The notes beneath the pieces were generated by a model. That model had not been told where the DNA came from and made no database searches. It worked only from the letters and a program-made list of their open reading frames with translations. The translations under genes and the position numbers were made by a program. Below are positions 1 through 64,000 of a DNA stretch of 64,000 bases, piece after piece; positions within the stretch are counted from its first letter, which is position 1; every line of letters begins with the position of its first letter. Source of the stretch: Felis catus (taxonomy: Eukaryota); NCBI RefSeq assembly GCF_018350175.1, contig NC_058368.1:55430001-55494000 (forward strand), written 5' to 3'.

Positions 1-339
1 AAATTTTAGTTTTTAAAGGGCACTGCTTTTCTGATATCAAATAAAACATAAATAAAAATTGTGTTCTGAACATAAAAAAACACAGAAAGATGTTACAAAT
101 TCACTTTAAAATAACTTCTGAATCATAAGATAATGTTTAACAAAATGCATCAGGGTGTACAGATGGTTCTCCTCACTGTTAAGAGAAAAATCATGTGTTG
201 TTTACTAGTTACAAAGTAACACATCACCTACAAAGTTTGTAACAAGATGTACTCTATACAGATACCCTGACTATAAAATTAAGCAGTTGTTCTTGTGCAT
301 GGAGCATGACAAATTTCATTAAGGTATACAGATTGGAAA

Positions 340-1620
340 GGAAGATCACACCAAGCAATCACACTTCTAGGTATTTACCCAACTGATTTACAATATGTGC
401 ATACAAAACAAAACCAAACAAAATGAAACAAACACACAAACAAAAAAACCCATAGAATTTTCATTCCTACTCATCAAAAAACAGAAGCCACCAAGATGTC
501 CTTGAATAGGTGAATACATTACAAACTGAGGTACATTCTTACAATTAAAGTCTTCAACAATACCAATAAATTAGTTTTAAACCATTAGAAGACAAGCATG
601 AATGTTAAATTCACAGTCCTAAGCAAAAGAAAACAGTTTGCAAAGGCTACACTATGTATATATGATACCAGTTACAGGACATACTAAGAAAAGGCAAAAC
701 TAGAGCAAAGATAAAAATGTTATGGATTACCATGGGTTTAGAAGATGTTAAGGCTGAAACTCTGTTTCTCAAAATTCATGTTGAAGTTCTAAACTCATAG
801 TATCTCAGGATGAAACTATATTTTAAGGCCTTTTTACAAAGGTAAGTTAAAAGAAGCTTTTGGAGTGGACTCTAATCCAATTTGATTGGTACCCTTATAA
901 AATAAGAGGAGATTAGGACACACAAAGACACACCTGGAGTGTGACTACTTGGAGAGCAGGACGTGTAATTGGTAGCAAGAGAACAGCTATCTGAAAGCCA
1001 AGGAGAGTGGCCTCAAAGAAAACTAACCGTGTTGGTGCTTTCATCCTGGACCTCAAACCTCCAGAACCATGAGAAAATAAATCGCCATTTTTAAAGCCAC
1101 CCAGTCTGTAGTATTTTGTCGTGGCAGTTCTAGCAAAGTAAGACAAGAGAAGTAGGGGGACACTGAATGATTGAGGCACAGGAGATATTTTACAGTGGTA
1201 AAACTATTCTATATAATATTGCACTATAAATTAACCCTCTACTCTAGTTAATAAAGAATTTTTTCCCCACAAGGGTATGGGTGAACAATTATAGTAACAC
1301 TCTACATACACACTGCAATTGAACAATTAAGTAAACTGGAGGGGGAGAGTGGGAGCCATGTTTCTCACTGTCTAAATGGGAGGTGACAGGTAAGTAAGGA
1401 GAGAAGGCTGTAATGTCCAAATGCTAATGGATTAGAGTTGGAGACAGCAATATAAGGTCATTTTAGTTTAATATACTTATAAATATTATACATATAAGTT
1501 ATATATGTATACATATTTATTTACTTATTTATATTTATATTTAATGTGCATAATCACATATAGATATATATTTATGGATACATAGAGAAATAGTCATATT
1601 TTTTGTATATTCATGTTAGT
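340..1620 (+). mobile_element. Old L1MC-type LINE-1 3' fragment, interrupted by an MLT1 LTR
   Basis: Degenerate ORF2-end and 3'UTR motifs (ccaagcaatcacacttctaggtatttaccc; ccaagatgtccttgaataggtgaat; gggtatgggtgaacaatt...gggagccatgtttctcactgt). Boundaries approximate. Confidence 0.65.
746..1145 (+). mobile_element. MaLR solo LTR (MLT1B-like)
   Basis: About 400 bp with TG...CA termini. MLT1 motifs: caaaattcatgttgaagttctaa, aagccaaggagagtggcctca, cctccagaaccatgagaaaataaat, aagccacccagtctgtagtattttgt...ctagcaaagtaagaca. Confidence 0.85.
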
Positions 1621-1769
1621 ATAAAACTAAAATTTTATTAAACAGTGGGATCAAGCGATAAATTTTGATTCAATCATGTTATTCATAAACGTCTAGGTAA
1701 ATATGAAGTGCTCTGGCAATGTACTCATTTTATTTTTAAAGTGAGAAAATATATATGACTATTACATCT

Positions 1770-2717
1770 TTAGTGTTCCTTTCAGTTTGACAAACTTTAG
1801 ACAGGTTTCCTCTGACTTTAGCCCCTGACCTCTTTTATTGGAGAATTTACTTTAGAAAAGTTATAATTGTAAACTGCCCCTTTGAGATGTAAATATTTTT
1901 ATTATTTTTTCAAATGTTTATTTATTTTGGAGAGAGAGAGAGAGAGAAAGGGAGAGAGAAAGAGCATGAATGGGTCAGGGGCAGAGAGAGAGAGGGAGAG
2001 CGAGAATCCCAAGCAGACTCCCTGCTGTAGGCACAGAGCCCGATGAGGGGCTCGAACTCATGAACTGTGAGATCATGACCTGAGCTGAAGTTGGACGTTT
2101 AACTGACTGAGCCACCCAGGTTCCCCAAGATGTAAATATTTTTAAAACCTTCTGCCAGTCTTACAACCCATGACTATCTTCTGTGAAGTCATGTGAACCA
2201 GCTCTTTAAAATGCTATCATCAAGGAAGATAGCACCACTTTCTTAGCTTCCCTGGGAGGTTAAGAGTCTAACCTTGCTCAAGATGTCAAATTACCTCCTG
2301 TCAGGAAGAAATGAGAGAGTTTACTTTTTCTTTGGATAAAGTCAACTAAGTAAACTGAGACGGCCTATGGTATCCCCCTTACCCTGGCACTTTAAAAAAA
2401 AAAAAAGGAACAAAAAACAAAACTTTTATCCCCCCAAGTGGAGCCAAGTTCAGACTACAAAATTACCTTCTGTCAGGAAAAATGAGAGTTTATTTTTTCT
2501 TTGGAATAACGTCAACTGAGTAAACTGAGATGGCCTATGATATCCCATTTACCCAGGGACTTAAAATAGAAAAAGAAAAAAAACAAACTTTTATCCCCAT
2601 GAGTGAAGTGAAGTTCAGACTGAGTTCTGCTCCCTTTCTCTACTGTATTATTGCAATAATGTTGAATAAAGCCTTCCTTGCCTGTTTAATTTGTCCATTG
2701 CAATTTTTGCAGTGACA
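1770..2717 (+). mobile_element. ERV1 solo LTR (MER34-like) with internal ~170-bp tandem duplication and a SINE insertion
   Basis: Motifs cccctttgagatgtaaat, caaggaagatagcacc and aataaagccttccttgcctgtttaa, ending in gtgaca. The 5' boundary is approximate. Confidence 0.65.
1901..2126 (-). mobile_element. Can-SINE
   Basis: tRNA-like head, CT-rich region and A tail on the - strand. TSD agatgtaaatattttt at 1885-1900 and 2128-2143. Confidence 0.95.
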
Positions 2718-2989
2718 TATGCCTTCATTTTTATGTTTAAAACAGCTAATCACCAAAATAGAAAATGAGAAGGCTGCTGTGTGAGGACAGGCTGAAAGTT
2801 GGTCAACAGGTGGAATTTCAAAAACTAATGCTTAATGCTTATGTTCTGACATTTCTGATGTACCTATCATGTTTCCTTAACCCCCGCGTGGCTGTGACAC
2901 ATTCTGAGATTTTCCTTGCTTTTAATGGCCTTGAAAGTTTGAGAAGTCCTATTCACTCAACTATTTTGTGGATCGTCCCTCTAAAATGA

Positions 2990-3430
2990 TTTCTTTGATA
3001 TTTTTCTTCTGTTTAGACTAGTTTTATGGGTTTGGGGAAGAAAGACCACAGAGATGAAATGTCATTTTAATCATATCATATCAAGAATATATACTATCAA
3101 CATGACCTCTAACTGTTAATATGAAGGATGATCACCTGGTTAAGGTAGTGTTTGCCAGGTTTCTGTACTATAAACTTACTCTTGTTTTCCGTTTCCATAT
3201 TATACTCTTTGGAAGGAAGCCCTTAGGTGCACAATAAGAATGCTCCCTGAGGGACAGAGTATCTACACAAATTATTTGGAATTCTTCCGCACAGTAACAT
3301 CTGTCTCTTTTCCCTAATTATATCAGCATGAACTCATAAATATTTACTTTATACTACTGCTTATAATCCAATATTTCTTAATTATATTTTGCTCAAAAAT
3401 TGGACTTTTTCAGTTGCCTCCTCTGTCCCT
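2990..3430 (-). mobile_element. Old L1MC-type 3'UTR fragment
   Basis: Motif ttatgggtttggggaagaaagaccacagag...tcatatcatatcaag...gatcacctggttaaggtagtgtttgccaggtttct; homologous to 29590-29820. Confidence 0.65.
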
Positions 3431-4090
3431 TTGATATACCTTCATCATTATATGTCTGTGTGTATATATATATTTATCATTATAAATATAAACACATATA
3501 TATGTTTTTTCTTTGATGTATGCCTCATAAGACAACCTTACTTAACCCAAGGAATCAGATTGTTTTCCTAATTTTTTCCAGAAGTTTTATAGTATTAGGT
3601 TTTATATTTATAATGCATTATCCAGTTCAAGTTAATTTTTTGTATTTAATGCAAGGCATATGTTAAGACTTACTTTTTTTACACTTGAATGTATAATTTG
3701 TGTATCATAGTTTTTGAAAGATTATCCTATCTTAACTGAATTATCTTATAACTTTTGTATAAAAATCAAGTGATCTGCTATGTATAACTCTATTTCTGAT
3801 CCTTCTGTTCCACTGATCTATGTCTAAGCATTAACCAGTATAACACTATTTGATTACTGTAACTACATAGTTAACTAAAACAGGGTGCCTGAGTACACCA
3901 CATTTGCTATTATTTTAAAAATTTAAAAATGATTTTGATGTCTACATCTTTGTGTTTGAATATAATTTTTATTTTATTTATTTTTAATTTTAAGAGTTTA
4001 TTTGAACAAAAATCTATTCAAATTGAGCTGTGTTTCAAATCAGAAGTGCTTAGGTGCACTTCACCAACAAAAGCTCAGGGAGAGACTTTT

Positions 4091-4531
4091 TACAAAATTG
4101 TTTTTCTAATCTTTATTTATTTTATTTTATTTTATTTTATTTTCAACGTTTATTATTTATTTTGGGGACAGAGAGAGACAGAGCATGAACGGGGGAGGGG
4201 CAGAGAGAGAGGGAGACACAGAATCAGAAACAGGCTCCAGGCTCTGAGCCATCAGCCCAGAGCCCGACGCGGGGCTCGAACTCACGGACCGCGAGATCGT
4301 GACCTGGCTGAAGTCGGACGCTTAACCGACTGCGCCACCCAGGCGCCCCAAATCTTTATTTATTTTAGAGAGAGAGAGAGATTGACAGAGTGCTAGCAGG
4401 GGAGGAACAGAGAGAGGGAGACACAGAATCCAAAGCAGGCTCCAGGCTCTGAGCTGTCAGCACAGGGCCTGAAGGGGGGCTCGAAATCACGAACTGTGAG
4501 ATCATGAGCTAAGCCAAAGTCAGATGGTGCC
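4091..4531 (-). mobile_element. Older Can-SINE inserted in the ERV 3' LTR; contains a nested younger SINE
   Basis: TSD ctcagggagagactttt at 4074-4090 and 4532-4548; ~22-nt deletion near the SINE 5' end. Confidence 0.9.
4125..4350 (-). mobile_element. Young feline Can-SINE nested in the tail of an older SINE
   Basis: CpG-intact body; TSD aatctttatttatttta at 4108-4124 and 4351-4367. Confidence 0.95.
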
Positions 4532-5149
4532 CTCAGGGAGAGACTTTTATATCAAAAATGTGAGGTAAGGCAATTATTGATTGACTAAAGCATAAAGCCT
4601 AGTTGGCTGCTTGTGAATGGCTGTTTCCAAGTGTTTTGGTTTGTTTACCTAGGCTGCTTCAGCATTAGAGTCACAACACATCTAATGGCCTCCTAGTTTA
4701 AGTTAAGGATTCTTTAATTTTGATTATCCTCTCATATATGAGAGACTGATAAAAAATTTCGTATTAACACTACTCTTTAGTCACCATCAGATATAAGTTG
4801 TTCTTAGCACGTTGTGAAATTCATCCTTTATGTTGTTAGATCCATGGAAGAATTGTTTTTGTCGTTCCTCTTCTTTTCCGTTTGTTTCTGTTTCTCTTAG
4901 CAGAGTAAGACCATTAGATGCACTGCTAGTGGCTATGAACATGAATTTAAGACCTCTAAGAGAACATAGCACCCAAGGAGAGTACAATGATAACTATTAG
5001 GAGGATAACATTAAGAGACTGAAGTATATTCCTTAGCCAAAGCCTTTATGAACCAAACCAGTTGGTAGCAAATAAATCAAAGAATGTATCCGAAGGGACA
5101 GCAATCTGTTTTAGTCAAGTGACTTTTTTGGTCAATTTCTTATATTTGC

Positions 5150-5335
5150 TTAAATTTTAGAGGTGTTGATCCAGGAATAGCATGAAGAATTTGTTATGGC
5201 ACAGAGTCTTTCTTCAGCCAATAAGTAATCTAAAGCAATTCTATTATGTAAGACCACCTTAGCAAAGAAATCTAGGGACTTTTGTTGCGCAGTTATGGTC
5301 TCAGTAGTAGATTCAGCAATAATTGCCAGAGTTAA
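5150..5335 (-). pseudogene. env: Retroviral env transmembrane-subunit remnant (heptad repeat, immunosuppressive domain, degenerate CX6CC)
   Basis: Manual translation gives LTLAIIAESTTETITAQQKSLDFFAKVVLHNRIALDYLLAEERLCAITNSSCYSWINTSKI*, matching the class I env ISD pattern L-x-NR-x-ALD-x-LLAE...C-x6-C. No ATG, so absent from the ORF track. Confidence 0.85.
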
Positions 5336-6378
5336 GAAGCACTGTCTTCCTGTGCATTAACAGAAAGAGAGACAGAGAGAGACAGAGACAGAGAGAGAAA
5401 TAGAAAAGCAAGTAGGGAACAGACAAAAGGAATAAAAGTTTCATATTAGAAATGAAGATCTTGATCTGTGATCCTGTGAGAACTGTCCACTACCAGATGC
5501 TGTCTGCTTCTGGAGAGTAACCTCCATAGTGAATTTTAATTTTAGATAGCTAGCTGGTGTGTAGTTCCAAGATCTTGAATGAGTTCTTTATAATGGCAGG
5601 ATATGATTTCAAGGCTTACTGGAGAGTAGGGATCAATAATGAGAGATTTTCCTGCCAATCTAAATTTGGTAAAGAAGGAATAGAATGAAACTACCTTTCT
5701 TTCTCTCTTGACCAAACACCACAGATAGAGATCTGGGAGAGTCGACTTTGGTAGGAATTCTAACCCTTTGCTCTCTACTGCCAATTTTCCTCAGATGCAG
5801 TCTGCAGACTTTAGAGTGAGTGAAGTACACCAGTGGGTCACATACTGGTTACCAGAAACTATACAAGAGGAAAAAAAATTTTTTCTTCTTCCTTTTATAG
5901 CGAATGCCTGGCTGAGGCCCCTTTTTGTTCAGAACACCTCATAAATGGATAAGTTTATCTAGGTTAAAATTTCTCCACTGTGGCCACTGTAATTCAAGAT
6001 TATCTTTGATAAGGTTATCTTACTTGTTCAACCTTAAAACAAAATTTTATTCACCTGAGGTATCACATTTGACCCAATCCAGATTAAGTGAGATACATTC
6101 TGACCCAGACATAGTCTGGTTTCTAAGTCAGACCAAGTCTAACCCCAGACCTGGCTTGGTTTTAAAGTTGGATCCAGTTCGACTCCAGTTTCCCAACCCA
6201 ATACTGAAAAAGAAATGCTCACATAAGCCTCAATATTCAAAAGCTGCAGAGCTAAGAACCAGGGTCGAGAGGAACTTATTCCATGACCTTGATAGGTAGT
6301 GAGAAAGCAGTGATCTCAAGGGTTTCAATAGATACCTACATCTGGCTGCTTCTGAGGGCTTTGGGGGTCTCCTTTGGC

Positions 6379-6394
6379 TCCTTCTCTGACACCA
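6379..6394 (-). promoter_or_regulatory. Putative ERV primer-binding site (tRNA-Leu-like TGGTGTCAG...)
   Basis: The - strand reads ...ttagCA-tt-TGGTGTCAGagaagg directly after the LTR end. Only the first 9-10 nt match. Confidence 0.6.
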
Positions 6395-6439
6395 AATGCT
6401 AAATGATAGAGGCATATTAAACATTTTCAGAGTTTATTT

Positions 6440-6643
6440 TTTTAAAGTTTAATATTTTATTTATTTTGAGAGAGAGAGAAAAGGGAGGAGAGGACGAAAG
6501 AGAGGGAGAGAGAGAATCTCCAGCAAGTTCCCTGCCCTGAGCATGGAGCTTGGCAGGGGGCTTGATCCCACAAACCCTGAGATCATGACCTGAGCTGAAA
6601 TCAAAAGTTGGAAGCTTAACTGTCTGAGCAACCCAGGCACCCC
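6440..6643 (-). mobile_element. Can-SINE inserted in the ERV 5' R/U5
   Basis: SINE head and tail; TSD agagtttattt at 6429-6439 and 6646-6656. Confidence 0.9.
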
Positions 6644-8509
6644 TAAGAGTTTATTTAAACAAAAATTAATTTGAATCAATCAGCACCATACTAGAAGTAG
6701 TTACAAGGCTCCTTGAATATATACTTTAGAATCAGCATCTACTAGAATCATCCAAAAGAAAACAAAAAGAAAAAGAAAAAGAAAGAAAGATGAATAAAAA
6801 GCTTGATAATTTAATAGATTTTGTTGAACCTACAAAACAATTTGGAGACAATATACATATATGCATCCTAACATTACTGAGACTTCTAGTCAATCAACAG
6901 TGTTTCTCTCTATTTAAATTATCTTTATTTTTATTCAGCAATGTTTTGTAATTTATGGCATATAAATTTTTCAATGATTTTGTTAGGCAAATCCTTATTT
7001 TATTTTTATCTTTTTAATTTTTAAATGATATTTTATTTTAAATTTTCAATTCTTATTGTTCTATTAAAATAAAATTAGTTTACTTTTGTATATTGCTTTG
7101 CATATCTGATACCACTTAATTTAGTGTTTAGTCATAGTAGCTTTTTATAAATTTGGGGGATTTTTTATGTAGAAATCATGCTACTTCCACATTAAGAATT
7201 GTACTTCTTGGGGGGAGGAGCCAAGATGTCAGAACAGCATGGAAGCTTTTTGTGTGTCTCGCGTCCATGAAATACAGCCAGACCAACACTAAACCATCCT
7301 ACACTCTTAGAAAACTGAATACCATCCTTAAAACCATCCTACACACCTAGAAAATCTGCACAACCTGAACCACAGAATCAGCAGGTACATGGCACAGAGA
7401 GCTGAACTTGGGGAGCAAGAAGCCACGAAAGGGAGGGAACTACTTTTGAGGATGGAGGGAGGATGACGACTAGGGAGATGGGGAGAATACAGGAAAAGCA
7501 CCCCTCCGCCAAAGCAGCTGGAGAGAAAGTGGAAAATTGGAAACAGCTTCAGGGACTAAACTAAAAAGGGAGAAAGGAGAAAGGAGAGGGTTTAAATTCC
7601 ATTAAGACTGTAAACAAGGGGAGTGCAAAGGCTGCAACTCCCCAGCTCCATACCTGGCGGTGCTCTGCTGGGAAGGGCGAATCCCCAGGAGCAGAGTGGG
7701 GTCCGGGACGTTCTCAGGCCGCACGGGGAAAAGCGGTTCCACTGCTGGAAGGACATTTGGTAGAGACTGTTGAAGCCACCTGGTCCCAGCAGACCCCGGA
7801 AGGCAGCCACATTCGCTGGTGCTGGGGCAAGGTTGTTGAGGGTGAAGCCTGGTGCCAGATATGTTGTGATTTTCCATGGTCCCTGAAACGCTGAGGCTAT
7901 ACTGTCTTGCAATCTTTTTTGGGGCCAGGCTGGCACCTGGCCGTAGTCTCAGGGCACCAGCAACAGCAGGGTCCAGGGGGCGTTTCTGGGTGCAGCTGAC
8001 ATTCGGCCATTTCTCATTCAGCCATTGCTCGGTGAGAACTTCCAGCAGAAGGGCGGAGCGGGTCAAAGCCGCAGTCCTTCGGAAGTAAGGGGCTGCGTAA
8101 AACAGCCATATCTGAGACAAAACTTGGGAGAGAGGTACTGCCTGGGGCCTGGTTACGGAAAGTGGAAAAGCAGGGAGTAGAGGAGAGCTGAAGACAGAGG
8201 ACCAGCGTGCGATTGCTGATCCAGGAGAACAGACTGGGTGGCTGGGTGGCTACATTTTTCACCGCTCCCGCGCATGTGTATGCGCACTGACCAGCACTGC
8301 AACAATCCACCCCAGTAGGCTAGCACCGCCACCTAGTGGACAGTGGAGCTGTTACACTGAGCCCTGCGCAACTGGGCCAACTTCGCTCTTCAAGAACTCG
8401 AACCTCACCGCCGTCTTAATTTATGGACTATAAAGAGCTACATGGACTGACCTTTAGGGGAAAACGAAGCAATTTCAGTCCTCCTTCAATCTGTTAGCAG
8501 GTTAATCTA

Positions 8510-9230
8510 TTCATTTTTTTTCTCTCTCTGTTTTTCCTTTTTCTCTTTAACAATTCTTTCCTTTTTCTTGAATATAGAAAGAGAAAAAACTCATTTTTAT
8601 TTTCAATTTTTATTTAAAATATCTGTCTTTAATTTTTATTACTATATTTTTTACTTTGGTGTTTCTTCAAATTCTACTTTACTTCCATCATTTTTATTTT
8701 AGTCTACTTCAGTGTACTCACCTTTTCAAATTTTAAAACAATTTCCTTTTTTTCTTTCTTTTTATTTTTTCTCTTTTTGATTTCTTTTTCTTGAATGCAG
8801 AAAGAGAAAAACTTCATTTTTACTTTCAATTGGTTTTAAAAATATTTTTATTTAATTTTTATTACTATATTTTTTGCTTTTATGTAAATTTTTTCAAATT
8901 CTATCATGCTCCCATCATTTTATTTCAGTCTACTACAGGATATTCACTTTTTCAAATTTTCAAACGATTTCTTTTTTTGTATTTTCTTTTTTCTCTTTTT
9001 TCTCTTTTTCATTTCGTTTCTTTTTCCTTAAATACAGAACACAAAAAAATTCATATTTCTTTTTAATTTTAGTAAAAATATTTTTCTATAATTTTTTTCT
9101 ACTATATTCTCTACTTTTGTGTATTATAGTCTACTTTAGTGTATACATTTTTTCAAATTCTCAAACGATTTCCTTTTTTTTTCCCTCCCTCCCACCTTTT
9201 TTTTTTTTTTTTGGCTTGTTTATTTGTTTC
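8510..9230 (+). repeat. Three ~200-240-bp AT-rich tandem units in the L1 5'UTR
   Basis: Recurrent cttgaat.cagaaagagaaaaa at ~8567, ~8790 and ~9027, and agtctact...ttttcaaatt at 8701, 8927 and 9128. Confidence 0.85.
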
Positions 9231-9411
9231 TCTAATCTGTCAAACCACTTTCTACACCCAGACCAAAAGACACCTAGGATCTAGCATCTCTAGCATCATC
9301 TATTCGATTTTTGTGTGGGTGTGTTTTTAATTTTTAATTTTAATATTTTTTTAATTTTAATTTTTGTAATTTCAATTTTTCTACCTCATTAATTCCTTTT
9401 CTCCCTTCAAA

Positions 9412-10282
9412 ATGACAAAATGAAGGAATTCACCCCAAAAGAAAGAGCACGAAGAAACGACAGCCAGGGATTTAACCAACACAGACACAAGCAAGATGTC
9501 TGAACCAGAATTTAGAATCACCATAAGAAGAATACTAGCTGGAGTCGAAAATAGATTAGAATCCCTTTCTGCAGAGATAAAAGAAGTAAAAAATAGCCAG
9601 AATGAAATTAAAAATGCTATAACTGAGCTGCAATCACGGGTGGATGCAGCGGCGGCAAAGATGGATGAGGCAGAACAGAGAATCAGCGATAGACAGGACA
9701 AATTTATAGAGAATAACGAAGCAGAAAAAAAGAGGGAGATTAAGGCAACAGAGCAGGATTTAAAAATTAGAGGAATCAGTGACTCATTGAGAAGGAACAT
9801 CAGAATCATAGGGGTCCCAGAGGAGAAAGAGAGAGAAATAGGGGTAGAAGGTTTATACAAGCAAATCATAGCAGAAAATTTTCCTAACCTGGGGAAAGAC
9901 ACAGACATCCACATCCAGGAAGCACAAAGGACTCCCATTAGATTCAGCAAAAACCAACCATCAACAAGGCATATCATAGTCAAATTCACAAAATACTCAA
10001 GCAAGAAGAGAATCATGAAAGCAGCAAGGGAAAAAAAGTCCCTAACCAACAGGGAAGACAGATCAGGTTTACAGCAGACCTATCCACAGAAACTTGGCAG
10101 GCCAGAAAGGAGTGGCAGGATATCAGTGTGCTGAATCAGAAAAATATGCAGCTAAGATTTCTTTATCCAGCAAGGCTGTCATTCAAAATAGTAGGAGAGA
10201 TAAAAAGTTTCCCAAACAAAAATTAAAGGAGTCTGTGACCACTAAACCAGCCCTGCAAGAAATTTTAAGGGGGACTCTCTGA
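9412..10282 (+). pseudogene. L1 ORF1p pseudogene
   Basis: ATG ACA AAA TGA gives a stop at codon 4. Track ORFs 9496..10134 and 10094..10282 carry the coiled-coil, NIRIIGVPE and [12 protein letters not shown] motifs in different frames. Confidence 0.93.
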
Positions 10283-10396
10283 GGGGAGAAAAGATGAAAA
10301 TATATATACATATATAAATAAATAAATACCAAATGCAACAAAAGATTAGAAAGAACCAGAGAACCCACTAGAAACTCCAACTCTACAAGCATCATA

Positions 10397-13300
10397 ATGG
10401 CAATAAATTCATATATTTCAGTACTCTAAACGTCTATGGATTCAATGCTCCAATCAAAAGACATAGGCTAACAGAATGGATAAGAAAACAAGACCCATCT
10501 ATATGCTGTTTACAAGAAACCCACTTTAGACCTAAAGACACCTACAGATTGAAAATAAAGGGATGGAGAAGCATTTATCATGCTAATGGTCAACAAAAGA
10601 AAGCCAGAGTAACCATACTTATATCAGACAAACTAGACTTTAAAATAAAGACTGTATCAAGAGATGCAGAAGGGCATAATATCATAATCAAAGGGTCTAT
10701 AGACCAAGAAAACCTAACAATTGTAAACATTAATGCGCCAAATGTGAAAGCACCCAAATATATAAATCAATTAATCACAAACATAAAGAAACCCATCGAT
10801 AGTAATACCATAATAGTAGGAGATTTCAACGCCGCATTCACAGCAATGGACAGATCATCTACTCAAAAAATCAACAAGGAAACAATGGCTTTGAATGACA
10901 CACTGGACTGGATGGACTTAAAGTATATATTCAGAACATTTCATCCTACAGCAGCAGAATATACATTCTTCTCCAGTGCACATGGAACGTTCTCCAGAAT
11001 AGACCATATACTGGGACACAAGTCAGCCCTAAGTAAGTACAAAAAGATCGAGATCATACCGTGCATATTTTCAGACACAATGCTATGAAACTCGAAATCA
11101 ACCACAAGAAAAAATTTGGAAAGGTAACAAATACTTGGAGACTGAGGAACATCCTACTAAAGAATGAATGGGCTAACCAAGCAGTTAAAGAAGAAATTAA
11201 AAAGTATATGAAGGTCAATGAAAATGATAATACCACAACCCAAAACCTCTGGGACACAGCAAAGGCAGTCATAAGAGGAAAGTATATAGCAATCCAGGCC
11301 TTCCTAAAAAAGGAAGAAAGATCTCAGATACACAACCTAACCTTATGCCTTAAGGAGCTAGAAAAAGAACAGCAAATAAAACCCCAAACGACCAGAAGAC
11401 AGGAAATAATAAAGATTAGAGCAGAAATTAATGCTATCAAAACCAAAAAACAAAACAAAACAAAACAGTAGAGCAGATCAATGAAACCAGAAGCTGGTTC
11501 TTTGAAAGAATTAACAAAATTGATAAACCACTAGCCAGTTTGATCAAGAAGAAAAAGGAAAGGACCCAAATAAGTAAAATCAAGAATGAAAGAGGAGAAA
11601 TCACAACCAACACAACAGAAATAAAAACAATAATAAGAGAATATTATGAACAATTATATGCCAATAAAATGGGCAATATGGAAGAAATGGACAAATTCCT
11701 AGAAACATATACACTATCAAAACTGAAACAGGAAGAAATAGAAAATTTGAACACACCCATAACCAGTAAGGAACTCGAATTAGTAATCAAAAATCTGCCA
11801 AAAAACAAGAGTCCAGGGCCAGATGGCTTTCCAGGGGAGTTCTACCAAACATTTAAGGAAGAGTTAACACCTATTCTCTTGAAACTGTTCCAAAAAATAG
11901 AAATGGAAGCAAAACTTCCAAACTCTTTCTATGAAGCCAGCATTACCCTGATTCCAAAACCAGACAGAGACCCCACCAAAAAGGAGAACTATAGACCAAT
12001 TTCCCTGATGAACATGGATGCCAAAATCCTCAACAAGATATTAGCCAACCGGCTTCAACAATACATTAAAAACAATTATTCACCACGACCAAGTAGGATT
12101 TATACCTGGGATGCAGGGCTGTTTCAATATCTAAAAAACAATTAACATGATTCATCACATTAATAAAAGAAAGGACAAGAACCATATCATCCTCTCAATA
12201 GATGCAGAGGAAGCATTTGACAAAATACAGAATCCTTTCTTGATAAAATCCCTCAAGAAAGTAGGGATAGATGGAGCATATCTCGAGATCATAAAAGCCA
12301 TATATGAATGACCCAACGCTAAGATCCTCCTCAATAGGGAAAAACTGAGAGCTTTCCCCCTAAGGTCAGGAACAAGACAGGGATGTCCACTCTTGCCACT
12401 GTTATTCAACATAGTATGGGAAATCTTAGCCTCTACAATCAGACAACACAATAAATAAAAGGCATCCAGATCATCCAGGAGGAGGTCAAACTTTCACTCT
12501 TTGCAGAAGCATGATACTCTATATGGAAAAAACAAAATATTCTACCAAAAAACTGCTAGAATTGATCCATGAATTCAAGAAGTTACAGGATATAAATCTA
12601 TACACAGGAATCGGTTACCTTCCTATACACCAACATTGAAGGGACAGAAAGAGAAATCAAGGAATTGATCCCATTTACAGTTGAACCAGAAACCATGAAA
12701 CACCTAGGAATAAATCAAACCAACGAGGTGAAAAATCTGTACACTGAAAACTGTAGAAACCTTATGAAAGAAACTGAAGAAGACAAAAAAATGGAAAAAG
12801 ATTCCATGCTCCTGGATAGGAAGAACAAATATTGTTCAAATGTCGATACTACCCAAAGCAATCTACATATTCAACGCAATCCCTATCAAAGTAACACCAG
12901 CATACTTCACAGAGCTAGAACAAATAATCCTAAAATTTGTACGGAACCAGAAAAGACCCCAAATAACCAAAGCAATCTTGAAACAGAAAACCAGGGGCGC
13001 CTGGGTGGCGCAGTCGGTTAAGCGTCCGACTTCAGCCAGGTCACGATCTCACGGTCCGGGAGTTCGAGCCCCGCGTCAGGCTCTGGGCTGATGGCTCAGA
13101 GCCTGGAGCCTGTTTCCGATTCTGTGTCTCCCTCTCTCTCTGCCCCTCCCCCGTTCATGCTCTGTCTCTCTCTGTCCCAAAAATAAATAAACGTTGAAAA
13201 AAAAAATTTAAAAAAAAAAAAAAAAAAAAGAAAACCAAAGCAGGAGGCATCACAATCCAAGACCTCAAGCTATACTACAAAGCTGTAATCATCAAGACAG

Positions 13301-14451
13301 TATGGTACTGGCACAAAAACAGACACTCAGATCAATGGAACAGAATAGAGAACCCAGAAATGGACCCACAAACGTATGGCCAACTCATCTTTGACAAAGC
13401 AGGAAAGAATATCCAATGGAATAAAGACAGCCTCTTCAGCAAGTGGTGCTGGGAAAACTGGACAACGACAGGTAGAAGAAAGAACCTGGACCACTTTCTT
13501 ACACCATACACAAAAATAAACTCAAAGTGAATGAATGACCTCAATGTAAGACAGGAAGCCATCAAAATCTTCAAGGAGAAAGCAGGCAAAACCTCTTTGA
13601 TCTTGCCCGTGGCAATTTTTTACTCAACATGTCTCCAGAGGCAAGGGAATCAAAAGCAAAAATGAGCTCCTGGGACCTCATCAAAATAAAAAGCTTCTGC
13701 ACAGCAAAGGAAACAATCAGCAAAACTAAAAGGCAACTGACAGAATGGGAGAAGATATTTGCAAATGACATATCAGATAAAGGGTTAGTATCCAAAATCT
13801 ACAAAGAATTTATCAAACTCAACACCGAAAAAACAAATAATCCAGTGAAGAATGGGCAAAAGACATGAGTAGACACTTCTCCAAAGAAGACATCCAGATG
13901 GCCAGCCGACACATGAAAAAATGCTCAACTTCACTCATCATCAGGGAAATACAAATCAAAACCACAATGAGATACCACCTTACACCTGTCAGAACGGCTA
14001 ACGTTAATAACTAGGCAACAACACATGTTGGTGAGGATGCCGAGAAAGAGGATCTCTTTTGCATTGTTGGTGGGAATGCAAACTGGTGCAGCCACTCTTG
14101 AAACAGTATGGGGGAACTAAAAATAGAACTACCCTATGACCCAGCAATTGCACTACTAGGCATTTATCCAAGGGATACAGGTGTGCTGTTTCGAAGGGAC
14201 ACATGCACCCCCAAGTTTATAGCAGCACTATCAACAGTAGCCAAAGTATGGAAAGAGCCCAAATGTCCATCGATGGATGAATGGATAAAGAAGAAATGGT
14301 ATATATATACAATGGAGTATTAGTCGGCAATCAAAAAGAATGAAATCTTGCCATTTGCAACTACGTGGATGGAATTGGAGGGTATTATGCTAAGTGAAAT
14401 TAGTCAGAGAAAGACAAAAATCATATGACTTCACTCATATGAGGACTTTAA
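10397..14451 (+). pseudogene. L1 ORF2p (EN/RT) pseudogene, many frameshifts and a SINE insertion
   Basis: Fragments containing [20 protein letters not shown] and RPISLMN; the FADD motif is frameshifted near 12505. Confidence 0.95.
12994..13228 (+). mobile_element. Young feline Can-SINE inserted into L1 ORF2
   Basis: ggggcgcctgggtggcgcagtcgg... with long A tail; TSD agaaaacca at 12985-12993 and 13229-13237. Confidence 0.97.
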
Positions 14452-14889
14452 GAGACAAAACAGATGAACATAAGGGAAGGGAATCAAAAATAATATAAAA
14501 ACAGGGAGGGGGACAAAACAAATAGACTCATAACTATGGAGAACAAACTGAGGGTTGCTGGAGGGGTTGTGGGAGGGGGGATGGGCTAAATGGGTAAGGG
14601 GCAATAAGGAATTTACTCCTGAAATCATTGCTTCAGTATATACTAATTTGGATGTAAATCTTAAAAATAAAAAAATAAAGTTAAATTATTTAAAAAAAAA
14701 TGAATTGTACTTCTTTCTAGTCAGTATAAATTTTCTTTGTTTTTCATCTTTTTCACACTTCATACATGTTCTTTCCCAGTTCAAGGAGTACACTTTTATT
14801 CCTTGGATCTTAGAGTTTTTATCATAACTGTACATTCAATTCTGTCCGATGCTTTTTTTAAAATCTACTGAGATAAGCATTTTTGTTTC

Positions 14890-15001
14890 TTTTTTCTTTT
14901 TAAATTTATGTAAGTAATCTCTATACATAATGTGAGGCTCGAACTCACTATCCCAAGATCAAGAGTCATATACTCCTCAGACTGAGCCACCCAGGCACCC
15001 C
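14890..15001 (-). mobile_element. Short older Can-SINE (tRNA-Lys-like head, no CT region)
   Basis: gctcgaactcac...gagccacccaggcaccc with T-rich tail. Confidence 0.8.
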
Positions 15002-15139
15002 TTATTTTCTTTGTTAATATTGTGAAGTACAATAATTGTTTTCTTAATTTTGAACTAAACTTTGATTCCTAGCATAAATTCTTCCTGATCAGATTAGGGA
15101 AATATTTTATCTTATTGCTGAAAATTTTTTGCTAATATT

Positions 15140-15352
15140 AAAAAAAATATTTTTTAATGTTTATTTTTGAGAGAGAGAGGGAGACAAAGTGTGAGCGGGG
15201 AGGGCAGAGACAGAGACACAGAATCCAAAGTAGGTTCCAGGCTCTGAGTTGTCAGCACAGAGCCCAAAACACAGAGCTCAAACTCAAAAATCATGAGATC
15301 ATGACCTGAGCCAAAGTCAGATGCTTAACTGACTGAGCCCCCCAGGAGCCCC
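15140..15352 (-). mobile_element. Can-SINE
   Basis: SINE body; flanking tttgctaatatt repeat. Confidence 0.9.
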
Positions 15353-15550
15353 TATTTGCTAATATTTTAAAGATATTTATTTGTTTATTCTCATGAAAAA
15401 TATTGGTCTGTAATTTTAACTTCTTTTAATATATTTATTAAATTTTGATGTCAGGGTAATGCTGGCCTCATAATAAAGAGTGTTAAGTAGTCCCTCCTAT
15501 CTATTTTTTGGAATCCAGAATTGAAATTAAGTCATCTTTAAATATTTTCT

Positions 15551-15777
15551 TTTTTTTTTATGAAAATTTTTTTTAACGTTTATTTATTTTTGAGACAGAG
15601 AGAGACAGAGCATGAACGGGGGAGGGGCAGAGAGAGAGGGAGACACAGAATGTGAAACAGGCTCCAGGCTCTGAGCCGTCAGCACAGAGCCTGATGCGGG
15701 GCTCGAACTCACGGACCGCGAGATCGTGACCTGAGCCGAAGTCGGATGCTCAACCGAATGAGCCACCCAGGAGCCCC
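15551..15777 (-). mobile_element. Can-SINE (feline type)
   Basis: TSD taaatattttct at 15539-15550 and 15778-15789. Confidence 0.95.
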
Positions 15778-16039
15778 TAAATATTTTCTAGCATTCACAA
15801 GATATTTGGGACTAGAGTTTTCTTTTGGGAGGAGGTTTTTAACCAGGGATTCAATTTATTTAAAAGATTGATACATTTCAATTTATCTCCTTTCATGAGT
15901 GAGCTTTATAAAGTACTTTGTATCTTGCAAATCACCTGACCATTTCATCCACATGACCATTTATATGGGCATATCTCTTTTTAATATATGTAGGATCTAT
16001 AATGATGTCCTCTATTTTACTCCTGATATTAATGATCTG

Positions 16040-16325
16040 TACCTTCCCTCTTATATTTTCTTTTCTTTTCTCTTTTCTTTTCTTTTCTTTTTCTTTCTTT
16101 CTTTCTTTCTTTCTTTTTTTTTTTTTTTTTTTGAGAGAAAGAGAGAGTACAAGTGAGTGAGGGGCAGAGGGAGAGGGAGAGAGAGTGTGGTGCAGGAAGA
16201 GGGGCTCGTGCTCACCTGAAGTGGGCCTCACGCTCACCCAACGTGGGGCTTGAACTCAGGAACCATGAGATCATGACCTGAGCCGAAGTCAGATGCTTAA
16301 CAGACTGAGCCACCAAGTTGCCCCC
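16040..16325 (-). mobile_element. Can-SINE variant with (TTTC)n tail
   Basis: Body contains a duplicated gctcacc...gtggg segment; flanked by cctctta. Confidence 0.85.
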
Positions 16326-16471
16326 CTCTTACATTCTTAAAATGTCTTTTATCATTTTTTTCTTGATCTTTATGGAGAATAAGCTATTGGTCTTTCTAAT
16401 TTCTGATCTTTATTATTTACTACGTTCAGCAGATATTCAGCTAATTTTGCTATTAATTGGCAAGTATTTTT

Positions 16472-16702
16472 ATTTTTTATTAAAAAAAATTTTTTTTTTC
16501 AACGTTTACTTATTTTTGGGACAGAGAGAGACAGAGCATGAACGGGGGAGGGGCAGAGAGAGAGGGAGACACAGAATCGGAAACAGGCTCCAGGCTCTGA
16601 GCCATCAGCCCAGAGCCTGACGCGGGGCTCGAACTCACAGACCGCGAGATCGTGACCTGGCTGAAGTCGGACGCTTAACCAACTGCGCCACCCAGGCGCC
16701 CC
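16472..16702 (-). mobile_element. Young feline Can-SINE
   Basis: Near-identical to the copies at 4125 and 31113; imperfect 17-bp TSD at 16455-16471 and 16704-16720. Confidence 0.95.
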
Positions 16703-16923
16703 AAATTTGCGAGTATTTTTAATTGGGATCTCAGATTTTTGGTTTGAAACCTATCTTGTTTTCTAGTAAATGGAATTAATGATACAAATTTCTCTTCGTA
16801 AACTGAATTCCGAAAAAAATATTTCTTTTTTTTCATTACCGCTCAAACTATTGTCTGATTTCTCTCTTGATTTTTTCTTTGTCCAATAGGTTATTTGGAA
16901 AAATGTCATTTAATTTCCAAATA

Positions 16924-17066
16924 CAGTAAAACCTTGGATTAGGAGTAACTTGTTTTGTGAGTGTGCCACAAGACAAGCAAACATTTCTAATAATTTTTAA
17001 CTTGATAAATGAGCAATCTTTCAATATGAGTAGTATGTGATGCTGAACATCACAGCCCATGGCCTT

Positions 17067-17107
<41 letters not shown>

Positions 17108-18168
17108 TTCTCACTGCGAGATTGTGGGTGATCGTCTCCCATGCTTAGATGCTCAGTCTCAGGCCACAGTATTTAGCAGAAATCAGTGATTTTTTCAGAA
17201 CGTTGAAAAGTGCCCACAACTGGCACTAGTGTATTTTTGTCACTTCAAAGCACCTATGGACAGTCCTTTGCTTTTTCATACAAGAGTAAGCTTTGGATTC
17301 CTTTGCTTCTTTCTAGGTCAGGCTACCTGCAGATAGAGACTTTTTGCTGCTTTATTGACAGTTACATTAAATATAGCATATGACAAGAGTTTATTAGTAC
17401 TGTACATGTAGTCAACATCCATATGAACTTATACAACGGCCCCCATGCAGAAAAAGGTTGAAAAGAAAGGTGATAAAAGATGATTATGGTGGCAGTTAAG
17501 AAGGAAATAAATCCTTGAGAAGCACGAATGAGGTATGTAAGTGACCAAGATTGCAAGATTTTATAAGAAGCCTACATATGCATGTCCTCTGCAGAAGAGG
17601 AGGAGAAAAAAGTGGAGGAATCCCTCACTTCAAATGAGATTAGGAAGAAGTGTAAAATGTGGGAAACAGCACAAAATTTTGTAGAAAACACCACCCTAAT
17701 AAGGCCGAAGCAGTGTGAGTGATGAATCTGTTTAACCACAATGCAATGTCACATTTCTGTGAAACCCTCAAAGGAGGCAAAAGCAGCTGTCATTGGATAG
17801 GTTCCTTACTAAAATTGCAGCGTAAGAAAAAGATTCCATTGAGCCAATAGATAGCAATGTTTCTGTTATGAAAGTGAAAGTTATCCTACATAATAACCCT
17901 CCTCTCTTATGTCTCCCTCACATCAGCCACGAAGATTTTCAAAGGTAAGTGCATGTTAATTTGTTTATTTTTCTTAATATTTTGTATTTTATTATTATGT
18001 ATTATATTACAGTATTGTAATCATTTGTATATGAATAGTTTTGGGTTGTGGAACAAATCATCTGAGTTTCCATTATTTCTTATGGGGAAATTCGCTTTGA
18101 TATACAAGTGCTTTGTATTACAAGTATGTTTCTGGAATGAATTATGCTTGCAAACCAAGGTTTTACTA
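16924..18168 (+). mobile_element. Tigger (Tc1/mariner-pogo) non-autonomous DNA transposon, internally deleted (Tigger2a_Car-like)
   Basis: TIRs cagtaaaaccttgg... and ...ccaaggttttact(a), with TA on both sides. Remnants of a transposase N-terminal HTH at ~17440-17580 and of the acidic C-terminus (EEEEKKVEESLTSNEIR...QLSLDRF). Confidence 0.88.
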
Positions 18169-18655
18169 TATTTGGGTATTTTTCAGATACCCTTCTGTTA
18201 TCAGTTTTTATTTAATGTTATGTTGTCAGAAAATATACAGTTTAAGTTTGTCGACACTTCTTTTTTGCCAGAATATGGCCTACATTATTAAATGTTCCAA
18301 AAACCCTTGAAATTCTGCTGTTGTTTGATGAAGTGTCCTATAAAAGGCAATTAGGTTAAATTATTTAATATTTTTTGTCTATTTGTTTTATTAATTACTG
18401 AAAGAGAAATATGGAGGTCCCAAATATATTTTTCTTTTCAGTGTTAATGGTTTTTGCTACTTTTTGAACTTACAATTTATGTACACATATTCTAAATTCT
18501 TATATCTTCTTGGTGATTTCTTTGACTCTGTCAATCTTTTAACCTAGGAGTTCCTTTGATAACACATAGGTGGTACTTGTTATTTACCTAATTTGAAAAG
18601 CTCTGCTTGGAGTATTTAGATTATTTACATTTACTGTAATTATTCATATGGCTCA

Positions 18656-18865
18656 TTTTTCTTAACGTTTATTTATTTTTGAAGGAGAGAGAGACAGAGT
18701 GTGAGCAGGTGAGGTACAGAGGAAGAGGGAGACACAGAATCTGAAGGAAGCTCCAGCTCTGAGCTGTCAAGACAGAACCCGATGCAGGGCTTGAACCCAT
18801 GAGCCATGAGATCATGACCTGAGCCAAAGTCAGACACTTAACCAACTGAGACATCCAGGTGCCCC
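18656..18865 (-). mobile_element. Can-SINE
   Basis: TSD tcatatggctca at 18644-18655 and 18866-18877. Confidence 0.93.
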
Positions 18866-19044
18866 TCATATGGCTCACTTTAAACCTCCTATATTGCTAT
18901 TTGTTCTTCTTTATTCCACCTGTTCCTTGTTCTTATTATTCTGCATTTTTCTGGCTTATTAAAGTATTTTTTAAAAGATTCTACATTATTTCCATCATTA
19001 CTAATTAGTTTTAACCTTTTCTTTTTTAAATGGCTATCTTTAGG

Positions 19045-19048
<4 letters not shown>

Positions 19049-19091
<43 letters not shown>
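19049..19091. repeat. (TA)n microsatellite
   Basis: About 21 perfect TA units. Confidence 0.95.
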
Positions 19092-19094
<3 letters not shown>

Positions 19095-20127
19095 ATTATT
19101 TACCACATTCAACTTTCAAATTATTTATAAATGATTATGTTATACTACCACTTCATATAGAGTTTAAATACCTATCATCTCCTGTAACATAGTCCATCAT
19201 TTTATTTTGTATACTATTTTCACTTTAGACAGTCCCTTATCTTGCAGAGCAACTAAAATTAAAAAATATTTTATACTTAACCTCTTTTAATATTATCTTC
19301 AGCATTACTCAGGTCTAGTAGATGCAAGTGTCTCATGTCCAAATGAAGGTCTTAGGGATTTTCTTTACCTTTTCTTGAGTCACTGATAACTGAAATTATA
19401 TTCTCTCATGGTTTGCTTTTCTGACAATGAAGTTTTTAAACTTATTTTTTGAAATATGTTTTTGCTTGTGATAAGATTCTAGGTAGACAGTTTTTTTCTT
19501 CCCCTTTCAGTACTTTAAAGAAGTCATTGCGATGGATGGCTTCTATTTGCATATTTTCTGCTTATTGTTTATATTTGTTTTCTGCCAGCATTTTTCTTTA
19601 ACTCTGGATGTCATTTATTGGATTTTCAGGGTTTTTGGCTATGATGTGATTTCCTTTACTGTGCCTGGCATTATTATTCATAATAACTAAAATTAGCAAT
19701 AAATAACAATAAATAACAATAACATGTATTTAATCATCTCACTTGGAGTTCTCTGATGTTCTTATAGCTGTAGATTGAAATCTTTTATTATTTTTTAATA
19801 GTTAAATACATAGTTAAGCTGATCAAAAAGATGTATAGAGCAGCAAACATATCCTGAATAACAGTGAGTTAGTGAGCATGAATCCATTTCTAATTGCTTA
19901 ACTGATACATTTATTCATACATACTTAATTTCATAAACTGCTTATTATGTGCATGCTATTGTGCTTATTGATATGACAATTCAAAATGACTTGAAAAATA
20001 AATGAATAATTTTATCAGTGTATGAATGAAGGAACAAAATAAACATAACTAGAAAAACTGAATTTCAAGGAACCTACACTGCATTTTATTTCGTCTGTGT
20101 TTTATACATTATAATTGAACATTAACT

Positions 20128-20365
20128 TTTTTGAGTTCTTACCATTAGCAAAGCACTGCTCTTGAAATTTTACATGGATGAACTCTTAAAACTCACAAAA
20201 GTACTATAAGATAGATATATTATTACTGTTCTTCTCTTTTTTTTAAATCAGATTTGCAGATTCGATATATTAAGTGACTTTTCATGGGTCAAAAAATGAG
20301 AAACTGAACAAACCAAGACTTGAATCCAAAACATCTATATCCAGATGATTTTAACCACCGTGTAA
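20128..20365 (-). mobile_element. MIR SINE, degenerate
   Basis: ttgagttcttacca...gcactg...ctcacaaaa...ttaagtgactt...gtca...gacttgaatcca matches the MIR reverse pattern. Confidence 0.65.
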
Positions 20366-20542
20366 CACAATGAAGTATTTTCATTAGTACTTTGACAGAT
20401 TGTTCAGCATTTCTTTGTTTTTCAGGAATTACAATATGCCAAAGTTCTACAAGCAAAGTCTCCTGTTTCTTGTATGAAAGTTTCACAGATTTGAACTGGA
20501 GGGTATCAGAGGAAGTTTGTGCATTATTTCAGAAATTCTGGC

Positions 20543-21274
20543 TGTCGTAGACTCTGAGTGTGGGGTTCTCTCTTGTCCATCAAGAGAACGGACATAGGAT
20601 TGAAATGTAGGAGAGGCTAATGTCTAGGAGGAGACAACAGCCCCTAGAGTAAGGGTCCTTGCTCCATTTTTATTAGGATCAGAAGGCTTATAAGTGTGAT
20701 GGACATGCACAAAGAGACAATGAAACCATGAACATTAACTCATGGGCTTGGGGGAAAGAGTGCTCTGAAGATATGAGGTGTGGGTCAATACAAAACAAAA
20801 TCCTGGTACTGGGCAGATGGTTGTTTACAGCAGGCATGAGGCACCACCTCTGTTTACCTAAACTTGCCTAGGGGACAAGAAAGACAGAGCATGCTACCTC
20901 AGGGTCAACAAGGCACCTTTCTTTTGCTAATTACTTCTGCTCTAGGCAACTTTGCCCTTCTCTTGTCTATAGCCCTGTTTACCTATTTACCTATTTTGGT
21001 CCTTCCTTCCTGTGAAAGCAACTTTCTGCAATTGTACTAAATTGGGGGGGGGGGTGCTTCCACCCTGAATATCTAATCTTGTTTACCTAATCTTGGATGT
21101 TTCATCCTGAGATTTCCTATTCCTATGCCTTTGTCCTATACTGGGGCCTTTGCCCTGTTTAACCTAATCTTGTTTACTTAATCTTGGATGCATTCATCCT
21201 GTGGCTTTCTATTTCTTTATGACTTATTAACCCATCTGTGCAAGCTCAGGGAATTCCTAAGCTTATCCCCTACA
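20543..21274 (-). mobile_element. Solo LTR, probably betaretrovirus-like (ERVK/ERV2 class)
   Basis: TG...CA ends. On the - strand a TATA-like element (~20690) lies just upstream of AATAAA (~20670), implying a short R. Internal ~90-bp direct repeats; imperfect flanks tctggc/tctgcg. Confidence 0.75.
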
Positions 21275-24214
21275 TCTGCGCACTTCAGATAACAGTTGAT
21301 TAATTTTTCCCTTGTAAATGGGTATTATAGTATAATTTTATCCATGAAGCTAATTGGAGAGTTAAAATTATTATGTTTTCAAAACTCAGTCACCCAAAGT
21401 CTTCTATAAATATTTTCTCTAGAATATGGCACAATACATTTTTTAAAATTTATTAAAATTCTAATTGTCAATTTCAGGAATCAGCTTAAAATGCTTTATT
21501 TGAAGGTCCAAATGTTTTCTTGCTGTATTCTTAAAGATTTTCTTAGAAACCATCTACAGATAATTGGTTGATATCATGGTTTTGTTTATAGTATGATCTG
21601 ACACATTTGGCAATGATTCCCTTTTGATATACACCATTATTAAAAAATGCCTCCTTATTTATGGACAGTTTGTTATTTTGAACCTGAAGACATAACAATG
21701 TAATGTAAAGAAATATCGTCACTCCCTTTTTGGAAAAGAAAGAAATGAAAAGTGAAAATTTTCTAATACAAGCAGTTCACTTGAATTACAGAAATGAGTT
21801 CCAAATAAATGCAAAAGATGGAAGAAATAGGGGATCAGTAAGTGATACAATATTTATTCTATGAGCTTATTATGTGAATTATGGCTTATTTGTATTGCAG
21901 ACACAGCAATGTGGGACATTTACAGAAAAGATAAATTTATATCTTTGAGTAAAAAATATATCTATATATTTTAGCAAGCTTTGTAAAATGATGATTGTAT
22001 TGCAGAAACAAACACACAAAAAGCATAATACTTGGCGCTAGAAAGGGACATCTGGGATAATCACAGCAACTGGCTTCTATGACACTACTTGACAAGACTA
22101 TCTGGCAACAATCTGTTTAACAATTTGACCAATGAAAGCAAATTGGATACAAATAGCCTGTGATCAGTGGAGGAACTGACTGGACAATGAAGTTGGCAGA
22201 AAGACAGGATGTTATAAAATGGTAGCGCCTTTGAATTGTAAACAGCCTAAGAAAAGGGCTTAGGAAGTCATGGAAGTCTAAAGAGTTTTAAATTTTAATA
22301 ACTGAACCACGTGTTTGATTTTTAACTTATCAAAGTCTTTTTTATTCACAAAATTATATCATCTCCGCAATCCAGGTTTCTTGTTGGCATCTCAAAAAAT
22401 CTTATTTTCAGTCACTATACTAAAATCTGCATACCTTTTATCAGGCCTCCCTAGCATTTAGAAGGCAAAGATCTACATAACTCTCTCTCCACAAGGGGGC
22501 TCAGGTTAAAATGTCAGAATCTATCCTGGCAGTGTTCTGAATCCCCCATGCTTTCCACCAGTCAAGTGCAAATGTGCATTTTGCATCATTGTCACTGACA
22601 TTCTATTGTCCCATTATATGCTAGGAAAACTGCTTCATACTGCTTCTTTAAAACTCATCCAAAGAATTACCTCTCTATTATTCTTCATCTTTATAACCCA
22701 CCTACTTTACTTCATTAGATTCCTTAATACATAAACTTTTAAATATACATTTCTCCACATATTTTGAAATAATTGGAGCAGGGCTGTGTCTTATTTACTA
22801 CTGGGCAACTAGTATATAAAATATCAGATACTAAAGACCCAATTCATTTGGAATGGATGATTACTAGTGCTAAGAATTCATCTTATTTACTCATCGTTAT
22901 TTTCTTTCACATGGCATAGATCTTAAGAAAAAACATTTAACATATTCTTATGAATGACTTTATGAACTTGCTTTTTAACCTATATAGGAATTTTCTGAGG
23001 GTTTTATTGATTTTTAATCTGGCTTTGTTAGCCACTCTTAAAGTGTACTTCTTAGCGTCCTTAACATATATCAATTCTGAAATGCTGCCCACGTATTATT
23101 TTCAAAAGTTCTTTTACTTCTTAAACATAATCTAAGCCTATAGGGAGTTAAAAAGATCTTGAAGATATTCTCTTAAAACTTTCTAAAGAGAATTTACAGT
23201 AATATCCCTTCAGCTCCACCAAATAACCCTGGAACTCCTTCTATGAGGCAATGAGCTCAGAACCATCTACAATGATTAGTAAGAAAACCCAGAGCTATTA
23301 CTCATTCAGTCATTACCAGGAAAACATGGCTTCCTTTAATCTTACATTGAGAGATATACAAGAATCTAATGACAAAGTACTTGGAGTAGAGACTCAGGAA
23401 GAATATAAAGAAATAATCTCTAAGTTTTGATTCCTTTCTGGAAAAGTTCCTTTAACCTTTTATTTAAAAGACTCATCTCCACTCCTAAACTCCTCTTTAT
23501 ATGGTTTCCTTGGTGCAAAGCAATACACATTAAAATACAGTCACATCAAATAATTATTTTTCAATTTCACATCTCCATTAGCTATGTGACTAAGCACATT
23601 ACTTATTCCCTCTGTGAAACAGTTTTCTCACATTTAGAACAAATGGTTTTGACATAAAAGATATATATTATTCTTTTTTAACTTTAAAATTTTATTCCTG
23701 AAGTTGAAAAAATATTTTAAAATATCCCTGAGTGACATTTAGCAGTAACTTGTCAAAATGAAATTGGATTATTGCAACCTGCTTAAAACAAATTTCCATT
23801 AGAAACTCCAAAACATCAATGCACATCCAATTGTATTATTCTGTGCCTGTATGAAATTTATCCCGTTTTACTTAATGAGATTTACTGTAGAGGAATGAAT
23901 TTTTTTTCACTGTGATTTGATGTGAACAGATCAAAACAGTGAAATATCTACAACAGTAGGTAAAATGAAATATGAACAGAAACATAGTTTTACATTTAAC
24001 ATTGAATGACTCCATCTTAGTTTTCCCCCCCAATAATTTTACAATAGTTTCTTGTATATATAGAATATGGCACTGAGTTGAAAATTACTAAAAGTTTCAG
24101 AATAATTTAATTTGGTATATATGTGACTAAAGAAAACTCAGTAAAATAACCATCCTTAGATAAAATAATATAATTCAGATATTAATTTCTATTTCTGCAT
24201 TAATTTTAGATATT

Positions 24215-24444
24215 TTTAAATATTCTTTTTTTAATGTTTGTTTATTTTTGAGAGAGAGAGAGAGAGAGAGAGTGCACATGTGCACATGTGTGGAGAAGGG
24301 GCAGAGAGACAGGGAGACACAGAATCCCAAGCAAGCCTCTGCATTGTCAGCACAAAGCCCGATGTGGGGCTCCCACCCATGATCATGAGATCATGACCTG
24401 AGCTGAAGTCAGACACTCAACTGACTGAACCACCCAGGTGCCCC
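24215..24444 (-). mobile_element. Can-SINE
   Basis: SINE head, (GA)n region and T-rich tail. Confidence 0.93.
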
Positions 24445-25687
24445 TAGGTACGTTTATGATCAATGATGAAATAGCTTTTGCAAATGAAAGATTTTAGTTG
24501 CTGGCAGTTACTATATCACCTAGCTTAATTCTCTAAATGTGTTTCTTGGAAAATAGGGTAATATGGATATGATGTAGTTATATATTTTTTTAAAAAGTCT
24601 ACCCATAGTACATCAAGGCTTCTATACAACAAAAGAGAAACAAAAAATTTTTGCAAAATTATGTGCTAAATAACCCACACCCCTGTAGATAAAATCTAGT
24701 ATGAAATGGTAGTAAGGAGCTAAACCATACAATTTTGCAGCTGAATCCATTCAATCCAATAATAATATATTGACTACTACTTTGTAAAAAGCATTGCATT
24801 ATTATAAGGATCTCCTATGTCCAGTATATTGAAAGTTTACTCAATAAGAATCAGTAAGCTAATAGATGTCACATAATACTTAAACATAATAGATAACCAA
24901 CACTCTATAAATACCTAATAGCTATTAATAATTTCCATTGTATGAAAGCATCAGGTTCTTAGCACACTAGATTTTTGAATATTCATTGAGGATAATAGGA
25001 ATGAAGACAATTCAAAAATTCTATTAAAGTGGCACAATACAGAATTAAGAGTAAAATAATTAAAAATATACAATTTTAAACCTAGACAAAAACTGCTAAG
25101 AAACTGTAAAATGAGAAAATATAGAGAGTGAATTTGGAATTTTCCAAAGTGACAGTCCTTGGGTTCTTCTTAACAAGAGTTACTATAGAAGCATAAAGAG
25201 GTATTTTATTTGTGTGAATTCAGGAGCAAATGAGAGCTTGGGAAGTAGAGCTGACAGGTATAAATATAAACTGAAACTAATCAGGATAATAATCATAAAT
25301 CTTATGGTGCATAAATTGAAAATCAGTAGACACTTACATTATTATAGTATTTTGCAGCTATTCCTTAAAATATTTTCTAAATAATAATTGGCCATTTTTA
25401 GGCAATGTTCTTCACAATATATTTTCTAAAAAATCTAGTTTTAGGTGATGATTAGCATAATCCATACCCTTGTAATTGTGAAGAAGCTAAATAAGGTCTC
25501 ATGAAAGGTATCAAAATTATAATTCTGGAAATAAGTATTAGTTTTGATTATTTTCATCTAATTCCCTCATTTTATTTTAACCACATTTTATCAGTCCTTT
25601 CTATTGATTTTCAATATAAAAATTAACTTTGGTTTAAGATTTAGGCATTACACTATGGTCCAAAATTACCCAGGGTTCCTGGATTTT

Positions 25688-26257
25688 TTTTAATGACTAT
25701 TTTTTAGAGTAGTTTTAGATTCACAACAAACTTGAAGGGAAAGTACAGAGATTTCCCATATGCTCCTTTTCCCTACTCATGCATGGCCTCCCTCATTGTC
25801 GTAAGCCCCCACCAGAGTAGCCACAACTAATGAACGTACACAGATTGATCATTATCTTCCAAAGTCCAGAGTTTACCTTATAGTTCATCTGTGTTGTACA
25901 TTCTATTGGCTTGGACAAATATATAATGGCATATATTGATCATTATGACATTCTACTGAGTATTTTCATTGCCCTATAAATTCTCTGTGCTCTTTGTATT
26001 CATCCCTCTCCCACTCCCAACCACTGACTTTTCCCCATCTTCACAGTTTTCCCTTTTCCAGAATGTCATGTGTTTGGAATCATACAGCATGTAGCCTTTT
26101 CATATTGGCTTCTTTTACTTAGTAATATGAATTTAAGTTTTCTCCATATGTTTAAATGACTTGATAACTCATTCCTATATAGTCTGAATTCCATTGCCCA
26201 GATGTACAATGATTTATTTAACCATTCACCAACTAAGGGAAATGTTGGTTGTGCATT
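25688..26257 (-). mobile_element. 5'-truncated L1MC1-like 3' end
   Basis: tttttagagtagttttagattcaca...agtacagagatttcccatat...ggaatcatacagcatgtagcctttt; flanking ctggatttt at 25679-25687 and 26258-26266. Confidence 0.8.
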
Positions 26258-27902
26258 CTGGATTTTCTACTTGTAGTCTGCCATAAGTAAGTGTATAACT
26301 TGTATAACTAATAAAAATGAAGTGTAAAAATGAATTTGAGTGTCAAATGACATTTCACATAACTTCAAATTTGCTAATTATTTTAGGGAAAACAAGAACT
26401 TTAATGGCAAGGTGGTAAAAATTCTCCTATATCCCAGGTCTCAGGTCTTTTTCCAATAAAGTATTTTTACCCATTTCCCTTCTTTACTTTTATTTATTTA
26501 TCTTTTTGGTAAATAGCCCAAATATGATTACAAAATCTGACCATATAACTAATGATAAAAAGATTATTGTTTCATTTTCTTGATCAAATTTAGAAAGAAG
26601 AGTACAATGCGTAATTGACAACAAAAATAAATAATTAATGCAATCATGTACATATATATTTTGAGTCTAAAATTTCCTATTCACTAATTTAAAAGGTCAG
26701 TATTTCTTGATAATTATATCTAATTTTTATTTTAAATAAATAAAAGTAATACACACGCATGTGCACTACAGATCCTACTTGTATATTTGAAAGATCTTCT
26801 AAATATTTAACATTTTTCTGTTTTCATACACTCTCTTTGATAAAATATAATTTTCTTCTCAATAAACGCCCAAACACAAATCTCAATAAAGTGATATATG
26901 ATGTATTTTAGAACTGGTATGTAAAGTGGAATTTATTTTATTTGTACTCCAATTATTTTATTTGTACTCCAATTGTATAATACATACAAAAAGCTTTTTT
27001 TCTTCAAAGTATAAAATGCTCATAGGTAGCAGAGAGTGATGTGCTAGAGAAATAAATTACTAAATATTAACATGAATCACTTCAGAAATATTCCTTTTCT
27101 AAATATGATTTAAAAATATTTTTAAATGTTTTAATTTAACATATCCATAAGATAACTGAGCAAACATAAATGTAATCATTATTAATACCACTTAAATAGT
27201 ATTCATATAAATAACACATTATAGAATTATATTTATTGCTGTTTTTATTATCATTTTAATTTTTCTAGTTTTTAAAACTGTCTCTAGTATAAAGGATACA
27301 ATTTTAGTTTATTAAAGGAAAAAGTAATACATTAAATGTTATGCTGCATTACTTTCCTGAGAGAGTAATACACACACACACAAAAACAAAACCAGAGATT
27401 ATTTAAAATTAGAGATTTTTTGGTAACATGAGTGACTGTTTCAAAAATAAGTGTATTTACCACTCTTGCTACGAAGCAAATCTGTAACAATTTGTGATTT
27501 GATGCCATGTCAAATACTTTTTATATGAAATATATATGCAAATCCATTAAAGAAAAAAGTTTCTCAGGCATACCATGATTCCTAAATTAATTTTTGAGGA
27601 AGATGTGAATAACAACCAGAAAGCTTTCTTTTTCTGGTTCCATAGCTATTTCATAAAATAAGAATGAGAAAGACAAACTCAATTGCTCTTTGGAAATAAA
27701 TGTCAGCAAATCAAATGATATGTGAATAATATTGTTCCATGTCTTGAAGAATATGTTTACAGTGCACATTTGCTTGAGCATATTAGTATAGTGCAAAATT
27801 GTTGTGTGCAAAAATGTAAGATTGCATATAAAACTATCACTGCTGAAGTATCTTTTAAACTTATTTCAACAAATATTACCTACCGTTATAAGATTAAATA
27901 CA

Positions 27903-28079
27903 GGGGCACCTGGTGACTCAGTTGGTTAAGCCTGCTACTTTGGCTCAGGTTGTGATCTCACAGTTCCTGAGTTTGAGCCTCTATCTGGCTCTGTGCTGAC
28001 AGAGGACAGCCCGCTCTGGATCCTCGGTCTCCCTCTCTCTCTGCCCCTCCCCCCTTCTCTAAGAATAAACTTAAAAGAA
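27903..28079 (+). mobile_element. Can-SINE
   Basis: Head ggggcacctgg; flanking gattaaata repeat. Confidence 0.9.
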
Positions 28080-28974
28080 ATGATTAAATATAAAATATTT
28101 AGCTTAGCCTGGAGATTTATTAAAATACTAGTGATTATCATAGCCTTCCAATGTAGTAAAATTAACATGTTTGATTTCTGCTGTGCCTTAGACCTGCTTG
28201 AGGAGATTGCATGCATTAGATTCATTTATTCATCACATGTTTATGTAGTAAATATTGTTATATTACAATATGAAGAAAATAAGGTGCATAAATAGAGTAC
28301 AACTTTAAGTCACAGAGCTAATAAGTTATCTCTTAACTGTTTTGAAGCCAGGTTTACACACTAAAACCTGAACTCATAAAACTGATCCTATTAATTTCTC
28401 CCCTACAGTACTCCTTTCTATTTCATTCTCTGAAGGCTCTTCTCCACTACGGGTGAGCCAGATTTCAGCATGATAATTCTTGATAATATATTTACATCCT
28501 GCTGCTGAGAAGTTATGTTTTCCTAAAGTTATATTTAAAGAGTTTAGTTCTGTTAAATAAATACTTTTTCATCCATTCTGTGTTCCAAGCAGTACACTTG
28601 GTAATGGAGATATAAACAGGCATAGTCTCCTCTTCCTAATTTTTGACTGCTTGGTGGGCAATACAGACATTCAAAATGCAATTTCAATATACTATAGTAA
28701 GAACAATTAAAAAAAAAAGGGAGCTTGATTGAAATTAGATTATGTAAGGGGAAAACTTGGATTTTCTTTTCTACCTAAATTTCACTACATTACTGAAGTT
28801 TGGGGTTGTTTATTACTGCACTATAATTTATCAAACTTGATAGAAAAAATGTGGTATTTTAAAAAATCTAAATCAGATATCAGCAAACTTTCTCTGTAAA
28901 GGGCCACATGACAAACATTTTAGACTTTGTGGCCAAACATTTTCTATCATATGTTCTTTTTAGATTATTATTAC

Positions 28975-29845
28975 TAATAGAGTTTATTTTCTTAGAATTG
29001 TTTTAGATTTACAGAAAATATTTTTTAATGTTCATTTATTTTGAGAGTGAGAAATTGCATGCATGTGGAAGTTGGCGAGGGTCAGAGAGAGAGGGAGAGA
29101 GAGAATCCCAGGCAGGATTGGTGCTGTCAGCACAGAGCCCAACATGGGGCTCAGTCTCAAGAATCATGAGATCGTGACTGGAGCCAAAACCAAGAAGCGG
29201 ATGCTTAAACGACTGAGCCACCCAGGCATCCCTAGATTTATAGAAAATATTGAGCAGATAATACAGAATTTCTACATACCCTCTGCACAAAATTTTCCCT
29301 AATATTAATATCTTACGTTAATATGGTACATTTGTTATAAATAGGGGGTCAGTGCTGGCACATTATAAATTAAAGTCCATAAGGATTTACATCATTTTAG
29401 TCTTTCCTAATATCCTTTTCCTGTTCCATGATCCCATCCAGAATAACACATCACATGTACTTGCTGCATCTTATTAGGCTCCTCTTTGGCTGTGACAGTT
29501 TCTCAGACTTTCCTTGTTTTTCATGAATTTGCAAGGTTTAAGGTATTTTGCAATATATCTTGTAGTAGAATTATTCTAATATATTTTTTTCATTAGACTG
29601 GTGATATGGGTTTGGGAATGGACAATCACAGAGGAAAAGTACCATTATCATCATGTTGCTTCAAGGGTACACAATATCTACATAATTTATAGTTATTGAT
29701 GTTGACCTTGATTACCTTGCTAAGCTAGTGTTTCAGCTTTCTCCACTGTGATGTTACTCTTTTCCCCATTTCCATATTGTACTTTTTAGAGGGAAAATCA
29801 GTGTACACAGTTCACACTTAAGGTGTAATGAGTTATGCTTCCCCC
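28975..29845 (-). mobile_element. L1MC-type 3' fragment inside MER58
   Basis: ttttagatttacagaaaa...tgagcagataatacaga...gatcccatccag...gacagtttctcagactttccttg. Confidence 0.75.
29023..29232 (-). mobile_element. Can-SINE
   Basis: TSD tagattta(c/t)agaaaatatt. Confidence 0.93.
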
Positions 29846-29884
29846 CCTTTTTTTAATAACATTTAAAATGTAAAAAAATTCTTA

Positions 29885-30087
29885 TAATGTTTATTTATTA
29901 TATTTGAGAGAGACAGAGAACATGAACAGAGGAGGGGCAGAGAGAGAAGGAGACATAGAATCTGAAGCAGGCTCTAGGCACTGAGCTGTCAGCACAGAGC
30001 CTGATGCAGGGCTCAAACCCACAAACCCTGAGATCATGACCTGAGCCAAAGTTGGATGCTCAACCAACCTAGCCACCCAGGCACCCC
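29885..30087 (-). mobile_element. Can-SINE
   Basis: Flanking taaaatgtaaaaaaa(a)ttctta duplication. Confidence 0.93.
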
Positions 30088-31112
30088 TAAAATGTAAAAA
30101 AAATTCTTAGTTTATATGCAGTGGGATGGTTTTGGCCATTAGACCATAGTTTCCTGACTTCTGATCTAATTTTCTGATTATTTTTTTCTATTTATCATAA
30201 ATGGTATGTACAGAATATAAAAACAATATATAGTAAAATGTATTTCTAGGAATCTTTTTATTATTACTACAATTGCATTTAGGTTTAGAATATACTTGGA
30301 CTAATCTATATTTTTTTAGTTTGCAGTTTAACACATGCTTAAATATGTTACAGATACTTGAGATAAAGTAGAAGTTATAAATTCATACGTTTTTTCAGAC
30401 TGTTAAGCAAATTCCCCAACAATATGCATTGGATGATTGTTTGAGTTGTAGAGAAAGAGTTTGAAATCCATTCTTGGTCCACATAAAAAATTCTTAACCT
30501 TTATTTGATTCAGCACACATTATCTGCACTTTATAATAATTGGTTCAATAGAAAGATGCATATATTATTTATGAATTAACTGTAAAATCTTAAAATCAGC
30601 ATTATTTAAGAAGAGAAAATGAGAGTAATTCATCTCTCATAAATTGTGTATGTAATAGTAAAGAAATATTTTTCCTAGTATTTTAGAGAAGTTCTCCAAG
30701 TTGAAAATAAATATAAGATTCTAAAAGCCAAAAATTATAAGTCCTAAATATTCTTAATTAAAAAAAATCATAAATCCATGCACTTTTAGTTATCAGTTTT
30801 TCAGAAGGCTGTATGTATGTTATCTTTCTACTAATCTAACTCTATCATAACTTGTAAATATAATATTGGAGAGAGTATGATTTTGCAAGACTTCAATTTA
30901 TAGCCTCAGTAGAAACAGAAAGCTTTTTTTAAAGGTAAGAGTTTACTTATTCAGGTGCTGATTGAGGTTGTGAGAGAAAATTCAAAGCGGTATGACAATT
31001 TAAAAACCTTCATGATAAAACAGAAATATAAGAATATTTATTAATATATAAGATTTAGGACAAAAAATACACAAAATTTGATCCATGGTAAGAAAAAAAA
31101 ACATATTTTTCT

Positions 31113-31349
31113 TTTTTTTTCTTTTTTTTTTTTTAATTTTTTTTTTCAACGTTTATTTATTTTTGGGACAGAGAGAGACAGAGCATGAACAGGGGAGGGG
31201 CAGAGAGAGAGGGAGACACAGAATCGGAAACAGGCTCCAGGCTCTGAGCCATCAGCCCAGAGCCCGACGCGGGGCTCGAACTCACGGACCGCCAGATCGT
31301 GACCTGGTTGAAGTCGGACGCTCAACCGACTGCGCCACCCAGGCGCCCC
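31113..31349 (-). mobile_element. Young feline Can-SINE
   Basis: Perfect TSD aaaaaacatatttttct at 31096-31112 and 31350-31366. Confidence 0.97.
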
Positions 31350-32054
31350 AAAAAACATATTTTTCTATTTATATCTACGTTATACTTTTAAACCCTCCTT
31401 TACTTTGTGTAAGTGTAGATATCCCTAATAATGCTGTTTTAAAATACTCTCCTTTATAAATCTGGACTCTAAATGTTTAATTGTATCATTATGAAATATG
31501 ACCAAAATTTCATGTTCCACATAATTAGTCACATTGGAAAACACGTTTTAAGTTGGTACTATTAATCCAGAACAACTTGGTGGCAAAGAGATATGAGAGT
31601 GATAATCTGAAATTATCTTCAAATTTAGAAACTCAAGTTCTCTGGCTATTCTCAAATCATCTATAACTTTATAGTGAATGCAAAGCTGTTTATCCACTTA
31701 TGGATCTAATTATTAATTGTAAGTTTTAAAAATACATTATACTCAATTCCCTTATATAGAGCTAGGAGAATCAGAACTGATAAAGGTTAGGAGACTGTCA
31801 AACTAAGTCCCCTCAAATACATTGACTACAAAATTCAATGGTTAAATGAGGAGTCACAGGGTGGATACTAGCTATTTTTATAGTTTTATATAATAGGCAA
31901 TATTTCAACCCACGTCAAATAACACCCACTTCTTAGGGGCCCTAAGCATAGACCATAATCATGAAGATTCCCTTAGCAATTCTGTGTCTGTGAAAAGCTA
32001 TCACCAGGATAACTCTAATTCTATGAGGGAAAATAGACCTGAACACTAAAGCTA

Positions 32055-32976
32055 TCTCTGGAGACGAAGAAGGCAGTTACATAATGGTAAAAAGATCAAT
32101 TCAACAGGAAGATACAGCAATTAGAAGTACATATGCTCCCAACATCAGATCACCTAAATACATAAAGCAAATATTGTTAGATCTGAAGGAAGAATTTGAA
32201 AACAATACGATGAATGGATTACAATACACCACTTTTAATAATGAATAGATCATCAAGGCAGAAAATCAACAAAGAAACAGTTGACTTGAAAAATACTCAA
32301 TTTTACTTACTATCAGGAAATGCAAATTGCAATCACAAGGAGATATCACTTCACATCTATTAAAATGATATTATCAAAAACACAAAAGTGTTGGCAATGA
32401 TGTGGAAAAAATGGAATGCTTTAACATGATTGGTGAGAAAGTAAATTAGTATAGCCATAATGGAAAACTATGGCAGTTCCCCCCCAAAAAATTAAAAATT
32501 GAACTACATTATTATTCAGCAATCTCACTTCTGGGCATACATTCCAAAAATATTCAATCAGGACTTCAAAGAAATATCTGCACTCATTAAGTTGTACACA
32601 TAAAACTAATACAATGTTATAAATCAGTTATATCTAAAAAAAATAATTACTTTTGAAGGAAATCCTGCAATTTGTAACAACATGGATGAAACTGGAAATC
32701 ATTATGCTAAATGAAATAAGCCAGACACAGAAAGACAAATCTGTACGATTGCACTTGGAACATGTGGAATCTAAAATAGTCAAACTCATAAAAGCAGAAA
32801 GTAAAAAGGTGGTTGTCAGCAACTGGATGAAGGGGGAATGGGAGATATTGGCCAGAGTATAAAATTTCAGTTGTGCATGATGAAAAAGTTCTGGAGATCT
32901 AACATATAACAATGTGGCTATTGTTAACTATACCATATTGTTGAAATTTGCTGAGTTTCCATCTTAAGGGTTCTCA

Positions 32977-33018
<42 letters not shown>

Positions 33019-33155
33019 CTATAGGAGATGATGGATATACTGATTATCCTAATTGTAGCAATAACTTCACAATGTACATGTGTATCAAATCATTAAATTA
33101 TGCACCTGAAATATATACACGTTTTATTTGGCCATTATGCCTTAATAAAGCTGGG
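32055..33155 (+). mobile_element. L1MA-type LINE-1 fragment with large internal deletion
   Basis: EN-like coding (gatcaattcaacaggaagat, tatgctcccaac, aaaatcaacaaagaaaca) joined near 32290 to the ORF2 end and 3'UTR, finishing cttaataaagctggg. Confidence 0.8.
32978..33017. repeat. (CA)n microsatellite
   Basis: About 20 CA units. Confidence 0.95.
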
Positions 33156-34939
33156 TGGGGAGAGTAAGAAAGTTAAAATAATAGAGCACTGAGGCCAAAA
33201 ATGATGGTTTCTTGACAAAATTAATAAAATAGACTAAAATTCAGGAAATATGGAATACGACAAAAAAAAATTAGACTTACATTGTGTATGCCCAGTGCCA
33301 AGACCAATGTAATTCTTTTCATCTTTATCAGTTTAGTTTATCTTTATCAATTTAGTTTGATGCTCTATGTTGTTATCATTACTGCTTCTAATTTTCAGGC
33401 ACAAGATAGAAATGCAATGTCTCTACCATGTTTGTTTTTAGCTGTGGCCATGGGACTTGCTTTTTCCAATTAAATATAGTCAGAATTGGCATTTGTTAAT
33501 TCTGGGCAGAGGCTCTGAAAGCCATTTTATAACACACCATATTTGTTTTTTACCATACAGGGATTGTGCAAGTGCACATCAGAAAAATTATATAAAACCT
33601 GAATATTAGAAAATAAGGCAAAAAGGTGGGTGGCATGGCCTTTCAGTGACATGTGAAGATGGAGAGCAACCAAAGTCTGTTAAGAGGTTTTGGCTCTTGA
33701 AGACAGCTTCCAGCCTGTACAAAATTGTGTCACTTCAACTTAAAATGATCTTTGAGGCCCTATTGGAGAAAAACAAATTGAAAAAAAACTATGTGATTCC
33801 CAAGGAAGGTATATTTTCCGATACCTACTTCAGATATGGTCAAAAATATTTTTTCTTGCCAAGGTCCTGAGTGCACAAAAATACTGGCTATTTTCTTAAG
33901 ATCAATGTACTATGAAACTTGCGAGAAAAAATCAAAATGTGTAAAAAAGGTAAGAGTTTCTGGGGAGAAGAAATGTTTTTACATGTATATGTGTATATGT
34001 TAGAGGAGTGGTGATAGTGCTTTTGACCTTGGTCAGTACCTGGATTGTCATGGTGTGTGTGTGGGTGTATGGGTGTGTATGTGTGTGAAACATGGAAAGA
34101 ATACTGGCTCTCTGCCCTGACTTTTCACCTGCCATTGCTTTTGAGTAATCACTTCCTGCCCATACACCAGTGATAACTCATACCACTATTTCTGGCATTT
34201 CAGTGATAACTGGTCAGAAGACACAAAATGGTGAGCTGACAAACCATGTTGAAATTGACCAGGACAAATTAATATCAATTTGGATTTTCAAATAAGTGAG
34301 AAAGCCATGTCATACTTTAAGTTTGACATCTTATTTAAATGAATTTCAGTTATGGACTTGGGGAAAATATGTATGTTATTAAGGAAAAATAAGTTATATT
34401 TTAAAAATTATGACATTGAAATTCAAAGAAGTATTCTTTCCTTACTTATTTATTCACATATATCATTGTTTTTGCTATGTGAGTTTTTTTTATGTTCCTG
34501 CACTAATATCACACTATTCAGTAAAGTAGTAATACACTTAATTGATTGTGTTGCAAACATTCACTTCTCATTTTTTTTTACAGAAATGTTTTTAACTATT
34601 TGCATTGAATTATTCTTTCAGGTGAACTTTAGAAACACTTGGTCACATTTAAAAATTATTTTAGTATTTTTTTGAAATACTAAACTTATAATTTTTATGA
34701 AACCCTTATATAAATAATTATATTACAATAGTGATAATGTTTTGAAGGAAAAGTGGAAAATGTGAAAGCGATGTCAAAGTTTAGTTAAAATTTTATCTAT
34801 AAGATGATATTTAAACTGATATCTAAAGGATGAATAACTATGTAAATATCGATTTTTATATTTTTACTTTGTAAGTGGACACTTTAGTGAATCTTATTTC
34901 TAGGTATAATAGCTTTTAAATTGATTTCTCTAAGGTTTA

Positions 34940-35289
34940 TTTTATTTTATTTTTTTATTTTTTATTTTTTATTTTTTTTTCGTATTCAAGTAAAGCTTTT
35001 TAATTTAATTTTTAGAAATATATAATTCCATCAGAGAAAAATAAATGAAAGTAAGAGTTTCAACAAATAGGAAATGAAGATGGAATCTTGTTATTGCTCA
35101 GTTATACCATCCCTTCTAAAGAGGTTGAAGAAGTTAATCTAAGTTTGGAGAATAAAAAATCAGCTTTCCCTTATGGCGCTTTACAGACCCACAAATGGCA
35201 AAATCATTTATGAGATTTGTTAGATTGTACCTGTGGAGACATTTTATACTCTTTTTTTTTTTTTTTTTTTTTTGTTGTTGAATGAGTAA
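34940..35289 (-). other. L1 3'-transduced sequence (short tag + poly(A) + ~270-bp unique DNA + poly(A))
   Basis: Lies between the L1 poly(A) and the distal TSD copy at 34923-34939. ATTAAA occurs twice on the - strand (34999-35009), just upstream of the terminal poly(A). Confidence 0.88.
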
Positions 35290-35558
35290 TTTTATTTTAT
35301 TTTATTTTTTTTTGTTTTTTTTTTGTTTTTTTTTTATATGAAATTTATTGACAAATTGGTTTCCATACAACACCCAGTGCTCATCCCAAAAGGTGCCCTC
35401 CTCAATACCCATCACCCACCCTCTCCTCCCTCCCACCCCCCATCAACCCTCAGTTTGTTCTCAGTTTTTAAGAGTCTCTTATGCTTTGGCTCTCTCCCAC
35501 TCTAACCTGTTTTTTTTTTTTTTTCCTTCCCCTCCCCCATGGGTTCCTGTTAAGTTTC

Positions 35559-38500
35559 TCAGGGTCCACATAAGAGTGAAACCATATGGTATCTGTCTTT
35601 CTCTGTATGGCTTATTTCACTTAGCATCACACTCTCCAGTTCCATCCACGTTGCTACAAAAGGCCATATTTCATTTTTTCTCATTGCCACATAATATTCC
35701 ATTGTGTATATAAACCACAATTTCTTTATCCATTCATCAGGTGATGGACATTTAGGCTCTTTCCATAATTTGGCTATTGTTGAGAGTGCTGCTATGAACA
35801 TTGGGGTACAAGTGGCCCTATGCATCAGTACTCCTGTATCCCTTGGATAAATTCCTAGCAGTGCTATTGCTGGGTCATAGGGTAGGTCTATTTTTAATTT
35901 TCTGAGGAACCTCCACACTGCTTTCCAGAGCGGCTGCACCAATTTGCATTCCCACCAACAGTGCAACAGGGTTCCCGTTTCTCCACATCCTCTCCAGCAT
36001 CTAGAGTCTCCTGATTTGTTCATTTTGGCCACTCTGACTGACGTGAGGTGATACCTGAGTGTGGTTTTGATTTGTATTTCCCTGATAAGGAGCGACGCTG
36101 AACATCTTTTCATGTGCCTGTTGGCCATCCGGATGTCTTCTTTAGAGAAGTGTCTATTCATGTTTTCTGCCCATTTCTTCACTGGGTTATTTGTTTTTCG
36201 GGTGTGGAGTTTGGTGAGCTCTTTATAGATTTTGGATACTAGCCCTTTGTCCGATATGTCATTTGCGAATATCTTTTCCCATTCCGTTGGTTGCCTTTTA
36301 GTTTTGTTGGTTGTTTCCTTTGCTGTGCAGAAGCTTTTTATCTTCATAAGGTCCCAGTAATTCACTTTTGCTTTTAATTCCCTTGGCTTTGGGGATGTGT
36401 CGAGTAAGAGATTGCTACGGCTGAGGTCAGAGAGGTTTTTCCTGCTTTCTCCTCTAAGGTTTTGATGGTTTCCTGTCTCACATTTAGGTCCTTTATCCAT
36501 TTGGAGTTTATTTTTGTGAATGGTGTGAGAAAGTGGTCTAGTTTCAACCTTCTGCATGTTGCTGTCCAGTTCTCCCAGCACCATTTGTTAAAGAGGCTGT
36601 CTTTTTTCCATTGGATGTTCTTTCCTGCTTTGTCAAAGATGAGTTGGCCATACGTTTGTGGGTCTAGTTCTGGGGTTTCTATTCAATTCCATTGGTCTAT
36701 GTGTCTGTTTTTGTGCCAATACCATGCTGTCTTGATGATGACAGCTTTGTAGTAGAGGCTAAAGTCTGGGATTGTGATGCCTCCTGCTTTGGTCTTCTTC
36801 TTCAAAATTCCTTTGGCTATTCGGGGCCTTTTGTGGTTCCATATGAATTTTAGGATTGCTTGTTCTAGTTTCGAGAAGAATGCTGGTGCAATTTTGATTG
36901 GGATTGCATTGAATGTGTAGATAGCTTTGGGTAGTATTGACATTTTGACAATATTTATTTTTCCAATCCATGAGCAGGGAATGTCTTTCCATTTCTTTAA
37001 ATCTTCTTCAATTTCCTTCATAAGCTTTCTATAGTTTTCAGCATACAGATCCTTTACATCTTTGGTTAGATTTATTCCTAGGTATTTTATGCTTCTTGGT
37101 GCAATTGTGAATGGGATCAGTTTCTTTATTTGTCTTTCTGTTGCTTCATTGTTAGTGTATAAGAATGCAACTGATTTCTGTACATTGATTTTGTATCCTG
37201 CAACTTTGCTGAATTCCTGTATCAGTTCTAGTAGACTTTTGGTGGAGTCTATCGGATTTTCCATGTATAATATCATGTCATCTGCAAAAAGCGAAAGCTT
37301 GACTTCGTCTTTGCCAATTTTGATGCCTTTGATTTCCTTTTGTTGTCTGATTGCTGATGCTAGAACTTCCAGCACTATGTTAAACAGCAGCGGTGAGAGT
37401 GGGCATCCTTGTCGTGTTCCTGATCTCAGGGAAAAAGCTCTCAGTTTTTCCCCGTTGAGGATGATGTTAGCTGTGGGCTTTTCATAAATGGCTTTTATGA
37501 TCTTTAAGTATGTTCCTTCTATCCCGACTTTCTCAAGGGTTTTTATTAAGAAAGGGTGCTGGATTTTGTCAAAGGCCTTTTCTGCATCGATTGACAGGAT
37601 CATATGGTTCTTCTCTTTTTTTTTGTTAATGTGATGTATCACGTTGATTGATTTGCGAATGTTGAACCAGCCCTGCCTCCCAGGAATGAATCCCACTTGA
37701 TCATGGTGAATCATTCTTTTTATATGCCGTTGAATTCGATTTGCTAGTATCTTATTGAGAATTTTTGCATACATATTCATCAGGGATATTGACCTGTAGT
37801 TCTCTTTTTTTACTGGGTCTCTGTCTGGTTTAGGAATCAAAGTAATATTGGCTTCATAGAAGGAGTCTGGAAGTTTTCCTTCCCTTTCTATTTCTTGGAA
37901 TAGCTTGAGAAGGATAGGTATTATCTCTGCTTTAAACGTCTGGTAGAACTCCCCTGGGAAGCCATCTGGTCCTGGACTCTTATTTGTTGGGAGATTTTTG
38001 ATAACCGATTCAATTTCTTCGCTGGTTATGGGTCTGTTCAAGCTTTCTATTTCCTCCTGATTGAGTTTTGGAAGAGTGTGGGTGTTCAGGAATTGGTCCA
38101 TTTCTTCCAGGTTGTCCAATTTGTTGGCATATAATTTTTCATAGTATTCCCTGATAATTGTTTGTATCTCTAAGGGATTGGTTGTAATAATTCCATTTTC
38201 ATTCATGATTTTATCTATTTGGGTCATTTCCCTTTTCTTTTTGAGAAGCCTGGCTAGAGGTTTGTCAATTTTGTTTATTTTTTCAAAAAACCAACTCTTG
38301 GTTTCGTTGATTTGTTCTACAGTTTTTTTAGATTCTATATTGTTTATTTCTGCTCTGATCTTTATTATTTCTCTTCTTCTGCTGGGTTTAGGCTGCCTTT
38401 GCTGTTCTGCTTCTAGTTCCTTTAGGTGTGCTGTTAGATTTTGTATTTGGGATTTTTCTTGTTTCTTGAGATAGGCCTGGATTGCAATGTATTTTCCTCT

Positions 38501-39382
38501 CAGGACTGCCTTCGCTGCGTCCCAAAGCGTTTGGATTGTTGTATCTTCATTTTCGTTTGTTTCCATATATTTTTTAATTTCTTCTCTAATTGCCTGGTTG
38601 ACCCACTCATTCGTTAGTAGGGTGTTCTTTAACCTCCATGCCTTTGGAGGTTTTCCAGACTTTTTCCTGTGGTTGATTTCAAGCTTCATAGCATTGTGGT
38701 CTGAAAGTATGCATGGTATAATTTCAATTCTTGTAAACTTATGAAGGGCTGTTTTGTGACCCAGTATGTGATCTATCTTGGAGAATGTTCCATGTGCACT
38801 CGAGAAGAAAGTATATTCTGTTGCTTTGGGATGCAGCGTTCTAAATATATCTGTCAAGTCCATCTGATCCAATGTCTCATTCAGGGCCCTTGTTTCTTTA
38901 TTGACCGTGTGTCTAGATGATCTGTCCATTTCTGTAAGTGGGGTGTTAAAGTCCCCTGCAATTACCACATTCTTATCAATAAGGTTGCTTATGTTTATGA
39001 GTAATTGTTTTATATATTTGGGGGCTCCGGTATTCGGCGCATAGACATTTATAATTGTTAGCTCTTCCTGATGGATAGACCCTGTAATTATTATATAATG
39101 TCCTTCTGCATCTCTTGTTACAGCCTTTAATTTAAAGTCTAGTTTGTCTGATATAAGTATGGCTACTCCAGCTTTCTTTTGGCTTCCAGTCGTATGATAA
39201 ATAGTTCTCCATCCCCTCACTCTCAATCTAAAGGTGTCCTCAGGTCTAAAATGAGTCTCTTGTAGACAGCAAATAGATGGGTCTTGTTTTTTTATCCATT
39301 CTGATACCCTATGTCTTTTGGTTGGTGCATTTAATCCATTTACATTCAGTGTTATTATAGAAAGATACGGGTTGAGAGTCAT
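35559..39382 (-). pseudogene. L1 ORF2p (APE endonuclease, RT, CCHC) with one nonsense codon and one 1-nt deletion
   Basis: ATG at 39382 opens 899 aa (GDFN, SDH, PGPDGF, QGCPLSP, FADD) to TGA at 36683-36685. Frameshift in the T5 run at 36436-36440. C-terminal CWRGC...HCWWEC motif intact. Confidence 0.95.
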
Positions 39383-39432
39383 TGTGATGTCTGTATGTTT
39401 TCTGCTTGTAGTGATGTCTCTGGGACTTTGTC

Positions 39433-40326
39433 TCACAGGGTCCCCCTTAGGATCTCTTGTAGGGCTGGTTTAGTGGTGACAAATTCCTTCAGTTTTTGTT
39501 TGTTTGGGAAGACCTTTATCTCTCCTTCTATTCTAAATGACAGACTTGCTGGGTAAAGGATTCTCGGCTGCATATTTTTTCTGTCTAGCACCCTGAAAAT
39601 CTCGTGCCAATTCTTTCTGGCCTGCCAAGTTTCAAAAGAGAGATCAGTCACGAGGCTTATAGGTCTCCCTTTATATGTGAGGGCACGTTTACCCCTTGCT
39701 GCTTTCAGAATTTTCTCTTTATCCTTGTATTTTGCCAGTTTCACTATGATATGTCGTGCAGAAGATCGATTCAAGTTACACCTGAAGGGAGTTCTCTGTG
39801 CCTCTTGGATTTCAATGCCTTTTTCCTTCCCCAGTTCAGGGAAGTTCTCAGCTATTATTTCTTCAAGTACCCCTTCAGCACCTTTCCCTCTCTCTTCCTC
39901 CTCTGGGATACCAATTATGCGTATATTATTTCTTTTTAGTGTATCACTTAGTTCTCTAATTTTCCCCTCATACTCCTGGATTTTTTTATCTCTCTTTTTC
40001 TCAGCTTCCTCTTTTTCCATAACTTTATCTTCTAGTTCACCTATTCTCTCCTCTGCCTCTTCAAGCCGAGCTGTGGTGGTTTCCATTTTGTTATGCATTT
40101 CGTTTAAAGCGTTTTTCAGCTCCTCATGACTGTTCCTTAGTCCCTTGATCTCTGTAGCAAGAGATTCTCTGCTGTCCTGTATACTGTTTTCAAGCCCAGC
40201 GATTAATTTTATGACTATTATTCTAAATTCCCTTTCTGTTATATTATTTAAATCCTTTTTGATCAGCTCATCAGCTGTTGTTATTTCCTGGAGATTCTTC
40301 TGAGGGGAATTCTTCCGCTTGGTCAT
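39433..40326 (-). CDS. L1 ORF1p RNA-binding protein, intact 297 aa
   Basis: [10 protein letters not shown]...coiled coil...[11 protein letters not shown]...ARKNW...YPASL...[12 protein letters not shown], uninterrupted. Confidence 0.93.
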
Positions 40327-41256
40327 TTTGGATAGTCCCTGGCGTGGTGAGGACCTGCAGGGCACTTCCCCTGTGCTGTGGTGTATAACTGGAGTTGGTG
40401 GGCGGGGCCGCAGTCAGACCTGATGTCTGCCCCCAGCCCACCGCTGGGGCCACAGTCAGACTGGTGTGTGCCTTCTCTTCCCCTCTCCTAGGGGCGGGAT
40501 TCACTGTGGGGTGGTGTGGCCCGTCTGGGCTACTTGCACACTGCCAGGCTTGTGATGCTGGGGATCTGGCGTATTAGCTGGGGTGGGTAGGCAAGGTGCA
40601 CGGGGGTAGGAGGGGCAGGCTTAGATCGCTTCTCCTTAGGTGATCCTCTTCAGGAGGGGCCCTGTGGCAGCGGGAGGGAGTCAGATCCGCTGCCAGAGGT
40701 TTGGCTCCGCAGAAGCACAGAGTTGGGTGTTTGCGCGGAGCGAGCAAGTTCCCTGGCAGGAACTGGTTCTCTTTGGGATTTTGGCTGGGGGATGGGCAGG
40801 GGAGATGGCGCTGGCGAGCGCCTTTGTTCCCCACCAAGCTGAGCTCTGTCGTCAGGGGGCTCAGCAGCTCTCCCTCCCTTTGTCCTCCAGCCTTCCCGCT
40901 TTCCGAGCAGAGCTGTTAACTTATGACCTCCCAGACGCTAAGTCGCGCTTGTTGTGGGAACACAGTCCGTCAGGCCCCTCCGCTTTTGCCAGCCAGACTC
41001 GGGGGCTCTGCTTGGCTGGCGAGCCGCCCCTCCGCCCCGGCTCCCTCCCACCAGTCCGTGGAGCGCGCACCGCCTCGCAGCCCTTCCTACCCTCTTCCGT
41101 GGGCCTCTCGTCTGCGTTTGGCTCCGGCGACTCCGTTCTGCTAATCCTCTGGCGGTTCTCTGGGTTATTTAGGCAGGTGTAGGTGGAATCTAAGTGATCA
41201 GCAGGACGCGCGGTGAGCCCAGCGTCCTCCTAAGCCGCCATCTTGCCGCTTCTCCC
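40327..41256 (-). promoter_or_regulatory. L1 5'UTR internal promoter, CpG-rich, YY1 motif CAAGATGGCGG near the 5' end
   Basis: Many intact CpGs at 40650-41250; ccgccatcttg at 41235-41245. Confidence 0.8.
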
Positions 41257-42647
41257 GATTTCTCTAAGGTTTAAATGTAGACTATTACGTCAACTGCTGA
41301 TAATGAAAATTTTCATCTTTTCTAGTGTGAATTGGTGAAACTTCCAGGAAATAATCAAATCATACTAGTAATAGTGGGCATCAGCTTCTTAACCTTGCCC
41401 ATAACTAGACTAAGTGTGGTTTTCTCTCCATTGGTATGTTGTATCTTACATTATTAAATTAATGTCAACAATATATTCTGATTGCACCTCATCTTTAAAT
41501 TCATTTGTTTAAAGGTAACATCTTGTCCAAGAAATATTTGAATAAGAATTCAGATTTATCTGTAAGTGCAGGTAATAACTATGTGTTCATTATATGAAGA
41601 AAAACTATTATTTTTCTTCTTTTAATATTCATAATGATAAGTCAACATGTTATTCAGAATGTATTAAGTACTTCTGACACAAGGTTCTTTTCCTACTGTA
41701 TACGCTGCACAAAATTCTAACAACTAAATAGATGTAGAGTGATAAATTTGCACCGTCTTGTGTCCATGTAAGACTCATACTTAAATATCAAGAGCTAATT
41801 TGGTCTTACAGTTTCAACTTTACAAACGTAGTATTTACCTGATTTGGGATTATTAACATTCATAATTCAGATTACTAATATTTCCTGTTTTAGAAAACAT
41901 ATAGGCATATTGAAGAAAGTGGTATATGCAGAACATCTGTGTTACTATGAACAATGTGTGACTATCATTTGTGATCTGCTGTACACATTAATCATTTGTA
42001 AATCTAGTCTGATAGTTTTGGAATTGGGTTTCATCGTATTACATGGCTTGCAATAAATTGTACACATATTGATTCTTTAAGTATATTTAATCACATTCAA
42101 GTAGTCAACATTTCTTTTGTTACCAATCTCTCCAGTAATTATTTACCCGTACTGACTTCATTTTAGATACCTGGAAATGAACATACATATTGTGTTTGAA
42201 TTATTTCATGGGTGGTAGAAATCAATAAACTTAATTCCTTAATTACTCTTCTATTTCAAATCATTTCACATTAAGAATCATAATTATATGTCTCTGCTTT
42301 TGATATTAAAACAAACAGAATTCTGTACAGTAATGTGAGACAAGAGTGACTTATACTCAATATATGATCCAGTCCATTTTGATTTGCTACACCAGCTATG
42401 AAACGGCGAGGCAATAAATATGTCAAGGGAAAATTGTGAGGAAATTAGTTTAAACTGAATAAAAAAAGACCGCTCTCTTTCAAAACAAAAATCTGTGGTC
42501 ATTAACAGTACTAAATCTCTTATAAGCATGTTAAGTAACATTTTACAGTACAATACCCATGAATCATTGCTGAAAATATTGATGCACTAATTTCTCTGAC
42601 TTCTTCATGTAGAATATTTTTGAAATATTTTTAAAAATAAAATTTCA

Positions 42648-42880
42648 GGGGCGCCTGGGTGGCTCAGTCGGGTAAGTGTCCGACTTTGGCTCAGGTTATG
42701 ATCTCACAGTTTGTGGGTTCAAGCCCTGCATTGGACTCTGTGCTGACAGCTCAGAGCCTGGAGCCTGCTTCAGATTCTGTGTCTCCCCCTCTCTCTATGC
42801 CTCTCTCCTGCTTGTGTTCTCTCTGTCTCTCAAAAAAACAAATAAACATTAAAAAACATTTTTAAGAAATAAATAAAAAA
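42648..42880 (+). mobile_element. Can-SINE (first of a tandem cluster)
   Basis: ggggcgcctgggtggctcag... with A tail. Confidence 0.95.
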
Positions 42881-42890
42881 TATAATTTCA

Positions 42891-43110
42891 GGAGCGCCTG
42901 AGTGGCTCAGTCAGTTGAGCCTCTGACTTCAATTCAGGTAATGATCTTGTGCCTTGTGAGTTTGAGCCCCGCCATCAGGCTGTGTGCTGACAGCTCAGAG
43001 CCTGGAGCCTGTTTCGGATTCCGCGTCTCCGATTCTCTACTCCTCCCCTGCAGCACACTCTGTCCCTCTCTGTCTCAAAACAAATAAACTTAAAAAAATT
43101 AAAAATAAAT
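42891..43110 (+). mobile_element. Can-SINE (second of cluster)
   Basis: ggagcgcctgagtggctcag... with A tail. Confidence 0.95.
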
Positions 43111-43162
43111 AAAGTAAAATTTTAATTGGCTGCATCTTTTCCACTTAAAACATTATTCATCT

Positions 43163-43289
43163 GGAGCACCTGAGTGGCTCAGTCGGTTAAGCACGCAATT
43201 CTTCGTTTCAGCTGGGGTCATGATCTCAGGGTTTCCTGAGTTAGAGCCCCACACTGGACTCTGTGCTGACAGTGCAGAGCCTGTTTGGG

Positions 43290-43327
<38 letters not shown>

Positions 43328-43397
43328 CCTCCCCCACTCACACTGTCTCTGTCTCTCTCAAAATAAATAAAATTAAAAAAAAATTTAAAATAAAGAC
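43163..43397 (+). mobile_element. Can-SINE (third of cluster)
   Basis: TSD aaacattatt(c/t)atct at 43148-43162 and 43398-43412. Confidence 0.95.
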
Positions 43398-45819
43398 AAA
43401 CATTATTTATCTTTACAAAGTTTATATCATAGTCATATATACTATTTTCAATTTCCCCAGGAGTTAATTTAAAAACATTGACGAAAAAGATATAGAGATC
43501 TTAAATTTATTTTATAAATATGCATAAATATTGTGTACAACATGCTTAGATTCTTAGGGACAATTCTCAACAAATGCAGGACAAGAGTCAAAATTATCAA
43601 GTGGACACTGGAATGCTTTCACATAGCTCCTGAGAGGTTCATTTGGAAGCTTGCATCCTGATCACAGAGCAGTAGCTTACTCTTGAATTCCCAGATTTTA
43701 ATGACTTTTTTTTCCCCTGTCTAGTCCCCCACTTCTGATATATGTGATTGCTTTTGTAAATAGATTATCTGAACCAAAGCCTTATTTTGGAAGGAGCCTT
43801 AACTAAGACACATAGAGAAAAAACAAAATAAAACAAAAAAATGTTAATGAGTGTTGCTATAGTCAAGGATATATAAAAAGGTACTGCTAACAAATTATAT
43901 GCCTGACTTTTCTTCTCAGAAACTGCTATAATATTAACCAGGATTAGAACGGGTTTAGGATTGGTAGTATTTAGCATGAAACAGACATGTTTATTTAGAT
44001 AAATATAAACAATATAAGGCTTTTTGCATTCATAGGTGAAAGAAATAAAAAAAGATAAAGGAAGGAACGAAGGGAAGAAAGGAAGGAGAAAGAGAAGACA
44101 ACGAATGTGTGTGTGTGTAGAGAGAGAGACAAAAGACAGAGACAGGAAGAGACAGAGATGTGACAAATAGAATTCAATTTAGATTATTAGTATCTGATAA
44201 AATATCATCAAAAGTATGTCAATATATTGTCAAAAGAGGATAAATCTAATAAACATTTATAGTCATATCATGAATAGCTAGAATTCTTTCAAAAGCAGTT
44301 TATTCATATATCACAGTCATTATAAAAAGTAGTGATATTTTTCAATTAATTTAAAGAGGTAATATGAATCGTGTGGAACATTTATTTCCTCCATAGTGAT
44401 TTTCAGCAAAATTATATGTATTACTGAACAATTGCATGCTACCCCAAAAAGTATATTTTTATGTATATTGTTATATATCTGGTTTGTGGAATATGACAAA
44501 TCTATCACACTTATAAATAATTTTCAATTGACATGACAACATGAAAAATTTATTTATAAAATTTAAATATGAACACAGAATAACTGAAAATATAAAGACA
44601 TTTTTATTCGTGTCAGGGTAGCAGGTTCTTTCAGGTGACTTATGTTTCAATATTTTTCAAATTTTTAGAGTGTTTTATATTAATTTATATTACACCATTT
44701 CCAGTGAAATATAATTAGGTAGAGTTGCTGGTGTTTAAGGCTAACAAATACCAACCATCCTTTGTCAGATCTGTACTTCATCCTGATGTTTAGTTTGCAT
44801 CTATTTCAAAATTCCAATTGGTTCACAATTACTGCTAAATTTGCATAGTTTTTCTCAGATTTCAGTACTAGTACCCATACAATGATTATCCACTTACATG
44901 TCTTAGAAAAGGGGATTGATTTTAGAACATAATAGAACATGAGTATAGATCACTAATCTCTCTTCCAATATTTTTTTCCCAGCTAATCATGTGTTTATTA
45001 TTCCAGATAATCCAAGTTATGCTGTGGAAAACTCATCCCCAAACCCTCAGTGGAATAAGTGTTCATTTCTCTCTCCAGTTGTGTGTCCAGTGCATGAACT
45101 ATGGGCCATGCTTCAGAGGGTCCTTTATACTATGAAGTCAGCCAGAGGCTCAAACAGATGGATTCATCATGATACCAGCATCTCAATAGGTGACTTCAGA
45201 ATACACTGTGTCAGGGGGACAGTAAACTTTAGAATAGCATAAACCGCTTTGTGTCATATTTCATTGGCACTCAAATGCCAAAGGACTTAGATTATTTGGT
45301 GAAGATTACTTGTTTATTCATATGTTTGTACTTTTTTCTTCTTTTTAACATATCATACACAGTCAACCATCCCCAGAACAATTCCAGAATGTTGATGTGT
45401 GCTGTTTAGTAAGTTCAATGGGAGGTTTGGCTGTGGCTCTTCAAACTACAAACTAAAGGATAAATTACTTTTCATCTGCTGACTCCCAATATTCAATGGT
45501 GAAGTGTGGTCTAAATATCTGTACTAAATACTCTTAATCAGAAAGGGAGGAATAGAAGACCCTCAGTAGAAAAGGACTGTAGCATTTCTGAAATTCTGCT
45601 GAATAGGCAGTGTGAGCAGGCCCTACAATAGTGTTTGTGAGTATTTATTAATTAGACCCTGATTCCTCTCTATAGGATTTGTTTCATGTGGCACTACTTC
45701 CTATGGTCCTGTCCATGCCCTCAGGGATATGCTTCTTTATCCTTATTCTTCTTGGCTTCCCTTGGCCTTCCTTTGAGGGAATGTGCCTATCATGGATTTA
45801 TTAACCTTTTCATTTTATA

Positions 45820-46047
45820 TTTTTTAAAGTTTTTAAATATTTATTTATTTTTTAGAGAGAGAGAGACAGACAGACAGAGAAGCAAGGGAGGGGCAGAGAG
45901 AAAGAGAGGGAGATGCAGAATCTGAAGCAGTCTCCAAACTCTGAGCTGTCAGCACAGAGCCCGACGTGGGGCTTGAACTCACAAACCTCAAGATCATGAC
46001 CTGAGCTGAAGTGAAACGCTCAACCGACTGAGCCACCCAGGCGCCCC
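45820..46047 (-). mobile_element. Can-SINE
   Basis: Complete SINE head and tail. Confidence 0.93.
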
Positions 46048-46290
46048 TATTCAACTTTTTAAACTCATGTCCAATTAGAGGAATTTAGAGGAAGGGGTAA
46101 GTGTCAAATAACAAGATTTTTAAAATTTCACTATTGTTATTCTGGGTTTGCACTTGCTTTAGCATAAGGCAGTAAAATTGTTATTTAAGTGATGCTAGCA
46201 AATATTTATACCTTCAAGTCTTATTAAGATATAATTTTCATATCTGATATATATATAATATCGATATATATGAAAATATAATTATATGTG

Positions 46291-46297
46291 TATCTAC

Positions 46298-46341
<44 letters not shown>
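46291..46341. repeat. (AC)n microsatellite
   Basis: About 25 AC units. Confidence 0.95.
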
Positions 46342-46342
<1 letters not shown>

Positions 46343-48611
46343 TCCTCACTTCCACCTCCAAAATGTCTTTAAATTTTAGGCTTAGAAAGGAGAAAAGTTA
46401 TAGCCTGATTTTTCTCTAAATCAGCTAATTCAATTTTGAGGTTTAACTGTCTCCCATATCCTTAATCTGATCTTTGCCCTCAGGCACTTGAATCCTATAG
46501 GAATTTTTGAAATAAATGGGAAGGCTACACTCTTATTTTTATCTTTTCTAAAATGCTGAGTTTTGATAGGGTCTTGCCTCTTAAAACCTTTATCAATTAT
46601 CTCCTACAGTTTGAGCCTCATAACATCAAGGTCCAGAGTTCCAGAATGTTTTTACTTCATTTCATTTTTTGCTCTCAGCAATCAAAATTCTTTACTTATC
46701 TCTTTCTGGTAATACCTGATAAAATTCAGTCAATAACAATCAAAAACACTAATGTTCTGTTTTTGAACTCTTCCCCTAGAGCTACAAAGTAATTGGGCAT
46801 GCAATAAGCCTCACAAGATTTTCAGAAATATGGTGTTACCAAATATTCTGCTACTGCTTAAAAGTGACATTTTTCCAGCCTCTGCAAATTGTTTCCTCCA
46901 CTTCCAACTGATAAGCTTATGTCACACATTTTAGATTTGTTGAGATGGCACTCTACTCCTGAATCCAATGTCTGTATTAGTCAGGCAATCCCAGATCATG
47001 CTGCAGAATCAAATAACCCCAAATATTAGTGGTTTAAAATAAATACATATTTTGCTCATTCTCCATGTCCAACTCAAGTCAGTGGTTGAGCTGTGATCTA
47101 CGTGGTTACTCAAAGTTCAAGACTATAGAAGCTCTACTAGAGCTAGTTTAGCACCAAAGTATATTTGATTCAGCAATTTAATGATGCTCTTTATTTTATA
47201 GCATCATCATCTTAAGGCTTGTTCTTCTTCACAAGACAACTAAAATCACCCTACGTGTTCATGAGCCAGTGTCATGGAAAGGCAAAGGATGGCTTCCATA
47301 TTATCCCAAACATACAATATGAAGTAATAATAATACACACACATCATTTATTCAATACATGCCAAACCATCTTCTCTTAATTTCCTAACTCTCTGTTTTA
47401 GCTACTTTTTATAAAATTGTACTTATCAATAATTTATATTCTATACTTGTTTCAAAAAATTGAAATACACTTTGTTTACTTCTTTCAATCCACAGATTGC
47501 AGAGTAATTTTTTCAAATAAAGTACAAAATAAGGGCATATTTTTCCAATTCTATAAATTCTCCATTTGTTTAAATAACACTTATCTTTTAGTTTTCTTTG
47601 ATGTCATTTTGTGAAATCTCCATAAATTTACTATCATCAATCTAATGCAGTATTTATCAGTTTCAACCTCTTCTTTGTGAAAAATTTACTATATCTAAGT
47701 AAGGGCCTGCTAAATAAAATCTATCATTTTTGTTTGTATACAAAAATCTTTATTTTACTATATTCTTAAAGATTAGCATAAGTGAATTTATAATACTAGG
47801 TTGATCCCAAAATAATAGGTTGATCTCTATTTTCTCTAGTTGTTGTTGAGAATTCTACTTTGTATTTGGTGTTATCAAATATGGTACCTCTATGTGTGGA
47901 TCTAGTAATACTGGTGTTCTTGGACGTGGTAGAAATTCCCTAGTTATTATTTCTTTGAAATTACCTATTCCTAGTGTTAGCATATTTCCTGGCTTTCATA
48001 TGTGCCCAGTATCACATTTGATCTAGCATTTTTCCTAGGTTTTTTTTCTCTGTAATTACTTTATAAATCATATTATTCATAATTTTAAAATGAGACAGTT
48101 TGTTAGACCTCCAATTTGTGCTTCTAGATTTTAACAATGTCTAATTGAGTAGTTTGTGAGATATATAAGCAGTGAATACATTTCCCACATAGGTATGAAG
48201 TTAAATCTGAAAGAACATTACCACTAACTGGCTTCTTTTTTATACCTTTCCATGATGTGAAAAAACTAGCATATCCTTTCAAATAGTGTATGTAGGTTGT
48301 TCTCTGATAAAAAATAAATTCACTGGGTCAGGGAAGGCATAAAATTCATCTTTTCACCACTTTTGATTTCAGGGTGATGAAAAAAATGAGCAATGCCATT
48401 GTCTCTACTGGTCACTTGGTAAAGCTACCAGATTTGACACAGCCATTGTCTGAGCCTTGAGATGTGAGAAACCAAGTAAGGCTGCCAGCTGGAATCAGAA
48501 GTTAAGTATTTTTGCCATAAGTGCAATAAAATAGGAGATGAACATTCTTATAGTACTTCATACAGAGAACAAATAGAATGTCCTATATAAAGACTAGTTT
48601 TATTCCTTCAT

Positions 48612-48670
48612 ACCTTGCTACTAAGTGTGGCCCACGGTTCAGAACATGGGCATCACCTGGAATTTGAAGA
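48612..48670 (+). mobile_element. MER5A1-like hAT fragment
   Basis: ccttgctactaagtgtggcccacgg...gcatcacctgg. Confidence 0.55.
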
Positions 48671-49074
48671 AAAAGAAAGTTACCAGTGATGCATATGCTC
48701 CAGATCTGCAAAACATGATTTGAGTAGCAAAAACTTAGTTTCTGACATAAATCATTCTTTTTATTAAGTAAATATGTACTATTCCATGATTCATAACACT
48801 TATCTTTTGCAATAAACACTTTCAGCAGCAATGGCCTCAAATAAATGAAACACATTTTGATGACAAGACAAGTACTGCATATCATTTTACAAAAAAAGTT
48901 GATTCTGAATTGCTTATTTGTACAAAAGTATCTTAAATTTGTACAAATTTAACATTTACCAGTGAAAGTATAGTGATAACTACAGAAGACACAAATGTGA
49001 TGATGCATTTTCAGTCTTCAAATTTTGATGTTATTTCAGGAAATAGTGCCTCTCACAGATAATTTAAAAAAAAA

Positions 49075-49265
49075 TAATGTTTATTTATTTATTTTGAGAG
49101 AAAGAGAGAGAGCACGAGCAGAGAAAGAGGCAATGAGAAAATCCCAAACAGGCTCTGCACTGCCAGTGCAGATCCCGTTGCAGGGCCTGAACTCACAACC
49201 ACGAGATCATGACCTGAACTGAAACCAAGAGTGGATGCTTAACCCACTGAGCCACCCAGGCTCCC
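49075..49265 (-). mobile_element. Can-SINE
   Basis: SINE body ending gagccacccaggctccc. Confidence 0.9.
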
Positions 49266-49649
49266 TTGCAATGTATTTCTTATCCATGTTTTGGAAGAGT
49301 TTGAGTTTTCTTTTAAATAACCTTTTATTTGTGTGTGTGTGTGTGTGTTTAATACTCTTTACTCTGTTCCAAGTGCCTCTAAAATACATTTGGATTATAT
49401 CTTTGACATTGAGATTGGGTTTCAAACATTTTTTTAAATCAGGTAGCCCCTGTAAACATTCCTACTGGAGTCGTTCTCATCATCCTGCTGTTTTCTAGTG
49501 ATGATGATCTTGACATTTATCATAAAATATTGATGATTAAATCTTAAATCTTTTGTCTCACCACACCTTATTTTTAGTAGTTTTTATGATTATTGCATTT
49601 ATTTCTGCAAGAAAAGTATTATTGAATTATACATTTCTTAGAATTCTCA

Positions 49650-49868
49650 GGGACACCTGGGTGGTTCACTCAGTTAAGCACCTGACTCTTGATTTTGGCT
49701 CAGATCGTGATCTCATGGTTCATGGGATTGAGCCCCATGGGATTGCTGAGAACACTGAGCCTGACTGGGATTCTCTCACCCCCTCTCTGCTCTTACCTTG
49801 CTCACACACATACTATCTCTCTCTCTTTCTCTCTCTCAAAATTAATAAATAAACATATTTAAAAAATA
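49650..49868 (+). mobile_element. Can-SINE
   Basis: gggacacctgggtggttcactcag... with A tail. Confidence 0.9.
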
Positions 49869-50319
49869 ATTCCTGCTTAAGTTTCATTATATGTGTCATA
49901 TTGTTCCCTTCTGTTCAAGTTGGGTCTTCTCTATAGTATAAAACTTAGAACATTGTAACACTCAGTAAATATTTTTAAATGGATAGATCTATAAATGTAT
50001 AAATGAATAAATACAATGGTTGGAGGCTGATGCTTTATTTAACTGGTCTATCAATATTACTGCAGTAAATAAAAAATCTAAATTACTTTTGAACTGTTAA
50101 TTTTCTTATTGATATAATCTAGTCTAGAGCAATTCAAGCATTCATGTATGAAATACGCATTTTAAAATTTCCAATTTCTGTTCTATAACTTTTTGTTTGA
50201 TTGTTGATTGTATGTTTGACCAAGAATAAATCAAAATAGTTTACAATGTTAGTCTTAAGTGTTTCAGCATAGCATACTGTACTCCTATTTGCTTATAATT
50301 TATGTACATTATTAGGAAA

Positions 50320-50565
50320 GTAAGTGCATTCATCAATGTATTCATTAATTCAGATACTCAAAAAAATTCATTATAGGGTATATATATATATAACATCAAA
50401 ACGACTGAAAAGTACTTGCTTACATTTTGAAAGAAAAAATAAAATAATTTCTTGTAGTGATAAGTGCTCAGAAGAACCTAATATAATGTTTTCTAATATA
50501 GGATGATGAAAGCTTAATTTAGGGTAGCCAGGAAAATATTTGTTTTTATTTATTTATTTGTTTGT

Positions 50566-50605
<40 letters not shown>

Positions 50606-51240
50606 AGAGAGAGCACAAGTGGGAAATGGGGCTGAGAGAGAGAGAGAGAGAGAGGAAGAGAGAGAAAGAGAATCTTAAGCCACCTCCATGCTCAGCATAG
50701 AGCCAGACACAGGGCTTGATCCCAAGACCCTGGTATCTCTGCCTGAGTTGAAATCAAAAGCCAGGTGCTCAACTGACTGAGCAAGCCAGGTGTCCCTTAA
50801 AAAAAAAAAAAAGAAAAAATTCTTAAATTATGGGACATTTGAGCTAGATTAAGATACTGAGGAAAAAAATCCAACTATAAATTAAGAACAACACAGAAAG
50901 AATAGCAAAAACAAAATTCTATAATAGACAAAAGAATCATTTCAAATATCTGAAATGCTCGCTGTGGTTTCTTTATAGAGTGAATAAGAGAAAGAGTATA
51001 TGGAGTTGGGAGAAAGGTTAGGATACTATTGCAATTGCCTAGCCTAAAAGAAATGGTGGTTGGCTATTGGTGATGGCTGAATTAATGGAAATACCTAATA
51101 AAATTGGTATATATTTCAATAACATATCAATCAGGATCAGTTGTAAGATTAATCGAGTTGGGGAAGAAATGAAGTTTAGGAATCAAGTATGACTTCAAGA
51201 TTTTTAACGTGAGCAATTGATGTATATTAGACAGGACTCC
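50320..51240 (-). mobile_element. LINE-2 fragment, interrupted by a SINE
   Basis: cattcatcaatgtattcatt terminus; gacattttgagctag; ctattgcaatt...aaatggtggttggct; gaatcaagtatgacttcaagattttt. Confidence 0.6.
50540..50796 (-). mobile_element. Can-SINE with (TTTA)n tail
   Basis: SINE body with (ttta)n tail. Confidence 0.9.
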
Positions 51241-51414
51241 ATTGGCAAGACTTCTTCTTTCTCTTCTTTGTTAACTTTTCCTTCCTTTTTTCACTATTAA
51301 TATGTGGGAGCTAAGAAATGGTGAGTCTATGCTCAATGGAGAGCAAAATTGTAAGTTTCCATAGTGCTACATTAAGTATATAAAAGTTATTAGGATCAAG
51401 CTTTTGTGCGGATT

Positions 51415-51462
51415 AGGCTTTGATAGATACAGGCTTTGATAGATACAGGCTTTGATAGATAC
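51415..51462. repeat. Perfect 16-bp x3 tandem repeat (aggctttgatagatac)
   Basis: Units at 51415-51430, 51431-51446 and 51447-51462. Confidence 0.97.
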
Positions 51463-51922
51463 TTTTTTCTTCCTCAAAAAGTCTGGAATGTAAGTTGGTA
51501 AATTTGGTCTAGAAGATAAAATACTTGTTTCATATTTGTAAATATTTCCTTAAAGAATTATTAGTTTGGAACACATAAAAATATATACTGAGAAACTACT
51601 TTTAGCTTGTCACAAATTTACCTCTATTCTTGTAATCAGCTTGTCATATATTAGTATCCACATTCTAAATTTATTGACTTATCATCATGGATTTTCTTTA
51701 TGATCTAGATAAGGAAATAATTTCTTAGACACAAAGATTAGCATTCCTATAATTGTATCTTAATCTAAAAAATGAGGGCTTCAGATACACTGTTAACTAA
51801 GAAATTTAGAAATGCATGGTAATAATAACAGCATATATATATATTCCCCCACACTGAACATATTTCCAGTAATTACATTATTTTCAATAATATAAAATCA
51901 TTAATGTATAAAACCTTCCATG

Positions 51923-52026
51923 TTTTTTTTAAATTTTTTTCTTTTTACTCTACTTAGTTAACATACAGTGTTATATTAGTTTTAGGTGTACAATATAGTA
52001 TTTCAACACTTTCCATACATGAAACA
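51923..52026 (-). mobile_element. Very short 5'-truncated carnivore L1 3' end
   Basis: T tail plus agttaacatacagtgttatattagttttaggtgtacaatatagt, homologous to 53322-53365; flanked by catgttt. Confidence 0.75.
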
Positions 52027-53567
52027 CATGTTTCAATTTATTTATTTAGAGAGATCTTCAAGTTTAGCTTCTTAAAAATAACATTTTCCCAATCATAATC
52101 ATATCAAACTTCCCAAAATAAATATTTGATATATTTTAATGGTTTCTTTTGGGATACACTATTTCAATATTACCTACTTTAAGCACTTATAATTATCGAC
52201 TAATTTTCATCCTCAAAAAGCATGCACTGAGAGTTTTTTGTCTGGATATGCTAGTAATATAGTGATATGAACTTAAGAGGAAAAATACCAGAAACATTCA
52301 TGCAATAATTGCTAAGGAAAAACTATTTTTATAAGGTTAACCTTATTTTAATATTGATATTTTAACTCAGAAATCAATACCATTCCCATTGACCTTCTAT
52401 TTTTAATATTGTTGGCCTTGAGATTGATTATATAAAATAAAACCAGAAAAATTAGTGAAGGTAAAAGGCTTAATAGGAAATACATTTTATTCCCATCCTA
52501 TAAGTAACTTTTTGACATCTAAATAAAGTTATATTGTCCATTCTACTCTTTGAAGATAATTTCCCCATGGTTTTATTAAAAAAGAATTAAGACAATGTAA
52601 ATCTAGCACTGATAACTTCATGGTTAAGTACGTGGGTATGAGTAACTTTGGTTGAGTCTATGAAAATTCTTTTAGATACTGCACACATATATACACAGCA
52701 TCACTACCTACAGTCCACAAACTAAAAAATAAAAAATAAAACAACCAGAAACCAGTGAAGTGGAAAAGGTAATGAGACTACTACAATTGATTTCAGGAGG
52801 GAATTACATGAACATTTGTTTCTAATCCTTTTGTATACAATCCAATAATAAATTCCAATATCAGATTTAGGTTAATCTATCAGTATCTTTTTCTTTGAAG
52901 AGCTCTTTAAATTTTGTCTTGGATTATATGTACTATTAAACTTTTTAAAAGCATACGGGACATTTTTTAAAAATGTTGTTATAATTCTCTTTATGAGAAA
53001 GTGTATATTTCATCCACACTTCCACATTTATTAGAAAAGCATGGAAGTATTTATAATTTTTGAAATTGTTATTCTGTTTTTATATTCAGCTTCCCACTTC
53101 TAATATGCAAATGTGACTTTTTCCTGATATTGATTTTCTTTATTAAATTTTCTAACAGTTCATTAACTCTGCCTTCAAAAAAAGCCATTACGGTTTACAT
53201 TATCAATTATAATTTCTTAGGCCCATTTCCTTACCTTGTTAATTACCTTTCCTCAGATCTTGAATTAATAGTTAATTTATTTATTTTTTTTGTAGTTTCA
53301 AGTTTTCACTTAAATTTCAGTTAGTTAACACAGTGTAATATTAGTTTCAGGTGTAAAATTTAGTGATTCATCACTTACATACAACACCCTGTGTTTATCA
53401 CAAGTGCACTCCTTAATACCCATCACCCATTTAACTCATCCCTCTACCCATCTCCCCCCCCCCCCACAGCAACCCTCAGTTTGTTCTCTATGGTTAATAG
53501 TCTGTTTTATGGTTTGCCTCTCTCTCTCTCTCTCTCCCCCTTCCCCCATTCATCTGTTTTGTTTCTT

Positions 53568-53803
53568 TTTTTTTTTATTTAACGTGTGATTTTTTATTTA
53601 TTTTTTTGAAGTTTATTTATTTTGAGAGAGAGAGAGAGCACACAAGCAGGGGAGGGACAGAGAGAGAGAGAAAGAATCCCAAGCAGGCTCTGCACTGTCA
53701 GCACAGAGCCTGACTGGGGGCCCAAACTCATGAACCATGAGATCATGACCTAAGCTAAAATCAAGAGTTGGATGCTCAACTGACTGAGCTACCCAGACAC
53801 TCA
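53568..53803 (-). mobile_element. Can-SINE in L1 3'UTR
   Basis: Perfect TSD catctgttttgtttctt at 53551-53567 and 53804-53820. Confidence 0.95.
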
Positions 53804-53961
53804 CATCTGTTTTGTTTCTTAAATTCCATATATAAGTGAAATAATATGGTATTTGTCTTTCTTTGACTGAATTATTTAGTTTGGCATAATAATCTCTAGC
53901 TCCATCCATGTTGTTGTGAATGGCAAGATTACATTATTTTTTATGGCTGCATAATATTCCA

Positions 53962-53987
53962 GTGTGTGTGTGCGTGCGTGTGTGTGC

Positions 53988-54072
<85 letters not shown>

Positions 54073-54084
54073 TGTATATATATA
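53962..54084. repeat. Compound (TG)n(TA)n microsatellite grown inside L1 ORF2
   Basis: Expanded from the L1 tgtgtatata seed. Confidence 0.92.
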
Positions 54085-56351
54085 CCCTATATATAGGGTA
54101 GTTCTATTTTTAACTTTTTGAGAAACCTCCATACTGTTTTCCAGAATGGCTGTCCTAGCATGCATTCCCACCAATAGTGTAAGAGGACTCCCTTTCTCTG
54201 CCTCCTCACCAACATCTGTTGTTTCCTGTGTTGTTAATTTTAGCCATTCTGACAGGTATGAATGAGGTGGTATCTCATCGTGGTTTTGATTTTGTTTCCC
54301 TGATGATGAGTGATATTGAACATCTTTCATGTGTCTGTTAGCCATCTGTACATTCTCTTTGGAAATGTGTCTATCCATGTCTTCTGCCCATTTTTAAACT
54401 GGGTTATTTGTTTTTTGGGTGTTGTGTTTGATAAGTTCTTTATAGATTTTGGATACTAACACTTTATCAAATATGTCATTTGCAAATATCTTCTTCCATT
54501 CCAAGGTTGCCTTTTAGTTTTATTTGGTTGATTGTTTCCTTTGCTGTGCAGAGGCTATCTTGATGAGGTACAAATAGTTTATTTTTGCATTTGTTTCCCT
54601 TGCCTCAGGAGTTGTATTTAGTAAGAAGTTGCTATGGTAGATGTCAAAGGGGTTCCCACCTGTGTTCTCCTCTAGGGTTTTGATGGTTTCCTATCTTGCA
54701 TTTAGGCCTTTTATCCATTTTTAATTTGTTCTTGGTTATGGTGTAAGAAAGTGGTCCAGTTTCATTCTTTTGCATTTTGCTCTCCAGTTTTCCCAACACC
54801 ATTGGTTGAAGACACTGTCTTTTTTCCATCGGATATTCTTTCCTACTTTGTTGAAGGTTAGTTGGCCATATAGTTGTGGGTCCATTTCTGGGTTTTCTAT
54901 TCTGTTCCATTGGTCTATGAGTCTGTTTTTTTGCCAGCACCACAATCTCTTGATGACTATAGTTTTGTAATATAATTTGAAGTCCAGAATTGCGATGCCT
55001 CTAGCTTTCCTTTTGTTTCTCAAGATTGCTTTAGCTGTTTGTGGTCTTTTTTAGTTCAATATGAATTTTAGGATTGTTTGTAGGGGTTCTATCTCTGTGA
55101 AAAATGCTAGTGGTATTTTGATAGTGATTGTACTAAATGTGTAGATTGCTTTGTATAGTATCGACATTTTAACAATATTTCTTCTTCAAGTTCACGAGCA
55201 TGGAATGTTTTTCCATTTCTTTGTGTCATCTTGAATGTTATTCTAAGTGTTTTACAGTTTTTATAGTATAGATCTTTTATCTCTTTGATAAAAGATTTAT
55301 TCTTTTATTATTCTCAGTTATCCTATGTTTTATTCTCAGTTTATTCTCAGTTATCCTATGTTTTTTGGTGCAGTTGTAAATAGCATCAATTCCTTGGTGT
55401 CTCTTCTGCTTCATTCTTGGTTTACAGAATGCAACAGATTTCTGTAGGTTGATTTTGTATCCTGCAACTTTATTGAATTCATATATGAGGTCTAGCAATT
55501 TTTTGGTAGAGTGTTTTGGGTTTTGTACATAGAGTATCATGTTGCTTGCAATTAGTGAAAGTTTGATTCCTTCCTTGATGATTTGGATGCCTTTTATTTC
55601 TTTTTGTTGTCTAATTGCTGAGGCTAGGACTTCCAGTACTATGTTAAATAATAATGGTGAGAGTGAACATCCCTGTCTTGCTCCCAACCATAGAAGAAAA
55701 GCTCTCAGTTTTTCCCCATTGAGGATGATTTTAGCTGTGGGTCTTTTTATATGGCCTGAATGATGTTGAAGTATGTTTCCTTTATTCTTATTTTGTTGAA
55801 GATTTTTATCAAGAATGGCTGCTGTACTTTGTCAAATGCTTTTTCTGCATCTGTTGGAGGTCATGTGGTACTTATCCTTTCTTCTATTAATGTGGTGTGT
55901 ATCACGTTGATTGATTTGCAAATATTGAACCACGCTTGCAGCCCCAGAACAAATCCCACTTGATCATTGTGAGTGATAGTTTTAATGAACTCTTGGATTC
56001 AATTTGCTAGTATTGCTTGAGACTTTTTGCATGCATGTTCATCAGTGATATTGGCCTATATTTCTCATTTTTAGTAGAGTCTTTGTCTGGTTTTGAAATC
56101 AGGGTGATATTGACCTCATATAATGAGTTTGGAAGTTTTCCTTGCATTTATGTTTTGTGGATAGTTTGAGAAGAATAGTTATTAAATCTTCCTCAAATGT
56201 TTGGTAGAAATCCAGTGTGTCATTCAAAACCATTATTTCCTTGTTGATTTTCTGCTGAGATGATCTGTCCATTGTTGTAAATGGGATGTTAAAGTCCCTT
56301 ACTATTATTATATTATTATCAATGAGGTTTTTTTATGGTTGTTATTATTAA

Positions 56352-56576
56352 CTTTTTTCGTTTATTTATTTATTTTGAGAGGGACAGGGACGTAAAAGTA
56401 CAGGAAGGTAGAGAGAGAGGGAGTGAGAGAAAGAGAGAGAGAGAGAAAGAGAGAGAGAGAATCCCAGGCAGGCTCCACACTGCCAGTTCAGAGCTGGATG
56501 CTGGGCTCAAAACTGCAAACTGTGAGGTCATGAACCAAGAGTCAGACGCTTAACTGACTGAACCACCCAAGCACCC
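56352..56576 (-). mobile_element. Can-SINE in L1 EN region
   Basis: SINE body; flanking ttgttatta. Confidence 0.9.
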
Positions 56577-56747
56577 TACTTATATTTGTTATTAGCTGTT
56601 TTTATGTATTTGCCTTCCTCCAAGTTGGGGGAATAAATATTTACAATTGTGATCTTCTTGTTGGATAGGCCTCTTTATTATGATACAGTAGTCTTCTTCA
56701 TCTCTGTTACATACAGAGATGTCTTTGGTTTAAAATCTAGTTTTTCT

Positions 56748-56962
56748 GGGGCGCCTGGGTGGCTCAGTAGGTTAAGCGTCCGACTTCAGCCAGGTCACGA
56801 TCTCGCGGTCCCTGAGTTTGAGCCCCGCGTCAGGCTCTGGGCTGATGGCTCAGAGCCTGGAGCCTGTTTCCGATTCTGTGTCTCCCTCTCTCTCTGCCCC
56901 TCCCCCGTTCATGCTCTGTCTCTCTCTGTCCCAAAAAAAAAAAAAAAACGTTGAAAAAAAAA
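56748..56962 (+). mobile_element. Young feline Can-SINE in L1 EN region
   Basis: TSD taaaatctagtttttct at 56731-56747 and 56963-56979. Confidence 0.97.
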
Positions 56963-57139
56963 TAAAATCTAGTTTTTCTGATATAAGTATGGCTACTCCA
57001 GCTTTCTTCTGAATGTTAATGATAAATGTTTCTCTATCCCTTCATTTTCAAGCTTCAGGTTTTTTAGGTCTAAAATGAGTCCCCTATAGGCAACACATAG
57101 ATGGGTCTTCTTTATTTTATCCATTCTGACACCCTATGT

Positions 57140-57363
57140 TGTTTTTTTTTTAATTTTTTTTTGTTTATTTATTTTTGAGAGAGAGAGAGGCAGATTGCAA
57201 CTAGGGGGAGGGTCAGAGAGATAGGGACGCACAGAATTGGAAGTAGGCTCCAGGCTCTGAGCTGTCAGCACAGAGCCCGATAGGGAGCTCAAACCCATGA
57301 ACTGTGAGATCATGATCTGAGCTGAAGTCAGTCGCTTAACCAGCTGAGCCATCCAGGTGTCCC
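57140..57363 (-). mobile_element. Can-SINE in L1 ORF2 5' end
   Basis: Flanking ccctatgt repeat. Confidence 0.92.
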
Positions 57364-58432
57364 AGTGCCCTATGTCTTTTGATTAAAGATGTATTTCATT
57401 TACAGTCAGAATAATTATTGATAGATAAGGATTTAATGCTATTTTATTAATTGTTTGAAACGTCGTTGATTCTGGAGATTTTCTGTTTCTTTCTAGTCTT
57501 TGTCGCTTTGGGTCTTTCTTTCCCATTTAAAGAGTCCCCTTTAAATATTTCTTGCAAGGCTGTTTTAGTGGTCACAAACCCCTTTAGTTTTTGTTTGTCT
57601 GGGAAACTCTATATCTCCTTTTATTCTGAATTATAACCTTGCTGTATGGAGTATTCTTGGCTGCACATTTTTCCCATTCAGCACATTGTATCATGCGACT
57701 TCCTTCTGGCCTGCCAAGTTTCTGTGGAGACATCTACTGCTAATCTTGCTGGTTTTCCTTTGTAAATTAGGGACGGCTGTTGTCTTGCTGCTTTTAGGAT
57801 TTTTTCTTTATCTCTATATTTTGGAAATTTACGATATTTCATGTTGGTGGCCTGTTTTTGTTGATTTTGATGGGAGTTCTCTGTGCCTCCTAGATTTGGA
57901 TGTCTGTTTCTTTCCTCAGATTAGGTAAGTTTTCAGCTATAATTTCCTCAAATAAGCCTTCTGTTCCCTTTTCTCTCTCTTTTTCTCCTGAGACTTCTAT
58001 GATACGAATGTTACTATGCTTGATGGAATCATTGAGTTCCCTAAGTCTATTTTTGTGATCCAAAATTTTTCTTTCTCTTTTTTGTTCAGCTTCATTATTT
58101 TCCATAATTTTATATTCTATATTACGTATTTGCTCCTCTGCTTCTTCCATCCTGAGGTCATCATATGCCGTCAGTTATGAACCTCAGTTATTGCATTTTT
58201 CATTTCAGCCTGATTTTTTTGTAGCTCTTTTATGTCTGTGGTAAGGGTTTCCCTGATGTCTTCTATGATTTTCTTAGGCCCGGTGAATATCTTTATGATT
58301 GTTGCTTTAAATTATGAATCAGGCATATTACTTATATCTGTTTCAATTAAATCCCTGGCTATAAACTTTTCATGTTCTTTCTTTTGGATGAATTACTCTG
58401 TCTTGACATTTTGTCTAAATCTCTGTCTTCTC

Positions 58433-58653
58433 GGGGCACCTGGGTGGCGCAGTCGGTTAAGCGTCTGACTTCAGCCAGGTCACGATCTCGCGGTCCGTGA
58501 GTTCGAGCCCCGCGTCGGGCTCTGGGCTGATGGCTCAGAGCCTGGAGCCTGTTTCCGTATCTGTGTCTCCCTCTCTCTCTGCCCCTCCCCCGTTCATGCT
58601 CTGTCTCTCTCTGTCCCAAAAATAAATAAATGTTGAAAAAAAAATTTAAAAAA
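58433..58653 (+). mobile_element. Young feline Can-SINE just upstream of the L1 ORF1 ATG
   Basis: TSD taaatctctgtcttctc at 58416-58432 and 58654-58670. Confidence 0.97.
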
Positions 58654-58989
58654 TAAATCTCTGTCTTCTCTGTGTTAGGAAGGCCTGTTATGTTTCCTTC
58701 TCCTGACTGTAGTGGCTTTATGAAAAAGAGGTTATATAATGGCCAGAGCCTGGCATTATAGGAAGTGTCTCTGGTGTGTGTTGTGCCCACTCTGCTGCTG
58801 TATTTCAGTCACTCTCTCTCTCAGGTCAGTCATCTGCAAAGTTCTTTTTTTCTGAAGTGGGGAATGTTTGGACTTGGTGAATTTTAACTAGGTATGCTCT
58901 GGGGTACTTGGTAAAGGAGACCTGATGCTATTTCCACAAGAACTGAAGTTTTGCAGAACTCTATGGGCAATAAGACATGGTGTATGCAG

Positions 58990-59697
58990 GGTTTTTGTGC
59001 TGGTCTTCTGGAGGAGGGGCCCACTGTGATAATTCTTAGGCACATTTTCTGGAGAAAAGCAGTACCAGCAGAGCCTAGGGGGAGTGAACTTAGGTGTAAG
59101 AAGGTAGGCAGCCAGTGTTAGCACTGTGATGTTTATTAAAGTGGTTTATACTGAGGGGCGAGGGAGAGAAATGGTGCCAGCCATCTCCTTTGTCCCTAGA
59201 GAGGGGGTTCATGCTTGCTACTGTCAGGGAAGCTCTCCCAGAAGAGCAAACAATTTCCCCTCGTGCATCCTAGGCTATTTTCAGATTCCTGTTTTCATAC
59301 TTTCTGTGTCCAGGTTGCTTGCCTGCCTGGTGCAGTGCAGTGCACTTTGGGCTCTATCCTAGCCAGGTCAGCTGAGTTTTAAAACTCCAAACTTTAGGGA
59401 CCTGGAGTGGCAAAGACCTGTGCTGGTCTTCTAGAGGAGGTTCTCACTGCACTGAAGGTTTGACCCTGAAGGGCAGTTGCACCAGAATGCCAGAGTATGG
59501 GGTTTGGAGCAAAGCACATTCAACTGCCAGTGTCTGGGTTAGCTGTCTTCAGCATTTGTCTCTGCACTCATGCTGAGGGGTAGACGAGGGAAATGGCACC
59601 CATCAGCTCTTTTGTCCCTGGAGAAGCAATGCCACCTCTCTTAGATGTGTCCTAAGAAGAGGAAACAGCCTCTCCTAGTGCATTTAAGCAATCTTAC
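58990..59697 (-). repeat. Two ~420-bp tandem monomers in the L1 5'UTR (distal copy truncated)
   Basis: gtgctggtcttct(g/a)gaggagg at ~58998 and ~59420; aaatgg...tttgtccct at ~59169 and ~59591; agaagag.aaaca at ~59242 and ~59655. Confidence 0.85.
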
Positions 59698-59839
59698 TTT
59701 AAAATAGTATGTGAGAAAGATATTCCACTGGTCATTTTTTCCTTTATCTTTGTGCAAAGAACACACAAGCAAGCTGGTGACTTCTTAAAAAAAAAAAAAA
59801 AAGAAGGGTTTCTTGCTTTAGTTACTGCATTAAATGGTA

Positions 59840-60095
59840 CTTTTCTTTCCCTCCTCATTCTTCTCCTCCTCAATGTTCTTCTTCCCCTTCTTTTTTATTC
59901 TTCTTCTCTTTCTGCTTTTCCTCTATCTTTTCTCCTTTCCTCTTCCTTCTCCTCTCCCCTTCCTCATCCTTGTCCTCCTCCTACTCCTTTTTGTTCTTTT
60001 CCTCCTTCTTTTCCCTCTCCTGCTCATGCTCTTCTTGTCCTTCTTCTTCTTTTCCCCTTGCTGTCCTTCCCCATTCCAGTTTCTGTCATCCTTTT
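59840..60095. repeat. CT-rich low-complexity tract
   Basis: About 250 bp of almost pure pyrimidines on the + strand. Confidence 0.9.
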
Positions 60096-60683
60096 ACTTC
60101 AATCTGGTTTTCCCTATATTTTTTTAATTGAAATAATTGTTCCAGTTCTTCTCACCCCTAGGTTCATGTGAGTTCCATATAAAAATTGTGGGTTTTTTTG
60201 TTTTCTTTATATTGAATATATATAGCTGGGGACTGTAACAAACGTCATAGAAAGAAAACCTGTTTAAACTGACCTTCTTCATGGAGCCCTTTAGTAGGAT
60301 ATCAGTAGGATATCCTGCCTTCTGAGACATAACAGCTCCAGCAACAACCCTTTGATTGTCTGTACTTGATGTTTTAACTTTTATTTTTTAAATTGTTAAA
60401 TTGTTAATTTTTTTTATGTTTTAACTTTTAGAGTTCTAGGTTTGTTTTATTTTGTTACCATCGTTTCTTGTCTGAATTTTGTGTATTTTCTTTCAATAAC
60501 AACTACATGATGTTTTCATAGCAAAAAATCATTCAGGTAAAGAAATAGATAAGAAATTTTCTCATACTTGTACTTTTTTCTTGAGTGAATTTTGCTAGTC
60601 TTGTATTATGGCTGCTTTCATAATATTTTAAAATGGATTTTCAAATTAAGTTTGCTTAGGGTCAATTTTTTTTTTCCAATAAT

Positions 60684-60830
60684 GCTACCTATGTGTGTCT
60701 TGGCAAGTCATTCAATTTCTTTATCTCAGCTTTTTTGTTTTTTTTTTAATGAAGTTCATAATAACAGCTAACTCGGTTGTGAGGATTGAATTAATATTCT
60801 TAAACTATATAAATGATTATTAACATATTT
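60684..60830 (+). mobile_element. MIR fragment
   Basis: tgtgtcttggcaagtcattcaatttct...ctcagc...ataataacag...ggttgtgaggattgaatt. Confidence 0.7.
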
Positions 60831-61181
60831 AATAGAAAATATGACAAATTATTATTCTTTCATTTTATGTTTCCATTCCCAAATCACATTTTTGTAATTT
60901 TTCTGGATATTTGTATGAAGTTGTTGTTTTTTTCTCTTATACCTCCATTTTCAAAATACAAAAAATTATACTGATTCAGATATCCTTAGTTCCTCATAAT
61001 GTTTCAAAAATCTTCTGTATTTAGAGATTACCAATTTTTCTCTTGATACTACTACCTCTAGCAAAGGAAGCATTTTAGATTAATTAAAAGAACCCCCATA
61101 CCACATTTTCTGCCTAAAAACTTGTTGACCTTATTTCTATGTAGTAGAGAGGATATGTCTCAGGTTTGGGGTTATGTTTTA

Positions 61182-61184
61182 TTT

Positions 61185-61220
<36 letters not shown>

Positions 61221-61413
61221 AGTTATTTTTAATTTTTAATTTTTTTTTTAATTTGGAGAGTCGGGGGAGGGGCAGAGAGATGGAGACAGAGGATCCAAAG
61301 TGGGCTCCTGGAGGACAGCAGAGAGCCCAATGTGGAGCTTGAACTCACAAACTGACAGATCATGACCTGAGCGGAAGTCGGATGCTGAGCGAACTGAACC
61401 ACCCAGGCGCCCC
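61182..61413 (-). mobile_element. Can-SINE with (TTTA)n tail
   Basis: SINE body ending cacccaggcgcccc. Confidence 0.93.
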
Positions 61414-64000
61414 TGGGCCTATATTTTAATGCACATATTTAAATCATCTATCCCTTGCAAAAGGCAAAGATTCAGATAAAGAGGAAAAGTGTTCTCAAAA
61501 AGATACGATTTTGGGGTCACTTTGATATCAAAGAAGAATTAACTATAAACAATCAAAAAAGGAAGCATTTATATTTCTTTTTTCATCATTAAGAGATATG
61601 GACTTTAATTAAATATGCTTCCCATACTTAACTAATTAAACTCCTCATGGTGCAATCTGAAACTTAGTTAATGGTTGTATTTCTAGATTTTAGATGCAGT
61701 ACTTTTACTTTAAGCAAAGCACGTTTCTAAAAATTGATGGGTTTTATTAAAAAAAATTTTAAATTATTTCTATACATTCTAAAATAAGCTCCTAAAATTC
61801 AACTATTTATATGGATATAGAATTGAAGTAACATATATTTAAATATTGTTTGCTCAATAAATGCCTTAGATAAAATACCCAGTCAATTGAAAATTGGTTC
61901 ATTACTGGGAATATGCAACTCTCCTTAGAGTTCTATATCATTTGGTCATTTGAAGGTAATTACAAAACTACTTTCACTGCCATATGAGTTGTAGCCTAAT
62001 TAAACTAGCCTCTAGGCAGCCACAGTAGTGATTCTGGATAAGCAGCATTTTCTCAAACTCCCCCAATACTACTATATTTCTCACAACTTTGCTGATTTCA
62101 TGTGTTTCTTGCCAACTTCAACTTTTTCATATTTTAATATGACTCAGTGCTGGAATAAAATCTTTCATAGAAGAAAATCAGCAAGATCTCCTTTGAAAAG
62201 AGTAAACAATGAAATTTGTGAAATTGGTAAAAACAACCATCAGGAATAAACATGTATACATTTTATGAACGTGGAGTAAATTATAATTAAATGCTTGCTA
62301 TGCTGTGTTCAAATATAAATTAATGAGAAAGTGAATATATCAATTTAATGGCTATTGTTTCTAAAAGAAATGCAGATATTCATATCTCATATGAATTTAA
62401 ATGCAGATTCTAATGAAAGTTATTAGAAATAATACTTCAGATATTTCTAAAGTTTGGTTTATAAATAGTGTAAATTAACATTTATTTAAAGAAGGTTGAT
62501 GTAACAGTAAGTATATGAAAAATTGTGCAGTTAATAATAAGGAATAACTCATATATTTTCAGGGATTCATGGTATTCATGTGCAATAGAAGTTTCAAATT
62601 CATGTAAATTCATACATTGGTGTATGCAACACTCATTTTATGCCTTAGGACTTTATGACACAAATTTAGGTTTTACATCATATATTTTTATTTCACTTTT
62701 AATTATAAAATATTCTAAATAAATTGAAAAAATATAAAGATTAATGATATATTAAGAACCTTATCCTTCCATTCAGATTTCATAGATTTTTTATTGTCAT
62801 AATTTTTTAAAGACATTTTTAATGATATTTTTAATGAAATGAAATATTAAGATAGTTTTAAGCACACTTTGTTCTTCTTTCTTTTCAATGAGAACCCATG
62901 TCTTTGAATTTGTTCTGTGTTCTTAAGCAAAACATTCATAATTTATAAAAACATACATAAGCACACATATACATACACACACACATTCATATCATAGGTA
63001 TTAAAACATTGGGAAAAAATAAATAAAACACACAAAATTAAAAAAATAAAGTAGCCTTTAAAAAAGAAAATGAAAATAATATTGTTGGATGCTGACTTCC
63101 TACATCAACAAAACGGCATGTAGACGCTGGTGATTAGTTTACTCTGTCACTTGAAAGATATTTCTTTTGCTACTCTTACCTCCTGCTGCTAAGGAGAATT
63201 ATGTTATTGTCGCTGCCATGTAAATGATCTGCAATTTCCAAGTTGCTTTCAGTACTTACTGTCTTTTATGTTGTTGAGTTTCATCAATATGCTTTTATGT
63301 GGATTTATTTCATTTTTTTACAATATTGCTCAGGATTCAGTGATTAATTCAGGTTTTCATCTAATATTTACTGAGGGTTTCCTATGGGTCAAGCACTTCT
63401 CTCTATATAAAGGCATTCTGGACAAGGCAGGCATAATCTGATGCTCACCATGCATATTGGATAACACTGAGTGAACCGTTAGGTCAAAAAAAAATATATA
63501 TGTAATGTGAAATATTAAGTGTTTTTACTAAATTTAGAAAACTCTAAAAGATTATTTTTTAAAATGTTCATTATCCTTGCATCATTTAGGTTTACTATCT
63601 ATTATATTTCCGATTAAATTCATTTTGAGTCTTTTTATTCTCTTATGCACAACTTTACTCTATGTTTCATATTTGTCTTCCTGCTCCATGAAGAATACTC
63701 TGTTTTTCTCACTCTTCTTTCCTTTCCCTGCAAATACTGTGTTTGGGTGAGAGAAAGTAGTAAACAAAAATATTTATTATGCAAATTTGCCCATAAAGTT
63801 TGAGGTGAATGTTATTACAACTTCTCCTTGGAAAAGTAAAAATGTCTGTAGTTCTGAGACTGTATCATACTATCTTTGAATTCCCAGTGTATGGCAATCT
63901 TGCTGAAAACACCCACTTATAAAATTATTTAATTAAATGTCAATATATAAAGATGTATTGTTAGTATATATATGTCATTGAACATAAATGAATTTTAAAT

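Follow-up and report, generated by a model that had tools for sequence, protein, structure and literature searches.

Results

The locus holds a full-length L1 enclosed by a target-site duplication

The window, a stretch of 64,000 nucleotides of Felis catus DNA, contains a full-length felid L1 on the minus strand at 41256-35336 (5,921 bp). All the hallmark modules of a mammalian L1 are present in it. A 5' UTR of 930 nt (40327..41256, 63% GC), which remains CpG-rich with an observed/expected ratio of 0.53 vs 0.25 for the window, is followed by an open ORF1 of 297 aa (39433..40326) that shows 97% identity to a cluster of 234 Felis catus L1 ORF1p members. The endonuclease and reverse transcriptase (RT) part of ORF2 spans 899 aa (36683..39382) and ends at a premature stop codon at 36683-36685, and the remainder of ORF2 (35559..36682) was followed by three-frame translation and has a frameshift near 36440. 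The 3' UTR (35336..35558) carries its own AATAAA at 35349-35344. Pfam domains PF02994, PF17490, PF03372 and PF00078 were detected in the two ORFs. Retrotransposition competence takes two intact ORFs; ORF2 is broken here by the stop and the frameshift, and the present copy is therefore unable to move on its own.

The L1 and all three of its A-rich tails lie within a target-site duplication (TSD). The 5' copy (41257..41273) abuts the start of the L1, and comparison of sequences within the window placed the 3' copy at 34923..34939. The two 17-mers are identical and stand where the original prediction had put them, the match ends there on both sides, and the 17-mer occurs exactly twice in the window. 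The computed chance of such a match is approximately 2e-10 per site, or 2e-7 over 1,000 sites. Judging from the letters at that edge, the T on the tail side of the duplication could have matched by coincidence, as part of the A4T pattern of the tail, and the true TSD would then measure 16 bp. With a 16-bp TSD the insertion site reads TT/AAAC, one letter off the endonuclease consensus TT/AAAA. Thus the TSD, a terminal poly(A) and an endonuclease-type site, the marks of a full-length mammalian L1 inserted by target-primed reverse transcription, are all found at this element.

Three tails separate two stretches of non-L1 DNA

On the minus strand, the L1 AATAAA (35349) is followed by tail 1, a short tag, a pure A-run, a 271-bp piece of non-L1 DNA, tail 3 and the TSD. 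This order and every coordinate agree to the base with what had been described from the letters, where the piece was put at about 270 bp. Tail 1 (35290..35335, 46 nt, 89% A) has an end with an A4T pattern, would represent the tail of a grandparent L1, and includes three AATAAA (35306, 35301 and 35296) that the original prediction did not mention. It is followed by a 16-nt tag (35274..35289) with its end at C then A, which is the candidate first transduction, derived from the TSD or flank of the grandparent. The end of the tag falls 27, 22 and 17 nt after the three AATAAA, and the tail-1 signals would account for the shortness of the tag. The next element, A22 (35252..35273), is pure A, presumably the tail of a parent L1, and the longest homopolymer in the window, which has 7 A runs of at least 15. 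The putative second transduction (34981..35251) contains two ATTAAA (35009 and 35004) whose ends lie 23 and 18 nt from the start of tail 3, as expected from the 18-23 nt given before. Tail 3 (34940..34980, 41 nt, 88% A), the tail of the present copy, is also patterned and includes six AATAAA.

The two sets of spacings, 17-27 and 18-23 nt, fall in the 10-30 nt range of human transduction ends. Since poly(A) signals are common in this AT-rich DNA (AATAAA at 1.9 and ATTAAA at 1.1 per kb per strand), the spacing of the signals is modest evidence. The six AATAAA of tail 3 lie 13-45 nt upstream of the outer end of the TSD, and a transcript of the present copy would be expected to gain another short tag from them. 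As in partnered 3' transductions, non-L1 DNA stands between the tail of the L1 and a terminal tail, all of it within the TSD, and a poly(A) signal precedes the terminal tail by 10-30 nt. We therefore consider it very likely that the element carries a real partnered 3' transduction.

The 271-bp piece had no second copy within the window (the best other BLAST match had an E value of 0.014), and the tag gave its one exact copy and one match with three mismatches, vs 1.6 expected by chance. A local origin of either was ruled out, as there was no local source within the window. Metagenome scans with a 26-nt part of the 271-bp piece and with the tail plus tag gave 0 matches; little cat DNA is expected there, and this zero is no evidence of absence.

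Other features of the window

Rfam and Pfam revealed no host gene in the window. Rfam gave 0 matches, and Pfam gave 0 families in 57 of the 77 stop-to-stop frames (at least 70 aa) outside the L1s, the other 20 being frames that overlap SINEs. Two older L1s are present. One, on the plus strand at approximately 9400-14700, has 78-81% identity to the young L1 and is split by a SINE at 12994-13234; upstream of it, at 8515-9123, lies an imperfect repeat with a period of about 232 bp. The other, on the minus strand at approximately 53400-58400, is about 68-79% identical to the other L1s, and the SINEs at 56747-56968 and 58433-58657 associated with it each lie within a 17-bp direct repeat. A further SINE at 31105-31352, with about 95% identity to several others in the window, is likewise flanked by a 17-bp direct repeat, and three SINE copies stand back to back at 42630-43410.

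Decay of the open reading frames

Of the 294 scored positions of ORF1, 4 are private residues, in comparison to 15 members, out of 40 retrieved from the cluster of 234. For ORF2 we found 8 derived residues over 581 positions with respect to one close relative, polarised by 14 mammalian outgroups, and 3 of these 8 sit in nearly invariant RT columns. That relative (P0223, 97% identity over 581 aa) was the single close one among the best 120 of 251 matches, and the dating of the L1 is rough for this reason. Both ORFs give a decay of about 1.4% derived residues, corresponding to about 0.6% per non-synonymous site, with a range of 0.16-1.5% when ORF1 is taken by itself. The neutral rate is near 2e-9 per site per year. 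At this rate, a decay of 0.6% would correspond to a few million years, unless part of it is parental or due to assembly error.

A second locus of the 271-bp piece in other DNA runs

We compared the stretch 33900-35345 with contigs of three DNA runs from three studies and with one raw RNA run. Positions 34929-34987 and 35239-35345 were filtered as repeats, so that the evidence comes from the geometry of the contigs and not from the letters of overhang, tag, tail or junction, and what is said about borders assumes that the filtered-out letters agree with the window. The 271-bp piece was present in 20 of the 24 runs listed. All its 26 words were found in 15 of those 20, all from one organism; one of these 15 runs may be the source of the window DNA.

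In run X10, a contig of 1,928 nt matched 34988-35238 with 0 differences (251/251) and continued for 238 letters upstream and 1,439 letters downstream. Had it followed the window, it would have reached 33549 on the flank, where X10 had zero depth in all bins of 34096-34781 and 34880-34977. The contig thus extends 1,439 nt into DNA other than this flank, and a second locus therefore exists. The geometry of the contig supports a second location of the 271-bp piece amid other DNA, where the piece continues without a poly(A). It is unlikely that the contig crosses a 46-nt A-tail into the end of a high-copy young L1, and for that reason the second locus in X10 looks empty of L1. That the contig is unbranched suggests that this animal does not carry the present copy; cleaning of the assembly graph could hide a branch.

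Run X8 gave a contig of 272 nt that ends at 35253 and 34982, i.e. at both borders of the 271-bp piece. Its depth was 46.9, compared to 10.5-31 in the 7 other X8 records listed. The chance of both ends falling at most 3 nt from both borders was between 5e-5 and 2e-3, assuming that contigs break once every 1000 to 166 nt. This geometry fits a segment that is common to different contexts. Upstream the contig takes in just two A's of A22, and base 34981, before tail 3, is not common. With just two A's shared upstream, one of the contexts would be without a long A-run, and A22 is therefore best read as an added tail. The contig ends agree with a parent site that is empty and has only two A's ahead of the piece. 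Together, X10 and X8 bear out the original prediction of a second locus for 34981-35251, by contig geometry.

The contig of 362 nt from run X5 had 34 letters upstream of 35238 and 77 letters downstream, with no break like that in X8. Upstream it would stop 21 letters into A22, and it may stem from a filled parent allele. The left flank (33900-34928) was covered by X5 contigs over 34385-34928 (0 differences in two that were listed) and was nearly without contigs in X8 and X10. The gaps in flank depth could be an artefact of the filter or a real absence; X8 is also without the flank. One X5 flank contig (record 15) runs 24 letters past 34928 and fits either allele of this site. The other reading of the record coordinates was rejected; it would end this contig exactly at the mask border with 24 loose letters. 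From the contig ends, some animals at least appear to have no parent L1 at the source site, a situation known as parentless transduction.

Altogether, 251 nt of the 271-bp piece were identical to contigs in all three DNA runs. An ORF decay of 0.6% leads to an expectation of about 3 differences over these 251 positions, and finding 0 (P about 0.05) sits uneasily with it.

RNA runs

No read of RNA run X23 fell on the 271-bp piece among 12.9 million records, about 1% of the run. All 96 matching reads fell on a GT-rich 35-nt motif at 34052-34088, which also drew most of the matching records listed and represents a simple-repeat artefact. The contigs of six RNA or possibly-RNA runs had 0.73-1.00 of the words of the 271-bp piece, and four of these runs, from four studies, had the same share of 0.85, which could reflect either a frequent SNP or the end of a transcript from the source locus. 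As these contig sets contain 418-1,887 million letters and may include host DNA, they were not counted as expression.

Discussion

A probable serial transduction over three L1 generations

From the TSD, the three tails, the distances of the signals and the second locus, we infer the following order of events. The tail of a grandparent L1, with its A4T-pattern end, would have supplied AATAAA, and the transcript would have been cut and polyadenylated 16 nt into the flank. The tagged RNA may then have been inserted immediately upstream of the 271-bp piece, with AAGA as the start of the target site, as deduced from the contig ends, to give a parent with tail 1, the tag and A22. A transcript of this parent would have passed its own signal and those of tail 1 and been cut 18-23 nt after the two ATTAAA, presumably those in use, 271 nt downstream. 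Such read-through would be explained by the lack of a signal in A22 and by the old signals now preceding A's in place of their original downstream element. Target-primed reverse transcription would have inserted a full-length copy of that RNA here, creating a TSD of 16-17 bp, and the ORF2 stop and frameshift probably arose after insertion. Neither the parent nor the grandparent L1 was seen in the contigs compared or in the metagenome scans, and both are deduced. The original prediction had read the tail as a serial, two-step 3' transduction, and the TSD, the tails, the signal distances and the second locus support that reading; we assign a probability of roughly 0.78 to a serial partnered 3' transduction across three L1 generations. 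Its further suggestion of a recently active lineage has to be toned down. The ORF2 stop, the frameshift and the approximately 1.4% derived residues weigh against it, although 251 nt of the piece are identical in three of three DNA runs; the broken ORF2 had not been noticed before.

A simpler history has two generations, with a parent L1 lying 16 nt upstream of a genomic A-tract and a single transduction that took up the tag, A22 and the 271 bp as one flank. A runs of this length class are no rarity in the window, and the X5 contig ends 21 letters into the position of A22 as if it met a long A-tract. However, the X8 contig breaks after two A's, which implies that one context has no long A-run, the X10 contig stays unbroken for 225 nt past the piece, and the tag finishes at a normal cleavage distance from three AATAAA, which together make this history unlikely. 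The L1-free source context that X8 and X10 suggest would also agree with a chimera, in which there was no parent L1 at the source and reverse transcription started from the 3' end of some unrelated transcript and switched over two A's to a tagged L1 tail; the 0.73-1.00 of words in the six RNA or possibly-RNA runs could then mean a transcript end. However, in the L1 chimeras described in the available text of PMC13174262 the foreign RNA lies on the 5' side of the L1, whereas the 271 bp of the cat lie 3' of it. Furthermore, the junction AAGA is an endonuclease-type site, TT/AGAA being termed near-perfect in PMC5932605, the X23 records (about 1% of that run) held no read of the piece, and parentless transductions are common in dogs (PMC13141329). 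Taken together, a chimera is quite improbable.

The 271 bp could also be a true transduction in which the tag is no flank, having entered as a short templated or untemplated insert within one long tail during an earlier integration. Sixteen nucleotides are too short to map with these data, and no tagged sibling or grandparent turned up in the window or the metagenome scan. The canonical spacing from the three AATAAA and the end at C-A argue against an insert, as does the frequency of short transductions between two tails in human tumours, where 248 of 349 were under 100 bp (PMC13009371), and L1 transductions down to 8 bp are on record (PMC9311842); we hold such an insert to be very improbable. 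Finally, no compared record spans a junction of the insertion, as would also be the case if the region were misassembled or the 271 bp native to this locus. The perfect TSD around the whole unit, the different context of the piece in X10 and the breaks of the X8 contig at both borders leave this a negligible chance. The serial transduction thus remains the preferred reading.

Relation to known transductions

The mechanism is established and the layout has already been published for the mouse; the finding will hardly surprise specialists. Schauer et al., 2018 (PMC5932605) described a full-length mouse L1 TF with serial 3' transductions in the order A52, 16 bp, A33, 682 bp and A38, an architecture like that of the cat element with 46, 16, 22, 271 and 41. 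The mouse event was somatic and de novo, and its donor, which is absent from the reference, was found, bore the 16-bp tag and was active in culture, whereas the cat copy is decayed and its donor deduced. In human L1 transduction families, progenitor, donor and offspring are linked by transduced tags, with 14 members mapped (PMC6425141). The cat element is alike in its linking tags and in an internal poly(A) before the 3' tag. However, according to the text available to us, the human families have one shared 3' tag together with 5' transductions, while the cat has one member with two stacked 3' tags.

Dogs, which also provide a carnivore L1, have parentless dimorphic LINE-1 3' transductions, in which other animals show no L1 at the site to which the piece maps; just 3 of 27 transductions had an L1 beside their mapped position (PMC13141329; reviewed in PMC13756887). 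The pipeline of PMC13141329 drops pieces below 25 bp, and a 16-nt tag would go unscored. No serial case was found in the accessible parts of these two dog papers, nor in those of PMC12350158, PMC13192797, PMC7581003 and bioRxiv 10.1101/2024.08.27.596794. In the short somatic L1 transductions of human tumours, too, a unique tag stands between two tails and ends 10-30 nt downstream of a signal; 274 of the 349 had a signal 10-30 nt before the end (PMC13009371). In the cat the signal lies within the patterned tail itself, and the available text of that study does not discuss the human events in that way.

A wider reading would be that the tail sets the length of the tag, with an A4T tail using its own AATAAA to give a tag of about 16 nt and a pure-A tail giving long read-through, so that stacked tails would record a family-wide pedigree, and that the parent still segregates as an intact active source, possibly in the 3' end of a transcript, with siblings carrying the same tag. 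Taken as a whole this reading is speculative, and we regard it as rather doubtful.

Our literature search, which misses most subscription journals, found no paper on L1 transductions in cats, and L1Base 2, using older assemblies, has 1 intact cat L1 vs 264 in dog (PMC5210629). The present element is of value as an entry point to L1 activity in cats, a subject that seems to have been little explored. It also offers a clear case in which the signal of a very short transduction comes from the patterned poly(A) tail. The 16-nt tag could lead to siblings and to the grandparent, and the 271 bp point to a parent locus that is seemingly empty in some animals and thus to a possible polymorphic source L1 in the cat.
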